The notes: a model not told the origin generated them from the sequence alone. Counted from the first letter of the stretch, positions 1 through 64,000 are shown. The stretch: DNA of 64,000 nucleotides from Firmicutes bacterium UBA5766 (GCA_002418775.1 DIEU01000058.1:24224-88223), one strand, 5' to 3'. Program-made: numbers and translations.

Positions 1-341
1 ATCGCCAATAATGATGAAGCGGGCATAATAAGGGTAACAGCTCCGGCAAAGGCAGCGGCAAAAGGAACAAGTTCCCCGAATAAAACTGATCTGCCCAAAA
101 AAAAGCCTGCCGCCAGGAAAAAAAAATGTTTTCCGGAAATAGAGGTCCCAAGTTTGGCGAGCAGGGCATTTTTCTTATTTTTTCTCTCCCGCTGGTCCTT
201 CGTGATCTTTTCTGCAGGATCCTTTACAGACAATGACCTTATCCAGGCAACACCGGCAGTATGCTGGACAGGCTTTTTCTTTCTAACCCCCTGTTTTTTC
301 CCCAACCGGCGAAATGGATAAACTTCAGATTTATTTGACAC
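1..341 (-). CDS. spoIIE: SpoIIE (stage II sporulation protein E), N-terminal fragment running off the left edge
   Basis: This is not in the ORF track because the window edge truncates it. My minus-strand translation from GTG at 341 (RBS GAGGTGGGG about 6 nt upstream) gives VSNKSEVYPFRRLGKKQ...GKHFFFLAAGFFLGRSVLFGELVPFAAAFAGAVTLIMP. That resembles the first membrane segment of B. subtilis SpoIIE (..GFLLGRAFILSEVLPFALPFFGA.., from memory). Its position downstream of yabR matches Bacillus synteny. Confidence 0.6.
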   Translation of the reverse strand, partial: MSNKSEVYPFRRLGKKQGVRKKKPVQHTAGVAWIRSLSVKDPAEKITKDQRERKNKKNALLAKLGTSISGKHFFFLAAGFFLGRSVLFGELVPFAAAFAGAVTLIMPASSLLA

Positions 342-462
342 CTTAAGCCCCACCTCTTATACATTCAATTAAGGGTTGGCATCCCTTAACTTTAGATTAT
401 AGTATAAGAGACAGGTATTTATTGTCATTACTGGTAACATGAGTTATTTTTCTGCCGACAAA

Positions 463-1353
463 TTACAACCCGCCGCTTGCCTCCCGAATTGCAAGGCCGT
501 ACAGAAGATCCGCTTCACTAACTTTCAGCCCGGGCAGATCCAAATACAAGAGGATCTGCTTAACAATCCGGACTCCCGCTGTTATTATATCCGCCCGTTC
601 CGGCTGAAGCCCCGGTAAACAGCGGCGTTTTTCAAGCGAAAGAGACGATAATAAGGAAAGCGTTTTTTCGACTTGTCCTGCTGATAAGTCGAAACCATGC
701 GCCAGCGAGGGATTATAAACTCGAAGGGAAAGAGATATGGCCGCAATAGTGGTTACCGTACCGCCAACCCCGATAAGTTCTACAGGAGAAATTTTTCGGA
801 TTTCTTTAAGAGGAGAAACCAGCAGGGAAAAAATTTCTGCATCTGTGAAATTTCCTTCTGTGGCGCGTACTGCGCCAACCTCCACGCTCCGGCAGTGCAG
901 CCGCCCCAGTGCTTTCCAGGTAAACTCGGTACTTCCGCCGCCAAGGTCCATGACAACCGTATTTTGGCTGTCAATGCCTATACGTAAGCCGCTCAGCGCC
1001 CCCTGGTAACTTAAAAGAGCTTCCTCGGCGCCGGGCAGCACTTTTACCTCAAAGCCGGTCTTTTCGGAAACAGCGCGTAGAAAGTCTTCACGGTTGACCG
1101 CATTCCGGACTGCGCTTGTTGCCGCTATAACAACCTTTTCAGCCTGCCAGTCAGGGATCTTTTTTAAAAAATCCTCAATTACAGCTACAGTGCCGCTGAT
1201 TGCCGAAGGCATAAGTTTGGCGGTTCCAATCCCTTTACCCAATCTGGTGGTAACGAGACCGGTGTGCAAAGGTTTTACTTCTTTGAGACTGTTTACTTCC
1301 GCGATAAGCAGGCGGGTTGAGTTTGTGCCGATATCAATAACTGCTATTCTCAT
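463..1353 (-). CDS. Ppx/GppA-family phosphatase (short, 296 aa)
   Basis: MRIAVIDIGTNSTRLLIAEV and MDLGGGSTE are the ASKHA phosphate-binding motifs typical of exopolyphosphatase/GppA enzymes. Confidence 0.85.
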   Translation of the reverse strand: MRIAVIDIGTNSTRLLIAEVNSLKEVKPLHTGLVTTRLGKGIGTAKLMPSAISGTVAVIEDFLKKIPDWQAEKVVIAATSAVRNAVNREDFLRAVSEKTGFEVKVLPGAEEALLSYQGALSGLRIGIDSQNTVVMDLGGGSTEFTWKALGRLHCRSVEVGAVRATEGNFTDAEIFSLLVSPLKEIRKISPVELIGVGGTVTTIAAISLSLRVYNPSLAHGFDLSAGQVEKTLSLLSSLSLEKRRCLPGLQPERADIITAGVRIVKQILLYLDLPGLKVSEADLLYGLAIREASGGL

Positions 1354-1362
1354 AAATCTTCC

Positions 1363-1402
1363 TTAATAATATAAATATAATATAATATAATATAATATTT
1401 AA
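1363..1402. repeat. 40-nt pure A/T tract containing a (TATAA)x4 pentanucleotide repeat (perfect copies 1376-1395)
   Basis: Read directly: ttaataatataaatataatataatataatataatatttaa. It lies between the yabR terminator and the ppx start and holds several overlapping TATAAT-like hexamers. Confidence 0.9.
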
Positions 1403-1424
1403 GGGGGCATTCTAGAATGCCCCC
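1403..1424 (-). terminator. Rho-independent terminator after yabR
   Basis: Perfect palindrome GGGGGCATT-CTAG-AATGCCCCC, 10 nt downstream of the yabR stop. On the minus strand it is followed by TTAAATATTATATT. Confidence 0.6.
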
Positions 1425-1434
1425 CGGCTTATCA

Positions 1435-1827
1435 CTATTCTTCACGCCTTGTCGAACCCCGGCCGCCACGTTTAGCTTCCGTGCTGCGCCGGAGGTGAGT
1501 CTGCTTTTCGTCACTTTCTTTAAGAAACTTATTTAATTTTTCCTCAAAAGAAGCAGTCAGCCTGCCCCTCTGATAACTATTTTCCCTGCTTATAACTTCA
1601 ACCTGCTTGATGGACAAGCCTATCTTACCGCGGGGATCAACCGATATTACTTTAACTGCCACACGATCATTTTCTTTTAGGAAATCATTAATGTCCCTTA
1701 CATATATTCTGGCAACTTCCGATATATGAACTAAACCTGTTTCGCCGTTCGGGAGTTGAATAAAAGCACCAAAATTAGTGATCCCCTTGACGACCCCTTC
1801 TATAACACTCCCTAATTTAGCCGGCAT
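1435..1827 (-). CDS. yabR: S1 RNA-binding domain protein (YabR-like)
   Basis: GSVIEGVVKGITNFGAFIQLPNGETGLVHISEVA...VKVISVDPRGKIGLSIKQ is a canonical S1 fold sequence. Its position after divIC matches Bacillus. Confidence 0.85.
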   Translation of the reverse strand: MPAKLGSVIEGVVKGITNFGAFIQLPNGETGLVHISEVARIYVRDINDFLKENDRVAVKVISVDPRGKIGLSIKQVEVISRENSYQRGRLTASFEEKLNKFLKESDEKQTHLRRSTEAKRGGRGSTRREE

Positions 1828-1915
1828 AATAACCCTTTTTAGATATCCTCCTTAAAGCCAGAAAAGACCTATTAAATTATATGCAGGAGAATAAAAAGGT
1901 GTCAAGAGATTATCT

Positions 1916-2275
1916 TTATTGATTATCTGATTGTGTGGTTATGATCCGGGACTCGCCGGACTTAACCAACCCTAATTTCTCTCTTGCCATCTGCTCAATA
2001 TACTGATCTGACTGAACAAGTTTTAACTGCTTACGCATTTGAGTATTCTTTTCCTGAAGCTCGTCCACCTTTTTTTGAACTTCCTTCATATCGTCCTGCA
2101 TTGAATAGAGCTTTTTAAACTGCAGCGTAATTGAAGCAACAAGGTAAATAAGCAGGATAATAAGAATTATAGACGAGATTTTGCTAACAGAAAAACGGAA
2201 ATTTTTCTTATATCCGGAAAGGATTCTAAGTGAGCTGTTTTTTTCTTTTTTCTGCCGGTGGATTGGCGGAATCAA
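1916..2275 (-). CDS. divIC: Septum formation initiator (DivIC/FtsB family)
   Basis: One N-terminal TM segment (IILIILLIYLVASITL) is followed by a coiled coil and the conserved C-terminal YIEQMAREKLGLVKSGE motif. Confidence 0.75.
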   Translation of the reverse strand: MIPPIHRQKKEKNSSLRILSGYKKNFRFSVSKISSIILIILLIYLVASITLQFKKLYSMQDDMKEVQKKVDELQEKNTQMRKQLKLVQSDQYIEQMAREKLGLVKSGESRIITTQSDNQ

Positions 2276-2529
2276 GATTCCCTTTCCTCCTCTTCGTCTA
2301 CACTGAAAATCCCCAGGTTTCCGCGAACCACTATGACTACCTCATATCCTTTATTGCGGGCACGATTAAACAATGTTGCCACTGTACTGCCGCTCAGGCG
2401 AAGTTTTTGAGCAACCTGCTCGTTGGAATGCCCCATTTCTTTCAGCATAACCACCTGGCGTTCGCGAAAACTCAGTTTTTCAACGCCCCGAATTTCTATT
2501 TGCAAGGATATTACCCCGATTATCCACAA
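2272..2529 (-). CDS. Small HTH protein (LuxR / sigma-70 region-4-like)
   Basis: LSFRERQVVMLKEMGHSNEQVAQKLRLSGSTVATLFNRARNK reads as a LuxR/region-4 helix-turn-helix. Its stop overlaps the divIC start by 4 nt. The true start may be TTG at 2505, which has GGGGT 8 nt upstream. Confidence 0.5.
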   Translation of the reverse strand: MWIIGVISLQIEIRGVEKLSFRERQVVMLKEMGHSNEQVAQKLRLSGSTVATLFNRARNKGYEVVIVVRGNLGIFSVDEEEERES

Positions 2530-2594
2530 AACTTGTACAACTTGTTGACATTTTAATTTTAATATTCTTTATTTGAAAATAAAATCCTTCTACA

Positions 2595-2960
2595 TTAAGA
2601 AAATTTTTTACAAATCCGTTTGAATGTTCTAATAATATACCGGAAACCGGAAACTGGCAGGATAAAAATTCTGTAAAAAGTTAAATAAAAAAACCGTCTT
2701 AAAAGCTTTGCATAGAACAAGACCCCAAGGGCCAACCCCAGGAGGACATAAAAGCGCACTTCACCCTGGTTAGCCAGAAGAAGAAGAACAATTGTCGCCG
2801 CGGTTAACAATAACCAAAAAAGGAGGTCACCTATAAAAACAGCTCTTTTTTTGATATATAAAATTCTGCCGCAAGTCCTGTATAAATCATACAGCGTTCC
2901 GGCCAGCAGCCCGATTCCAACAATACAGGCGAAGGCAAACAAGCTCTCACTCAAGGCCAT
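2595..2960 (-). CDS. yabQ: Spore cortex biosynthesis protein YabQ
   Basis: A small polytopic membrane protein with GLLAGTLYDLYR near the N-terminus, located directly downstream of yabP. Confidence 0.7.
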   Translation of the reverse strand: MALSESLFAFACIVGIGLLAGTLYDLYRTCGRILYIKKRAVFIGDLLFWLLLTAATIVLLLLANQGEVRFYVLLGLALGVLFYAKLLRRFFYLTFYRIFILPVSGFRYIIRTFKRICKKFS

Positions 2961-2972
2961 TTATTACCACCG

Positions 2973-3257
2973 TCACTTGCTGAAGCGGCCGAATATTTTA
3001 TTCTTTTCCCGGGACCCCTGGATAGTTTTGGATTTCTCCTTGAACTGGATTAGCGCAAAAAATCCCTGGGCGGCAAGCGTGCCTTTCTCCAAATCAAGCT
3101 GAGTTATGCTTAGGCCTTCTCCTTTGAGAGATAAAATACCCATATTGGTATCCAGCATAATCTCATCATCGTTGAATTTTTCTACATGCCTAACACCTGC
3201 CAGCGCGAGATTCTTCCGGTCGGTGAGCATAACTTTATTTCCGGCCTGTTCCTCCAT
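2973..3257 (-). CDS. yabP: Sporulation protein YabP
   Basis: LTDRKNLALAGVRHVEKFNDDEIMLDTNMGILSLKGEGLSITQLDLEKG matches the YabP family pattern. Confidence 0.85.
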   Translation of the reverse strand: MEEQAGNKVMLTDRKNLALAGVRHVEKFNDDEIMLDTNMGILSLKGEGLSITQLDLEKGTLAAQGFFALIQFKEKSKTIQGSREKNKIFGRFSK

Positions 3258-3355
3258 TTAAACCTTCTCCTTACATAAATTGTATCTCAATCAACTTACA
3301 TCAGGGAAATTTATATATTTTTATGCCTCAGAGAAGGGGAAATATGCGCAAAAAA

Positions 3356-3375
3356 AGTGGCCTTCAAAGGCCACT
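3356..3375 (-). terminator. Rho-independent terminator after spoIID
   Basis: On the minus strand it reads AGTGGCCTTTGAAGGCCACT followed by TTTTTTTG, starting 4 nt after the spoIID stop. Confidence 0.7.
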
Positions 3376-3378
3376 GTG

Positions 3379-4323
3379 TTATTCCCAGAGTTTGCGGATT
3401 TGTATATCCTTATAATAAAAACCTACAATATCTTCCGGTGACGAACCTTCTTCAGCCAGCTTTTTAGCTCCCCACTGACACATCCCTACCCCATGCCCGA
3501 ACCCTCTTCCATTAAGAACCAACGAACCTTCTTTAACCGCCACTCCGGTAAGTAAAGTGGAACGCATCAACTCACTGCCTATGGCAAGCCGCAGAGCAGG
3601 CGCGCTTACCGTAACGTTTCCAAGTTGCAGCTGCTCAACTCTTCCGGAAGGACCTCGTTTTACGACTCTTGCGGATTCAATAGCCCCGGCATCCTTTCCG
3701 GTTACTTTTTTCACCGCCTGGCGAACCTGTTCGATCGGTATCCGCTTTTCCCACAGGCGATTCTCAGGTTTTGTGATGGACAGGCAGTTATCTTTTACTC
3801 CCGCTTTTACGTAGGGAGTTGGCGTTTTGGTATAACCGAGCCCCTCGGCCGCAGAGGCTGCAACCCCTCCATCGCAGGCATTGAACCAGGCTTTAATGTA
3901 CTGACCATTATAAGTGACCACCTTACCCCGGGTAAGTTTCACAGCCTGGCGCACACGATCGTTTATTCTTGAAGAATTATAGGCCTGAGATTCCTGTACA
4001 TCAGTGGATACATCGGTACCGTGCAGTTGACGCACCCGACCGCTTTGGATGTTTTCCATCGTAAAGGTTCTGGCCAGGATTGCCTGGGCTGCAAGGGCAT
4101 TTACCGGCCAAGCGGGTTCCATTTCCTCCGCCACTACGCCGGCTACATAGTCCTCAAGCTTAATTTGCTTTTTTTGCCCGGTCTCGCTCACGTAAATCGA
4201 GATAGTTGGTTCTTCACGCGGGGCGCCAGGAACCGGCTTGCGGGAAACCTGGCGGACGCACGCCGTCATCAGAAGGCAGAGTATAAAACTAACGACCAGC
4301 ATCCCAGTAAACCGTTGCTTCAA
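3379..4323 (-). CDS. spoIID: Stage II sporulation protein D (SpoIID lytic transglycosylase family)
   Basis: Signal/TM N-terminus, then LEDYVAGVVAEEM, ALAAQAILARTF and a C-terminal GHGVGMCQWGA motif. TTG start with RBS GAGGAGG. Confidence 0.85.
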   Translation of the reverse strand: MKQRFTGMLVVSFILCLLMTACVRQVSRKPVPGAPREEPTISIYVSETGQKKQIKLEDYVAGVVAEEMEPAWPVNALAAQAILARTFTMENIQSGRVRQLHGTDVSTDVQESQAYNSSRINDRVRQAVKLTRGKVVTYNGQYIKAWFNACDGGVAASAAEGLGYTKTPTPYVKAGVKDNCLSITKPENRLWEKRIPIEQVRQAVKKVTGKDAGAIESARVVKRGPSGRVEQLQLGNVTVSAPALRLAIGSELMRSTLLTGVAVKEGSLVLNGRGFGHGVGMCQWGAKKLAEEGSSPEDIVGFYYKDIQIRKLWE

Positions 4324-4737
4324 TTTCTTTTCCTCCTCGTACTAATTAAGTGTTTTTATTCTTAACCCGGAGGAAAAAAAATATGTGTTCACTAAAGGGT
4401 AGCCTAACACCTCCTGCCAGCTTTTTCCGCTCTAAAAAAGATAACCTTTGTTACTAAAATTGTCCTTCAGGTTAAGGACATTATTTTGGGCAAGGCGCCC
4501 TCACTTAAGGTATCTTTTTAAGAAACTTTTCAGGGAACTAAATAAGCGCACCGTCCCTCATATAACACCACCTCCCATAATGGTAATATATGTTAATTAT
4601 AGCATTATCGGGCAAATACTGTAATAATCCAAAATAGTCAACCAATGATAATAAACGGACAAAAAAAAAGAAGACCACCAGATCTCTTTAAAAAGCTCTT
4701 GATTACTATGAAAAGGTAATGAAAAGGTAATAAAAGA

Positions 4738-4752
4738 GGGGCTTTTAGCCCC
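4738..4752 (-). terminator. Probable terminator overlapping the yabO stop codon
   Basis: GGGGC-TTTTA-GCCCC hairpin. On the minus strand it is followed by TCTTTTATTACCTTTTCATTACCTTTT. Confidence 0.45.
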
Positions 4753-5030
4753 TACAGGTAATCTTCCTGCCCGTTTCCTGTTTTCCTGTCTTCAAGGACT
4801 TTATACATTTGAGAAACCAGCTTGGCAGGCATATTCTCCGCCAACATGCAGACTTCAATCTTAAGCCGGCGCCGCCCCAAGCTGATCTCAACAATATCGC
4901 CGTTCTTAATATCGGCGCCTGCTTTTGCCGCACGCCCGTTTATACTGACCAGTCCCCGATCGCACACTTCTTTGGCTATTGTTCTTCTCTTGATCAACCG
5001 GGAAACTTTCAAGTATTTATCTACCCTCAC
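4752..5030 (-). CDS. yabO: S4-domain RNA-binding protein (YabO-like)
   Basis: MRVDKYLKVSRLIKRRTIAKEVCDRGLVSINGRAAKAG is a typical S4 domain. Confidence 0.8.
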   Translation of the reverse strand: MRVDKYLKVSRLIKRRTIAKEVCDRGLVSINGRAAKAGADIKNGDIVEISLGRRRLKIEVCMLAENMPAKLVSQMYKVLEDRKTGNGQEDYL

Positions 5031-5077
5031 AATATCACCAAAAAAAAAAATGAAATTGCTTCCAAAGATGCCTAAAT

Positions 5078-5350
5078 TCAGGAAATTACTTCTCTTAACG
5101 CTTTTCCAGCCTTAAACACAGGCACACGGGTAGCGGCGATGTCGATTTCCTGCCCCGTCTGGGGATTGCGGCCCTTACGGGCAGCACGTTCTCTGATCTC
5201 AAATGTACCAAACCCTACCAACTGAACCCTGTCACCCCTTACCAGAGCTTCTTCGACAGTTTCAATCAGGGCTGAAACCGCCCTCTCCGCATCTTTTTTA
5301 GTAAGATCCGATTTTTCGGCTACCTGTGCAATTAGTTCCGCCTTGTTCAT
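5078..5350 (-). CDS. hup: DNA-binding protein HU
   Basis: [25 protein letters not shown]...[24 protein letters not shown]...[12 protein letters not shown] prefer the ATG at 5350 (RBS GAGGGGGG 6 nt upstream) over the track start at 5365. Confidence 0.9.
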
Positions 5351-5431
5351 AAATACCCCCCTCATTGGATTTTGGTATATTTTATTATTCGCTATAATAA
5401 TTACAAGTTCCTTCCGCCAAGAAAATATTTC

Positions 5432-6955
5432 CTACTTTTTTTTATTCTTTTCAACTATTTTTGCTTCTTCCCACCATACATCCAACTCATCCAGGGAAAA
5501 TTCGGAAATCTCCTTACCGCTGATCCGGACTTTTTCTTCAATATAATGGAAGCGGTTAGTAAATCTGTTTACCGTCCCGGAAAGGGCCACCTCAGAATCA
5601 ACTCCGAGAAGGCGGGAGAGATTAGTCAGGGCGAAAAACAAGTCTCCGACTTCTGCTTCCATCTCATCAGGAGAGTTCTCCGCAATAGCCAAGGTCAGTT
5701 CTTTCAGTTCCTCCTTAACCTTTTCCATTGCCCCGCGGTAATCGGTCCAGTCAAACCCGGCCTTAGACGCCTTGGCTTGTACATCACCTGCCCGTACGAT
5801 AGCCGGGAGGTATTTGGGGACCCCGTCTAAAATTGAATCCCCGGGAGTTGTTTTTTTCTCCCTGTTTTTGATCATTTCCCAGTTCAATTCTACTTCAGAG
5901 CTGTCCGCCACTACAACATTGCCAAATACATGGGGATGTCTTTCAATCATTTTTTTAATAATCCCGGCAATTACGTCATTAAGATCGAAAGCGCCTTCCT
6001 CCCTGGCAATTTGGGAATGAAAAACAATTTGCAATAATAAGTCTCCCAGTTCCTCACATATTTTATACACATCTTCCTGCTCTATAGCGTCAACAACCTC
6101 ATATGCCTCCTCCAGGACATACTTTCGCAGAGTCCTGTGTGTCTGCTCCCTGTCCCAGGGGCAGCCGTTCTCAGAACGCAGGGTCTCCATTATCTCAACA
6201 AGCCGGTCCATGGGGCAGCGGGCTTTTACGGTTTCCGGACCGGGCGGCAGATAAATACTGGTCAGGTGATCTATCCAGTCCAGGCGGTCTATCCTGTACA
6301 GAGGATGCTCTTCAACTCTTTGAAGATCAGGGACTCCTGCGGCCCTGACAATAATAACCTTGTAATCGGGCGGATAGCTTTCCATCAGAACCAGCTTGAT
6401 ATCTGAGGCAACAAGACGGTTGTATACCTGAAGTATTATGTTTCCTATATTTGGCTGGGGAAGTTTTCCTTTAAAAGAGGAGCCGTCCAGAATAAGAAGT
6501 CCCTTTGAAGGGTCGATGTCTAAAGCTGCTATTGTGGCGTCAAGAAAGCTCATTGCCGGAATAACATCAACATCCAGGTTTAAGGAAGCCGCTTGCTGAA
6601 CAATAAGCTCCACTGTTTCTTCCGCAACAAACGGGCTGCCCGGCACCGCATAAACAACAGATCCCCGGCCGGCCTGCTCAAGCACACCGGAAGCTATTTG
6701 TCTATAAACATCCTGAAAGTCAGTTCCGGCTTCATATAAGTTATCGAAAGTGTTGAAATTGATTCCCTGCTGCTTTAACCACGGCACGACAGGATGCTCT
6801 CCTGTACGAAGAAGTATCCGCTCACCCTGCTTTAAGGCTTCCCAAACCATTAGGGGAATTTGCCCGGGATTCCCGGGACCCAATCCCACAATCGTTATTC
6901 GGGCCTTTTGTTTGTGCGGTGCTTGGACCTCCCTCTGGCAAGACGCCGAAGACAT
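5432..6955 (-). CDS. mazG: YabN-type fusion: tetrapyrrole-methylase-like domain + MazG nucleoside-triphosphate pyrophosphohydrolase
   Basis: N-terminal ITIVGLGPGNPGQIPL (TP-methylase fold). The C-terminal half carries duplicated MazG motifs (EEAYEVVDAIE...ELGDLLLQIV and EMEAEVGDLFFALTNLSR). Confidence 0.85.
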   Translation of the reverse strand: MSSASCQREVQAPHKQKARITIVGLGPGNPGQIPLMVWEALKQGERILLRTGEHPVVPWLKQQGINFNTFDNLYEAGTDFQDVYRQIASGVLEQAGRGSVVYAVPGSPFVAEETVELIVQQAASLNLDVDVIPAMSFLDATIAALDIDPSKGLLILDGSSFKGKLPQPNIGNIILQVYNRLVASDIKLVLMESYPPDYKVIIVRAAGVPDLQRVEEHPLYRIDRLDWIDHLTSIYLPPGPETVKARCPMDRLVEIMETLRSENGCPWDREQTHRTLRKYVLEEAYEVVDAIEQEDVYKICEELGDLLLQIVFHSQIAREEGAFDLNDVIAGIIKKMIERHPHVFGNVVVADSSEVELNWEMIKNREKKTTPGDSILDGVPKYLPAIVRAGDVQAKASKAGFDWTDYRGAMEKVKEELKELTLAIAENSPDEMEAEVGDLFFALTNLSRLLGVDSEVALSGTVNRFTNRFHYIEEKVRISGKEISEFSLDELDVWWEEAKIVEKNKKK

Positions 6956-7075
6956 TATTTTTTTCTCTCCTTTGCCCTCAAAAAGAAGGTTTTCGGTTAT
7001 CTATCTTTTAACGAATGGATATACAAGCCCCTAATGGTAAGTAATTATTTGGTCGCTTAGAATCCTATTAAAAAA

Positions 7076-7090
7076 GTGGCCTCCGGCCAC
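7076..7090 (-). terminator. Terminator after spoVT (bidirectional-looking)
   Basis: GTGGCC-TCC-GGCCAC hairpin flanked by an A-run on one side and a T-run on the other. The minus strand reads AAAGGTGGCCGGAGGCCACTTTTTT. Confidence 0.6.
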
Positions 7091-7098
7091 CTTTCTTT

Positions 7099-7659
7099 TT
7101 ATTGCTCCATTTGTTTGGCTAAAAACCCGGCTGCCGTTTCGGCCAGTTTCAGCTCCAGCTCACCCATTCTTTTTTCCGGTTCCTTTGAAGCCAGAATTAC
7201 AGCCCCGATAGGATCCCCGCCACAAATAATCGGCGCGATTACTTCTGAAGAATACTTGCATTCACCATTATCTATAATCATACATTCTTTACAAAACGGA
7301 TCCTCCCCGGGATTGTTAATCACCACTGTTCTGCGCTCTTCCATAGCCTTTTCAAGAGCAGGGCCAATCGGCTTATTAAGATATTCTTTCTTAGGAGCGC
7401 CGGCGGCGGCAATTATCGTATCCCGGTCAGCAATACAGGCGATATGCCCTAAAGCTTCATAAAGCGAATCGGCATATTCTTTGGCAAAGTCCCCTAATTC
7501 CCCAATAGGTGAATATTTTTTTAGGATCACTTCACCTTCTCTGTCAACAAAAATCTCCAAAGGATCGCCCTCACGGATACGTAAGGTTCTGCGGATCTCT
7601 TTCGGGATTACCACTCGACCCAAATCATCAATACGACGGACAATACCAGTTGCTTTCAC
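7099..7659 (-). CDS. spoVT: Stage V sporulation protein T (AbrB-family regulator)
   Basis: MKATGIVRRIDDLGRVVIPKEIRRTLRIREGDPLEIF is the AbrB swapped-hairpin N-domain. It is followed by a GAF-like C-domain and sits next to mfd as in Bacillus. Confidence 0.9.
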   Translation of the reverse strand: MKATGIVRRIDDLGRVVIPKEIRRTLRIREGDPLEIFVDREGEVILKKYSPIGELGDFAKEYADSLYEALGHIACIADRDTIIAAAGAPKKEYLNKPIGPALEKAMEERRTVVINNPGEDPFCKECMIIDNGECKYSSEVIAPIICGGDPIGAVILASKEPEKRMGELELKLAETAAGFLAKQMEQ

Positions 7660-7880
7660 GGATCACCCTCCCTCCTTGTTTTTTAAAACTGAGCAATAGA
7701 TCCTTTATTGATAGTATATAACAAGGGAAAGATGGTTATTCATTTTTTACCAATACCTACGAAATAATTTTCAGGTTTCGGAAAAATCCAATGTTATTCG
7801 CTTTTAAGCAACTTCTATCCATATTCTAAATTATCCCTTTAGGTCAGGCAAGCTTTTATTTAGCAGGCTTCTTTTAAGGT

Positions 7881-10800
7881 TTACAAAAGGCGGCGCAGAA
7901 AGTCCTCAATAAAAGCCAGGTAACTGACAGGGTCCAAAGGAGAAATCCTCGTTTTCAACCTGATTTCAAATCCGTCGGAGTTGCTGAATTTGACCTGATT
8001 TTGATAATGGCGGACAATATCGACCAGTTTTTCACCGCTTAAGGAGTGCTGGCCGTGAAACTGCATCCGGTAGCCGCCTGCATGTCCGGTAAGGTTTTTT
8101 ACCCCAACCTGACTGGCCAGAGCTTTGGACCTCGCGATCATTAAAAGGTTGCGCACCGGCTCCGGCTGATCCCCGTAACGGTCAACCAGTTCTTCCTCCA
8201 GGTCCAGCGCCTCATCCTCCCTGCGGAAGGAGGCCAGACGGCGGTATAGATCAATTTTTTGATCGGGGTCAGGAACATAGCTGCCCGGAATATAAGCCTC
8301 AACAGGCATTTCTACGGAGGTGTCAACCGGACGAACGACAGTTTCACCTTTGGCTTCCAGGACAGCCTCTTCCAGCAAACGGCAGTAAAGTTCAAATCCG
8401 ACTGCAGCGATATGGCCGTGCTGTTCAGGCCCAAGCAAATTTCCTGCGCCGCGGATTTCCAAATCCTTCATGGCTATTTTATAACCGGAACCAAACTCTG
8501 TAAACTCACGAATCGCCGCCAGCCTTTTTTCCGCCACTTCGGAAATAATCCGGTTCCTGGGAAAAGTAAAGTAAGCATAGGCCAGTTTGTTTGACCTGCC
8601 CACTCTCCCGCGAAGCTGGTATAACTGGGCAAGACCGAGATTTTGCGCATCCTTGACAATCAGTGTATTTACATTCGATATATCCATCCCGTTTTCAATA
8701 ATCGTTGTACAGACTAAAACATCATATTCGTAATTAACGAAATCAAACATAACCTGCTCCAGTTCATCTTCACGCATCTGACCGTGGGCAACGGTGATCC
8801 TTGCCTCGGGAACAAGCCCCTGCAGCCAACAGGCGACGCTGTCAAGGTCGACAATCCTGTTGTGGACAAAATAAACCTGGCCCCGGCGTCCAATTTCCCT
8901 GCGGATTGCCTCCCTGATCAGCACGGCGTCTTCTTCAAGGACATAGGTCTGAACAGGAAAACGGTTCTCGGGCGGGGTCTGAATCAGACTTGTGTCACGC
9001 ACGCCAACCATCGACATATGCAGGGTGCGGGGAATTGGAGTAGCTGTCAGGGTAAGCACATCAACATTTTCCTTTATTTTCTTGAGCCTTTCTTTATGAG
9101 CAACCCCAAAACGCTGCTCTTCATCAACTACAACCAGGCCCAAATCTTTGAAAACAATGTCTTCCTGAACGAGGCGGTGAGTGCCGATGACTATATCCAC
9201 CTTACCGGAGCTTAAATCGGAAATTACCTGCCTTTGTTCCTGGGCGGAACGAAACCTGCTGAGCATTTCAACTGAAACCGGAAAACCGTTGAAACGATCC
9301 GTAAAGGTATTGTAGTGCTGCTGGGCAAGAATAGTAGTAGGGACCAGTACGGCAACCTGCTTTCCCTCCGTGACAGCCTTGAAGGCGGCCCTTAAAGCAA
9401 CCTCTGTTTTACCGTAGCCGACATCACCGCATAGCAATCTGTCCATCGGCCTTACTTTTTCCATATCAGCTTTAACTTCCTCAACGGTCCTCAGCTGATC
9501 GGGGGTCTCTTCATAAGGAAAAGAAGCCTCAAATTCGCGCTGCCAAACAGTGTCAGGATTAAAAGCATACCCGGGCAGTTTTTGGCGGGCGGCGTATAAA
9601 GCCAGCAGTTCCCCCGCCATTTCACGAACAGCTTCTTTTACCCTGCCCTTGACACGAGACCACTCGCTCCCACCCAAACGTGACAACCGGGGAATCTCCG
9701 CTTCCGCGCCAAGGTATTTTTGGACGAGGCCTACCTGATCCGTCGGCACATACAGCCTGTCTTCCCCAGCGTACTGAACAAGCAGGTACTCCTTTTGAAT
9801 ACTCTCTATTTCCAGGGAGACTATTCCCTGGTAACGGCCGATTCCATGATTTTGATGAACCACAAAATCGCCGATCTTTAAATCGGCAAACGATTCCAGG
9901 TGTTTTGAGCGCCGTGGCCGCTCCCTTTGATTTTTCACCGGGCGGCTGAAAATTTCTTTTTCCGTAATCACCACCAGGTTACAGGAAATAAACTCAAATC
10001 CCTCTTTTAAAGCGCCTGTTGTTAGAACAACCTGTCCGGACTTTAATTCCTGATTCAGGTCTTCTGTTGTAAAGGGGTTAATTCCGGCGTCAATTAAGGA
10101 TTCCTGCAGATGGAGGGCGCGTTTTTTGCCTCCAATTACCAGGACAATTAAGTAGTTCATTTTAATAAAATGTTTTATTTCCTCAAAAAGAGTTTCCAAA
10201 TGCCCGTGAAAAACCCTTTTGCTCCTTGCAGTAAAAGACACAATGTTTTGGAAAATCACGTCCTGTGATTGCCTTTGCAGCAAAAACAGGCAGATAATCC
10301 GGAAACGGCTTAAAGCCTCCTCAATATAGCGCCAGTCAACGTAACCGCCGGACTGCATGGAAAGAACCTTTCCGTTCATCATCAGTTCCGTATAGATCTG
10401 TTCCCGTTCCTTGCCGATACTTTCAACAATTTCTTTTATTCTTACCGGATCATCCACGAAGACTGGACAGTCTGCGGGCAAATAATCAAACAGAGTTACA
10501 GGCCGGGGGTAAAAATAGGGCAGCAACTGCTCCCATCCCGGTGAATAAAATCCCTCCTGCAGTTGCAGGATAATTGCTTCAGCAAACTCAACGAGGTTAT
10601 CGCCCGCTTCACTGGAACCGGCCCGCTTAGGTTTGTTCAACTGGTTCTGATAATCAGCTTCTATCCTTTTTAACGCCGCTGCCCTGATTTCCTTATTGGA
10701 TACCAATTCCCTGGCGGTAAAGAAGGTTATTTCCTGAACGTTCTCTTCAGACCTCTGAGATTCCTCATCGAAAAACCTGATTGAATCCACTTCTTCGTCA

Positions 10801-11390
10801 AAAAATTCTATCCTGAAAGGACGCTTAAAATTTAAGGGAAATATATCAATAATACCGCCCCTGCTGCTGAATTGACCCCTTCCCTCAACCAAATCAACAT
10901 ATTCATAACCAAAGTCTAAAAGCCTGAGCTTGAGTTCCCTCAAATCAACCTTTTCCCCAACTTTTATACGGATTTTTGTATTCAGGAAAACATCCGGCGG
11001 GGACAGCCTTCTCAGCAGGGCTTCGATTGGGGAAACAACAATCACGTTATCTCCCCCGCCCAATGCTCCCAGAACCTCCAGCCTCCGGGAAGGCGCCTCC
11101 TGGTCGTGGGCCAGAACCTGAAAGGGCAGCAACTGCCAGGTAGGGAAATAGCAAATCCTGCTTTCGGGTAAGAAAGCAGCAAGTTCATCAACCAGGGCAA
11201 TCGCTTCGGCGTCCCCGGGCGTCACAACCAGTACCGGGACATTCCGCCGGCGTGCAATTCCCCCGATCAAGAAACTTCGCTGGGAACCCGACAGACCAAT
11301 AACCGCTTGACGTTTAAGTTGCTTGTCCAGACCCTGGCTTAATCTCTTAAATTGATCCGTTTGCATTAAAGGTTGGAATAATCCCTGCAT
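7881..11390 (-). CDS. mfd: Transcription-repair coupling factor Mfd
   Basis: 1169 aa with a UvrB-like N-terminus, the helicase motifs LLCGDVGYGKTEVA and VVDEEQRFGV, and a TRG-type C-terminus. Confidence 0.95.
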   Translation of the reverse strand: MQGLFQPLMQTDQFKRLSQGLDKQLKRQAVIGLSGSQRSFLIGGIARRRNVPVLVVTPGDAEAIALVDELAAFLPESRICYFPTWQLLPFQVLAHDQEAPSRRLEVLGALGGGDNVIVVSPIEALLRRLSPPDVFLNTKIRIKVGEKVDLRELKLRLLDFGYEYVDLVEGRGQFSSRGGIIDIFPLNFKRPFRIEFFDEEVDSIRFFDEESQRSEENVQEITFFTARELVSNKEIRAAALKRIEADYQNQLNKPKRAGSSEAGDNLVEFAEAIILQLQEGFYSPGWEQLLPYFYPRPVTLFDYLPADCPVFVDDPVRIKEIVESIGKEREQIYTELMMNGKVLSMQSGGYVDWRYIEEALSRFRIICLFLLQRQSQDVIFQNIVSFTARSKRVFHGHLETLFEEIKHFIKMNYLIVLVIGGKKRALHLQESLIDAGINPFTTEDLNQELKSGQVVLTTGALKEGFEFISCNLVVITEKEIFSRPVKNQRERPRRSKHLESFADLKIGDFVVHQNHGIGRYQGIVSLEIESIQKEYLLVQYAGEDRLYVPTDQVGLVQKYLGAEAEIPRLSRLGGSEWSRVKGRVKEAVREMAGELLALYAARQKLPGYAFNPDTVWQREFEASFPYEETPDQLRTVEEVKADMEKVRPMDRLLCGDVGYGKTEVALRAAFKAVTEGKQVAVLVPTTILAQQHYNTFTDRFNGFPVSVEMLSRFRSAQEQRQVISDLSSGKVDIVIGTHRLVQEDIVFKDLGLVVVDEEQRFGVAHKERLKKIKENVDVLTLTATPIPRTLHMSMVGVRDTSLIQTPPENRFPVQTYVLEEDAVLIREAIRREIGRRGQVYFVHNRIVDLDSVACWLQGLVPEARITVAHGQMREDELEQVMFDFVNYEYDVLVCTTIIENGMDISNVNTLIVKDAQNLGLAQLYQLRGRVGRSNKLAYAYFTFPRNRIISEVAEKRLAAIREFTEFGSGYKIAMKDLEIRGAGNLLGPEQHGHIAAVGFELYCRLLEEAVLEAKGETVVRPVDTSVEMPVEAYIPGSYVPDPDQKIDLYRRLASFRREDEALDLEEELVDRYGDQPEPVRNLLMIARSKALASQVGVKNLTGHAGGYRMQFHGQHSLSGEKLVDIVRHYQNQVKFSNSDGFEIRLKTRISPLDPVSYLAFIEDFLRRLL

Positions 11391-11751
11391 TTGATTCCCT
11401 TCCGGTGTGAAAAGGCATTATTAAAGGAGCTTTAGCAGGCTTCACTAAAGAGCACGCGCCAAAACAAGGACAAAGAAGTATTTATCCCTTAGCTATACTA
11501 TAAACTATATTACAAACAGTATAAAAAGTGACCTGAATCTTAACCAATTTTATCTTGCGCTTCACCTGCAAGTCAAGAAAAAAGCCCCGAATTGTTTATT
11601 TATGGTATATTCCTACAAATCAGGCTGTATTTATATATTATCGGTAAATTCTACCTGCTTTATACCGTGTTGCGCCTTACAGATTTGTTTGACTTAAATA
11701 AGCGCTTCTGATACCATCAGGTAATAGACTTTTCGGAATGAGGTGTAGATT

Positions 11752-12774
11752 TTGGGCAGTGTGAAGGACCTTACAGTTTGTACGCCGGCTGTTAAAGACC
11801 GCAGCGGAACCGGCATTTTCTCATTTTCAGACCGGTACTCTGTTTTTGACTGGGGGGAAATGCCGGATCAAATCGAAAACAAAGGCGCTTCCCTTTGCCT
11901 TGTAAGCGCATATTTTTTTGAACGGCTTCAGGAAAAGGGAATCAAAACACACTATCTTGGGGTTATTGAAAATGGAGAGACAAAAAGGCTGTCCGAACTG
12001 TCCGGTCCGTCTAATTCCATGAAAGTAAGCCTGCTCAGGGTTATCGAACCCACAATAAAAAATAACGAATATGATTATTCGGCTTACCGTTTGGAAGGAG
12101 CCAATTTTCTTATCCCCCTGGAAATAATCTACCGGCGTTCACTGCCGGAAGGTTCCAGCGTGTTTAAAAGGATTAAGGAAGGCGGCTTAAAACCTGAAGA
12201 CCTCGGATTGAAAGACACGCCCGCGCCTGGCACGGTCCTCGAAAAACCTTTCCTTGACGTTTCGACCAAACTGGAGTCAAGCGACCGCTATATCGACTGG
12301 AACACGGCAATGAAGATTGCCGGCCTGGATAATCAAGAAATTGAAGATATAAAGAGAATAACCGTTTACATAAGTGAACTGATCACTCAAGAAGCAGGCA
12401 GGCTGGGACTAAATAATGAAGATGGAAAAATCGAAATCGGATTTGATGAAAATAGAAAACTAACTATTGTTGATGTAATGGGCACGCTGGATGAATGCCG
12501 CTTTACTTTTCAGGGAGTTCCCGTCAGCAAAGAAATAGCCAGGATTTATTACAGGAACACGGACTGGTACCGGCGCATTGAAGAAGCCAAGAAAAGAAAT
12601 AGCATAACCTGGAAAGATGATTTTCAGGTTATGCCTCCAAAACTACCGGCAAGGCTGAAAGACCTTATCGGGCTGCTTTACTGCGCCTACGCCAATGAAA
12701 TAACAGGCAGGGAGTGGTTCGCAAACATTCCTCCCTTAAAGGAGATCGTCCGCGAGGCAAGCGAATTTATTTAA
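11752..12774 (+). CDS. purC: SAICAR synthetase-family protein (PurC-like, long 340-aa form)
   Basis: GSVKDL...GIFSFSDRYSVFDWG and the later LEIIYRR / KIEIGFDE blocks fit the SAICAR-synthase family. TTG start with RBS GAGGTG. It stands alone, not in a pur operon. Confidence 0.7.
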   Translation: MGSVKDLTVCTPAVKDRSGTGIFSFSDRYSVFDWGEMPDQIENKGASLCLVSAYFFERLQEKGIKTHYLGVIENGETKRLSELSGPSNSMKVSLLRVIEPTIKNNEYDYSAYRLEGANFLIPLEIIYRRSLPEGSSVFKRIKEGGLKPEDLGLKDTPAPGTVLEKPFLDVSTKLESSDRYIDWNTAMKIAGLDNQEIEDIKRITVYISELITQEAGRLGLNNEDGKIEIGFDENRKLTIVDVMGTLDECRFTFQGVPVSKEIARIYYRNTDWYRRIEEAKKRNSITWKDDFQVMPPKLPARLKDLIGLLYCAYANEITGREWFANIPPLKEIVREASEFI

Positions 12775-12841
12775 AAAATATTATCCGGACAGACACTCTT
12801 TTAAAGCCATCTCCATAATATTAAATGCATTTTAATATTTT

Positions 12842-13564
12842 ATGGGAGGTGGCATAGTGCTACCAGGCTTATGGACCTTGGCAGTTCTGTCGTTAGTAAA
12901 TGGTCTTTTGCTGCTGGTATCATACATTGCCAACAATACTTTTCCTCAGCCTCTTTCCGAAGAAGAGGAAAAGAAATGCCTGGTTCAACTTACCAAAGGA
13001 AGCGAGGAGGCAAGAAACAAGCTCACTGAACACAACCTAAGGCTTGTAGCGCATATCGTAAAAAAATACGACAATACCGGTGAGGATTTAGACGACTTAA
13101 TATCAATCGGGACAATAGGATTGATTAAGGCGATTAAAACATTCAACTCTTCAAAGGGAACACGTCTGGCAACCTATGCGGCGCGCTGCATCGATAATGA
13201 AATATTGATGCACCTGAGATTTATCAAGAAAGTACGCTCGGAAGTTTCGCTTTATGACCCTATAGGGCTGGATAAGGAAGGAAACGAGATCACTTTAATT
13301 GATGTACTTGGTACTCACTCGGAAATTGTTGCTGAGACAGTAGAAAACCTTTTCGAGAGAAAAAGGCTGCTGGAAAAAGTATGCAAACTAAACAAAAGGG
13401 AAAAGAAAGTGCTGGAACTTCGCTTCGGCCTGGGAAGCGGCAGGCATGACACACAGCGTGAAATAGCCAAGAAACTTGGAATATCGCGATCGTATGTATC
13501 GCGAATTGAGAAACGTGCGTTGAGTAAATTAACAAAGGAATTTAACGCCGAGGGCTGCCAGTAA
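12842..13564 (+). CDS. sigK: RNA polymerase sporulation sigma factor K (pro-sigma-K), uninterrupted
   Basis: [26 protein letters not shown]...[36 protein letters not shown]...[24 protein letters not shown] is nearly collinear with B. subtilis SigK as I recall it (..LVFLVSYVKNNAFPQPLS..). The in-frame GTG at 12857 lies behind RBS GGGAGGTGG and is probably the real start. Confidence 0.9.
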
Positions 13565-13580
13565 AGCAGCCCTTTGTTTT
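13552..13580 (+). terminator. Terminator of sigK
   Basis: GGGCTGC-cagtaaa-GCAGCCC with the stop codon in the loop, followed by TTTGTTTT. Confidence 0.6.
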
Positions 13581-13593
13581 ATAAAATCCTTTT

Positions 13594-14967
13594 TTATGGG
13601 GCCTGATGGCTGATCTTCTTATTGCTTTTTTCGTTTAAGCCGCTTGCCGTCTCTCCGCCAATAGCCACGGGGATAGTCTGCAGAATAATCTTTAAATCCA
13701 GTACCGGAGAATAATGCCGTATATAGTAAAGGTCGAACCTTAATTTGTCTTCCGCTGAAGTGGTATACTTTCCAAAAACCTGAGCCATTCCTGTAAGACC
13801 AGGTTTTACAAGATAACGGTACTGATAATCCGGCAATTCGTTGACAAACTGTTCAACGAAGAAGGATCTTTCCGGCCTTGGCCCCACGATGCTCATATCT
13901 CCTTTAATAACATTTAATAATTGAGGCAGTTCATCCAGCCGGGTAGACCTTAAAAATTTACCCGCACGGGTTATCCGGGGATCCTTTTCAGCCGATAAAA
14001 CGGGCCCGGTGTGTTTCTCTGCATCGTGAACCATAGTGCGAAACTTATACAGTAAAAATGGTTTCCCTTTCAGTCCTATCCGCTCCTGTATATAGAACAC
14101 CGGCCCCGGAGAACTCACCGCAACAACAACAACGCAGGCGACCAGAACCGGTGCCATGATAATAAAGCATAATAACGCGAAAAATAAGTCAGTCCCTCTT
14201 TTTGCAGCCTTCTGCAATATTGATAACCGAATGTCCCGAACCTCGACAACAGGCAGGTCATTAAGCTGGAGCATGCTGCCGCGGCTAAGCATTATATCAT
14301 ACAGGTCCGGCACTAGAAAAGCTTCCCGGCGCGCTTCCAGGCAAGCTGTCAAAACTTTGGCCTTGATCTCCCGGGAAATCAAGGGTGAAAGTAAAACTGC
14401 GTTAGCCTTCTTTAGCAAAACTGGAAGCTGATCAATATCTTCCGGTGAAATCACCTGCTGAATTCCAAACCAGGACCCTGGCGGGCAGACCAACTTTTCA
14501 AGCATCCCCGGAACTTCCAGGTCGCGTCCGATAACCAGCAACTCCTGCCGCCCGTATAACCAGCGTTCGAAATACCAAAAGAGATACCTCCAGACACAGA
14601 TTAGCAGCGCCTGGATGAACATAGCCAGGATTAACACACTGCGCGGAAAGGCAAAACCACGAAACCAGAAAGTAAGCGCCATGGTTATTATCATAACACC
14701 AGCTATACCGGTAACGACCCCCCCGATCATGGATAAGGGTCCGTTCCGACGCCCCCGGTATAGGCCCAGCCCGCCGAACAGAACCAGGGTTGCCGTTCCA
14801 ATCCAGGGGAAAACTCTGATGAACGGCTGCCAGTTAAATACCGGCACTTCAACAGGGAAGCGAATGACAAAAGCAAGAAAGTACCCCAGGAAAACCAGCA
14901 GCAAATCTCCGGCGGCCAGCAGATAAGGCAGAAAAGGTTTTAGTATTCGCATTTTAAACATATTCAT
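13594..14967 (-). CDS. Polyprenyl-phosphate glycosyl-1-phosphate transferase (WbaP/EpsL-type priming sugar transferase)
   Basis: Multi-TM N-terminus plus the C-terminal bacterial sugar-transferase domain (KRGTDLFFAL...LYKFRTM...DELPQLLNVIKGDMSIVGPRPE). Confidence 0.85.
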   Translation of the reverse strand: MNMFKMRILKPFLPYLLAAGDLLLVFLGYFLAFVIRFPVEVPVFNWQPFIRVFPWIGTATLVLFGGLGLYRGRRNGPLSMIGGVVTGIAGVMIITMALTFWFRGFAFPRSVLILAMFIQALLICVWRYLFWYFERWLYGRQELLVIGRDLEVPGMLEKLVCPPGSWFGIQQVISPEDIDQLPVLLKKANAVLLSPLISREIKAKVLTACLEARREAFLVPDLYDIMLSRGSMLQLNDLPVVEVRDIRLSILQKAAKRGTDLFFALLCFIIMAPVLVACVVVVAVSSPGPVFYIQERIGLKGKPFLLYKFRTMVHDAEKHTGPVLSAEKDPRITRAGKFLRSTRLDELPQLLNVIKGDMSIVGPRPERSFFVEQFVNELPDYQYRYLVKPGLTGMAQVFGKYTTSAEDKLRFDLYYIRHYSPVLDLKIILQTIPVAIGGETASGLNEKSNKKISHQAP

Positions 14968-15053
14968 AACTAGAGTTATTTTAACTTATGCAGGCGGGAA
15001 TCTTAAGTTAATTTATCCTGAAAATTATTATCCTGAAAATAACTACCCTACCT

Positions 15054-15494
15054 TTATGTCTCGATAAGGTCCTTTTTTCTAATGATCGGCCATATCTTCT
15101 GCCCGTAGATCACCTTTTCCGGTTCATCAGCTTCCTCTAAGTAATTCGTCAGGGACCACCACGCTGATCTGGAAACACGTGTGTCTTCAGGCCATCTCAG
15201 GGTGATATAAGGCACATCTCCAATTAGAATTATCGGCCCGTCCGGAAGTTCAACATCTCTTCCATCGGCTAACAGGATTCTTAATGTCTCGTTCTCCGGA
15301 ACAACCCCAGCCATGACAAAAGGTGTTTCTTCAACCTCCACAGGCATGGATTCGTTGCCCAGGCAGACCAGAAAACCGCCATTTTCATCTTTTTGCAGAT
15401 TTTCCGCAAAAAGCATCAATATTTTGCGGTGTATTATAGGATTATAATCAGCATACCAGGTTCCTTCCTTATCAATACGCAACACAGATACCAT
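15054..15494 (-). CDS. DUF1285-like protein
   Basis: LRIDKEGTWYADYNPIIHRKILMLFAENLQKDENGGF...VEVEETPF resembles the DUF1285 pattern as I remember it. Function is unknown. Confidence 0.45.
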   Translation of the reverse strand: MVSVLRIDKEGTWYADYNPIIHRKILMLFAENLQKDENGGFLVCLGNESMPVEVEETPFVMAGVVPENETLRILLADGRDVELPDGPIILIGDVPYITLRWPEDTRVSRSAWWSLTNYLEEADEPEKVIYGQKIWPIIRKKDLIET

Positions 15495-15511
15495 TTTATC
15501 ACCCGTTCTTT

Positions 15512-15558
15512 CTACCCTGAAAATTAACTTGCTTTAAGGAGGTCAACTGCCTACGTTT
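15512..15558 (-). repeat. Copy 1 of a 47-nt intergenic element (21-nt perfect core AAACGTAGGCAGTTGACCTCC)
   Basis: The minus strand reads AAACGTAGGCAGTTGACCTCCTTAAAGCAAGTTAATTTTCAGGGTAG. The 21-nt core is identical to 55553-55573, and I count 39/47 matches overall. Confidence 0.9.
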
Positions 15559-16688
15559 TAAGAATTGTGGTAAAGCAGTTTGTAATCCTGTACCATACGG
15601 GCAAGCGAAAAGTCGCTTTTTGCCTTATGATACCCTGAAATGCCTAGTTGTTTGCGCAATTCAGGATCTTCCAACAGCCTAATCAGCTTTTTTAAGGCCT
15701 GTTTTCTATCTCCGGGGTCAACTAAAAATCCTGTTTCTCCGTCCGCAACCAACTCCGGAATACCCCCGATAATATTGGCCAAAACCGGCAGTCTGTTTAA
15801 CATAGCCTCTATTATAGTCAGCGGCAGCCCTTCCCAGAGTGAAAACAGGCAGAATACATCAAAATCCCCCATTAAAGAAGCGGCGTTTTCCCTGCTTCCC
15901 AGGAGGAAAACTCGCTTCTGCAAACATTTTAAGTTTATGTAGTCCTCACACTCATTTTTCAAGGGTCCGTCCCCGATTAGGACAAAATATATGTTTGGTC
16001 TGCTGCCGGCAGATAACAAATCAGCCGCTAACTCCAGAAAATAAAGTGGGTTTTTTTGTGCGCTCAACCTGCAGACAGTTCCAACCAGAAGATCATCGGC
16101 GCTTAGGCCCAGTTCAGCCCTCAGTAAACCCGTATTTAAAAAACCGTAACAGGGGACTCCATTATATATAACAGTCAATTTTGAAGGAGCTATACGTCTC
16201 CTTATACCCCAATTGAAATCCGCTTTTGATACACAGACCAGGTTTGAGCTTATAACTGCGGCCGCTTTTTCCGCCGCCGTATAAATAAATTGCTTTAACC
16301 TGCCCTGTTCCGGAGTAATCCCCCAACCGTGAACGGTAAAAAGTATTTTCCTTGTCCCGGCCAGAAAAGCCGCCGCCCTGCCAAGTATACCCGCTTTCGA
16401 ACTGTGGCAGTGGACTATGTCAAAGCTACTTCCGGCCATCAACCGGTTAAGTTTCCATAGAGCGCTCAGATCATTCAATAAAGAAACTCTGCGGCGCAGT
16501 TGGGGAAGCTCGACAATTTTTACTGTATCAAGCTCTTTTAACCATTTAACCAGTTCTCCTCCAGGACTGCAGGCCACTGTAATTTCAAAATTATCCTGAA
16601 AAAGGCTGCTGACTAGATAATAAAGTATTTTTTGCGCACCGCCAAGTTCTGAAAGGGTGATCACATAAAGTATTTTTATCTTTTTCAA
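15558..16688 (-). CDS. Glycosyltransferase family 4 (GT-B, group 1)
   Basis: N-terminal ILYVITLSELGGAQK, and a C-terminal EGLPLTIIEAMLNRLPVLA (E-x7-E) motif. Confidence 0.85.
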   Translation of the reverse strand: MKKIKILYVITLSELGGAQKILYYLVSSLFQDNFEITVACSPGGELVKWLKELDTVKIVELPQLRRRVSLLNDLSALWKLNRLMAGSSFDIVHCHSSKAGILGRAAAFLAGTRKILFTVHGWGITPEQGRLKQFIYTAAEKAAAVISSNLVCVSKADFNWGIRRRIAPSKLTVIYNGVPCYGFLNTGLLRAELGLSADDLLVGTVCRLSAQKNPLYFLELAADLLSAGSRPNIYFVLIGDGPLKNECEDYINLKCLQKRVFLLGSRENAASLMGDFDVFCLFSLWEGLPLTIIEAMLNRLPVLANIIGGIPELVADGETGFLVDPGDRKQALKKLIRLLEDPELRKQLGISGYHKAKSDFSLARMVQDYKLLYHNS

Positions 16689-16764
16689 AAAGCCCCGGCC
16701 TCCAAGGCGGCTCCCTATATTATCTATATTTCTTCCCGGCCTGTTGCAGTATGTCGTCTGCCTG

Positions 16765-19317
16765 CTACTGAACTTGGGCTGTTACGGGGATCTCACTCGA
16801 CGTAATACTTACCTTCGAACCCGGAATCAAGAATTTTAACTGTTGAAATGCCTGGCTGAATGATTGATCTATCGCCGTTGCCTTTTCCAGGAAATCTTTT
16901 GATTCCTGTTCTTTCCCCTGATTATCTTTAAGCAGGGCCAGCCAGAGAAAAGCCTCGCCTTTGTTCTGGTCATCCGCAGCGGCATTTTGTAAATACTTTT
17001 CGGCCTCGGCTAGATTGCCTAGAAGCAAGTATGATTGACCTTCATATAGCTGTATACCAGGAGTGACAGACAACATGGGACCATCTCTCCACAACTTTTT
17101 TTCATCCGCGCTCAGGCCGGACAACCGGTTATTTATAAGCGAAGGCACTTTGAGAGTCTCCTGTAGATACGACCGGGCTGATTCTTTCTTACCCTGAGAA
17201 AGTTCAGATCTTCCAATAGCGGCACAAGTTTTGGCAAGATTCTCATAACCTGAAATGTTATACGGAGCGAGTTCTATCGCCTGTTTGGCATAGCTTAATG
17301 ACTGGTCGAACTTTCCCGTATACGCAGATAAGGTAGACAGATCCTGTTTGCAGGAAGAGCTGTAACGGCTCAACTGAGAAGCGCGGCGGGCTTCATCTGA
17401 AGATTTTTGATAATTACCTTCATTGAAATAAAGACCGGCCAGTCTTAAGCGGTATTCGGCGTATAATGGGTTCCGGGCTGCGGCCAACTGAACATACTGT
17501 AATTGTTTTTGTATATTTTGTGACTGTTCTGCTGCTTTAGAAAAATACATACTGGCTGATGCAAGACTCATTCCCAACAAAAAGAATAACAAGCAAGCAA
17601 ATGAAGAAACACTTAATATAACCGGGTTTAGGGGTTTTGAATTTCTTGCTGAGACAGCCGGTTGTTTCCCGGATTCGTCGGCCTTCCGGCGCTTCTTTCT
17701 TCTGCTGGCGCTTTCCTTAATTTCTTTAGATTGTCTCCCTGATAAATCCGGCAACACTAGCTGACCTTGATCAAAGACCTGATCAGCCTTGGGCATGGTT
17801 TCCAAAGACCGCATACAGGCAAATAACATCCACAGAGCCATAGTTAAGGCGGATAAAGAAAGGTTAAAATCTATTAAGGCATGTCCACCGGCCACAACAG
17901 CGCCGGCAAACAACGATACAGCCAGTATCCGGCGATTACTGTCCGGCGGTGACGTGCGGTAAACGCGGTGACCCGTCCAAAGAAACACCGCCCAAATGCC
18001 CAAAATAACCAGCAGTCCTATAATCCCTGTCTCGACAGCTACTTGAAAGTAGTAACTGTGCACTTGTGTAGAATTATATAAGTAATTCTGGAAGGAACGA
18101 TAGGCCTCTTCCCATCCCCCTCCTCCCCAACCGAGCAAGGGGCGGGCTTTAATCATGTCCAGCGCATCCTGGACAAAGTAGAACCTTTCAAAAGCATTCC
18201 GCAAGTAACTGAAAGAAGCTATCTGCTTGATCAATCCCGGATTCAAGGCTGCGCCAACTGCTGCAGCAGCTATGATTACAATTCCCGTACCCGCCAGGGT
18301 CCATTTCGTCTTCTGACGGGATTTCAACCACGTAAGCATACCCTTGTCCAGCATAAAGTTATATAAATACTGTAAAACGGCAAGGACAACCAACCCTGCA
18401 AAGAACCACAGCCATGCAAGACCCATCCGCTTGGCCTGAGCGAGTATGACAAATTTGTAGATGACCGGGTAGGCGATAATACCGGGAACAAGCACATTGA
18501 TCAGTACAGGCAGGCGTTTGGACCAGTCAAGTATCACAAGATAAACAATAAATACAACCGCTGCCACCAAGAGGCCTGCGCGTGACTTGGCTCCAAAAAG
18601 GACAACCAGAAGAGTAAAATTGATTAAGATATAGAGGTAACCATACAGCTTTATTTTTTGGAGCCACCCCGGCAGTATTTGCTTAAGAAAACGGTCATTA
18701 ATAGTATCTGATATGGTCAGAGCGCCGTATCTTTGCCAGAAATATAAACCCAGAAACAAAGCTATAGCCAGGTAACTTGAAAGGGCGTTCGGATATTGGA
18801 AAGTCGAATAGATCCTGCTGTATAAAAAGCCATCCTTAATATAGACCAGGCCGGTGGCGGTTGCCAATCCTGCAATGGCCACACCGAAAGCTGCCAGATA
18901 AACAGCGTTCAGCATCTGGTGCAGAGATCTTTCATCTTTAATCAACTGCACAACCAGCCAGTAAACAGAAAAGTAAAGGATATTTTTGATAAATTCATCA
19001 AGAGCCAACCCGTAATTAGCCGCATTGACCGCAGAAAACAGATATACTACGGGAAAGGCTGCAATTAAATAATCAAGTGGATATGACAAAAAGGTATATT
19101 CTCTTTCTGAGTGTTTCCAAAGCCAGGCAAACCAAACCAGGATGGATGCCAAGATAAGAAAAAACTGCTGGTCAGTGTTAAAAAACAGACCTCTGAAAAA
19201 GGGCGCCAGAACAAGGATACCCGCCAAACCCCAAAAAGCGACCTGGTGAGTCCATGGCTTGGGGATTACGGATACAGACTGAGTTCCTTGTCCTGCCTTG
19301 AGCGTAGCTTTTGCCAT
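16765..19317 (-). CDS. O-antigen ligase (Wzy_C)-like polytopic membrane protein fused to C-terminal TPR repeats
   Basis: About 12 TM segments with the ligase-type loop (GWGGGGWEEAYRSF...QVHSYYFQVAVETGIIGL). These are followed by a Lys/Arg-rich linker, one more TM segment and about 250 aa of TPR-like repeats. Confidence 0.75.
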   Translation of the reverse strand: MAKATLKAGQGTQSVSVIPKPWTHQVAFWGLAGILVLAPFFRGLFFNTDQQFFLILASILVWFAWLWKHSEREYTFLSYPLDYLIAAFPVVYLFSAVNAANYGLALDEFIKNILYFSVYWLVVQLIKDERSLHQMLNAVYLAAFGVAIAGLATATGLVYIKDGFLYSRIYSTFQYPNALSSYLAIALFLGLYFWQRYGALTISDTINDRFLKQILPGWLQKIKLYGYLYILINFTLLVVLFGAKSRAGLLVAAVVFIVYLVILDWSKRLPVLINVLVPGIIAYPVIYKFVILAQAKRMGLAWLWFFAGLVVLAVLQYLYNFMLDKGMLTWLKSRQKTKWTLAGTGIVIIAAAAVGAALNPGLIKQIASFSYLRNAFERFYFVQDALDMIKARPLLGWGGGGWEEAYRSFQNYLYNSTQVHSYYFQVAVETGIIGLLVILGIWAVFLWTGHRVYRTSPPDSNRRILAVSLFAGAVVAGGHALIDFNLSLSALTMALWMLFACMRSLETMPKADQVFDQGQLVLPDLSGRQSKEIKESASRRKKRRKADESGKQPAVSARNSKPLNPVILSVSSFACLLFFLLGMSLASASMYFSKAAEQSQNIQKQLQYVQLAAARNPLYAEYRLRLAGLYFNEGNYQKSSDEARRASQLSRYSSSCKQDLSTLSAYTGKFDQSLSYAKQAIELAPYNISGYENLAKTCAAIGRSELSQGKKESARSYLQETLKVPSLINNRLSGLSADEKKLWRDGPMLSVTPGIQLYEGQSYLLLGNLAEAEKYLQNAAADDQNKGEAFLWLALLKDNQGKEQESKDFLEKATAIDQSFSQAFQQLKFLIPGSKVSITSSEIPVTAQVQ

Positions 19318-19417
19318 CTATTACAATACCCCTTCAATAAATTATTGATTTATTAAGGATATTTCTCCGGCCTTTGACAGTATTCCTGCTGATAAAACAT
19401 TTTTTGTGGGAATTAGG

Positions 19418-20197
19418 AATTAGGGGGACACCATACTAAATATTTTATTTTTATCCTTGAAAACTATCCCTATAATATAGTATGATTAAGTTATGGCCAG
19501 GATAGCACGCATTGTGGCCCCCGGCGTGCCCCATCACGTTACTTAGCGGGGCAACCGGCGGCAGCAAACATTCTTTTGCGACGAGGACTACAAAGCCTAC
19601 CTGCATCTGCTGGCACAATGGTGTTCCCAGTGGAGAATGGAGGTTTGGGCGTATTGCCTGATGCCCAACCACATCCATCTCATCGTCGTGCCGCCGTCGA
19701 AAGAGGCTTTAACCAGGGCGATTGCGGAAACTCATCGCCGCTACACCAGCCGGGTGAACTTACGGGAATGCTGGAGGGGACACTTGTGGCAAGGGCGCTT
19801 TTCTTCGTTTCCGCTGAGTGAGACTCACCTGTACTCCGCGGTCCGCTACGTAGAACGTAATCCCGTTCGGGCCGGACTGGTCAAAGAGCCCTGGCAGTAT
19901 CCCTGGAGCAGCGCCGCGGCTCACCTTGCGGGGTGTGAAGACCGGTTGGTGCGGGTCGGGCCGTTACTGGAGATGTTTGGAGACTGGCGAGAATACCTGA
20001 TCCGGGACATTCCGGAAGAGGACGTTCAGGTATTGCGACGTCACGAACGGACGGGACGACCGCTTGGCGACGAGAATTTTCTTGCCGGCCTGGAGGAAGC
20101 GCTGGGACAGAGTTTGCAACCGCGCAAAAGAGGACCCCGACGAAAGGATTAAGCAAGAGTAACAGGGTATATAATTTAGTATGGTGTCCCCTTAATT
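19418..20197 (+). mobile_element. RAYT/IS200-like unit: degenerate Y1 transposase gene flanked by 24-bp inverted repeats
   Basis: IR-L at 19418-19441 is AATTAGGGGGACACCATACTAAAT. The reverse complement of IR-R at 20174-20197 is AATTAAGGGGACACCATACTAAAT, a 23/24 match. The repeats bracket the transposase ORF. Confidence 0.7.
19493..20152 (+). pseudogene. REP-associated tyrosine transposase (RAYT, IS200/IS605 Y1 family) with an in-frame TAG at codon 18
   Basis: My translation from ATG 19493 is MARIARIVAPGVPHHVT*RGNRRQQTFFCDEDYKAYLHLLAQWCSQWRMEVWAYCLMPNHIHLIVVP... The stop at 19544-19546 falls where the family motif HHVTQRGN has Gln (CAG to TAG). The track ORF 19637..20152 is the in-frame remainder. 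Confidence 0.8.
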
Positions 20198-21573
20198 AAC
20201 GCATATAGTTTCAAGACCAGTCTGATTAAAGGAGATCTTAATTCCCTCTGCAGTCTTCTGTATTCCTCACGTGAATTGATTAAATCCTGTTGAAGGAAAC
20301 GGAGGGAATGCCCCAAATCCTCCTCATTTCTTAAAGCTTCCTGCAGACTGTTGTTTAAGGTGTCTATCTCCTCCTGCAGTATAACTTCTTTCTTGCCGGT
20401 CACCTCTTTTGTGCGTTCGAGTTTCTGGCGCAATTCAATTATTTCTGTCTGCAGTTCGGCTACCTTTGTGGTATGCCGCTCTTTTAACTCAGCCAGACGG
20501 GTTTTATTTTCCCTGTCCCTCTCCTGGTATTGCTGCAGCCGCGCCTGTAATGCCTCAATATTTCCCTGGGCTTGAACCAGCGCCTCTTTATACTGATATT
20601 TCTCAGCTTCTTTTTCACGCGCCTTTTTCACCCAAAGCCGGCACTGGTACAGGATGCTGTTCGCTTTCGCTTCAAGCTTGTTTATGTGCCCCCTGTACCT
20701 GAAAATCTCTTTCTTGCGCAGGTTGAGCAGCAGGTCTTTTTCCGCCATTTGGGTAACCATCTGCTCATGCTGGCCAATTTCTTCAGCCCTCAAAGCCAGA
20801 GCGGCGGCCGCTTCTTTATGAGCCAGGGCGATTTCGTCCAGCCTTTCTTTTAAGACAGACTCTCTCTTCTGCATTTGATCCCTGTATCGTGACCAGGATG
20901 CTTTTTGCCTGATTAAGACGTTCAGAAATTTTTTCATCAAGCTCTCATAAACCACGCGTAGAGTTGGATCATAGGACCAGATTCCATCCGCGACCTTTTG
21001 AAAATAGGGGAATTTGCGGAGCATGTCTTCAACGTCTTTTAATCTTGTTTGACGCCAGACAGATACAATTTCGAATACCTGCCGGGCTGACAGGCCGGCG
21101 GGATAAAGCTTCAATGACTTGATGACCATGTCTTTTAAAGAATATAAAGCCGATTCGACTTCCCATTCCGTCAGACCCCAGTGACCGTTCTTCAGTTGAA
21201 TGAAGCGGCCGTCGGAAATAAGGCTGGTCTCCTCGGCAATGATTCTTTTAAAATTTTTATTCTTGTTTTTTGCATTACCTCCCCGCATAACCTCCTTCAA
21301 GTTTAACGGCTGCTGCCTTTTTAAAAGAAGAGCGTAAAAGGCGTCGTTTTCCCGCCTGCCTTCAAGATTCAAACGCCAGGAATTCTTTTGATCACGAAAG
21401 AAACAGGAATGCTGACGCAAGCACAGGATTATTTTATCTTCGACCTTTAACGGTTCATAATCCTGCATCATTTTTTGTTGAACATATGGGGTTAACTCAG
21501 CCACATTCAGGGTTTCGAAAAAAAACAGTGTTTTTTTAAGGACATCATTAAGAGAGTAAAGTTCCCCCGCCAT
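20176..21573 (-). CDS. Hypothetical protein: winged-helix/HARE-HTH-like N-terminal half + long coiled coil
   Basis: The N-terminal ~230 aa contain two ...G.W.L..W-type segments (DGRFIQLKNGHWGLTEWE; FQKVADGIWSYDP). The C-terminal ~230 aa are heptad-rich in E/K/Q/L. The preferred start is ATG 21573 (RBS AAGGTGG) rather than TTG 21606. The last five codons and the stop lie inside IR-R of the RAYT unit. Confidence 0.55.
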   Translation of the reverse strand: MAGELYSLNDVLKKTLFFFETLNVAELTPYVQQKMMQDYEPLKVEDKIILCLRQHSCFFRDQKNSWRLNLEGRRENDAFYALLLKRQQPLNLKEVMRGGNAKNKNKNFKRIIAEETSLISDGRFIQLKNGHWGLTEWEVESALYSLKDMVIKSLKLYPAGLSARQVFEIVSVWRQTRLKDVEDMLRKFPYFQKVADGIWSYDPTLRVVYESLMKKFLNVLIRQKASWSRYRDQMQKRESVLKERLDEIALAHKEAAAALALRAEEIGQHEQMVTQMAEKDLLLNLRKKEIFRYRGHINKLEAKANSILYQCRLWVKKAREKEAEKYQYKEALVQAQGNIEALQARLQQYQERDRENKTRLAELKERHTTKVAELQTEIIELRQKLERTKEVTGKKEVILQEEIDTLNNSLQEALRNEEDLGHSLRFLQQDLINSREEYRRLQRELRSPLIRLVLKLYALIKGTPY

Positions 21574-21846
21574 ATATAAACCACCTTTCCCAAGATCCTC
21601 TTCCAAATGAAATAATTTGATATAAAATAATTCAATTGGTAATTGCTACTTTCCTTTAAAATAATAGATAAATATTCCACTATTTACCTGCATAATCTGC
21701 AGAATAACGATCGGAATCTGTCCTATATCCGAATATATGTCAATATAGTTCAGGTAAATAAAAAATCCAGCAGAATATTCTTTTCCGAATAGACCAGACT
21801 GGATTTCCGGTATTAAATAATTGATACCTGTTATTTATTTTGTTTT

Positions 21847-23325
<1,479 letters not shown>

Positions 23326-23354
23326 TTAATCAAATTTGGTTTTTATTATAGCAT

Positions 23355-23381
23355 AAAGGACTGGCCCCGGGCCAGTCCTTT
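23355..23381 (-). terminator. Strong hairpin between the PNPOx-family gene and guaB
   Basis: 27-nt palindrome AAAGGACTGGCC-CCG-GGCCAGTCCTTT (11-12 bp stem). On the minus strand it is followed by ATGCTATAAT, so a -10-like box for guaB overlaps the tail. Confidence 0.55.
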
Positions 23382-23402
23382 AGTTGACCAGACTTTTAAT
23401 AA

Positions 23403-23765
23403 TTAAAAAGCAAGGGCTTCATCTACATTAATTATTATTACATGGTTGATGGTCCCACGTTCTGCATATTCCTTTTTAAATTTTTCAAAAAGCTCGCCGG
23501 AAGTAACAATTTCAGCCTTGCCCCAGACGCGCCACCCTTTTCTGGTTGCAGGATCAAAAGCCGTGGCAGATATAAAGGGGTTCTCCTGCAGATTTTTTAC
23601 AGTGCGCGGCGATCTCAAGTTGACAAAAGCCAAACGTTCGTCATCAAGAAGGCGCAGCGAGCCTTTCAAGGAAACATTCGGCATGCAGTTCTTATCAGCG
23701 GTCGCCACCAGGGCCGGTTTATAGTCGCCAATAGCTTTAACAACTTCCTCTGACATTTTAGCCAT
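23403..23765 (-). CDS. Pyridoxamine 5'-phosphate oxidase-family (FMN-binding split barrel) protein
   Basis: 120 aa. The PALVATADKNCMPNVSLKGSLR...LAFVNLRSPRTVKNLQENP pattern is typical of small PNPOx-like proteins. Confidence 0.7.
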   Translation of the reverse strand: MAKMSEEVVKAIGDYKPALVATADKNCMPNVSLKGSLRLLDDERLAFVNLRSPRTVKNLQENPFISATAFDPATRKGWRVWGKAEIVTSGELFEKFKKEYAERGTINHVIIINVDEALAF

Positions 23766-23966
23766 CCAAACTATCCCTCCTTAATTATTTTGGAAAAAAG
23801 ATTTCCCCCCTTTAATAAATTAGCGGCCGGGCATCACCAAAGCCTCCCCGCTTAAGATAAGCTGGTCATTCTGATTTTTACAGGTTGTCTTTAAACGAAT
23901 TTTCTTCTACAAGTATAAAGTCAGGCAACAAACAGTGTCAATGTTTGACGTTAAATCCTTGAACGC

Positions 23967-25190
23967 TTAGTTCCTGTACCTCCTGCCCAGCCGGCGTTTC
24001 CTGCGTTTGGCGACGCAATAAACCTCACGGGCGGCAAATGTTAACAGCAGGCTGGCGATCAAAATGATTACACTCTTTTCCGGCAAACTTTTTACCGGTT
24101 CCTTGACAAAAAGCTTAACCTTTCCAACTTCCTGCCTCCCAGATGTTAAAACCAGATGGCCTATTTCCTGCCCGGCGGCCAAAGGCGCTTTAATTCCGTT
24201 GTACAGCTCAACACTGCGCTCAATTTGTTCTTTTTGCCCTTTTTGAAAGTTGTAATAAAACGAACTGCCGGTATAAACATCAACTTTTCTGACACCCCGG
24301 CTTACACCGATGGTGGTAACCTTCTCCATATTCCTGACCACTAAATCAGAAACAAAGTTATCGAAACCATAATCCAAAAGGACACCTGCATCTACATAGA
24401 GGGCGCCTGCCTGGTCATTTAGTAAGACAGCAATAAGTTCCCGGCCATTCTTTTCAGCGGCGGCTGCAAGACACTGTCCGGATTCGTTTGTGTAGCCCGT
24501 CTTTACACCTGTAGCCCCCTGGTACCGGCTCAGCAAGCGGTTATGGTTCCACAAATCCTCCTGGGGCGGACCAATGGATCTATCCGCATCCGGCCTGCTG
24601 ATTTTCTTTATGCGGGTACTTACTATTTTTCTAAAAACCGGGTTTTGCATCGCGTAGCGGGCAATCAGGGCGAGGTCATAGGCAGTGGTATAATGATTGG
24701 GATCCGTCAAACCGTGAGGATTGGTAAAATTACTGTCCAGAGCGCCTATTGATTTTGCTTTTTCATTCATCAAGTCTGCAAAATCCTCTATTGAACCGGA
24801 CAAATGCACAGCGATACTTTCGGCGGCGTCGTTTGCCGAAGCCATCAGCAGCGCATAAAGGAGATCTTCAAGCGTTAATTTCTCACCTTCCTGAAGACCT
24901 ATCCTGGAACCGTCAACCAGGCAAGCCTCTCTCATTACAGTCACCTTGTCTGACAGATTGCCCTTTTCCAAGGCAATAGCAGCAGTAAGGATCTTTGTAG
25001 TACTTGCGGGAAACATATGCCTGCTCATATTTTTTTGATAAAGCACCTGTCCGTTCCCGGCATCCATCAGGACAACCGCTTCAGCTGTTGTATCGGGCTC
25101 TTTTACGGCGGCAGCCGTCAACGGAAAAAGAAAGATATCAAGGATAAAAGAAAAACAGATAAAAAGAAAAAGACGCTTCTTTCCCGGCAT
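23967..25190 (-). CDS. D-alanyl-D-alanine carboxypeptidase (PBP5/DacB/DacF-type)
   Basis: SxxK (PASTTKILTA), SxN (MASANDA) and KTG (GVKTGYT) motifs, plus a C-terminal membrane anchor. I prefer the ATG at 25190 (RBS GGGTGA) over the track start at 25217. Confidence 0.85.
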   Translation of the reverse strand: MPGKKRLFLFICFSFILDIFLFPLTAAAVKEPDTTAEAVVLMDAGNGQVLYQKNMSRHMFPASTTKILTAAIALEKGNLSDKVTVMREACLVDGSRIGLQEGEKLTLEDLLYALLMASANDAAESIAVHLSGSIEDFADLMNEKAKSIGALDSNFTNPHGLTDPNHYTTAYDLALIARYAMQNPVFRKIVSTRIKKISRPDADRSIGPPQEDLWNHNRLLSRYQGATGVKTGYTNESGQCLAAAAEKNGRELIAVLLNDQAGALYVDAGVLLDYGFDNFVSDLVVRNMEKVTTIGVSRGVRKVDVYTGSSFYYNFQKGQKEQIERSVELYNGIKAPLAAGQEIGHLVLTSGRQEVGKVKLFVKEPVKSLPEKSVIILIASLLLTFAAREVYCVAKRRKRRLGRRYRN

Positions 25191-25319
25191 ATTCTCACCC
25201 GTTTGAATTAATTCCATAAAATTATATAGTTAAACGGAACAATAATCAATAAGCTGGATATATACTCCTTTACACGGGAAAGCTTCCAAATTTACCAACC
25301 CTGTTATATAATTTATAAG

Positions 25320-25342
25320 TTACTTTACTTTACTTTACTTTA
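25320..25342. repeat. (TTACT)x4.6 pentanucleotide repeat just upstream of the MFS gene
   Basis: Read directly: ttactttactttactttacttta, ending 20 nt before the TTG start at 25363. Confidence 0.9.
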
Positions 25343-25362
25343 ACAAGACAGGTCGTTTAACT

Positions 25363-26553
25363 TTGAGATCTTTACTATTACTGTTGTTCTTAACGGAATT
25401 TGCCCGGGGAGCGTTCTTTTATACATTTCTCCCCATCTGGATCGTCAACGATCTTTCCGTGTCTATTACAATTGCCGGGCTTACCGTATCGGCCCAATAT
25501 TTATCTGAAACTCTCTTTAAAACTATCGCAGGCTGGGAATTTGACCGTCTGGGAGGCCGTATTCTTATAGGCGGCCTGTTCCTGTCTTTGCTTTCTCTTT
25601 TAATAATCAAACTCTGGCCTGTCCCGGCTGTATTAATCGGCGGCGGCGCTCTGTTTGGTTTCGGTTTTTCCCCGGTATGGCTTGGAGTAATAAGCAGGGT
25701 TGCTCCCGCTGGAATTCCCAACAGGGCTTCACGCATCAGCATGGTTTTTTCATCCTGGATGGCCGGCGCCGGCGGAGGAATGGTCAGTATAAATTTCTTC
25801 ATGTCAAAAAGCCATGATCTTATCTACTGGCTGATCGTTACCTCGTGGGCGCTTTCTCTGCCGGTCGCCTGGTTTGCCGCTGCTAATAAAAGCAATTTGC
25901 CGGAACCAGCAGCTAAAGATCCCCAGGGATTCTTAAATGCGCTCAAGAAAATGTCCTCCAGCAACCTGACCAGACTGCTGATTCCGGGAATGTTCCTGCA
26001 GACTCTGGCAGCAGGTCTTCTCCTGCCTGTTTTACCTATTTTTGCACAAAAAAGTTTACTTCTTAGTCATAGCCAGTACGGCATCCTCCTGCTCATAGGA
26101 GGCGCTGCTACGGTTATATCGCTTTTACCAATGGGTTACCTGGCGGATCGCCTGGCTTTAAAAGCTCTGCTGGCCACGGGTTTCGGGGCAAGCAGCCTGA
26201 TGCTTATCCTGTTGACTTATTGCCATGGATTCAAGGAAAGTATTTGTGCAGCGGTACTGCTTGGTTTTTCATACGCCATGGTTCTTCCGGCCTGGAACTC
26301 GCTTTTAGCTAGAATTGTCCCTCCGGAAAGCCAGGCTACCGGATGGGGCGTATTTGCCACGATTGAGGGTCTGGGAATAACTTTTGGCCCTGCCCTGGGA
26401 GCTTTCGTAGCAGGCAGAATTGGGCTTAACGCTACTTTAATCATGACAGCCTGTGTTTTGCTGATTGCGGCATTTTTCTATTTGCTGTGTCCGTTTGAAA
26501 AGATGCTTGTTAACAAACAGCAGGGGGTATCCCTCAATGGACCTGGTTTTTGA
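25363..26553 (+). CDS. MFS transporter
   Basis: About 12 predicted TM helices in a 6+6 layout, with the loop motif EFDRLGGR between TM2 and TM3. Confidence 0.8.
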   Translation: MRSLLLLLFLTEFARGAFFYTFLPIWIVNDLSVSITIAGLTVSAQYLSETLFKTIAGWEFDRLGGRILIGGLFLSLLSLLIIKLWPVPAVLIGGGALFGFGFSPVWLGVISRVAPAGIPNRASRISMVFSSWMAGAGGGMVSINFFMSKSHDLIYWLIVTSWALSLPVAWFAAANKSNLPEPAAKDPQGFLNALKKMSSSNLTRLLIPGMFLQTLAAGLLLPVLPIFAQKSLLLSHSQYGILLLIGGAATVISLLPMGYLADRLALKALLATGFGASSLMLILLTYCHGFKESICAAVLLGFSYAMVLPAWNSLLARIVPPESQATGWGVFATIEGLGITFGPALGAFVAGRIGLNATLIMTACVLLIAAFFYLLCPFEKMLVNKQQGVSLNGPGF

Positions 26554-27796
26554 GATAATTGTCTATTTTTTATTTGTTTATGCCTTTATGCCTACCATTC
26601 TGGCCAGGATATTCCACATCGGCGCATTTTTTCAGGGATCCCGAAACGAAAATAAAGTATTCATAACTTTTGACGACGGACCTGATATCCTTTATACGCC
26701 CCGCATCCTGGACATTTTAAAAGAAACTCGAACCAAAGCCTGCTTTTTTGTCCTTGGGAAAAAGGCCAGGGCACATCCCGAAATTCTCCAACGCATCCAG
26801 GCGGAGGGGCATGAAATAGAAAGCCACGGATACGACCATAAATTTCCCTGGTTTCTCAGCCCGTTGGGCACAAAAAAAGATTTAATGGAGACTTCCTCCA
26901 TTATTACCGAAATAACCGGCGAACCCCCGCATTTCTACAGACCGCCCTGGGGAGTCCTTAATTTATTTTCCTGGTTTTTTCTTAAAGGCCAGCAGGTCGC
27001 GCTATGGTCCTTTATGAGTTGGGACTGGACCAGAGGGTCCACGACCAGTTCAATCGCCAATCGGGTTCTTTCCAGGGTTAAGAACGGTTCAGTGCTAATT
27101 TTTCATGACAGTGACAAGACACCGGGCAGCGCTCCAAAATCCCCGGAAGCCGTTATTAAAATTCTTCCGATAGTGATTCAGGAAATAAAAAACAGGGGGC
27201 TGCAGGCAGCCGCCCTGTCAGAGCTGAGTCCTGAAAAAAAGAAAAAATTATCCTACTTTTTATTTGAAAAATGGGACCATACCGTCCTTCGTCTGATGGG
27301 CGTTAAAGACCTGTCTGACAAAGGCCGGCCAACGGTTTTCCGGATAGCGCTGCGTAAATTCAGAGGCAAACAATTACCTTTGCCGGACGGGACAATTCTC
27401 AAGAGAGGAGACCTGGTTGTAGAATTACACTTGAATAACAGCTTTTTCAAACAGTTCGGTGAAAAGAAAGAACTTTTAACGCTCGGCCTTTTAGCCAAGC
27501 AAAAAGTCATGCATGACTTGCCGGCAGTCGCAGGATGGATAGCCGCAAATCCCCGCTGCGATGAAATAAAGGCGATAACCGGCTTGACCATTATCAACCG
27601 CGGCAGTCAGCAGGCAGGATTTCACTCTTTTGATCTCCCGCCTTTAAAAGGATTACTGATCAGGCTGTACGAGAGTATCGTCGTAATAATGTTTCATCCT
27701 TCAGGATACCGCCGTATTACAAGGTATTGGAAGAAACTAATCCCGAAGCATCTCGTCATGAGTAAAAAAGAGCTCTTCAGGAAGTACCTCATTTAA
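26537..27796 (+). CDS. Polysaccharide deacetylase (NodB/CE4) with N-terminal TM and ~200-aa C-terminal extension
   Basis: FITFDDGPD, HGYDH and RPPWG are NodB motifs. The start is taken at ATG 26537 (MDLVFEIIVYFLF..), which overlaps the MFS stop by 17 nt. The track ORF begins earlier, inside the MFS gene. Confidence 0.8.
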   Translation: MDLVFEIIVYFLFVYAFMPTILARIFHIGAFFQGSRNENKVFITFDDGPDILYTPRILDILKETRTKACFFVLGKKARAHPEILQRIQAEGHEIESHGYDHKFPWFLSPLGTKKDLMETSSIITEITGEPPHFYRPPWGVLNLFSWFFLKGQQVALWSFMSWDWTRGSTTSSIANRVLSRVKNGSVLIFHDSDKTPGSAPKSPEAVIKILPIVIQEIKNRGLQAAALSELSPEKKKKLSYFLFEKWDHTVLRLMGVKDLSDKGRPTVFRIALRKFRGKQLPLPDGTILKRGDLVVELHLNNSFFKQFGEKKELLTLGLLAKQKVMHDLPAVAGWIAANPRCDEIKAITGLTIINRGSQQAGFHSFDLPPLKGLLIRLYESIVVIMFHPSGYRRITRYWKKLIPKHLVMSKKELFRKYLI

Positions 27797-28406
27797 TGAA
27801 AGAAGTTATTTCCTCGATCGGACGGAGATTCCTCGGCGGAGATATATAGTCAGACCAACCCAAAGCAACCAGGGCGGCCAGACTGCGGGGAGGCTTAACC
27901 CCTAATAGTTCCTCAAGGTCCGGCCTGGCAACCATCGGGCCTGTCAGCCAACAACCGCCGTATCCCCTGGAATGCGCAGCCAGAAGAAGATTCTGTATGG
28001 CGGCGCCGATGGACTGCAGATCCGGACGGCAGCGCAGAGAATCAACCTCGTATTCGGAATACCCGGCTTTAAACAACATATTATCAAGAACGGTGCGGTA
28101 TTTGAATGCGCTTACTGCAATAACCACCGGGGCCCTGGAAAACCACATAACAATTTTTTTAGGATCCGATTGAAATTTTTCGTTAACCTGCCGGGCAAGC
28201 GAGTCAATTTTCTGTGATACAAGCTGGCTCATTTTTTCCTTGATTTCCTGATTTTTTATAATAATGAAGTGCCACATCTGTTGATCGCCGGAACTGGGAG
28301 CATGTGAGGCGAGTTCAATCAGGCTTAAAATTTCGGAATCCGGCAGGTCATCTTTTTTATATCTTCTTATACTGCGGCGTTCCCGCACCACTTGGTCAAA
28401 TTCCAT
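27789..28406 (-). CDS. Nitroreductase-family protein
   Basis: VRERRSIRRYK near the N-terminus, and a later GYGGCWL segment. Confidence 0.8.
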   Translation of the reverse strand: MEFDQVVRERRSIRRYKKDDLPDSEILSLIELASHAPSSGDQQMWHFIIIKNQEIKEKMSQLVSQKIDSLARQVNEKFQSDPKKIVMWFSRAPVVIAVSAFKYRTVLDNMLFKAGYSEYEVDSLRCRPDLQSIGAAIQNLLLAAHSRGYGGCWLTGPMVARPDLEELLGVKPPRSLAALVALGWSDYISPPRNLRPIEEITSFIK

Positions 28407-28603
28407 TCAGCCATACCTTCCCTTCGTCTCTCGGTTTTTTAAATTATCTTATCCTTCATCAGCCGGCTTTGTCAAACACCTTTAAATGACTTTATTTTTT
28501 CGATAGATTTATGAGTAAAATTAAGATGCTTGCAGGAATTTGTTAAATTATGAAGAAGTAATAAGGGCAAGCACCGAGGAATGTCAAGGAGGTTTGAAAA
28601 AAA

Positions 28604-30133
28604 ATGAATCTGGTATCACGGCTCTCTGAAGTCGGACGTCTTTATCCAAATAAGGAAGCCATTATCTATGAGGAAAGACGGATCACTTACGGCAGCTTAA
28701 TAGAACATATCAACAGGTTTGCCAATGGTTTAAAAAACTTTGGTATTCAAAAAGGCGACCGTATTTTAATTGCTTTAGGGAACTGCCCGCAATTTGTCAT
28801 TTCTTATTTCGCCATAATGCGGATTAATGCCGTAGTTATACCTGTTAATCCTCAATATGCCCTTAACGAAATTGAAAAAATAGCCGCCGATGCTCTCCCC
28901 GTAGCTGTAATTACGGATACTTCGATAGCTTCCAACTATATCAGGTTAAAAGAAAGAACCGGGTTGCCGGCCAATGTAATTGTAATTCGCTCCGAAAAAG
29001 GAAATTCTAAAACAGCTATTTCATTCAAAGAAATAATGGATAACGGGGATGAATTTTTCCCCGCCGAATATAATTATTATGATAACGATGTAATCGAACT
29101 CCTTTATACTCATGGTCCCACCGGCACGCTGAGGGGGGCTATGCTGACCAACCAGAACCTGTACAGCAATGCAATAGCATTTTTAGAACTATGCCGTTTG
29201 ACTCCTGAGGACCGTGCGTTGCTTGTTTCCAGAGCTTACCATGCTCCTGCCCAGACATGCGCCATGAATGCCCCGCTTATGGCCGGGTCAACCGTAGTGA
29301 TGCATGATATCTGGACCAAACCGGAAACAATCCTGCGAACTATCGAAGAAGAAGGAATTACTTTCTTCTTCGGCACACCTCCGATGTACAGAATATTGCT
29401 TGATTTTCCAGAGCCCAAACGATTTAAAACAGATTCACTGCGGGTGACCTATACTGCCGCAGACCCGCTTCCGCCCGATACTTTCCAGTCGTTTGAAGAA
29501 AAATTCGGACTGCAGATAACCGAGGCTTATGGCTGTACCGAAACTTCCCCGTTGATCTGCTCTAACCCGGTTGAAGGGACCAAAAAACCGGGTTCCGTAG
29601 GGCGGCCATTGCCCGGTATAGATTTGAAAATTGTTGATTATGAAGACCGGGAAGTTCCAGCCGGACAGGTTGGTGAAATTGTGGTCAGCGGGCCGAATGT
29701 CATGAAAGGTTACTATCACCGCGAGGAAGAAACCAATTGGGTAATGCGCAACGGGTGGTTCCATACCGAAGACCTTGCCTATATGGATAATGAAGGATAC
29801 GTTTTTATTGTTGACCGCAAGAAAGACTTGCTTGTCCGGGGAGGCCTCAATGTGCACCCCCGTGAAGTGGAAGATGTGCTTTATACACACCCTGCAGTAT
29901 TTGAAGTGGCTGTAATAGGAATGCCCGATCCTATCTGGGGAGAGAAAGTCGCCGCCTTTGTCCATTTAAGAAAGGATACACAAATTGACGCAAAAGAATT
30001 ACAGGAATTTTGCAAGGACAAACTGGCCAGTTATAAAATTCCGCGTGTTATACACATAGTAGACGAACTGCCCAAGACATCGTCAGGAAAGCTGTTAAAA
30101 CACGAGTTAAAGAATATTATTGAAAATAGTTAA
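28604..30133 (+). CDS. AMP-dependent acyl-CoA synthetase/ligase (FadD-like)
   Basis: A variant AMP-binding P-loop LLYTHGPTGTLRGA, then TEAYGCTE, WFHTEDLAYMDNEGYVFIVDRKKD and a C-terminal SSGKLLK. Confidence 0.85.
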   Translation: MNLVSRLSEVGRLYPNKEAIIYEERRITYGSLIEHINRFANGLKNFGIQKGDRILIALGNCPQFVISYFAIMRINAVVIPVNPQYALNEIEKIAADALPVAVITDTSIASNYIRLKERTGLPANVIVIRSEKGNSKTAISFKEIMDNGDEFFPAEYNYYDNDVIELLYTHGPTGTLRGAMLTNQNLYSNAIAFLELCRLTPEDRALLVSRAYHAPAQTCAMNAPLMAGSTVVMHDIWTKPETILRTIEEEGITFFFGTPPMYRILLDFPEPKRFKTDSLRVTYTAADPLPPDTFQSFEEKFGLQITEAYGCTETSPLICSNPVEGTKKPGSVGRPLPGIDLKIVDYEDREVPAGQVGEIVVSGPNVMKGYYHREEETNWVMRNGWFHTEDLAYMDNEGYVFIVDRKKDLLVRGGLNVHPREVEDVLYTHPAVFEVAVIGMPDPIWGEKVAAFVHLRKDTQIDAKELQEFCKDKLASYKIPRVIHIVDELPKTSSGKLLKHELKNIIENS

Positions 30134-30204
30134 AACAAAATTGTTTTTTCTTATTCTTTGTGCCTTAAGCGCCTTTGTGCCTGAGTAGTTACGTTTGACA
30201 GACA

Positions 30205-31362
30205 TTATAAATTGCCCGGTTTCTCCGTAACCGAAATCTGTATGCTGCGCAAGTTGCCATCCCTGTAAAAGGTTACCGGCACACTTTGTCCGATTTTTGA
30301 TTTACTGATCAGTTCAACCAGAGCGTCCGGCGACGCAACTTCCTTTCCGTCCCATTTAGTTATAATATCTCCCTTTTTTAGACCGGCGGCAGCGGCGGGA
30401 CTGTCTGAAAGAATACCTGCTACAAGAGCGCCCTTTGTTCCTTTATAATTCAGGTAAGCGGATGTTTCTTCGGTTAAAGACTGCGCCTGGACACCAAGCC
30501 AGGGCCGGACTACTTTCCCTTTATTAATTAATTCCTGGATTACATCGTTGGCGGTATTTGCCGGTATGGCAAAGCCGATTCCCTGCGCCTGAGCGACAGC
30601 AGTGTTTATTCCGATAACTTGACCGGAAAGATTTAGGAGAGGGCCTCCGCTGTTCCCGGGATTAATTGACGCATCCGTCTGCAATAAATTCTTATAGCTG
30701 CGGTTTTCTACATTGATTGGGCGTCCCTTGGCGCTGATCACGCCAACGGTTACAGTATGATCCAACCCGTACGGATTGCCTATGGCGATAACCCAGTTCC
30801 CGGCCTTGATTTTGTCGGAGTCGCCCAGTTTCAGCGAGGAAAGGCTGCTTCCCGCTTTAACTTTTAATACAGCCAGGTCTAAATCATGGTCCGCTCCCAC
30901 TACGCTCGCCTGCAGAGAGTCTTTAAATCCTTGAATGGTAACTGTTATTCTATCGGCGCCTTCAATAACATGTTCGTTAGTCAAAATATACCCGTCACTA
31001 GATATTATAAAGCCTGAACCAAGGCCGTGCTCCTCCTGCGGCTGCGCATTGCCAAAGGGACTGCCAAAAAACTGCCTGAAAAAAGGATCGTTAAAGAAAG
31101 GATCGTATTGCCGGCCGCTGACTGTTACAGTATCGATCTTTACAACTGCCGGACCTGCATTGCTCACTATTTCAGCCACGGCGTCTGCGTTAACTCCGGG
31201 AGGCGTTCCGGAAGCATCTGCAAGATTACTTACTGCAACCCCGGATTTATTCCCCGCCAGCGGGTTGAGATCGCTCACCGCCAGACAGCCGCTCATAAAC
31301 ATTACTCCTGCTATAAAAGCAGCCAGTGCAATAAAAAGCAAATTCCGTTTTAAATTCACCAT
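30205..31362 (-). CDS. htrA: HtrA/DegP-family serine protease with PDZ domain
   Basis: The catalytic triad sits in TNEHV, DLAVLK and GNSGGPL. An N-terminal TM segment and a C-terminal PDZ domain (GDIITKWDGKEV) are also present. Confidence 0.9.
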   Translation of the reverse strand: MVNLKRNLLFIALAAFIAGVMFMSGCLAVSDLNPLAGNKSGVAVSNLADASGTPPGVNADAVAEIVSNAGPAVVKIDTVTVSGRQYDPFFNDPFFRQFFGSPFGNAQPQEEHGLGSGFIISSDGYILTNEHVIEGADRITVTIQGFKDSLQASVVGADHDLDLAVLKVKAGSSLSSLKLGDSDKIKAGNWVIAIGNPYGLDHTVTVGVISAKGRPINVENRSYKNLLQTDASINPGNSGGPLLNLSGQVIGINTAVAQAQGIGFAIPANTANDVIQELINKGKVVRPWLGVQAQSLTEETSAYLNYKGTKGALVAGILSDSPAAAAGLKKGDIITKWDGKEVASPDALVELISKSKIGQSVPVTFYRDGNLRSIQISVTEKPGNL

Positions 31363-31391
31363 TTACTCCGCCTACCCTTGTTTGTTCTGGT

Positions 31392-33317
31392 TTATACACC
31401 ATTAGCTGTTGTTTTTGGTTTAATCAAAAACCTCTTATCACCCACCCTTTTGGTCACCTTGATTCTATCAAAATATTCTAGCAGAGGCAACGCGTATTTT
31501 CGGGAAATATTTAATAGGGTTTTAATTTCTCCAATCGAAATCTCCTTGTTTTTTTCCAAATACACGACCAGTATTTTTTTTGCGTCCTCAATAGCGGCAG
31601 CGTGGAAATGAAGGCCTTCCGCCACTTTTATCAGCGTCCCCTGCCGCAAAAAATGCTGCAGGACCTCCTGAGACTGTAATTCATTAAAACCTTCTCCAGA
31701 GGAAACGCTTTCCCAATCCGGCGGTTGAAAGCTGCTTTTGTAAAAAGTATCCTCTATTCTCTTAATAATTTCCTGCTGACCGTCTTCAAGTTTAGGTTGA
31801 AAACCTTTCAAAGATACTGTGTTTGAACCCGGACTTAAAATATTTTCTTCCTCCATGATTTTAAGCAGCGCTTGAAGCTGTCTGGCGGTAAACTGGGGGA
31901 AAAGCCGGGAACGCAGTTCCTCGCGGGGGGAACCTTCCCTCAAAGGAAACTGGCGATGGTATTTTTTCAGCAGTTCGGTCAATTTTTCAACCCATTGCCT
32001 GTATACATCCCGGGAAATAAAAAATTGGTCATGATCCACTGTAAGGATGTACACTTTGTTTTCACCGGCCAGTTCTTGAAGAGACCGGCTGGTTTCTTCC
32101 TCATTGATTCCGGTTGCCCGGGATATATCCGATCTGTTCTGGATTGTTTTCTGGTTTTTTAAATAACTTTCCACCTGTTCGGCAGGACGGCCAAGTTCAC
32201 GGGTAACCAGCGCTTCAATTACTTCTTCCCGCATTCGTTTATGCTTCCTGGACGCCGAATCAACTATGGCGCCTCCTCCCAAAGTATAAACGGGAGAATA
32301 CGAACGGAACACAAAGCGGTCCCCTTTTATGGCTGCAACTGGTTCCTCAAGTAAAAATTGCGCATAAGCGGTTTCTCCAGGTAAAAGCTTTTCCCTGTCC
32401 AACAGGATAACCCTGCCGGGAATTTCAGCCGTGCCAAGATAAAAACGGAGGCGGGTCCGGTTTTCCAACTCCTTTTGCACATTTGCGAGTAAAGAAATCC
32501 GGGCATCCAAACGGTTAGCAGGCCTTAAAAAACCCGGCTTTGCCAAAACGCTGCCTCTTTGTGCCTGTTCTACTCCCACACCGGCAATATTTACAGCCAC
32601 CCTCTGCCCGGCTGTAGCTTCTTTTACTTTCTCACCGTGAACCTGCAGGGAACGCACCCTGGCAACCAATCCCTGAGGCATAATCTCCAGGTTGTCTCCG
32701 GTATGAATCACTCCGCTCCAGAGTGTGCCCGTCACCACTGTGCCAAACCCCGTTACGGAGAAAGCCCTGTCTATAGGCAGCCTGGCCTGCCCTGAGGTAT
32801 CCTTTCCTTCTACCGGAACCTCGTCGATTTTTTCCAGCAGTTTCTCCAGTCCCTGACCGGTAACCGCAGATACCTCCACAACAGGGGAATCCTTTAAAGG
32901 AGTGTCTTTCAAAAAATCATTGACATCTTCCCGGACCAATTTTAAAAATTCTTCGTCAACCAGGTCAACTTTCGTCAAGGCAACTATTCCCCTGTCGATC
33001 TGCAATAAGCGGACAATATCCATATGCTCCCGGGTTTGGGGCATAACCCCCTCATCTGCGGCAATAACTAGTAAAACGAGATCGATTCCGGCCACCCCTG
33101 CAAGCATGTTTTTGATAAACCGCTCGTGACCGGGGACATCCACAATGCCTGCACGGCGTCCGCTGGGGAGCAGGCAAAAAGCAAATCCCAGCTCGATGGA
33201 GATTCCTCTTTCCTTCTCCAGCTTTAACCTGTCAGTGTCAATTCCCGTCAGGGCCTTAATCAGGGCTGTTTTCCCGTGATCTACATGGCCTGCCGTGCCA
33301 ATAATAATATTGGTCAT
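31392..33317 (-). CDS. selB: Selenocysteine-specific translation elongation factor SelB
   Basis: IIGTAGHVDHGKTALIKALTG (G1), DVPGHERF (G3), and long winged-helix C-terminal repeats. The preferred start is ATG 33317 (RBS GGGGTGA), 4 nt after the selA stop. The track start at 33341 is also possible. Confidence 0.9.
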   Translation of the reverse strand: MTNIIIGTAGHVDHGKTALIKALTGIDTDRLKLEKERGISIELGFAFCLLPSGRRAGIVDVPGHERFIKNMLAGVAGIDLVLLVIAADEGVMPQTREHMDIVRLLQIDRGIVALTKVDLVDEEFLKLVREDVNDFLKDTPLKDSPVVEVSAVTGQGLEKLLEKIDEVPVEGKDTSGQARLPIDRAFSVTGFGTVVTGTLWSGVIHTGDNLEIMPQGLVARVRSLQVHGEKVKEATAGQRVAVNIAGVGVEQAQRGSVLAKPGFLRPANRLDARISLLANVQKELENRTRLRFYLGTAEIPGRVILLDREKLLPGETAYAQFLLEEPVAAIKGDRFVFRSYSPVYTLGGGAIVDSASRKHKRMREEVIEALVTRELGRPAEQVESYLKNQKTIQNRSDISRATGINEEETSRSLQELAGENKVYILTVDHDQFFISRDVYRQWVEKLTELLKKYHRQFPLREGSPREELRSRLFPQFTARQLQALLKIMEEENILSPGSNTVSLKGFQPKLEDGQQEIIKRIEDTFYKSSFQPPDWESVSSGEGFNELQSQEVLQHFLRQGTLIKVAEGLHFHAAAIEDAKKILVVYLEKNKEISIGEIKTLLNISRKYALPLLEYFDRIKVTKRVGDKRFLIKPKTTANGV

Positions 33318-33321
33318 CACT

Positions 33322-34785
33322 TCACCCCTGGAATAATTCATTTTGCTCCTCTTTTAACAAAACCCCTGACACTGCGTCCAGGATCATTTCTTCTTCTCCC
33401 TTTTGTATGGTCCTTAAATCTAAAAAAAAGAGGTCTTCCTGCACCCTGCCCAAAACGGCGGGCTCATGATATCTTAAAAGCTGGCTGAACCGTTCCATGC
33501 TCAGTTTAGACGGCTTAACTGCCACAGCAAATGAAGGCAGTTCCGCCGCCGGCATAGCCCCGCCTCCTACACGGGAAACAGAGCTTCTGACGGTTACTTC
33601 CGCTTCCTTCCGCACAGCTGCTCTTAAACTGCAAGCCAAATCTTCCGCCCTGTGCCGGATATCCTCCACATTTCCGGTAATCATCCGCAGCGTTGGAATA
33701 TCTTCCAGGACCTGCTCCGGATTCAGGTAAGATCTTAAGGTGGCTTCCAGCGCCGCCAGAGTCAGTTTGTCTATCCTCAACGCACGGGCCAAGTGGTTCC
33801 TTTTCATTTCCTCAATAATTTCTTTTTTGCCGGCAATAATTCCCGCCTGTGGACCGCCAAGCATTTTATCCCCGGAAAAGGTCACCACACTGGCGCCAGC
33901 GCCCAGCGCCTGTTGGACGGTAGGCTCAGCCGGCAGATTAAAAGACCCGAAATCCGCCAGTACACCGCTGCCCAGATCGCTCATTACCGGCAGGTTAAAC
34001 TCCTGTCCCAATTTTACAAGTTCAGAAGCACTTGCCTGTCTGGCAAAACCTATAATATGGTAATTGCTTGTATGGACATGTAAAATCAACGCCGTTCTCC
34101 CGGTGATTGCCTCCCGGTAATCCTCGACATATGTCTTATTGGTCGTGCCCACTTCAACAAGTGTGCAGCCGCCCTGTTTCATAATCTCGGGAATGCGGAA
34201 AGACCCTCCTATTTCCACGAGCTGGCCTCTTGAGACAATCACTTCCCTGTCCCGGGCCAGTGTGTTCAATGCCAGAAGGACGGCTGCCGCGTTGTTATTT
34301 ACGACCAGAAAGGACTCTGCGCCGGTTAATCTTGAAAGGATGTCTTGAACGGCGGCGTGCCGTGAACCTCTCCTGCCTGTATCGAGATCAAATTCAAGAT
34401 TAATGTAGCTGGACGCGGCCAGGAAGACAGCCTGACAGGCGGCCGTGCTTAACAACGAACGGCCAAGATTTGTATGTAAAATAACTCCTGTTCCATTGAT
34501 TACTTTCTTTATATTTAATCCTGCAATCCTTCCAATCATTTCCGCAGTTTCCTGTGCGATAAGTTCCTTAAGCTGTTCCCTGGAAAAACCTTTTCTTAAA
34601 CCTTCGTTATTTCTCAGTTCGCCGCGTATGCGGTCGAGGACGCTGCGTACTGTTTCAAGGACTATTTCACGCGGATATGAATCTAAAAGTTCACTTACTT
34701 TGGAAGACTGCAGAATTTCATTTACAGCAGGCAACTTGTTTAAGGTCTTTTCCCCGCTATTTTCATCCAAAATGATTGCCCCCAA
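33322..34785 (-). CDS. selA: L-seryl-tRNA(Sec) selenium transferase SelA
   Basis: LNKLPAVNEIL N-terminus, VINGTGVILHTNLGRS, and the PLP-lysine context VVTFSGDKMLGGPQAG. The TTG start directly abuts the menG stop. Confidence 0.9.
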   Translation of the reverse strand: MGAIILDENSGEKTLNKLPAVNEILQSSKVSELLDSYPREIVLETVRSVLDRIRGELRNNEGLRKGFSREQLKELIAQETAEMIGRIAGLNIKKVINGTGVILHTNLGRSLLSTAACQAVFLAASSYINLEFDLDTGRRGSRHAAVQDILSRLTGAESFLVVNNNAAAVLLALNTLARDREVIVSRGQLVEIGGSFRIPEIMKQGGCTLVEVGTTNKTYVEDYREAITGRTALILHVHTSNYHIIGFARQASASELVKLGQEFNLPVMSDLGSGVLADFGSFNLPAEPTVQQALGAGASVVTFSGDKMLGGPQAGIIAGKKEIIEEMKRNHLARALRIDKLTLAALEATLRSYLNPEQVLEDIPTLRMITGNVEDIRHRAEDLACSLRAAVRKEAEVTVRSSVSRVGGGAMPAAELPSFAVAVKPSKLSMERFSQLLRYHEPAVLGRVQEDLFFLDLRTIQKGEEEMILDAVSGVLLKEEQNELFQG

Positions 34786-35508
34786 TCATACTGTTCCGAC
34801 ATGCACCGAGACTATACCGCCTGTTAGTTCGTGATAGTGGGCATTTTCCAGCCCGGCATCTTCGAAAAGCTGTCTGATTTTCTCCTGGTGAGGAAAATCT
34901 TTCAGTGAATTCGGCAGGTAGCTGTACGGGCCGCCGACTCCCGACCAAAAGCGCCCTATGGCCGGTACCAGGTTATTGAAGTAAAAATAATACAACTGCT
35001 TAAACAACGGGGCGCCGGGCTTGGAAAGTTCCAAAGAAACCACCCTGCCCCCTTTTTTTACTACCCGCTTCATTTCCCGGATTGTCTTTTCTATACTTGG
35101 CACATTGCGCAGGGCAAACCCTATGGATGCGCAATCAAAGCTGCCTTCCGGAAAGGGGAGATCAACAGCGTTTCCCTGAACCAGGGTAATCACATCTGAA
35201 AACTCCGCCGCTGATATGTTGGATTCAGCCCTGGCCAGCATATTCTCACAAAAATCCAGCGCCGTCACTTTTCCTTCCGGCCCCACTATTTTAGCCTGCT
35301 CGATAGCCAGCATGCCGGTGCCGCAACAAACGTCAAGGCCGTTACCACCAGGCTTCAGGTTCAGCTCACCTGCGGCAAAACGGCGCCAGCCTTTGTCTGA
35401 ATTAAGGCTCAGTATAGAATTAAGCAGATCGTACCTGTGAGCTATTGCGGTAAATATCTCATGTACATACTGCTCTTTGCTTTTATTGTAGTTTCCCTTA
35501 TTTAGCAT
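34786..35508 (-). CDS. ubiE: Demethylmenaquinone methyltransferase (UbiE/MenG)
   Basis: VHEIFTAIAHRYDLLNSILSLNSDKGWRR and the SAM motif LDVCCGTG. Confidence 0.9.
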   Translation of the reverse strand: MLNKGNYNKSKEQYVHEIFTAIAHRYDLLNSILSLNSDKGWRRFAAGELNLKPGGNGLDVCCGTGMLAIEQAKIVGPEGKVTALDFCENMLARAESNISAAEFSDVITLVQGNAVDLPFPEGSFDCASIGFALRNVPSIEKTIREMKRVVKKGGRVVSLELSKPGAPLFKQLYYFYFNNLVPAIGRFWSGVGGPYSYLPNSLKDFPHQEKIRQLFEDAGLENAHYHELTGGIVSVHVGTV

Positions 35509-36268
35509 AGCTTACATATTCTTCCTGCAATGAACCGATAAACTGCTTCAGCAGATTCCGGGATTCCCCCTGCGGCAATAACTCCAGGCAGTTTAACGCA
35601 TCCTTAAAAAAGTCTTTAACCGCTTCGGAATTGCCGGGCATATCCTCCGCAAGGCCCAGGGCCATCCCCAGGTTGAACCCAAAGGATTCGAGTAAATCTA
35701 AATCTTCCTCAGGAGCGCCGGCCAGTTCGCCGCTGATCCGGCAGCAAGCGGCAATTACCCGGCCAGATTCTTTTTCGATAACAGTCATGTTACTATCTGC
35801 TGATTGGGTCCCTTCTTGATCTGTTTTTATTTTAAGAATACACTTTTCATTAATCTGCCCAATCAACTCTGCGAAAGTGCGCAAATAGTTAAACAACCCC
35901 GCATCGCATAAGTTTACAAAAATCTGGCTGTAAAGATAATCTCCTATCAAAACGGGCAGCTGGCAGTAATCCCTGAAGTAATCAATCTTTTCCATCAGGC
36001 CGTCGTTTTCGAGAACAATTTTATGTATCTGGGAAGCCGTATGGATAAACTGTAAAATTGCTGCCAAATAAACCACCTGCCTGCTTACGTTATTATAAAG
36101 ATTGGCCGCAAGCAAGATCAGTCCCGGCCTGGTATGGTTATTAACAGGGGAAAAATCCAGGCGCATGAGGTCTAAAAGGCTCCCCGCCCTAGTTTTAAAA
36201 GCCTTGGATAAAATGCTTTGTACGTGCTCCAACTCTTTGTTAAACGAAAGCAATACCTCTTCCACCAA
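35498..36268 (-). CDS. Heptaprenyl diphosphate synthase component I-like protein (HepS-like)
   Basis: A helical polyprenyl-synthase-like protein (LIGDYLYSQIF) with no obvious DDxxD motif. It sits immediately upstream of menG, overlapping it by 11 nt, as hepS does in B. subtilis. Confidence 0.5.
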   Translation of the reverse strand: MVEEVLLSFNKELEHVQSILSKAFKTRAGSLLDLMRLDFSPVNNHTRPGLILLAANLYNNVSRQVVYLAAILQFIHTASQIHKIVLENDGLMEKIDYFRDYCQLPVLIGDYLYSQIFVNLCDAGLFNYLRTFAELIGQINEKCILKIKTDQEGTQSADSNMTVIEKESGRVIAACCRISGELAGAPEEDLDLLESFGFNLGMALGLAEDMPGNSEAVKDFFKDALNCLELLPQGESRNLLKQFIGSLQEEYVSYAK

Positions 36269-36348
36269 AATACCAACCCCTTAATAGGCAACTATATTAA
36301 AATTCTTTTAATGGATGACAATATCCTGCTCAGTTTATAAAAAGCAAT

Positions 36349-36380
36349 GAGCCTTGCAATCCTTCAAGGCAGCAAGGCTC
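36349..36380 (-). terminator. Probable terminator after speH
   Basis: GAGCCTTGC...GCAAGGCTC (9-bp stem, 14-nt loop). On the minus strand it is followed by ATTGCTTTTTA. Confidence 0.5.
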
Positions 36381-36423
36381 CGCTAATCTTCTTTTAAGCG
36401 GGTACTAATAAAAATCCCCCCTA

Positions 36424-36801
36424 TTAATCCTGACCACTGGCTAGCCCTTGCAGCGGCAAAATACCACGTTTTACTTCCTTTGCCGCCATTTCTTTGGCAC
36501 AAAAATGATTTGTCAAATAATTGCAGGCGCCCCAGGGATCAACCCGATCACCACAGGTGAACACATCAACCGCCGCATAACCCAGTTCCGGCCATGTATG
36601 AATTGCCAGATGGGACTCTGAAATCACCACCACGCCGCTGATTCCCTGAGGGCTGAATCTATGGAATACGCTTTCTCTAACCTCTGCTCCTACTTCTTTA
36701 GCTGCGTTGACCATTATTTCCTCGACCATTTCCCTGTTGTTCAGAATGTCAAACTTACAGCCATAGATCTCAGCCAAAACGTGGCGGCCCAACTGTTTCA
36801 T
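36424..36801 (-). CDS. speH: S-adenosylmethionine decarboxylase proenzyme (small Bacillus/archaeal type)
   Basis: [11 protein letters not shown]...[15 protein letters not shown]...AVDVFTCG, including the ES self-cleavage site. Confidence 0.9.
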
Positions 36802-36912
36802 CTACATATCTTCCCCCTTTTTTCTTTTTTAAAAAAAAGAGTGCTGGAATATGCCATTTTCCTGACAAATCTATATAAATGCCAGGTTTTCTGGCCATTC
36901 CAACCAAATAAA

Positions 36913-36940
36913 ATTGTAACACAAGATCGTTAGATGTCAA
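36913..36940 (-). promoter_or_regulatory. Sigma-A-type promoter candidate for speH
   Basis: The minus strand reads TTGACA (36940-36935), a 16-nt spacer, then TACAAT (36918-36913). It lies about 110 nt upstream of the speH start. Confidence 0.4.
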
Positions 36941-36953
36941 ATATAAATTTAGA

Positions 36954-39206
36954 TTACTTTTGTTCCTGCAGAACAAGATAGACTATTGGCGGAGCTCCAA
37001 AGATCATGGTCGTCGCGGCGGCCACTATTCCCGCGTCGTTGAATATCAAAGCCACAATGCTTGCCGTAACAACACCGGCGAATCCCTTGTATAAGTCGGG
37101 GTACCTTTTTTTTATCGTGGTCATAACACCCACCGGCCTGTAGAACAAGAGAGCAAGGCTTACCAGGCTGGCGATAAAAATCCGGGTCCAAATCGTATAC
37201 CTGATCAATTTCAGATTCATTTCAGTCTTACGCACAATTATGTTTTGTATCTCCTGCCAGCCTCCGGATAAAATCAAGGACGCGTTCCTCCCGAAGTGCG
37301 ACTGGAGTTCGGCGGGCCTGAGCAGATCAATTGCCGGTATTACAACTACCAGACCTATAATTATGACAGCAAGGTAAATGACGGTGCGCAGCTTGAACTT
37401 TACGTTGCAGAGCAGCAAAAAAGTAACCGCCAATGCGGCAACCGAGACGATAGCCCCGCCCATCTTGGAGCCCAGGGCTGGTGAAGCCAATACAAAAACG
37501 GTAACCAGAAAGGCGATTCCCGTCAAAACCAGCAGTACTTTCCGGTAACGCTCAATCTTGCTCATTAGGGCCGTGCAGCCGATAATTAAAGAGCCCATTA
37601 ACACTCCCATGTATTCGTTTCCAATCCCGTAGAAGCGTGCGCCGGCTATCGGGTCATAGCTCATTATCGAAGTCTTCTGAAGAGGCGACCCAATGGCTGT
37701 GTCCAGGATCAGCAGTCCGGCGGTGGCCAGACTTAGAAAAATAAACGAACCGAGGTTATGGCGGCGCTCAAACCACCAGGCCAGACAGGCAATCCAGACT
37801 GTCAGCAGGAACAGTTCCAGCGTCAAAACAGGAAATGAGGGCTGGGGTAAAAGAGCAAGCAGCAAATAAACAAGCGGGACTGCCATCACGGATAATAAAA
37901 ATGGCTGAAGCAGCCGGGCAGCTTTCTTATGGGCAAGGATAAAATAAAGACTTGCCAGCAACAGGCCTATCTGGTAAACACAGTACCCCTTTTGAAAGAT
38001 GCTCCGTGCATTGTATGTCAGAGTCAGCTGTTTCTTCATGGCGACAAGTTTGTTGATCTGGTTTTCCGCTTTCACCCAGAGCAGGTTCTGGCCGTTCATC
38101 CATTCGGGCTTTTCTAAGCCGAGAAAAGCCAGGATTGTCGGGGCCAGGTCGGTATTCATTATTATTCCCTGTCTTTTAGTTGTCGGTGAGAACAGAAAGC
38201 CTTCCCGCACTCCTGCGCCAACTGCTAAAATTGCAGAAAGATAATCATTCTCTTCTCCGGCGCCTTTCCCCGGCGTAGGGGTAACAATCAGCAGAAGATC
38301 CCTGTCCGGATCCAGGCGGTTCGCTACTTTTTCAATAAACTGATCAATCCTTTGCATTGTCCGCTTACGTTCAGCGGCCCAGACCGGATCAGATACATAG
38401 TTACGAAATTCCTCCAGCCTGGACAGATCGCCTGTTTCAATTACTGTCAGAGCCGTATCACCGGGTAAACGGTCCATCTCCTGGAGAACCCGGGCATAAT
38501 TTGTACGATACCCGCCTGGAAAACGGTCATCCATCTTTTCAAGCAGGGAAACGCTCACATCACCATAGTCCGCCAGTCCGTACCTATCCATGGCAACGGA
38601 CAGAACCTCACGGCGGCAGCCAATAATTATATCAGAATTGCCGAGGACAGCTGTTTTTAAGCCCGCTTCGTGCAGACAATCGCCCAAAGCTCCCGGTACG
38701 GCGGGATAAGGAAGTTCGCTGTTTAGCTGACCAAACCTGGCGATATCAAGCTGGACAACCGCCGAAGGAGAAACTTTCCTGCCCGTACGCCTGTAGTACT
38801 CAAGCCCTGCAGGCCCGTTATCCTGCGCTTCTTTTGCGTTTAAACCCATTGTATACGTACCTGTTGCTATGATATGTGAACCGGCTCCAATTGTGGCATA
38901 TGTATTTTCCGAAGAAAGGTTATTACCGGCGGTATTACAATTCATCAGACTGATGGCGCCGTTTTGAATAATTTTATGAAAGCCGGTGAGTGAGGGATCA
39001 CTGAGATCTTCTAAAACCATCCGGTCGACAATCACCATAACGACCTTGTTTTGCTTCGAAGGGCTGGATGTTACGAGTCTGGCTGTGCCGTCTTCCGTGC
39101 CGGGACTTACATTCTGCATTGCAGCGCCCGGCCATCCCAGAGCGGGAAAACCTGTCAGCAGGGAAATAAAAATCAATAGTACAATAGTAAGCCTACTCTT
39201 TTTCAT
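36954..39206 (-). CDS. Large membrane protein: extracytoplasmic alkaline-phosphatase-superfamily-like domain + ~11 TM C-terminal domain, function unknown
   Basis: Signal peptide, then VVMVIVDRMVLEDL and NTDLAPTILAFLGL, which resemble the metal-site and C-terminal motifs of phosphotransferase/sulfatase-fold enzymes. The remaining ~350 aa are hydrophobic helices. Confidence 0.45.
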   Translation of the reverse strand: MKKSRLTIVLLIFISLLTGFPALGWPGAAMQNVSPGTEDGTARLVTSSPSKQNKVVMVIVDRMVLEDLSDPSLTGFHKIIQNGAISLMNCNTAGNNLSSENTYATIGAGSHIIATGTYTMGLNAKEAQDNGPAGLEYYRRTGRKVSPSAVVQLDIARFGQLNSELPYPAVPGALGDCLHEAGLKTAVLGNSDIIIGCRREVLSVAMDRYGLADYGDVSVSLLEKMDDRFPGGYRTNYARVLQEMDRLPGDTALTVIETGDLSRLEEFRNYVSDPVWAAERKRTMQRIDQFIEKVANRLDPDRDLLLIVTPTPGKGAGEENDYLSAILAVGAGVREGFLFSPTTKRQGIIMNTDLAPTILAFLGLEKPEWMNGQNLLWVKAENQINKLVAMKKQLTLTYNARSIFQKGYCVYQIGLLLASLYFILAHKKAARLLQPFLLSVMAVPLVYLLLALLPQPSFPVLTLELFLLTVWIACLAWWFERRHNLGSFIFLSLATAGLLILDTAIGSPLQKTSIMSYDPIAGARFYGIGNEYMGVLMGSLIIGCTALMSKIERYRKVLLVLTGIAFLVTVFVLASPALGSKMGGAIVSVAALAVTFLLLCNVKFKLRTVIYLAVIIIGLVVVIPAIDLLRPAELQSHFGRNASLILSGGWQEIQNIIVRKTEMNLKLIRYTIWTRIFIASLVSLALLFYRPVGVMTTIKKRYPDLYKGFAGVVTASIVALIFNDAGIVAAATTMIFGAPPIVYLVLQEQK

Positions 39207-39239
39207 TTTTATTTAAGTACCTTAAATTCGATTTTTAAA

Positions 39240-40379
39240 TTAAATAAAGCCTCTGTTTGAAAGGAGGTTCTTATATTCCTCTTCAACCTTGCGAACCATA
39301 ACGGCTGCCGTGAATTTTTCTTTGACCAGCGCTTTACCCGCCTGTCCTATAGCAGCGGCTTTATCGGAATCGGACAATAAGGAAGCCACTGCAATGGCAA
39401 GCCCGGCTGGATCGGCCGGCTCAACAAGCAGACCGTTAATATTATCCCGGATAATTTCAGGAACGCCGCCCACCCTGGTGGCAACCACCGGACGGCCGGC
39501 GGCAAGAGCCTCAAGTATGGTTAAAGGAAATCCTTCGGTCAGCGAAGAGAGCACGAAAACGTCAAGGGCGGGCAAAAGGAAAGGAACATCGTCCCTTTCA
39601 CCGGTAAAAACAACCTTGTCTCTTATACCAAGCGACAACGCTTCTTCTTCCAGCTGCCGGTGAAGCGGCCCATCCCCGATGACAACGAAATTAACATTGT
39701 AATCCCCGGCCAGCATAGCGGCAGCCTGTAAAAAATAAGTCACCCCTTTCTGGGGAGCAAGACGGGCAACCATGCCGACAGCCTGCCCGGAAAGGGGAAG
39801 ATCCAGGTTTCGCAGGGTAAAACAACGCCTTACCTGTGTTTCAAACAATTCTGTTTCGATTCCATTCTGAATTGTTACGACCTTGTCTTGATCCAGATTT
39901 TCTCTTTTAATTAGTTCATCGCGCAAGGCTTCAGAAACAGTAATCAACCGGTCAGTATACCTGTTCAGCAACCGTTCGGCAAAAGCAAACAAAGACTTTT
40001 TCCAGAAAGGCCACGCTTCATAAAATATTGAATTATGCGCGGTTAGAAAAACAAGCGGAGTACCCGCCAACCTCGCCGCCACACGTCCGACAAGTCCGGC
40101 CTTTGAGCTGTGCGCATGCAGAATAGTGATTCTCTCATCTTTTAAGATACCGGCCAGTTGCTTTATAATACGCAAATCACTTAACGGAGAAAGTTCACCC
40201 CGGATAGGCAGTTCAATGGTCTTAAAAGCTAATGAGGTCAGATCCCTGGCCATATATCCGGGACAAGCCACTATAGGGTCGAACAATTCCCTGTCACAGT
40301 GTCTTAAAAGGGAAAGCAGGTGGTTTTTCATCCCCCCGGCGGCTGGGCGGATTAAGTGCAAAACACGGAATTTCTTCAT
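39240..40379 (-). CDS. Glycosyltransferase family 4 (second copy in window)
   Basis: VLHLIRPAAGGMKNH N-terminus, and TEGFPLTILEALAAGRPVVA (E-x7-E). Confidence 0.85.
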   Translation of the reverse strand: MKKFRVLHLIRPAAGGMKNHLLSLLRHCDRELFDPIVACPGYMARDLTSLAFKTIELPIRGELSPLSDLRIIKQLAGILKDERITILHAHSSKAGLVGRVAARLAGTPLVFLTAHNSIFYEAWPFWKKSLFAFAERLLNRYTDRLITVSEALRDELIKRENLDQDKVVTIQNGIETELFETQVRRCFTLRNLDLPLSGQAVGMVARLAPQKGVTYFLQAAAMLAGDYNVNFVVIGDGPLHRQLEEEALSLGIRDKVVFTGERDDVPFLLPALDVFVLSSLTEGFPLTILEALAAGRPVVATRVGGVPEIIRDNINGLLVEPADPAGLAIAVASLLSDSDKAAAIGQAGKALVKEKFTAAVMVRKVEEEYKNLLSNRGFI

Positions 40380-40435
40380 CAGTTTCCTCCCTGGCTTAAT
40401 TGCTGTAAACTTAAAAAACCAGGATTTACCCTTTT

Positions 40436-41902
40436 TTACTTATTTTTAAGCCAGTAGACTGCCTTTTCCAGCCTTTCAACGCATTTTTCTTTGCCAAGGG
40501 CAACCATTATATCAAACAATCCCGGCCCCATTGTTTTGCCGGAAAGGGCGAGGCGCGTCGGATGAATCAGGGACCCGCCGGAGATACCGAGATTTTCTAT
40601 TAAATTGCGGTAAGCCATTTCGACACCCGGCAGATCAAAGCAGGGAATCATTTTAATTGCTTCCTTCCCTTGATCAAGCAATTCAGCTGTCCCTTCCCTG
40701 TTAAAAAACTTTTTAACTCCCTTTTCATCATAGTTAAAATCATCTATGTAAAAATATGAGGATGCGTCAGCCAGCTCAGCAAGGGTGTGCACCCGGGTAC
40801 GCACCACTTCGGAAACCTTTTTGATATAGGAAAAGGTTTCCTCGTCAGGATTGCCTTTAATAAAATCTCGCGCCTGTAAAAACGGAACCACTTCCCGGGC
40901 AATCCTTTCCGGTTCAAAGGAGCATAAGTACTGCGCATTTAACCAGGTCAGCTTTCTTGTATCATATATGGCCGCCGATTTAGAGATTGCTTCAAGAGAA
41001 AACAAACTGATGATTTCATCCGCCGTCATCATCTCCCTGTCATCACCCGGAGACCATCCAAGCAGGGCCAGATAATTTACCAGAGCCTCGGGGAAATAAC
41101 CTTCCAGGCGGAATTCATCAACACTTGTCGCTCCGTGCCGTTTGGAGAGTTTGGAGCGGTCAGGCGCAAGAATCATCGGCACATGAGCGAAAATAGGTTC
41201 CTTAAACCCGAGCGCCCTATACAGCAGTATTTGCTTGGGGGTATTGGAAAGATGCTCTTCGGCGCGTATAACATGAGTTACGCGCATAAGGCTGTCATCT
41301 ACAACACAGGCAAAGTTATAGGTTGGAAGACCGTTCGATTTTACAATAATGAAATCATCCATGGTCTTGTTCTCGAATTCAACGGCGCCCCTGATTAAAT
41401 CGTTCACTACTGTTGTGCCTTCCTGCGGCATTTTCACACGCAGTACGAAGCTGATACCCCTGGCTTCCCGTTCCATTTGCTCCTCCCGGCTAAGCAGGCG
41501 GCACCTTCCGTCGTAGCGCGGCGCAAGGCCTTTTTTCTGCGCCTGTTCCCTCTGCTGGGCCAACTCCGCCGGCGTACAGTAACATTTATAAACTGCGCCG
41601 CTTTCCAACAGGCGGTCTGCCTGCTCCCTGTATAAGTCAAACCTCTCCGACTGCCTGTACGGACCTGATAAACCTGATGTACCCGGCCCTTCATCCCATT
41701 TAAGGCCCAGCCAGTCAAGGCAGCTAAAAATACCCGCCTCAGCTTCCTCAAGGTTTCTTTCCAGGTCTGTATCCTCTAAGCGAAGGATAAAAACACCGCT
41801 GTTTTTTCTTGCAAAAAGCCAGTTGAACAACGCCGTTCTTGCTCCTCCTATATGAAGGTTCCCCGTCGGGCTCGGCGCAAAGCGAACACGAATTTGTTCC
41901 AT
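40436..41902 (-). CDS. gltX: Glutamyl-tRNA synthetase
   Basis: RFAPSPTGNLHIGGART (HIGH motif) and KLSKRHG (KMSKS motif). Confidence 0.95.
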   Translation of the reverse strand: MEQIRVRFAPSPTGNLHIGGARTALFNWLFARKNSGVFILRLEDTDLERNLEEAEAGIFSCLDWLGLKWDEGPGTSGLSGPYRQSERFDLYREQADRLLESGAVYKCYCTPAELAQQREQAQKKGLAPRYDGRCRLLSREEQMEREARGISFVLRVKMPQEGTTVVNDLIRGAVEFENKTMDDFIIVKSNGLPTYNFACVVDDSLMRVTHVIRAEEHLSNTPKQILLYRALGFKEPIFAHVPMILAPDRSKLSKRHGATSVDEFRLEGYFPEALVNYLALLGWSPGDDREMMTADEIISLFSLEAISKSAAIYDTRKLTWLNAQYLCSFEPERIAREVVPFLQARDFIKGNPDEETFSYIKKVSEVVRTRVHTLAELADASSYFYIDDFNYDEKGVKKFFNREGTAELLDQGKEAIKMIPCFDLPGVEMAYRNLIENLGISGGSLIHPTRLALSGKTMGPGLFDIMVALGKEKCVERLEKAVYWLKNK

Positions 41903-42023
41903 AATACAGCTCCCTTAAACATATTTGCCAGGCACAATTATACTACCCAATAACTTTACCGTAAAGTCGTATGGGGTCAGCGCCCTGCTGACTTTGGCAT
42001 AAGGACTGTTTTTCTATCAGCTT

Positions 42024-45000
42024 TTACAGCCTGTATGGTCCCGCTCCAAAGAAGTATAAAAATCTTTCTTTGACGGGCAGCATCAAAACAGATTGGGCAG
42101 CCCTGGCATACATTTCAATTTGAATACGGTAGCGCGCCGCCAACTCTTTCATTCTTTCCCAATCACCGGGTCTAATATAATCTGTTTTATAATCAATAAC
42201 CACAAGAGCCCTCTCTTCCTCTAAAAGACAGTCAATGATACCCTGAACTACAACTGTCTGCTCAACAAAAGCCGGGGATGCAGCCAGGCTTCTTCCAGAC
42301 TGGGAATCACCTTCAACAGAGCAGGAATATATTTCATGGGCAGGAACAGCGATAAGAAAAGGGGTTTCCCGGTATATTTTATTTGCCGAAAGCACTCTTT
42401 CGCCAAGCGGTGATTCGAAGAAAGCCAGAAGATGGTCCGGATTTACAACATCAGCCTGGCCTTGTGTGAGGATTTCCCGTTTCTGCAAATCGGCGATTTG
42501 ATCACAGATGCTTTCTCTTGTTAACTGTCCGTCCATGTTTAGATGCCGCATAACCAGGTGTAAGGCGCTTCCCTTCTCCGCGCCGGTCAAGATGCTTGTT
42601 TTTTGTAAAAAATTCGGCCGCCTGGCGCCCTGACTGTGAGATACTTTCTCCTCCGGGGAAACCAGCCGCGAATTGTCCTCGTCACTGTACAATGAATATT
42701 CCCTTAAATCTGTTACAGTTAATTTTGCCGGTTTGACCGAGACGCAGTTTAAAGGATAACGCCAGCCGAGCAGATGTTCTATTTTCTCTTCGTCTCCGCT
42801 TTCCCCGTCAAGGAGTTCGAGTTTCCGCACCTTTTCAAGTATCCCGGCGGACTGTGAAGCCGGTTCCTCCTCTGCAACCGGTACTTTATAATCATCACCG
42901 CAGATTTTTATTTCCCAGCGGGAAAAATCATCAAAAGTATTCAAATTCAGGTTAAGACCGGCGGTTTGACGAAGAGATACCGCATCACGGCGCCTGATCA
43001 GGGCGGCGCCCAGCAGGTCAAGAAAAGACCTGGCGGAAATCAAATACGGTTCAAAGGGCTGCTTTTCCCTGACATCTCCGGCATTGGACCATTTCATAGC
43101 TTCTTTCCGGAGATCGGAGACACGGCCGATTAAAATAAGCTTTTCACGTGCCCGTGTCATAGCAACATATAGAATCCGCAGTTCCTCCGCTATGGTTTCC
43201 ATTTTGAGGGCAGCCTTCAAAGCCAGTTTCGGCAGAGTAGGGCAGCTGTACCTGCCGGTCACATTAACGAGCTGCGGGCCGATGCCAAGCTTTTTATGAA
43301 GAAGGACATTCCTGTTCAAATCCTGGAAATTAAACGATCTGTCCAGGCCTGCTATAAACACTACGGGAAACTCCAGACCTTTGCTCTTATGGATGCTCAT
43401 TATTCTGACCACGTCTTCGTTTTCCCCAAGCGCTCTTGCGGAACCGAGGTCGCGGTTGTTCTGTTGAAGGCGCTCAATATATTTAAGAAAACGGTATAAT
43501 CCCCGAAAAACAGTTCCTTCATACTGACAGGCCCTGTCATAAAGAGCACGCAGGTTAGCCTGGCGCTGGTCTCCTCCGGGCAGTCCGCCGGCGTAATCGT
43601 AATAACCGGTCTTACGGTATATATCGTGAATCAGGTCCGGCAAACGGCATTGTCGCGACATGGTACGCCACCGTTTCAGCATAGCCAAAAAAGCAACCAG
43701 CCTGCCGGTCAATTCATCGGAAGGCATCCCGGCGGCGGCCAGCACTGCGTCGTAGAAATCGCCTTCTTTCCGGCAAAGGCGTATTTTAGCCATTCCTTCA
43801 ACCCCGATTCCGACGAGGGGGGACCTTAAGACACCGGCTAAAGGTATATCCTGCCTTGGGTTATCTATAACAGAAAGCAGGGAAATGATTGTCCTTACTT
43901 CAGATGCCTGGAAATAACCTGCGGCAGACTCGGCGTAAGCCGGAATACCCGCCGCACTGAATTCCTCAAGGAATATTCCTGCTGTCTGTACGGTACTCCG
44001 CATTAAAACAGCCATATCCCTGTATGATAAACTTTTGCCCTCCCGCCTCGCTTCAGCGATCATTTCCTTGATCATACCGGCAACATACCTTGCTTCAACC
44101 CACCTTCCTTCAATTACCTCAAAAGAATCCCAAACGGTGTCTTCCTGTAATTCGCCGCCACCGCTTTCCCCGCTTTCCTCCAATACATCTTCGTCAGCGG
44201 GCGGTTCAGCGCTACGCAGGCCGGAATTCAGGAGGTGAAACTCGATGGCGTCGTTTGAAAAGGACGGTTTCAGCTTTTCGGACGGACGGGCTGCGCCAAA
44301 TTTGAGCGGGCTTCTGCTGTAATCAATTTCGCCGGCGCCCGGCGTCATCATCAGCGCAAAAATAAAGTTTACGCCGTCAATTATGTTTTTCGTGCTCCGC
44401 ATGTTGTTCGTCAGGCAAAGGGCTATCCCCGGATAACCGCAGTTTTTCGACTGATCAGCCGGACTTTTTAAAGGTATAAACAAGTTTTGCCGGGCCTGAA
44501 AAAGTCCGGGCTCGGCCAATCTGAACCTGTAGATGCTCTGTTTTACATCGCCGACCATAAACAGATTCGATCCTTTGGCGCTCTGACGGGAAACCAGGTT
44601 TAGAATAGCATCCTGGACCTCATTAATATCCTGGTACTCGTCTACCAGCACATGGTCAAAACGCCCCTGCAGCTTAAGGGCAACTTCCGACGGAACCAGA
44701 TCATCCGGCTCATTCCCCGGAACTCTTAAAATTTGGAGCGCGTATTGCTCCAAATCGCTGAAATCAACAACACCCTGAGCCTTTTTAATCTGCCGGTACA
44801 TTTCATCGAAATCCAGAACCAGTTCAACCAGTTCGTTAACCAGAGGAGCGACAGTTTCCAGTTCGGAAAGATATTCACCGGGTTCCCGCGAGAAAAACTC
44901 CTCAGCCAGACTTTTAAGATTCCTTTTAGCCCTCTCCCGCAATACTTTAACCTGTTTCTTCAGTTCCTCGCCGGCATCCTTAGCGGCGCGGCCGAAAGGT

Positions 45001-45854
45001 AAAAATTTAATCTCCTGAAAAGCTTTGTGCAGTTCTGTCCAGGAAAGACTGCAGCAGCGGATAAGCTTATTAATATTGACCAAATCATCCTGCAAGGCGC
45101 CTAAATATCCGCCGGGACCATCAGGGTTCAGGCATAATTCAGCAGCGTTCGCCGTAAGTTGGAGGATTGTTTTAAGCCGGCAGGACAGATATTCTTTTAA
45201 AACGCTTATCCAGGGAAGGTCTTCAAAATCCATGTCCGCAGAAGGATAAAAGCTTTTTAAGGCTGTTTTAAGCCAGTGTTGCGGGTCGGGCGTGCTCCGT
45301 GCAAAATCATACAGGCGTAAAACCAATTCCTGAAGTTCACTGTCATCACGGGAACCACCGTAGCAGTCAACCAAACTTGTGAATGTCGAATTGTCCATGC
45401 TGTCATAGCGCAGTTCAAACAACTCTTCGCAGACTGCCGTCCTGAGCAGGGCGGCTTCGTCCTCCCCGAGTACGCGTATCGCAGGATCAAGCCCTATTTT
45501 AAAAAAGTTTTGTCTGATCAGGTCAAGACAAAAAGAATGCAATGTGCCAATCGAAGACTTGTTGATCAGCTGCAATTGACGCCTCAGACGCAGGGAAGAA
45601 GGTTTTCTGTCAAGCTCGCCGGCCAGCGCCTGGCTTATTCTGCCGCGCATCTCGGCAGCGGCGGCGTTTGTAAATGTAACGACAAGCAGACGGTCCAAAT
45701 CAACCGGATTCTCCTGATTGGTAATCAGATTGATAATCCGTCCGACTAAGACCGAAGTCTTGCCTGTCCCTGCCGAGGCTGAAACCAGGACATTGCAGCC
45801 GGTTGTATTTATGGCGAGTTTTTGTTCCTCAGTCCAGTTAATGCCTGCCGACAA
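42024..45854 (-). CDS. addA: ATP-dependent helicase/nuclease subunit A (AddA)
   Basis: WTEEQKLAINTTGCNVLVSASAGTGKTSVL, VDEYQDIN, and a C-terminal RecB-type nuclease segment (GIIDCLLEE...VIDYKTD). TTG start with RBS AAAGGGGA. Confidence 0.95.
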   Translation of the reverse strand: MSAGINWTEEQKLAINTTGCNVLVSASAGTGKTSVLVGRIINLITNQENPVDLDRLLVVTFTNAAAAEMRGRISQALAGELDRKPSSLRLRRQLQLINKSSIGTLHSFCLDLIRQNFFKIGLDPAIRVLGEDEAALLRTAVCEELFELRYDSMDNSTFTSLVDCYGGSRDDSELQELVLRLYDFARSTPDPQHWLKTALKSFYPSADMDFEDLPWISVLKEYLSCRLKTILQLTANAAELCLNPDGPGGYLGALQDDLVNINKLIRCCSLSWTELHKAFQEIKFLPFGRAAKDAGEELKKQVKVLRERAKRNLKSLAEEFFSREPGEYLSELETVAPLVNELVELVLDFDEMYRQIKKAQGVVDFSDLEQYALQILRVPGNEPDDLVPSEVALKLQGRFDHVLVDEYQDINEVQDAILNLVSRQSAKGSNLFMVGDVKQSIYRFRLAEPGLFQARQNLFIPLKSPADQSKNCGYPGIALCLTNNMRSTKNIIDGVNFIFALMMTPGAGEIDYSRSPLKFGAARPSEKLKPSFSNDAIEFHLLNSGLRSAEPPADEDVLEESGESGGGELQEDTVWDSFEVIEGRWVEARYVAGMIKEMIAEARREGKSLSYRDMAVLMRSTVQTAGIFLEEFSAAGIPAYAESAAGYFQASEVRTIISLLSVIDNPRQDIPLAGVLRSPLVGIGVEGMAKIRLCRKEGDFYDAVLAAAGMPSDELTGRLVAFLAMLKRWRTMSRQCRLPDLIHDIYRKTGYYDYAGGLPGGDQRQANLRALYDRACQYEGTVFRGLYRFLKYIERLQQNNRDLGSARALGENEDVVRIMSIHKSKGLEFPVVFIAGLDRSFNFQDLNRNVLLHKKLGIGPQLVNVTGRYSCPTLPKLALKAALKMETIAEELRILYVAMTRAREKLILIGRVSDLRKEAMKWSNAGDVREKQPFEPYLISARSFLDLLGAALIRRRDAVSLRQTAGLNLNLNTFDDFSRWEIKICGDDYKVPVAEEEPASQSAGILEKVRKLELLDGESGDEEKIEHLLGWRYPLNCVSVKPAKLTVTDLREYSLYSDEDNSRLVSPEEKVSHSQGARRPNFLQKTSILTGAEKGSALHLVMRHLNMDGQLTRESICDQIADLQKREILTQGQADVVNPDHLLAFFESPLGERVLSANKIYRETPFLIAVPAHEIYSCSVEGDSQSGRSLAASPAFVEQTVVVQGIIDCLLEEERALVVIDYKTDYIRPGDWERMKELAARYRIQIEMYARAAQSVLMLPVKERFLYFFGAGPYRL

Positions 45855-45889
45855 ACGGCATATCCCCTTTTTATAACTACTTTTTACAA

Positions 45890-46869
45890 CTAATTGACGA
45901 TACCGGTTACAAAAGGCGCCAGTTCCGCATCGCCGGCAAGCTCCTGAAGCAGTTTCTGCTCTGCGGTATTCAGTTTCTCTCTACTCTCTTTACTCTTCAG
46001 TTCACGAATGCGTTCCAACTTTTTATATTTGTTGTAATAATCTATGGTGTCCCGTAAAAAATCCAGCGCTGCCTTTCCGCTCTGGCCCTTGCCGTTAAGC
46101 TCGGCGATTAGCTTGGCGGCCTTCTGGTCGATTTCCATTAAAGGCTGGCCGTGATATTCCCGTTCAACTTCCAGCACAGCATAGCTGGCGCCTCCAAAAA
46201 CACTTTGATCGGGATTCAATACAGTCAGGTTGCTGTTTAGCGACAATCCTTCCCCGACCGGTTTGTTAAAGCAGACAAAATAACCGGGCTGCAGTAGCTT
46301 ATGGCCTTTTTCCGGTTCTACAACTTCCAGTGTCAAACGCTCGTCAATTATTCGATCGTGGTTGTTGATGTTTTCAACCAGTGTTAAAAGAGCGGAGGAC
46401 CCGAAAGAAACAGAAGCCGCATACGGCGCAAGGTGAGGGAAGGTTACGGCGACGCTTTTAGACACATTGCTGACCGCCTCGATTAAGCCAGGATCAATGC
46501 CGTCCATGTCATAAACCTGGATTCTAAGGATTAACATATTTTTTTCCACATTAAAATCCCGGATCGTCAAAACAACATCGTTGAAGAAATCTCCCTGCCA
46601 GCCCTTCTCAACATTTTGCTGTAAAAAGTGAAGGCGTTGAACAGGCGGCTCATTTCCAAACTGCGATGTAGTCACTATAGCGACGTCGTTTTTATCCCAG
46701 GGCAGCCAATCATATTTTTCCAGGATCATCACGCCGCGTACCCGCACAGTCAGCGGCTGGGCGTTCTCAAAAACAGAAGAATCTTTAAAAACCTGGTCAA
46801 GACGGTCTGACAAGACCACCGACTCACCAATCTGGGAAGGAGCGCACATCCATCTAACATCCGACATCA
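45890..46869 (-). CDS. Uncharacterised 325-aa protein (beta-rich N-terminal ~240 aa, helical K/E-rich C-terminal ~80 aa)
   Basis: The ORF is open to 46960, but ATG 46869 has the RBS AAGGAAAGGAAG and avoids overlap with the ARH gene. I recognise no motif. GC is about 50%, like the host. It lies 26 nt after the ARH stop and 35 nt before the addA start. Confidence 0.6.
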
Positions 46870-46895
46870 AAGATCTTCCTTTCCTTTTTTTATTT

Positions 46896-47875
46896 TTAAC
46901 TAGCGCAGCTTTGGCTGTCAGACAGTAAAAGCCAAAGTCCGGCGGCCAATTCCTCAACATAGCCCCTGCCCTTTTGCCCTTCTTCCAGCTTATCCAGCCA
47001 TCGCCCGGGGATTCCCTTCCTGCCGTGATAGGCGCCGCTAATCGCTCCCGTCATGGCCCCGATTGTATCGGTATCACCGCCGAGGCTGACTGCTTTGACA
47101 ACTGCTTTTTCAAAGCTGCCGTAGTTCTCCAAAAATATGTATATGGAAGTACAGACCGATTGAGAAGCTTTTACTCCGTTGCCCAGTTCCCGGACAATTC
47201 TCTCAACAGCTGGTTCAATTTCCAGCAATTTTTCCACACAATCAAGTTTCTCCCTGTATTCCCCGGCTTCAGGAGGCAACGAACTTTTCAGGCTGCGCAA
47301 GAAACCTTTTTTGTCCAGGGGATACTGGCTGCCGGCGGTCAGGGCAAGGGCGATGGCGGATGCCTGAAGCGCCGCTCCTTCCACAACTTGAGGGTGGGCA
47401 TGTGTCAGGCAGGCAGATCCGGCGGCGCACTTCTTTAATTCATCCGGACGATCTACATAAAGACAGGCTACCGGGGCAACCCGCATTGCTGCGCCATTGC
47501 CGTAAGACCCGCCCGGGAATACCTTTGTACAGCCTGTTCCCAGGGTGTTCCACTTTTAATCAATTGCAGAACCCGTGTTGTCCCGGGACCATATCCGCGT
47601 TCATGATTAAAATTCCTGCAGAATGTAAAAGCCATATGCTGGGCGTTAAATGCTCCGCATTCCAATAAAGACTCGGCAATCCCGATCATCATTTCCGTAT
47701 CGTCCGTATAGCTGCCGGCTCTGAGGCGTCCGGGCAAAATCTCCGTTATTTCTCCGTATCTTTCCGAGATTTCCCGGGAAGACCAGCCTTCAACCGGCAT
47801 GCCAAGCGCGTCGCCTGTGAAAGTACCCAAAATAGCGCCCGAAATTTTATCAAGTGTTAAAACACCGGGAAGCAT
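46896..47875 (-). pseudogene. ADP-ribosylglycohydrolase (ARH/DraG family) disrupted by a 1-nt frameshift
   Basis: Track ORFs 47468..47875 (GDALGMPVEG, SYTDDTEMMIG) and 46896..47486 (AMRVAPVA..., GGDTDTIGAMTGAISGAYHG) are the two halves of one ARH fold. The conserved GSYGNGAAMRVAP block is readable only after a -1 shift near 47508-47517. Confidence 0.8.
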
Positions 47876-47976
47876 CCCGCAAGCCCCCCTTTAGCTTAAT
47901 ATTATGCATATTATCTAAATAATATTGAAATAAATGGAATTAAAAAAAGAATAACTTTTATTTTGAAATGCAATTA

Positions 47977-49263
47977 TTATTCGACCAAAGAAAGAATCCA
48001 ACTTATCCATGCACTTATTGTTTGGGACCGCCTATTATAAGTACTTTCAGCATTCATATTATAAAGAAAACTGTTCTTCATAATTTTAACAATATCTTCT
48101 TTCTTAGGTGGTTCTCTCTTTTCAAAATATAAAGATAAAACCCTGTAAAAAACTTTATGTTGCAATATTAATTTTACCAATGATAGATATTTGTTCTTAT
48201 AGGAAAAACTCATTATTCTTCTTCCGCTTTCAGTTAACGAGTATATAATTTCTTCTGTTTCGTAATTATGTCTTTTGTAAATTAAATGCAGGTATATCCC
48301 TGCATTTGTATAATAATCGGTTTGTCTAACATCAAAATCATAATTCTGTGTTATATATTCCTTGCTAAGATCTGTTTCTAAAAGGAGTCCGAGTAAATCT
48401 ATTACTCTAGAAAAATTATCCGCTTGAGGAAAGGGAATAGTTTCTTCACTAACAATTTTTATTCTATTATATATACCATAAATATCATCGAGTGTTATGC
48501 TTTCATACCCTATAATGAAATTATTTTGTGATATCAAACTTATTGAATTGTATTTTATAGGTTCTTCAAAATTATAAGTGAAGAAGGAAAAAATATCATT
48601 TGAAAAAGTAAGAAGTATGGGAATAACTTTTTTCTTTAATTTACCATTCCATAATCTATAAGGAAAGTAAAGTTGTCTAATAATAAAGTCATCAACTGCC
48701 CCAATCTTTGCTTCTATTATAGAAAAATAATTCTCTGTTTCAAAAGCCGCATCGATCTCAAGTTGAGAATTAGTGACAGCAATTTGTTTAAATTTATTAT
48801 CATAAGTATTTATTAGAAAGTCAAAATGGCCGGATGACATTCTCCCAGATACAGTTAATACTGCTTCTTCTTGTAGTATTTCGCTAATCATACCTGTTAT
48901 ATGGGCACAATGTAATACTACATTTTCCGAATAAAGATTTTTATAATCTATTGATTCTATAATAAAAGGAAAGTTAACATAGGATATCTTAGAAAACTTA
49001 TTATATTCAACTTCATTATATGCTTTAAACTTTCCTATAATATATTTTGAACGTGAAATTGGCAAAATAGTAAGGTTATTCTTTTTAAAAATCGATGGCA
49101 AATTCTTTTGATGATCATATTTAGCCATAAGCCTTGGTTCACGGACGCTCTTAATTGTTCTGGTTCCAATCTCTACATAACCATGTTTATCTACCTGAGG
49201 GAATAACTTGTATTTTTCAAACAACTCTTCCCATGCTTTATCATTAACTGTCTTTAGCGTCAT
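47977..49263 (-). CDS. Putative type II restriction endonuclease (PD-(D/E)XK)
   Basis: 428 aa. It overlaps the upstream methyltransferase gene by 20 nt. The candidate catalytic motif is EIDAAFETENYFSIIEAKIG (D...ExK). It is very AT-rich, and I recognise no specific REase family. Confidence 0.55.
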   Translation of the reverse strand: MTLKTVNDKAWEELFEKYKLFPQVDKHGYVEIGTRTIKSVREPRLMAKYDHQKNLPSIFKKNNLTILPISRSKYIIGKFKAYNEVEYNKFSKISYVNFPFIIESIDYKNLYSENVVLHCAHITGMISEILQEEAVLTVSGRMSSGHFDFLINTYDNKFKQIAVTNSQLEIDAAFETENYFSIIEAKIGAVDDFIIRQLYFPYRLWNGKLKKKVIPILLTFSNDIFSFFTYNFEEPIKYNSISLISQNNFIIGYESITLDDIYGIYNRIKIVSEETIPFPQADNFSRVIDLLGLLLETDLSKEYITQNYDFDVRQTDYYTNAGIYLHLIYKRHNYETEEIIYSLTESGRRIMSFSYKNKYLSLVKLILQHKVFYRVLSLYFEKREPPKKEDIVKIMKNSFLYNMNAESTYNRRSQTISAWISWILSLVE

Positions 49264-50089
49264 AATTCATCACCAATATTTCCTCAATATAGCCCCTCTT
49301 AGTAGCATCAGAATTAATTGCCCTAGAAGCTGTAACAATTACGTTCTTGTAGTCTTTATATAGGTCTTTTATAAAATCTGTTCCGGAATTACTAAGTAAA
49401 ACCTTACACCCCTTAGTATTTAATTTATCAAAAACTTTTTTTAGCCTTACCTGATCTTCAGCATCAAACCCATTTAGATCATATCCTGTAAAGGAAGATG
49501 TATCTGAAATAGGATCATAAGGAGGATCTAAATATACAAAATCGCCTTTTTTAGCTTGCTCCAGTACGGTCTCGAAATCATCATTCAATATGGAAATATC
49601 AATCCTATTTAGAAAATCACTCACAGCTTTTAGGAGGATATTATCTTCAAAATTAGGTTTTTTATAATTCCCAAATGGTACATTAAAATAGCCTTGGCTA
49701 TTTACTCTAAATAAACCATTGTAACAAGTCTTATTTAAAAAGATTATTCTTGATGCTTTCTCAACAGGTGACAAATTATCATATTCTTCAGTTCTATCTA
49801 AATCTCTAATCTTATAATAATACTCCTTTTCATTAATATGCTTACTGAGATCTATAATTAGGTCATCAACATTAAGCTTAATCACTTTATATACATTAAT
49901 TAGCTCCTGATTAATATCATTAATAATAGCTTTTCTTGGTTGAATGTCGAAAAATACAGCACCCCCTCCTAAAAAAGGTTCAAAGTATATCTTAATCTTT
50001 TTAGGGATGTATTTTCTAATTTCTGATAGAAGCTGACGTTTTCCGCCAGCCCATTTTAAAAATGGTCTAATAAGTTGGTTCTTTTTCAT
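49244..50089 (-). CDS. Dam/D12-class N6-adenine DNA methyltransferase
   Basis: RPFLKWAGGKRQLL, EPFLGGGAVFF (SAM binding) and YLDPPY (catalytic DPPY). The preferred start is ATG 50089 (RBS GAGGA) rather than TTG 50104. Confidence 0.9.
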   Translation of the reverse strand: MKKNQLIRPFLKWAGGKRQLLSEIRKYIPKKIKIYFEPFLGGGAVFFDIQPRKAIINDINQELINVYKVIKLNVDDLIIDLSKHINEKEYYYKIRDLDRTEEYDNLSPVEKASRIIFLNKTCYNGLFRVNSQGYFNVPFGNYKKPNFEDNILLKAVSDFLNRIDISILNDDFETVLEQAKKGDFVYLDPPYDPISDTSSFTGYDLNGFDAEDQVRLKKVFDKLNTKGCKVLLSNSGTDFIKDLYKDYKNVIVTASRAINSDATKRGYIEEILVMNYDAKDS

Positions 50090-50215
50090 TAAAAATATCC
50101 TCAAAACTATTTTTTGTAACAGTTATTTCGTCACCTTAAAAGAATATTCCTGCTTATATTGTTTTTGCCCCCCGCCCATTTAATCAGGGGCGCAGGTTCT
50201 GAGAACTGAACCATT

Positions 50216-53200
50216 TTAGCTTCCTTTACTTAACATTTTCCAGATATATTCTCTGGCAAGAGCCGGGATCCGCCGGTATTCATTTTCAGGCAATAAAGGA
50301 TCAAACGAACAAACCGGCTTATATTCGCAGTAAGCGCAGGCTGTCTGGCTTTTATAACGGTAAGGTTTTATTTCCGCCGAACCGCCCAGGATTCTTTCCC
50401 CGGCAGCGGCAGCCAATCTTCTTAGATAATCGCGCAGGTCAGCCAGTTGTTTCATAGTAACCAGACTTGGGCTGCTATAAAGGCCTCCGTCTTTTTTCAA
50501 GCCGGCCGGGACGAGATTGGACAAACCGTTTACCTGTTTATCCATTAACCTGATCACATCGGGTTCGGCCAGAACCAAACCTCTCATCTTCAAGTTTTTT
50601 TCCGTCAAAGCCTCAATTTCTCCCGGCTGGGGCGGCCTGGAAACGCCTGTTACGGGATCTGCTACGTTAAAGTAAAAAACTCCGGCAGGCAAAGCCTCAA
50701 CGCCAATCAGGCGGCACGCAAAGTTGACCGCCACATCAAGGTAAATCAAAAGTTGAAGCTGAAGCCCGTAATATATTTTGGCCAGGTTGAGTTCTGCAGG
50801 GCCTGATTTGTAATCGACCACCCGCAGGTAATGGCAGGTTCCCCATTCGGCGGCGTCTATCCGGTCAATCCGGCCGTTAATTTCCATTTTCACCCCCCCG
50901 GCAACGGGCAGTTCAAAGGCAGGGATCTGTCCAGGACGGGAAAAGGATACCTCCGCGGCGACAGGTTGAAAAGCGCTCCGGCTGGCGTGCTTGGAAAGGG
51001 AATAAACCGCCCTTTCTACAGTTCTTTGAAGACGGGTGGTCAGATAGCGGTAACGGGGTGAACTTAAAAGGATTTCATCCCTTAATGAGGGAGCAACCCC
51101 GGTAACTATTTCGCCTGCAATCTGATTGCACTGCTCAATGTTTAAATCCTTTAAGTCCTGTTTGCCTTGAAGTGATTTTTCAACGAAAATTTTAAGGCAG
51201 GTGTGGTAAAACTCTCCCAAATCAGGCCTTTCCAGTTTAAAAACAGCCCTTTCCCTCAATTTCAACCCGTAGGTTAAATAATGGGCAAAAGGGCAGGAGT
51301 AGTAGCGTTCCAGCCGCGATACGCTTGTCCTTAGAGGACTGCCGAACAGAGAAAGGCTTAATTCTTTTTTCAGCGGACCCTCGTTGTTATTATAATACAG
51401 CCCTGAAAACATGTTTATGAGCCTGTCCCTGTACTGAGGCTGTTTGACAAACCAGTTGTAGACCGAACACCAAAGAGGCGCAAGCACGCCCGAAGACTTG
51501 CCTTCTCTTAACTGTACCGTCAGGTAAGCCAGGGTTCGCTCCGCCCCGGCTATATAATGAAGATCCCCAGCTTCGGTCCCCGGCGGGGAAACGGGCAAAA
51601 AAACTTCCGCAAGGCCAGGGAACGTTTTTTTCAACCGCTGAATAACCGGTGAAGGAGTCAGGGCATACCCTTCCTGATCAGACAAAGCATAGCTGACCCA
51701 TAAGAATTCGCTGCTTCTTGTCAGGGCAATGTAAACAAGGAACTGTTCATTGAAAAGCAGCCGTCGCCCGGAAGGGCTTAAAGTTACCCCGGCCGCTTCG
51801 ATATTCTCCCTTTCAAAATCAGTAAATAAACCTTTTTGTTCAGGGCGTGCGGGTAAAAGGCCGTCATTAACGCCCAGAACAAAACAGGCTTTGACATTTG
51901 GATTTCGCGAACGTTCCAGGGAAGCAATCAGGATCTGATCCAGCCCGGGAGGAATCATCCCCAAACGGATTCCTTCCAGCCCCGTCTGAATTATCTTCAG
52001 ATAATCCCCGGTTGTAACACGTTCATCACCAAGAGTTTCTGCAAGCTGATCAAAAAGTTCTATTATTGCATCCCAAATTTGGGCGTGCTCCTGTGAAGCG
52101 TCAGGATTGCCGTCTTCCCGGGCCTTTTCGGAAAGCATTTTCAATTGTTCAAACACATTGAGGCTGGTAATTAATTCAAATAGAGCCGCCGTTATTTCCC
52201 TGACCGCAGCGGATTGCGCAACGGCAGCCTGAAAATCGGCAATTTCTTTTACGGCCGCCCTCCTGATCCGGTTTATTTCACCAAGTTTGTTTATTTCCAC
52301 AGAACCGGGATCTTCTTCCCTTTCTTCCCTTTCTTTCGTATACCTGCGTTCGTACTGCCAGTCTTCGGAATCTGTCCATCGTGAACCCTTTATTCCATGG
52401 GCAAGCACATAATTCTCCAGGATATCGATATCATCCTGGCTGACAGATGTAAGGCCGGTCTTTAGATAACCGAATACAGAATCGTAGCTCCATCCGCTTA
52501 TGATAACCTCCAGCGCAGCTTTAATTAAAGCTGCCAAAGGATGATGCCCTATTTCCCGTTTGACATCGATAAAGTAAGGAATTCCATAGTCATTAAAAAC
52601 AATGTCTATTAAAGGCCGGTATATTTCCACTTTGCGAAGAATAACTGAAATATCTTTCCAACGGTAACCTTTCTCCCGGCAAAGATGGATTATCTCACGG
52701 GCAGCGCTCTCAACTTCAGCATGGCGGTTTGCCGCAGCAATCAGTTTTATCCCCGCCGGCTGATCCTTGTACGGCCCGCCCCTCTGTGCCGGGATATCTT
52801 TTTCAAGATGCGCCAGGCAGGGAGTATCCTTATAACGGGGCGGCAAATCATTATCCAGGCAAAGAGATCTTTCCACAGCAATCCCATACTGGGAGGCCAT
52901 CGCTTTTATTTTTTCAAGGACCTCAAATGTGGGATGAAAAACATCGCTTTCATCCAGAGCGTCCGCTGATGTCCGGCTGTCCAGGCAGAGTGCGACGCTG
53001 ACTCTTTTAGCGGCTTTAAGCAGTTCTCCGATTACTCTGTATTCCTGGGAATTAAAACCTGCGAAACAATCAATCCAAACCTCGCTTCCTTGCATAAAAC
53101 GGGAAAAAGCTATTTTTTCAGCAAGCAAATCCAGATAACAGTCAGGATCAAGATACCGGGCGCCCAAATAACTGTCATAATTGGAGAGCAGCAGGGCAAA

Positions 53201-53677
53201 ATCTTTTAACTTATCGGACAGAATGCTTTCTTTTTCAGCAAAACGGGCTGTTAAATCAGATAAATGCGATCCCTTTATACTATACTGTTTTGCTTCACAG
53301 ACAGCGTTCGAAAGGTTTTGGATAAACCCGGGATAATTAGTCAGCTGTTGAAAAACTTTCAATTCTTTACGCTTCTCAATCAACAGCCTGCGAAGAATCA
53401 TTTGTTTGCCAAGTTCACCAACATGTATACGGGATATCCCGCCTGTTTCACTTAGAATATGCCAGGCCAGGCGGCGGAAGCTGAGTACCTGAGCCCTGTA
53501 CGTGCCTTTTAAGCCGGCAAGCAGGGAAACCTCCATCTGGAAGGTGACCTGTTCCGGTACAAGAAACAGAAGGGGAAAAGGGTTACCGGGCTTTTTATTG
53601 ATCTGATCCTGTATCTCTTTCAAACAGGTATGTGTCTTGCCTGTTCCAGCCCGTCCCAAAATGAATCTCAGACTCAT
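50216..53677 (-). CDS. addB: ATP-dependent helicase/nuclease subunit B (AddB)
   Basis: LRFILGRAGTGKTHTCL, a C-terminal nuclease (VVDYKSG) and the Fe-S cysteines (CPFAHY ... CAYCEYKPVC). The preferred start is ATG 53677 (RBS GGTGG). The track start is GTG 53698. Confidence 0.95.
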   Translation of the reverse strand: MSLRFILGRAGTGKTHTCLKEIQDQINKKPGNPFPLLFLVPEQVTFQMEVSLLAGLKGTYRAQVLSFRRLAWHILSETGGISRIHVGELGKQMILRRLLIEKRKELKVFQQLTNYPGFIQNLSNAVCEAKQYSIKGSHLSDLTARFAEKESILSDKLKDFALLLSNYDSYLGARYLDPDCYLDLLAEKIAFSRFMQGSEVWIDCFAGFNSQEYRVIGELLKAAKRVSVALCLDSRTSADALDESDVFHPTFEVLEKIKAMASQYGIAVERSLCLDNDLPPRYKDTPCLAHLEKDIPAQRGGPYKDQPAGIKLIAAANRHAEVESAAREIIHLCREKGYRWKDISVILRKVEIYRPLIDIVFNDYGIPYFIDVKREIGHHPLAALIKAALEVIISGWSYDSVFGYLKTGLTSVSQDDIDILENYVLAHGIKGSRWTDSEDWQYERRYTKEREEREEDPGSVEINKLGEINRIRRAAVKEIADFQAAVAQSAAVREITAALFELITSLNVFEQLKMLSEKAREDGNPDASQEHAQIWDAIIELFDQLAETLGDERVTTGDYLKIIQTGLEGIRLGMIPPGLDQILIASLERSRNPNVKACFVLGVNDGLLPARPEQKGLFTDFERENIEAAGVTLSPSGRRLLFNEQFLVYIALTRSSEFLWVSYALSDQEGYALTPSPVIQRLKKTFPGLAEVFLPVSPPGTEAGDLHYIAGAERTLAYLTVQLREGKSSGVLAPLWCSVYNWFVKQPQYRDRLINMFSGLYYNNNEGPLKKELSLSLFGSPLRTSVSRLERYYSCPFAHYLTYGLKLRERAVFKLERPDLGEFYHTCLKIFVEKSLQGKQDLKDLNIEQCNQIAGEIVTGVAPSLRDEILLSSPRYRYLTTRLQRTVERAVYSLSKHASRSAFQPVAAEVSFSRPGQIPAFELPVAGGVKMEINGRIDRIDAAEWGTCHYLRVVDYKSGPAELNLAKIYYGLQLQLLIYLDVAVNFACRLIGVEALPAGVFYFNVADPVTGVSRPPQPGEIEALTEKNLKMRGLVLAEPDVIRLMDKQVNGLSNLVPAGLKKDGGLYSSPSLVTMKQLADLRDYLRRLAAAAGERILGGSAEIKPYRYKSQTACAYCEYKPVCSFDPLLPENEYRRIPALAREYIWKMLSKGS

Positions 53678-53829
53678 ACTGTAAAACCACCTGAACACTT
53701 ATAAAGCTCTTCCCTGTTCCTGGAAAAGTCAAAACTAACTTGATTATACAGTAACAAAGTTTTATTGTTAAGAGATGAAACCGATTCTATAAAGACAAAT
53801 TGGCGCTTTCCTTGCGGGGGTGAATCGAG

Positions 53830-54420
53830 CTGGAAGATGATGATTTAGTAATCAGAAGCAGGTCAGGGGATCTAAGCGCCTTTGAAGAACTTGTTCACCG
53901 TTATGAAAATAAAGTACTCTCCTTAGCCTACCGGATGGTAGGAAATTGGGCCGACGCCAGCGATCTGGCGCAGGAAACATTTATCAGGACATATCACTCC
54001 CTGTCCGATTTTCAAGGAAAGTGCAGTTTTTCCACCTGGATTTATCATATTACAGTTAATATCTGCCGCGATGAGTTACGCAAAAAAAACAGGCGCCCGA
54101 AAATTTCTTTGGATGAAATTGCCGCTTCTTCAGGCGGACTGCCTTTTTCAGAAACAGGGACCGATTGCCCGGAGAACAAACTTGAACAGCTTGAGCTGCA
54201 GGAGGCTGTTCAGGAATGTTTAAACGCCCTCCCGGATGAATACAGGCTGGCGCTGATCATGCGGGAGATCCAGGGTTTATCATACGAGGAAATTGCAACT
54301 GCCCTGAAATGCTCCGTAGGAACTGTAAAATCCCGTCTGAGCCGTTCCAGAACAGCTTTTAAACAAAAAGCAGAGGTTATTATAGGAACATTTTCACTTC
54401 CCGGAACGTCAAAAGGGTAG
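53830..54420 (+). CDS. ECF (sigma-70 family group IV) sigma factor
   Basis: The track ORF starts at ATG 53935. The same frame is open from 53824 and encodes the conserved region-2 N-terminus (ELEDDDLVIRSRSGDLSAFEELVHRYENKVLSLAYRM). No ATG, GTG or TTG is available there. CTG 53830 lies 6 nt after GGGGGTGA, so the start I give is tentative. Confidence 0.8.
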   Translation: MEDDDLVIRSRSGDLSAFEELVHRYENKVLSLAYRMVGNWADASDLAQETFIRTYHSLSDFQGKCSFSTWIYHITVNICRDELRKKNRRPKISLDEIAASSGGLPFSETGTDCPENKLEQLELQEAVQECLNALPDEYRLALIMREIQGLSYEEIATALKCSVGTVKSRLSRSRTAFKQKAEVIIGTFSLPGTSKG

Positions 54421-54432
54421 GAGGAAACCATC

Positions 54433-55536
54433 ATGAAATGCTCGAAGGCAAAAAAACTATTTTCCGGCTATCTCGACAGCGAACTGAAACCCTCTCAAAA
54501 AGGTTTTCTGGAAAACCATTTATGCGCCTGCCCCGACTGCCGGTATGAATTAGCCAGACTGCGGGCTTCCATGGAATTGATCCATGGTTTGCCGGAAGTC
54601 GTCGCGCCGAAAGATTTCTGGGCCCAGGTCTCGGAAAAAATAGCGATTGAGGATAGTCCCAAAAAACAGAAGAAGACAGTTAAGTGGTTTTTCCCGGGAG
54701 AAAGGCTGCGCGCCGGAATTGCCCTGGCAGCGGTCCTAATCGTCGTTTTGGGGATTTCCTCTCTGATTTACAGTTCAACAATCGGGCAGGGTCCAGTTGA
54801 ATTGCTGAGCAAAAAAACAACTCCTGAAAAAAACGAAACATACAGGCTATCGCTGCCCTCTCAGCAAGTCCCTGAGAAAAGCGCCTCCACCGGCGCCGGG
54901 GAAGCTCATGCTTTGAAAACAGAAGGATCCCCTGAAAATAACGAACAGGCGCTGTTAGACAACTCGCCTGCCGAAGAAAACATCCAAGCCGGGAAAAGCG
55001 GTGGCGGTTCGGGCGGTTCCATTACGGCTCAGGAAATTCCCGCCCTTGGAAGCGCCGAAGCGCAGCGGCAAAAATGGATAATTACCAGAATCAGCTTGAA
55101 ACTAAAGACAGACAAAAAGGAAGAAACAATCACCAGGTTAAATACACTCGCCAGTGAACTGGGCGGCGAGCTGAGATTTGCGTCTTCCCAGGATAACAGC
55201 ACACAGATGGAGCTGACTGCCCCTGTTGACAAAACAGCCGGGGCACTGGCTAAAATTGAATCTTTGGGAGAAATTTCGGATAAAAAGCAGGAGGAACAGG
55301 ATATAACTGAAGAATACTTAATCTTACAGGAACAGGAACAGGAAGAAAAGCTCCGGCAGGAAAATGAACAATTAACAACGCCGAACAATTATTCCGGGGA
55401 CGCAAATGAAGGAAACAGCGCCACTCAGGAAGAATTAAAAGAGCTTCGGCTGGAACTTGACCAAACAAGCTTAAGCCTTGAGAAACTTATGGAGGAGATG
55501 AACTCGGTTCACTTCCTGATTAATATTATCAATTAA
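54433..55536 (+). CDS. Anti-sigma factor (zinc-binding ZAS type) with one TM and a long extracytoplasmic domain
   Basis: H-x3-C-x2-C motif (NHLCACPDC) in the first 40 aa, a TM segment at AGIALAAVLIVVLGISSLIY, and a position 12 nt after the ECF sigma stop. Confidence 0.75.
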   Translation: MKCSKAKKLFSGYLDSELKPSQKGFLENHLCACPDCRYELARLRASMELIHGLPEVVAPKDFWAQVSEKIAIEDSPKKQKKTVKWFFPGERLRAGIALAAVLIVVLGISSLIYSSTIGQGPVELLSKKTTPEKNETYRLSLPSQQVPEKSASTGAGEAHALKTEGSPENNEQALLDNSPAEENIQAGKSGGGSGGSITAQEIPALGSAEAQRQKWIITRISLKLKTDKKEETITRLNTLASELGGELRFASSQDNSTQMELTAPVDKTAGALAKIESLGEISDKKQEEQDITEEYLILQEQEQEEKLRQENEQLTTPNNYSGDANEGNSATQEELKELRLELDQTSLSLEKLMEEMNSVHFLINIIN

Positions 55537-55552
55537 ATTTAGCGACGCCATC

Positions 55553-55599
55553 AAACGTAGGCAGTTGACCTCCCTGATGCAAAATTGTTTTCAGAGTAG
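55553..55599 (+). repeat. Copy 2 of the 47-nt intergenic element (core AAACGTAGGCAGTTGACCTCC)
   Basis: AAACGTAGGCAGTTGACCTCCCTGATGCAAAATTGTTTTCAGAGTAG. See copy 1 at 15512-15558 on the opposite strand. Confidence 0.9.
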
Positions 55600-55635
55600 T
55601 TGCCTATAACACTATTGCTGAGGTGAATCAAATCA

Positions 55636-56451
55636 TTGAGTGATGTTTTCAGGCTGGCCTGCTGCCAGATGAAGGTCAAAAGAGAAAAAGAAGAGAACCT
55701 GTCCAAAGCCCGGCTGATGATCGCCGAGTCTGTGGAAAACGGCGCCCAGATGGTAGTTCTGCCGGAAATGTTCAACTGCCCCTACAGGGCGGAACTGTTC
55801 CCCAAATATGCAGAAAGCTACCCGGGCGGCCCATCGTTGGAAATGCTTTCTTTAACCGCCAAAGAAAATCAAGTCTATATTGTCGGCGGTTCCATTCCTG
55901 AACGGGAAAACGGCTGCCTTTACAACACAAGTTTTGTTTTTGATCCCGACGGAAGATTGCTGGGAAGACACAGAAAGGCACACCTTTTTGATGTAGACTT
56001 GCCCGGGGGATTAAAAATCCGGGAGTCCAACACGCTTAACTCCGGAAATCAATCCACCGTAATCCGGACAGAACTGTGCAGCATCGGTGTGGCCATCTGC
56101 TACGATATCCGCTTTCCCGAACTTATCCGCCAGATGGCTTTAAAAGGCGCCCAGGTTGTAATCATACCCGCCACATTTACGCTCACAACAGGCCAGGTTC
56201 ACTGGAAAATTACCTTCCAGGTACGAGCAATCGACAACCAGGTTTTCACAGTCGGCGCTGCCGCCGCACGTGATTATTCCGAACGCTTTATCGGCTATGC
56301 GCATTCCTTGATCTGCGATCCCTGGGGGGAAGTACTGGCCGAAGCCGGAGAAGAAGAAAAAATAATCTACTCGGAAATCAATCTGCAGCGCCTTGAGAAA
56401 GTCCGGCAGGAACTTCCTTTGCTGAGGCGCCTGCGTAAAGACTTGTATTAA
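55636..56451 (+). CDS. Carbon-nitrogen hydrolase family protein (nitrilase/omega-amidase-like)
   Basis: VVLPEMFNCPY (Glu), HRKAHLFD (Lys) and IGVAICYDIRFPE (Cys) form the E-K-C triad. TTG start. Confidence 0.85.
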   Translation: MSDVFRLACCQMKVKREKEENLSKARLMIAESVENGAQMVVLPEMFNCPYRAELFPKYAESYPGGPSLEMLSLTAKENQVYIVGGSIPERENGCLYNTSFVFDPDGRLLGRHRKAHLFDVDLPGGLKIRESNTLNSGNQSTVIRTELCSIGVAICYDIRFPELIRQMALKGAQVVIIPATFTLTTGQVHWKITFQVRAIDNQVFTVGAAAARDYSERFIGYAHSLICDPWGEVLAEAGEEEKIIYSEINLQRLEKVRQELPLLRRLRKDLY

Positions 56452-56486
56452 AATCTAAAAAAGGCCGCATCAAAGGAGGCTATAAA

Positions 56487-57578
56487 ATGCTGACAGTCGG
56501 ATTGGTAGGCCTTCCGGCGGTTGGAAAAACAACTATCTTCAACCTGTTGACCCAGGCCGGAGCACAGACCAGCGATTTCATGTCTGGTAAATTCGAGACA
56601 AATACGGGAGCAGCCAGGGTTCCCGACCCGCGAATTGATTTCTTGACCCAGTTGTGCAAACCCCGCCGGACAGTTTACGCACAAATCATGTGCAGCGATG
56701 TTCCCGGGCTAACCAGCGGGACAACTCAGGGAAAGGGCGGCGGCAACCAGTTCCTTGACGGAATCCGCAATGTTGATCTGCTGATCCAGATCGTCCGTAC
56801 TTTTAATAATCCGGAATTGCCGCATGTTTACGGCAATATTGATCCTTTAAGGGATCTTGAAACGGTTGATCTTGAACTTCTCCTCGCCGATCTTGACATT
56901 GTCGAAAAGCGAATCCAGCGCATTGAGGGAGGCAAAAAGATTACCAAAGAATCTGCGGCGGAACTGCCGCTGTTAAAAAAGTGCCGTTCGGCCATGGAAA
57001 CAGGCGTAACTCCCGCTAAAGCCGGCCTTACCGGGGAAGAACGGGCAATGCTGATGATCCCCAGCTTCTTTACCGAAAAACCCCAGATAGTTGTCGTCAA
57101 CACTGACGAAAACCAATTTAAAGAAAAAAGTTATCCCGGAAAGATAGAACTTGAAGCCCTTGCGGATAGGCGCGGGACAACTGTAATCGAAATCTGCGGA
57201 CAGCTTGAAATGGAGATTGGTATGCTTGACCCCGCCGAGCAGGCAATGTTTCTAAACGATCTTAATATTGAGGAACTTGGGACGGCGCGGCTGTCCAGAG
57301 CCGCATATCAGCAGTTAAACCTCATCTCCTTCTTTACGATTGGCCCCGACGAGGTGAAGGCATGGACAATAAGCCGGGGAACCAATGCCAGGCAGGCTGC
57401 GGGAAAGATACATTCAGATATAGAACGGGGTTTTATCCGGGCTGAAGTGACTAAATACCGTGATTTGTTTGAACTTGGCTCGGTGAACAAGGTAAAGGAA
57501 AAAGGAATGTCAAGGCTGGAAGGGAAAGAATATATAGTCGAAGACGGGGACATAATTAATTTCCGGTTCAATGTATAA
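56487..57578 (+). CDS. ychF: Redox-regulated ATPase YchF (Obg-like)
   Basis: GLVGLPAVGKTTIFNLLT (G1), and the C-terminal TGS-like block FFTIGPDEVKAWTI..GTNARQAAGKIHSDIERGFIRAEV. Confidence 0.9.
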   Translation: MLTVGLVGLPAVGKTTIFNLLTQAGAQTSDFMSGKFETNTGAARVPDPRIDFLTQLCKPRRTVYAQIMCSDVPGLTSGTTQGKGGGNQFLDGIRNVDLLIQIVRTFNNPELPHVYGNIDPLRDLETVDLELLLADLDIVEKRIQRIEGGKKITKESAAELPLLKKCRSAMETGVTPAKAGLTGEERAMLMIPSFFTEKPQIVVVNTDENQFKEKSYPGKIELEALADRRGTTVIEICGQLEMEIGMLDPAEQAMFLNDLNIEELGTARLSRAAYQQLNLISFFTIGPDEVKAWTISRGTNARQAAGKIHSDIERGFIRAEVTKYRDLFELGSVNKVKEKGMSRLEGKEYIVEDGDIINFRFNV

Positions 57579-57583
57579 AATCC

Positions 57584-58150
57584 CTATACAAAATCCTTGA
57601 TGTTAAAGATGGGATCTACTTCGATGCCCATCTTTTCAATTTTTTCCGTCCCTCCCTCGCGGCGATCGACTAAGGTTACCACCTTGACAACTTTACAGCC
57701 AACTTCCCGGACGGTTTCAATCGCTTTAATAATCGACCCCCCGCCGGTGATAACATCGTCAAGAACAACCACACGATCGCCTGCTGTAAGCTGCGGCCCC
57801 TCAATAACCCTTTTTGCACCGTGCTTTTTTACCGCCTCGCGGACGATAAACAACTTGACGTCCATCCCTTCAAGGTAAAGGACCGGCGCCAACGAGCCAA
57901 CTATCGGATCAGCCCCCAGAGTAGGGCCCCCTATAGCCTGAATCTGAATATCTTTGACTTTTTCAAGAATGGCCCTGGCCACCAGGTATGCCCCCTGAGG
58001 ATGCAGGGTCACCTGTTTTCCGTCAAAATAATAAGCGCTTTCCTTCCCGCTGGTAAGAACAAAGCTGCCAAACTTAAAGGACCTTTCCCTGACCAGTTCT
58101 TTTAAAAGTTCCCTCTCTCCCTGCGGATCACCCTTTGCTAAACCAGGCAT
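57584..58150 (-). CDS. pyrE: Orotate phosphoribosyltransferase
   Basis: FKFGSFVLTSGKESAYYFD and the PRPP loop VVVLDDVITGGGS. Confidence 0.8.
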   Translation of the reverse strand: MPGLAKGDPQGERELLKELVRERSFKFGSFVLTSGKESAYYFDGKQVTLHPQGAYLVARAILEKVKDIQIQAIGGPTLGADPIVGSLAPVLYLEGMDVKLFIVREAVKKHGAKRVIEGPQLTAGDRVVVLDDVITGGGSIIKAIETVREVGCKVVKVVTLVDRREGGTEKIEKMGIEVDPIFNIKDFV

Positions 58151-58677
58151 TTCAACACATCCTCGTATATTTTAAGGTCATGCTCACTAAAAAGCACAAA
58201 CCGGATCTCTTTAATCAGATGGTTCTGGCAAAAATCAAAAACTGTGGAAAGCGCTATTCTTGCGGCGCGTTTGATAGGAAAGCCATATGCCCCGGTGCTT
58301 ACCGAAGGAAATGAAATCGTGGAAATACCTTTCTCCCAGGCTAAAGACAGGCTGGTCAGGTAAGAACTCCTCAACAGTTCGTCTTCCCCGCTGTTCCCGC
58401 CTTTCCAGACAGGACCAACCGTATGTATGACATACCTGGCCTTCAGACTTCCCCCAGTGGTAATCACCGCCTCACCTGCAGGCAGCCTTCCCTGCCTGGC
58501 GACTATCTGTTTGCATTCCTCAAGTATTTTTGGACCACCGGCCCTGTGGATTGCCCCGTCAACCCCGCCGCCGCCCATCAAACTTGAATTGGCCGCGTTG
58601 ACAACCGCCTCCGTATCCTGTTGCGTGATGTCGCCTCTGACAAGAACCAGAAGTGTTTTAACAACATAAATTTCCAA
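58138..58677 (-). CDS. Macro-domain protein (O-acetyl-ADP-ribose deacetylase / ADP-ribose-binding, YmdB-like)
   Basis: GDITQQDTEAVVNAANSSLMGGGGVDGAIHRAGG and ISFPSVSTGAYGFP. TTG start. It overlaps pyrE by 13 nt. Confidence 0.85.
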   Translation of the reverse strand: MEIYVVKTLLVLVRGDITQQDTEAVVNAANSSLMGGGGVDGAIHRAGGPKILEECKQIVARQGRLPAGEAVITTGGSLKARYVIHTVGPVWKGGNSGEDELLRSSYLTSLSLAWEKGISTISFPSVSTGAYGFPIKRAARIALSTVFDFCQNHLIKEIRFVLFSEHDLKIYEDVLKCLV

Positions 58678-58828
58678 AAATCAAAAACCTCCTTTAAAAA
58701 TGCAAAGCTTAGCTGCGCTATTCCGCCGGGGTCAGGCTTGACTTATTATGAAAATTGACTTATTAAATAAGCCATTTAACTCCATTAATTTACTATCTAA
58801 AATTTCTAAAGATACTAGGCTACCGTGA

Positions 58829-59857
58829 TCACGGTTCGCTCAGGCGCTCTTTCTTGCAGATGTCCCGGTAAGCGGGAATCCCGTCCGCCGGCCAGGCGGC
58901 GCGGATAGCCCTGCGGACTGCCGTTTCCAGCACCCTGGCCGCAACAGCGCCAATCAGGCTCGTATCTGCGGAGACCTTGCCGGTGGCAAGAGCAAAAGTA
59001 ATATCCCCGTCATATTCCGTATGCGCTGGCTCGATACAGCGGGCAAGGCCTGTATTGGCCATCTGGGCAACTTTACTTGCCTGCTCCTTGGTTAACATGG
59101 CTGAAGTTACAACAGCGGCAAGAGTCGTATTTATACCAACACCCAGGTCTTTAGAATTCCACGAGCAAGATACCCCATTCTTCCAAACAGACATTGTTGA
59201 ATACATTTGTCCCGTTTTTCTGTCCCTCGGCCCAACCATCAGCCTGCCGTTCTCATCAAGGATATCACCCAGGGCATTCACCGCAACAACAGCAGACACT
59301 GTCAATCCGCTTCCCAGGTCTTCCCACCAGGCCCCAAGTCCTGATTTCACACGGTAATCCTTGCTTAGTATTTTACAAACCGTAGCGCCTGTCCCCGCTC
59401 CGACATTGCCCTCTTCAACATACCCGCTTTTTGCATTGCAGCAGGCCTCGTAACCCATAGCCTTATCGGGCCGGACGCGGTAATCACCGATCCCGAGATC
59501 GAACAGGACAGCGGCGGGAACAATAGGCACAGTAAACCCCGCCGCTGTTTTAAAACCTATTTTTCTTTCTTCCAGCCACGCCACTACTCCGCCTGCGGCA
59601 TCCAGACCAAAGGCGCTTCCGCCGGTGAGCAGTAAACCGTGCACCTGATCTACCCGCTGCATGGGTTTAAGCAGTTCTATCTCGCGGCTGCCGGTAGCGG
59701 AACCCCGGACATCCACCCCGCCCACAGCGCCGTCACTTATGATAATGACCGTACAACCCGTAAGGGCATCGCTGTTTGTCGCATGACCTACCTTCACCGA
59801 AGTGTCGGGATCAAAGTTGACAGTATGTTCCACCAGGTCTACACCCTCCTTCTCCAT
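58829..59857 (-). CDS. Peptidase family S58 / P1 (DmpA-like aminopeptidase)
   Basis: GHATNSDALTGCTVII, LLLTGGSAFGLDAA and the GINTTLAAVVT nucleophile region. It starts 5 nt after the leuA stop. Confidence 0.75.
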   Translation of the reverse strand: MEKEGVDLVEHTVNFDPDTSVKVGHATNSDALTGCTVIIISDGAVGGVDVRGSATGSREIELLKPMQRVDQVHGLLLTGGSAFGLDAAGGVVAWLEERKIGFKTAAGFTVPIVPAAVLFDLGIGDYRVRPDKAMGYEACCNAKSGYVEEGNVGAGTGATVCKILSKDYRVKSGLGAWWEDLGSGLTVSAVVAVNALGDILDENGRLMVGPRDRKTGQMYSTMSVWKNGVSCSWNSKDLGVGINTTLAAVVTSAMLTKEQASKVAQMANTGLARCIEPAHTEYDGDITFALATGKVSADTSLIGAVAARVLETAVRRAIRAAWPADGIPAYRDICKKERLSEP

Positions 59858-59862
59858 CCGCC

Positions 59863-61386
59863 CTAAGAACTTGAAACCGGCTGTGCTACGGCTTTAGACA
59901 GCGCATTTACATATGCTTTTGCGCTGGCCTCGATCACGTCGGTGCTGAGCCCATGCCCGACATACAGCCTGGAGTCGTTTGTCTTGATTTTGACTGTCGC
60001 TTCCCCCATGGCGTCTTTACCTTTGGTTATCGACTTTAAAGAATAATCTTCCAGTGTAACCTCACATCCGGCAAGGCGGTCAATAGCGTTGAAAACAGCG
60101 TCAACAGGGCCGTTGCCGCAGGCTGCGTCGGTAATGACATTACCGGCGAGATCCAGTTCAACCGTGGCCATAGCCCTGGAAGGGCCTGCTGTGCTTACCG
60201 AGAATCCTTTTAAAACAATATTCCCGGCGCCGTTCATCCCTTCCTTGTTGCCCATCAAGGCATGGAGATCTTCATCAAAAATTTCCTGCTTCTGGTCTGC
60301 AAGGATTAAAAATTTCTCGTATACCTTATTTAAAGCAGATTCCTCCATCTGGTACCCAAGTTCCTCCAGGCAATGCCGCAAAGCGTGGCGGCCGGACCTT
60401 GCCGTCAGCACAATTTTATTTTGAGAAATACCAATCACCGAAGGGTCAATAATCTCATAGGTTGACCGTTCTTTCAAAACTCCATCCTGGTGGATGCCCG
60501 AGGCGTGCATAAAGGCATTCTCGCCTACAATCGCTTTATGTGCGGGGACCTGGACACCGGTTATTTTTGAAACCAGCCTGCTGGTTTTGGCTATCTCCTT
60601 GTAATTAATAGTGATATTGATCCCAAAACGGGACGGCTGCGTATAAATTGACATGATTACTTCTTCAAGGGCTGTATTACCCGCACGCTCGCCGATTCCA
60701 TTGATCGTTCCCTCTACCTGCGACGCTCCTGCCCTTATTCCGGCCAATGCGTTGGCGGTAGCCATCCCAAGGTCATTATGGCAGTGAACGCTTACAATAA
60801 CTTTATCCATTCCTTCAACGTTGTTCATTAACCAGGCGATCAGTTCCCCATATTCCCAGGGCATCGCGTAACCTACCGTATCGGGTATATTGATAACCGT
60901 AGCTCCCGCGTCAATCACGCCGGAAACAACCCGGGCCAATATTTCCGGTTCGGTGCGAAAGGCGTCTTCGGAGTAATATTCCACATCCTGGACAAATTTT
61001 TTAGCATGCTTTACGGCAGCAACGGCCATCTCTATGCCTTGTTCGGCTGTAACACCCAGCTTAAACTGACGGTGAATCGGAGACAGGGCCAGGCCAGTGT
61101 GTATCCTGGGCTGCTGCGCATCTTTTAACGCTTCCCAGCAGAGATCGATATCTTTGATTACGGCGCGGGTAAGTCCGCAAATTGTAGCGCCCTTAATTTC
61201 CCTGGCTAATCGTTGTACCGCCTTGAAATCTCCCGGTGAGGAAGCGGGAAAACCGGCTTCAATAACGTCGACACCCAGGTCGACAAGCTGCCTTCCTATT
61301 TCGAGCTTCTCCCGGATATTAAGGGTTATCCCCAGGGACTGTTCCCCATCTCTTAGAGTAGTGTCAAAAACATATAATTTACGCAT
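59863..61386 (-). CDS. leuA: 2-isopropylmalate synthase
   Basis: VFDTTLRDGEQ, HCHNDLGMATAN and a C-terminal LeuA dimerisation/regulatory domain. The Leu (CUC) T-box upstream supports LeuA over CimA. Confidence 0.9.
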   Translation of the reverse strand: MRKLYVFDTTLRDGEQSLGITLNIREKLEIGRQLVDLGVDVIEAGFPASSPGDFKAVQRLAREIKGATICGLTRAVIKDIDLCWEALKDAQQPRIHTGLALSPIHRQFKLGVTAEQGIEMAVAAVKHAKKFVQDVEYYSEDAFRTEPEILARVVSGVIDAGATVINIPDTVGYAMPWEYGELIAWLMNNVEGMDKVIVSVHCHNDLGMATANALAGIRAGASQVEGTINGIGERAGNTALEEVIMSIYTQPSRFGINITINYKEIAKTSRLVSKITGVQVPAHKAIVGENAFMHASGIHQDGVLKERSTYEIIDPSVIGISQNKIVLTARSGRHALRHCLEELGYQMEESALNKVYEKFLILADQKQEIFDEDLHALMGNKEGMNGAGNIVLKGFSVSTAGPSRAMATVELDLAGNVITDAACGNGPVDAVFNAIDRLAGCEVTLEDYSLKSITKGKDAMGEATVKIKTNDSRLYVGHGLSTDVIEASAKAYVNALSKAVAQPVSSS

Positions 61387-61424
61387 TGATCCTGCCTCCT
61401 CTCAAAAATACTGAACCCTTTTGA

Positions 61425-61730
61425 TAAAAATAAAAATCCCTTCGTCCCGTTGAGACGAAGGGGATTTCTTCGCGGTACCACTCAACTTAACAGCTAAGAT
61501 CAACAAAACATACCTAGCCGCTCGCTTATTTACAAAGTACGGGAAAAGAACAACTTTTCCGATACTCCCTTTCTTTTAACGGCGAAAGCTCCGTCCGGGT
61601 CTACTCTTACAAATTTCGGCCGGCGTCTCCAGGGGGAGTTCAGCGCCGTGTAAAGACCCCCTTGCACCAGCCGGAGGCTCTCTGCGACTTTACTTAACGG
61701 CGCTTACTATTCCCTATCATCGCGATTTAA
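61425..61730 (-). promoter_or_regulatory. T-box riboswitch leader, leucine specifier (CUC)
   Basis: All on the minus strand. The K-turn region is AUCGCGAUGA. The AG bay and distal loop read GCAGAGAGCCUCCGGCUGGUGCAAG. The stem AGCGCCGU/ACGGCGCU is followed by GAA-CUC-C, with the specifier at 61638-61636. The T-box core is GAGUGGUACCGCG (plus-strand 61471-61482). The terminator is AAATCCCCTTCGTC-TCAACG-GGACGAAGGGATTT followed by TTATTTTTAT. Confidence 0.85.
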
Positions 61731-61748
61731 TTATTACAGTTACTCTAT

Positions 61749-61777
61749 AATTTAACAATTTTCCATTCCTGTGTCAA
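61749..61777 (-). promoter_or_regulatory. Sigma-A-type promoter candidate for the T-box/leuA transcript
   Basis: The minus strand reads TTGACA (61777-61772), a 17-nt spacer, then TAAATT (61754-61749). Confidence 0.45.
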
Positions 61778-61802
61778 GATTCTTTTATCTGTTCAGCAAA
61801 GA

Positions 61803-62783
61803 TTAAGCTAAGATCTTTTTGAATTCAGCAGTAAGAACCGGCACAACATTGAAAAGGTCTCCAACGATACCGAAATCGGCTACTTTGAAAATGTTTGCTT
61901 CCGGATCCTTATTAACCGCAACGATACATTTGGATGAACCCATTCCAGCAAGGTGCTGGATGGCTCCTGAGATACCGCAGGCAATGTAAAGCGTCGGGGA
62001 GACTGTTTTTCCAGTCTGTCCGACCTGCATGCCCTGAGGAACCCAACCAGCATCGACAGCTGCGCGGGAAGCGCCCACAGCAGCGCCGACTACATCGGCT
62101 AAAGCTTCCAGGATGGGGAAGTTCTCCGGGCCCTTCATGCCGCGGCCGCCTGATACAATTACGTCAGCCTCGGTTAGCTCGGGGCGGGAACTTACCTGAA
62201 GTACGATGTCCTTGATAACCTGTCGGATATCTCCGACATTTGCGGAAACAGCCACAACCTCGGCTGCCTTCCCGGCCACGGGGGCGTCAATCGGCAGAAC
62301 ATTGGGACGTATTGTTGCGATAACCGGACGCGCTTCCGGAATGGATACTTTGACGACAGCCTTGCCGGCATAAATGGGACGGGTGAAAACAAGCTGCCCG
62401 TTTTCCACTTCAACGTTAGTGCAGTCGCTTGCTGCGCCGGTTCCTAAACGCTGGGCCAACTGCGCCGCCAAATCACGGCCGCGAATTGAAAATCCTAACA
62501 GGAAGGCGCTGGGCTGCTGTTCCTGCAGGATGGATCCAATTACGTTTGTAAACGCATCGGTAGTATACTTTTCCAAAGCGTCGCTTTCTGCGACAAATAC
62601 TTTATCGGCGCCGTATTCGCCAAGAGCGGCGGCTAACCCGGAAACGCCTTTCCCGGCCATAACCGCGCAAACTTCCTCGCCCAATGCGTTGGCTGCTTTG
62701 CGCGCCGCACTTAACAATTCAAAAGTTACTTTTTTTACTTTTCCGTCTTTAACCTCTGCAAATACAAAAATTCCTTTTGCCAT
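61803..62783 (-). CDS. etfA: Electron transfer flavoprotein alpha subunit
   Basis: The C-terminal FAD-binding block is [11 protein letters not shown]...[12 protein letters not shown]...[29 protein letters not shown]. Confidence 0.9.
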
Positions 62784-62800
62784 CTATTATATAACCCTCC

Positions 62801-63568
62801 TTAGATAACTTTTGCTTCTTCGCGCAAAGCTTTTACCACTGCCGCTGAGGTGTCAGCAGGCTCACCGTCAAATACTTTGCCCGCCGCCCTTGCCGCGGGA
62901 AGGGCAACACTCAGTACCTTTACTTTAGCCGCAACTGCACCGGCATCCAGGCCGATATCGCCTAAGCCCTTCTTCTCCATGGGCTTCTTCTTGGCCTGCA
63001 TAATGCCTTTCATAGAAGGATAACGGGGTTCATTCAGGCCTTTTTGAGCGGTAATAATAGCCGGCAGAGGAAGTTCGATTACTTCAGTGCCGCCTTCTAT
63101 TTCGCAAGTCGCCGTTGCTTTGCCCGCTTCAACATCTATCTTGGAAGCCAACTTGGCAATGGGAATTCCAAGGATTTCCGCCACACGGCCCGCTACCTGA
63201 GCGGAACCGTCGTCAACAGCACGCCAGCCGGCAAGAATAAGGTCGTATTCCATCCCGGAAACAGCCTTCGCCAATACGGTTGCTGCTGTAAATTCATCTA
63301 CATCGTCAGTCCCCGGGTTAATAAGGACAGCCTTGTCTGCGCCCATAGCCAGAGCCTGCCGCAGGGCATCCTGTACTCCATCGTCACCTGTGCTGACTAC
63401 AGTAACTTCTCCGCCTAAACTTTCCTTAATTTTAAGGGCTTCTTCAACAGCAAATTCATCATAGGGGTTGATGATCATGCTGACACCAGAGCGGCTGATT
63501 TTACCGCCTTCTATCGTAATTTTTGCTTCCGTATCAAAAGTTTGTTTCAATAAGACTAAAATCTTCAT
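62801..63568 (-). CDS. etfB: Electron transfer flavoprotein beta subunit
   Basis: MKILVLLKQTFDTEAKI...INPYDEFAVEEALKIKE...VSTGD. RBS GGGAGGA. Confidence 0.9.
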   Translation of the reverse strand: MKILVLLKQTFDTEAKITIEGGKISRSGVSMIINPYDEFAVEEALKIKESLGGEVTVVSTGDDGVQDALRQALAMGADKAVLINPGTDDVDEFTAATVLAKAVSGMEYDLILAGWRAVDDGSAQVAGRVAEILGIPIAKLASKIDVEAGKATATCEIEGGTEVIELPLPAIITAQKGLNEPRYPSMKGIMQAKKKPMEKKGLGDIGLDAGAVAAKVKVLSVALPAARAAGKVFDGEPADTSAAVVKALREEAKVI

Positions 63569-63618
63569 GCTCTTCCTCCCTCTTGAGTTTAGTTCAACCG
63601 GTTAATAAAAACATTAAT

Positions 63619-63687
63619 CTTCTAGCTTCTAGCTTCTAGCTTCTAGCTTCTAGCTTCTAGCTTCTAGCTTCTAGCTTCTAGCTTCTA
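63619..63687. repeat. Perfect heptanucleotide tandem repeat (CTTCTAG), about 9.9 copies
   Basis: Read directly from 63619 to 63687. The unit on the etfB strand is CTAGAAG. The array lies 51-119 nt upstream of the etfB start codon. Confidence 0.97.
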
Positions 63688-64000
63688 AAAATTCTTGTCC
63701 CTGTTGGTAAAAACCTTATCTTTTCCCCTCCCTTGCAGATGCTGTTGGAATTTTTTTACTACCTCGAGCGCTTCATCTATGATTGACCCGATAAGTAATT
63801 TAACCTCCCTTCAGTATCTAATTCAAACTTTACGGAACCATTTTAACAATTACGGCCAGATTTGTACAGAGGAAGTTTTTTTCGGGTTAATAAAGCGATT
63901 TAGTTTTGAATAACAGTAAAGAAATATTTAATAATAAAAATGAAACAATTGCCGCGCAGGACCTTTTCAGCTATAATATAAATAAATCCATTATAAATAA

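Follow-up and report, generated by a model that had tools for sequence, protein, structure and literature searches.

The locus described here raises the question of how the two genes of the AddAB helicase-nuclease came to be separated by four other genes, and whether these genes have a tie to the enzyme or to defence. The window is a stretch of 64,000 nucleotides from a Desulfotomaculum-like bacterium of hydrocarbon-degrading communities. In its ORF listing, addB and addA both lie on the minus strand and are split by 4,361 bp (~4.36 kb). Genes for a Dam-family methyltransferase, a type II restriction enzyme, a broken ARH3-like ADP-ribosylhydrolase and a 325-aa protein lie between them, all co-oriented, in agreement with a preliminary description of this DNA. 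As a whole, the data are best explained by an operon-internal slot: it is probable that co-oriented accessory genes enter, leave and are exchanged at the addB-addA junction of the Desulfotomaculum-like clade.

The split operon and its assembly

Gene identities in the window were assigned by profile searches against Pfam, NCBIfam and PADLOC. The addB gene (50216..53677, minus strand; ATG at 53677, alternative GTG start at 53698) matches ADDB_N (2e-92) and encodes a C-terminal PDDEXK_1 domain (1.5e-44). The addA gene (42024..45854, minus strand; TTG start preceded by AAGGGG) matches UvrD-helicase (1.3e-56), UvrD_C and PDDEXK_1 (2e-7). Both products thus have the domains of AddAB of the Firmicutes type. 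Amino acid identity is 83-86% between AddB and the addB products of the relatives L001, L005 and L006, and 79-85% between AddA and its counterparts in relatives. The two genes are, however, neither adjacent nor overlapping, as they would be in a Firmicutes-type addBA operon. A gene remnant starts 1 nt past the addB stop, the methylase and restriction genes overlap by 20 nt, and intervals of 28 nt and 35 nt separate the hydrolase gene from the 325-aa gene and the latter from addA. The two compositional layers noticed earlier are also seen in the GC profile: 47.9-50.2 kb has 27-31% GC, and the remainder, including the hydrolase and 325-aa genes, has about 46-54%. The two layers differ in age, and the low-GC one is a mobile restriction-modification (R-M) unit.

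The sequence evidently stems from a metagenome-assembled genome and GC changes sharply at 47.9 and 50.2 kb, so that the split might have come from chimeric assembly within a metagenome bin and the frameshift in the hydrolase gene from a sequencing error. Eight independent assemblies (ENA, JGI, Logan) contradict this. They stem from different samples, assemblers and databases and, where they cover the region, are 100% identical to the window over 50300-45800, a range that spans both junctions and includes the frameshift; both a misassembly and a frameshift from sequencing error are therefore ruled out. Additionally, the same cassette, 87.6% identical in DNA, sits between the same junctions in a second species (L001/L002), and the left junction still holds a recognisable stub of the gene that was replaced. 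The misassembly named in the preliminary description as an alternative, at about 45.9 or 50.2 kb, is thereby excluded, and we assign an artefact next to no probability.

A restriction-modification cassette replaced a resident methylase

The low-GC layer is a type II R-M cassette of 2.27 kb (47892..50163, minus strand) with 28.5% GC compared to about 47% in its flanks; its borders were set by the GC profile and by mapping breakpoints against L005 and L007. Its first gene (49244..50089, minus strand; alternative TTG start at 50104, 286 aa) encodes a DpnM-like N6-adenine DNA methyltransferase of 281 aa. Matches to MethyltransfD12 (PF02086, 7e-72) and PADLOC MTase_II (2.4e-106) identify a type II methyltransferase, and 314 bits against the TIGR00571 dam model (cut-off 114.85) place it in the Dam family, bearing out the Dam/D12-class m6A methyltransferase of the preliminary description. 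It is not an E. coli Dam equivalog: with NF008152 (cut-off 441 bits) it scores 202 bits, and the orphan methylase of L005 191 bits. The closest solved structure is DpnM (2dpm, 1e-81), followed by E. coli Dam.

The second gene (47977..49263, minus strand) encodes a type II restriction endonuclease of 428 aa, which matches PADLOC REase_II (PDLC03513, 1.2e-95) over residues 4-428 of 428. Its Pfam matches are DUF6996, DUF6997 and DUF7226, and many of its 2488 homologues are labelled 'type II restriction enzyme'. The assignment as an endonuclease made earlier is supported by the PADLOC match. Membership of the PD-(D/E)XK class is a possibility suggested by motif and fold resemblance, not by a family assignment: D171, E184 and K186 (D171...E184-x-K186) are invariant in 38 sequences, and the best PDB folds for the AF2 model (pLDDT 92.7, C-terminal winged helix) are Cas4-family nucleases, which match weakly (Foldseek E 4e-3, TM 0.16-0.23). 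The Pfam search gave no PDDEXK match, and no solved relative was found by sequence.

The pair of genes is seen on plasmids, where the matches are annotated beside 'DNA adenine methylase'. The unit was also found in 31 viral contigs, and the methylase gene lies directly upstream (2-46 bp) in 25 of the 26 loci with a full-length restriction gene. The pair is a conserved mobile type II unit that travels jointly across unrelated replicons. It probably acts as an ordinary restriction defence or a selfish module.

The cassette was not simply inserted beside the older layer. DNA homology with L001, L005 and L006 extends 52 bp beyond the addB stop and ends at a 17-codon stub (MVQFSEPAPLIKWAGGK; 50164..50214, minus strand), the ATG of which lies 1 nt past that stop. 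These codons are the start of an intact 272-aa methylase in L005 (7122-7940) and L023 (5382-6200), an ancestral orphan Dam-like methyltransferase of host-like GC content. The L005 protein scores 278 bits against TIGR00571 (cut-off 114.85) and thus belongs to the Dam family as well. With the stub of the old gene retained in the window, L001 and L006, the comparison shows that the cassette replaced the resident orphan methylase from codon 18 to the stop. An incoming mobile low-GC unit, methylase gene first, took the place of this part at a later time, which gave the arrangement in the window.

Both methylases have DpnM as their best match (1e-81 for the window, 2e-67 for the orphan), and this family resemblance makes it probable that they share one specificity of the GATC type. 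The GATC frequency in host sequence does not discriminate on this point, as the site is neither avoided nor enriched (O/E = 1.00). With a shared specificity, the chromosome would have been protected before the restriction gene arrived, and a return from the cassette to the orphan methylase would not end this protection. The presence of both alleles in genomes about 97% identical would thereby be explained: L001 and L005 share 96-97% identity in every flank, with divergence flat toward the slot, yet L001 carries the cassette and L005 the intact methylase. The difference may go back to interspecies recombination or to a polymorphism of long standing, and the direction may have been either way.

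Slot contents across relatives and the role of the older genes

Relative to the wider group, the intervening genes are an insertion, as the preliminary description had claimed. An empty site is present in the distant relative Desulfotomaculum sp. 1211_IL3151 (L008), with a 17-nt overlap of addB and addA, and the genes are also adjacent in L009 and L010. Overlapping addB and addA are thus shown for the ancestor of the wider group. Six species-level members of the clade have five different slot contents. The window and L001/L002 carry the methylase stub, the two R-M genes, the hydrolase gene and the 325-aa gene; L005 has the orphan methylase, hydrolase and 325-aa genes, and L023 the orphan methylase and hydrolase genes. 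L007 retains only the hydrolase gene, beside addA, and in L006 the methylase stub is fused to a stub of the hydrolase gene and followed by the 325-aa gene. MITE-like insertions are found in the slots of L001 and L007. We found no long target duplication, transposase or integrase in the slot.

The earlier proposal of integration at least twice is sustained as far as the two layers go, but the second event was a replacement and more than two events are visible: L006 has a deletion, L007 and L023 have lost the 325-aa gene, L001 and L007 took up MITE-like insertions, and the hydrolase gene of the window is frameshifted. It had also been considered that the arrangement might be ancestral throughout the wider clade; this applies to the older layer within the genus-level clade, and not beyond it. 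The clade ancestor had, in this order, addB, the orphan DpnM/Dam-like methylase gene translationally coupled to addB, the ARH3-like hydrolase gene, probably also the C2-like 325-aa gene, and addA. Single slot genes were then deleted, lost or interrupted in other lineages, and the 1-nt frameshift of the hydrolase gene is fixed in that of the window. The 325-aa gene may have been ancestral and lost twice, or it may have been gained; the choice hangs on the AddA tree, the deep nodes of which have bootstrap values of only 59-87%. The dS values between the window and L001 are 0.48-0.49 (R-M genes), 0.50 (addB) and 0.57 (addA). All slot genes have dN/dS values of 0.08-0.26 (0.11-0.26 for the 325-aa gene), indicating purifying selection.

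The hydrolase gene (46896..47875, minus strand) is inactivated and consists of two ORFs (47468-47875 and 46896-47486). Both halves match ADP_ribosyl_GH (PF03747; 6e-27 and 1e-39, profile positions 1-116 and 127-286) and thus belong to this family. Alignment with L001, L005 and L007 places a 1-nt deletion in the A-run at 47524-47526, and this deletion is present in all eight assemblies where covered, so that the frameshift reported earlier is real. Intact orthologues of 324-328 aa occur in L001, L005, L007 and L023. The L001 orthologue has ARH3 as its best PDB sequence match (1.7e-39) and stays below the equivalog cut-offs for DraG (TIGR02662, 123 of 337 bits) and Tri1 (NF041672, 78 of 490 bits).

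The 325-aa protein (45890..46867, minus strand; ATG at 46867 with an RBS, within a longer ORF at 45890-46960 of 356 aa) had been called unassignable, and it gave zero matches in Pfam, NCBIfam, PADLOC and PHROG. Its 98 homologues in bacteria and archaea are all hypothetical, and the family comprises 256 clusters at 50% identity. The AF2 model (pLDDT 79) has an N-terminal C2-like beta-sandwich and a C-terminal helical part. The resemblance to C2 domains is by fold (Foldseek E 3e-5 to 1e-3, TM about 0.5 relative to the C2 targets) and not by sequence, as there was no match to Pfam C2. A full-length fold match links the model to a protein of Hokovirus, a giant virus (E 5.5e-13).

The gap had been described as a miniature defence island that arose by integration into addBA at least twice; on this reading, all four genes would act against phages beside the phage-targeted AddAB. 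The R-M pair is indeed a genuine defence module, the two layers are real and ARH-family proteins are known in phages (PHROG 6572, 6e-45). Against this, the M and R genes are the only ones matched by PADLOC, which found nothing for the hydrolase (both halves and the intact L001 orthologue) or the 325-aa protein, and a cluster of at least two recognised defence systems is therefore not present. Elsewhere, in five unrelated contexts for the 325-aa gene and two for the hydrolase gene, the homologue stands alone among housekeeping genes without defence neighbours. Moreover, the older layer has host-like GC and includes an orphan methylase, which alone is no defence system, and the hydrolase gene of the window is a pseudogene. 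The R-M pair alone is recognisable as a defence system, and a defence island seems unlikely.

More improbable still is that the older host-GC trio (Dam-like methylase, ARH3-like hydrolase and C2-like protein) forms an unrecognised functional accessory module of AddAB, with the R-M cassette as a later hitch-hiker. Such a module might, for example, strip ADP-ribose from DNA ends, proteins or AddAB, or sense the inhibition of AddAB by phage inhibitors. The genes have stayed in the operon in lineages separated by a dS of about 0.5, at dN/dS values (0.11-0.26) similar to those of addA and addB, and the long retention of the hydrolase and 325-aa genes under purifying selection is compatible with a link to AddAB. 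The methylase starts 1 nt past the addB stop, and the hydrolase resembles ARH3, an enzyme of the DNA damage response in eukaryotes. On the other hand, every gene is dispensable somewhere: the methylase and the hydrolase are missing from L006 and the 325-aa gene from L007 and L023, and the hydrolase gene of the window is frameshifted. The trio was associated with addAB in no other lineage examined, and a literature search found no paper combining 'addAB' and 'ADP-ribosylglycohydrolase'. It seems likely that the hydrolase and 325-aa genes are passengers of the slot without a demonstrated tie to defence or AddAB.

Expression of addA and comparison with known systems

The best candidate for an operon promoter lies upstream of addB (53743..53771, minus strand; TTAACA-17-TATAAT, 11/12 positions sigma-70-like), a match from a consensus scan and not functional evidence. 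A consensus scan for intergenic terminators in the slot gave none that was convincing, and conservation upstream of addA across slot variants is limited to about 17 bp (RBS). Since the slot genes share one orientation, follow each other closely and evolve under purifying selection, addA is most likely expressed mainly by read-through from the addB promoter, perhaps aided by fortuitous promoters in the AT-rich cassette. As AddAB needs both subunits, only co-oriented, terminator-free insertions would be expected to survive.

The addBA slot is real, well documented and assembled from ordinary parts, among which the 325-aa family is the sole real unknown. It indicates that the junction of two cistrons of an enzyme essential for repair can serve as a gene-exchange slot, with the cargo limited to co-oriented genes compatible with read-through. 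In near-identical genomes, moreover, an R-M cassette and a same-family orphan methylase alternate as alleles, a clean natural case that agrees with a view of resident methylases as easing the gain of a restriction system as well as its loss. From the alleles, co-occurring Desulfotomaculum-like populations of hydrocarbon-degrading consortia are predicted to differ in methylome and in restriction barriers.

According to work attributed to Kobayashi and colleagues on 'mobile forms' of R-M systems and allelic substitution, type II units reportedly move as cassettes and replace resident genes or alleles. The cassette in the window has the corresponding features: two genes in the order M then R, foreign composition, occurrence on plasmids and in phages, precise borders, and presence or absence between near-identical genomes. 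What sets the cassette apart is its target inside the addBA operon and the displacement of a resident gene for a same-family orphan methylase. The methylase, closest to DpnM, resembles those of DpnII/MboI-type GATC systems, whereas the restriction enzyme lies outside the DpnII Pfam family, in DUF6996/6997/7226. For dcm and EcoRII, Takahashi et al. (2002) reportedly found that an orphan methylase guards against post-segregational killing by an R-M system with which it shares its specificity. A resident solitary methylase and the same-family methylase of an incoming R-M system are likewise found here, but as alternative alleles at one site instead of co-existing genes, and with a shared specificity that is probable from family resemblance. 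In the recC-ptrA-recB-recD cluster of E. coli, the genes of a RecBCD-class enzyme are also separated by an unrelated gene. While ptrA is fixed in enterobacteria, sister species differ in what the addBA slot contains, and a mobile R-M unit is among the contents. Integration hotspots and defence islands flanked by core genes, as in E. coli, combine a fixed position with variable accessory cargo (PMC10121019). The addBA slot is similar in being a fixed place between conserved core genes with cargo that differs by genome, but its flanks are two cistrons of one enzyme's operon, its cargo is entirely co-oriented and it holds a single recognised defence item.

Gene order and content of the addB-addA slot

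The ORF listing gave seven reading frames on the minus strand from addB to addA. addB (50216-53677, alternative GTG start at 53698) carries ADDB_N and PDDEXK_1 domains. It is followed by a 281-aa ORF for a Dam-family D12 methyltransferase (M; 49244-50089, alternative TTG start at 50104) and a 428-aa ORF matching the PADLOC type II REase model (R; 47977-49263), which overlaps the methylase ORF by 20 nt. Two further ORFs (47468-47875 and 46896-47486) are the two halves of one ADP-ribosylglycohydrolase gene (ARH), and a 325-aa ORF (45890-46867), whose ATG is preceded by an RBS, stands before addA (42024-45854, TTG start; UvrD-helicase and PDDEXK_1). In the GC profile, 47.9-50.2 kb has 27-31% GC; elsewhere GC is ~46-54%, ARH and the 325-aa gene included. 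The ORF list, the family scans and the two GC layers agree with what the preliminary description had said of the genes in the gap, which was accurate.

The exact REase sequence is present on 17 contigs. Eight of these, taken from ENA, JGI and Logan assemblies, come from different hydrocarbon and tailings metagenomes; over the span covered, all eight are 100% identical to window 50300-45800, including both junctions and the ARH frameshift. These independent assemblies rule out misassembly or sequencing error as the cause of the split or the frameshift, and with it the misassembly at ~45.9 or 50.2 kb that had been considered as an alternative. Alignment with relatives showed that the frameshift is due to one missing base in an A-run at 47524-47526, where the relatives read GTAAAAGAAGT or GTAAAAAAGGT and the window reads GTACAA-AGGT.

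To compare slot contents, loci were gathered by an AddA genome scan and contig look-ups, and were mapped by tblastn and blastn. The empty sites that had been proposed as a check on the insertion were found in three more distant loci: Desulfotomaculum sp. 1211_IL3151 (L008; 45% AddA identity), where addB and addA overlap by 17 nt, and two Clostridia (L009, L010), where addB adjoins addA. Within the clade (AddA 79-85% identical to that of the window), the window and its relatives L001/L002 carry a methylase stub, M, R, ARH and the 325-aa gene. L005 has an intact 272-aa host-GC Dam-like methylase, ARH and the 325-aa gene without the REase, and the slot of L023 holds only the same type of host-GC methylase and ARH. 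In L007, ARH lies immediately before addA and a dispersed repeat occupies the place expected for the 325-aa gene; in L006, the methylase 5′ end (109 bp) is joined to the terminal ~86 bp of ARH, followed by the 325-aa gene. The slot thus exists and varies, and all of its cargo is co-oriented.

Two MITE-like elements occur in the clade. One, a dispersed repeat of ~240 bp, separates the methylase stub from the R-M cassette in L001 (6284-6523), with more copies in L007 (12313-12596) and L023. The second is found on both sides of ARH in L007 (1-267 and 1271-1435) and occupies the site of the 325-aa gene there, and short pieces of it appear twice in the window (15512-15556 and 55555-55599). An Rfam scan gave no family match for the repeat elements of L001 and L007. 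A distant phylum offers another case of addB and addA being split, there by non-defence cargo: in Phycisphaerae bacterium SM23_30 (L012, 1710-9220), 3.5 kb separate addB (1710-5375) from addA, which starts at 8894. Two opposite-strand genes lie in between, coding for a membrane protein of 413 aa that has Cys motifs (5520-6761) and for a 486-aa reductive dehalogenase-like protein with a twin-arginine signal (6840-8300).

Junctions, identity and age of the R-M cassette

Homology of the window to L005 and L006 extends 52 bp beyond the addB stop. These 52 bp encode MVQFSEPAPLIKWAGGK, which corresponds to codons 1-17 of the L005/L023 methylase, and the ATG of this stub lies 1 nt after the addB stop. 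The low-GC sequence starts directly after the stub; homology with L005 and L007 is regained ~20 bp upstream of the ARH start codon, and there the low-GC sequence ends. The stub and the resumed homology indicate that the low-GC cassette (2,272 bp, 47892-50163) took the place of everything from codon 18 to the stop in a resident methylase gene. Judged from these junctions, the cassette is a replacement within that gene and not a simple insertion beside older cargo. The layered insertion proposed earlier holds for the two GC layers, with the second event refined to a replacement. L001 has both cassette junctions as in the window, plus the extra ~240-bp repeat between stub and cassette. An origin of the left junction by homologous recombination at a shared KWAGGK motif was rejected, because the sequence after the stub comprises the cassette's own upstream region as well as its whole methylase gene.

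The 281-aa protein scored 314 bits against TIGR00571 (cut-off 115), and the 428-aa protein matched the PADLOC type II REase model over its whole length (1.2e-95) as well as Pfam DUF6996/6997/7226. Among 2,488 REase homologues at E<=1e-10, 'type II restriction enzyme' is a common name; homologues adjoin a 'DNA adenine methylase' on Firmicutes and cyanobacterial plasmids and are present in 31 viral contigs. Of the 26 viral contigs with a full-length REase, 25 have a Dam-family methylase 2-46 bp upstream of it. The M-R pair is a mobile unit, and it is this unit that displaced the resident methylase. In five IMG/VR loci (L060-L064), an intact Dam-family methylase adjoins only N-terminal restriction-gene fragments or no restriction gene; these loci have the appearance of decaying R-M units, on the way to orphan phage methylases. 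A frequent NCBI and UniRef name for the 428-aa family is 'translation elongation factor', evidently an annotation error that has spread through Bacillaceae genomes and staphylococcal plasmids. A literature search for 'DUF6997' found no paper.

The REase gave no match to the PDB by sequence search. The best PDB fold matches of its predicted structure (pLDDT 92.7) were Cas4-family nucleases, with winged-helix regulators for the C-terminus; these matches were weak (E 4e-3). Residues D171, E184 and K186 are invariant, and the designation PD-(D/E)XK is plausible but tentative. For both methylases, the cassette M and the host-GC orphan, which are 49% identical to each other, the best solved-structure match was DpnM, which is GATC-specific, followed by E. 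coli Dam. Neither reaches the E. coli Dam equivalog cut-off. The GATC observed/expected ratio in host sequence is 1.00, a value that does not discriminate restriction specificity.

In an AddA neighbour-joining tree, L001 and L005 were grouped with 100% bootstrap (4% amino acid divergence) and the window and L007 with 87%; deeper nodes were weak. L001 and L005 share 96-97% DNA identity in addB, the stub, ARH, the 325-aa gene, addA and gltX. Despite this, their alleles differ: L001 has the R-M cassette, L005 the intact methylase. Import of the cassette together with donor flanks would raise divergence beside the slot, and no such increase was observed between L001 and L005; either of the two may have undergone the recent swap. 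Between the window and L001, dS was 0.49 for M and 0.48 for R, on a par with addB (0.50) and close to addA (0.57), and dN/dS was 0.08-0.26 for every slot gene, as for addA and addB. These values indicate that both alleles are old and functional and that they have been exchanged or maintained across species boundaries. The same samples contain both window-type and L001-type genomes. The alternation may be explained by shared specificity: if, as we infer, the two DpnM-like methylases have one common specificity, the chromosome would have been protected before the REase came in, and protection would persist after the orphan allele takes the place of the cassette. With such pre-protection, the barriers that normally oppose gain or loss of an R-M system would fall away.

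ARH and the 325-aa gene

The intact L001 orthologue of ARH is closest to ARH3 (1.7e-39) and lies under both the DraG and the Tri1 equivalog cut-offs. The family has >5,000 homologues; in Thermanaeromonas toyohensis and one second contig, members were not near addAB. An ARH3-like homologue (65% identity) at L025:6005-8966 lies beside a PHP-domain protein and a nadA-nadB-nadC NAD-biosynthesis operon, and these neighbours hint at a housekeeping role of the subfamily in NAD or ADP-ribose metabolism.

The 325-aa protein had no family match in Pfam, NCBIfam, PADLOC or PHROG and represents an uncharacterised family. Its 98 close homologues, spread over bacteria and archaea, are all 'hypothetical'; one cluster mate is annotated as Desulfotomaculum sp. 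46_80. A profile search of 1.84 billion representatives returned only 256 clusters at 50% identity. Almost all of them are ~320-aa proteins with a single domain, and none gave an informative fusion. Identity is ~50% between Firmicutes, Chloroflexi, myxobacteria, methanogens and haloarchaea, and seven residues are invariant (D61, Y119, D120, D122, P144, Q193 and Y278). The predicted model (pLDDT 79) has an N-terminal C2-domain-like beta-sandwich and a full-length fold match to the uncharacterised Hokovirus HKV1 protein A0A1V0SF49 (E 5.5e-13, TM 0.61).

The reading of ARH and the 325-aa gene as an obligate pair or a toxin-antitoxin-like system was rejected, because the 325-aa gene stands alone in L006, ARH stands alone in L007 and L023, and distant homologues of both are solo genes, those of the 325-aa gene among housekeeping genes in five unrelated contexts. 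The region had also been called a miniature defence island. Of the slot genes, the R-M pair alone can be recognised as defence: neither ARH, which is a pseudogene in the window, nor the 325-aa protein had a PADLOC match, and no defence neighbourhoods were seen around their homologues elsewhere. For the older layer, a set of long-resident passenger genes is the better description, and a functional tie to AddAB is unlikely and lacks support, since each gene is absent or broken in some lineage. No paper joining 'addAB' and 'ADP-ribosylglycohydrolase' was found in the literature searched.

Expression of addA and comparison with known systems

The ancestral state would be translational coupling of addB and addA, as in L008. 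Upstream of addA, only ~17 bp are conserved across slot variants, corresponding to the RBS. Genes in the slot are closely packed (1 nt, a 20-nt overlap, 28 nt and 35 nt), a scan of the intergenic gaps gave no convincing terminator, and a strong promoter-like site lies upstream of addB (53771-53743). Together, these features suggest that addA is most simply expressed by read-through. Cargo would then persist only if compatible with read-through. Promoter-like matches are numerous in the AT-rich cassette and may add to addA expression. Divergent from addB (53935-55536, plus strand) is a gene pair of 161 aa and 367 aa, conserved in L001, L002, L023, L026 and L027, where its members are annotated as an ECF sigma factor and a zf-HC2/DUF4349 anti-sigma-like protein; addB thus shares its promoter region with this pair.

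Neither a split addBA operon nor its cargo genes were described in the literature searched. The addB-addA slot shares its concepts with hotspots flanked by core genes and with allelic replacement of R-M systems. Unlike those, it lies inside a two-cistron operon, and its R-M cassette alternates with an orphan methylase of the same family.
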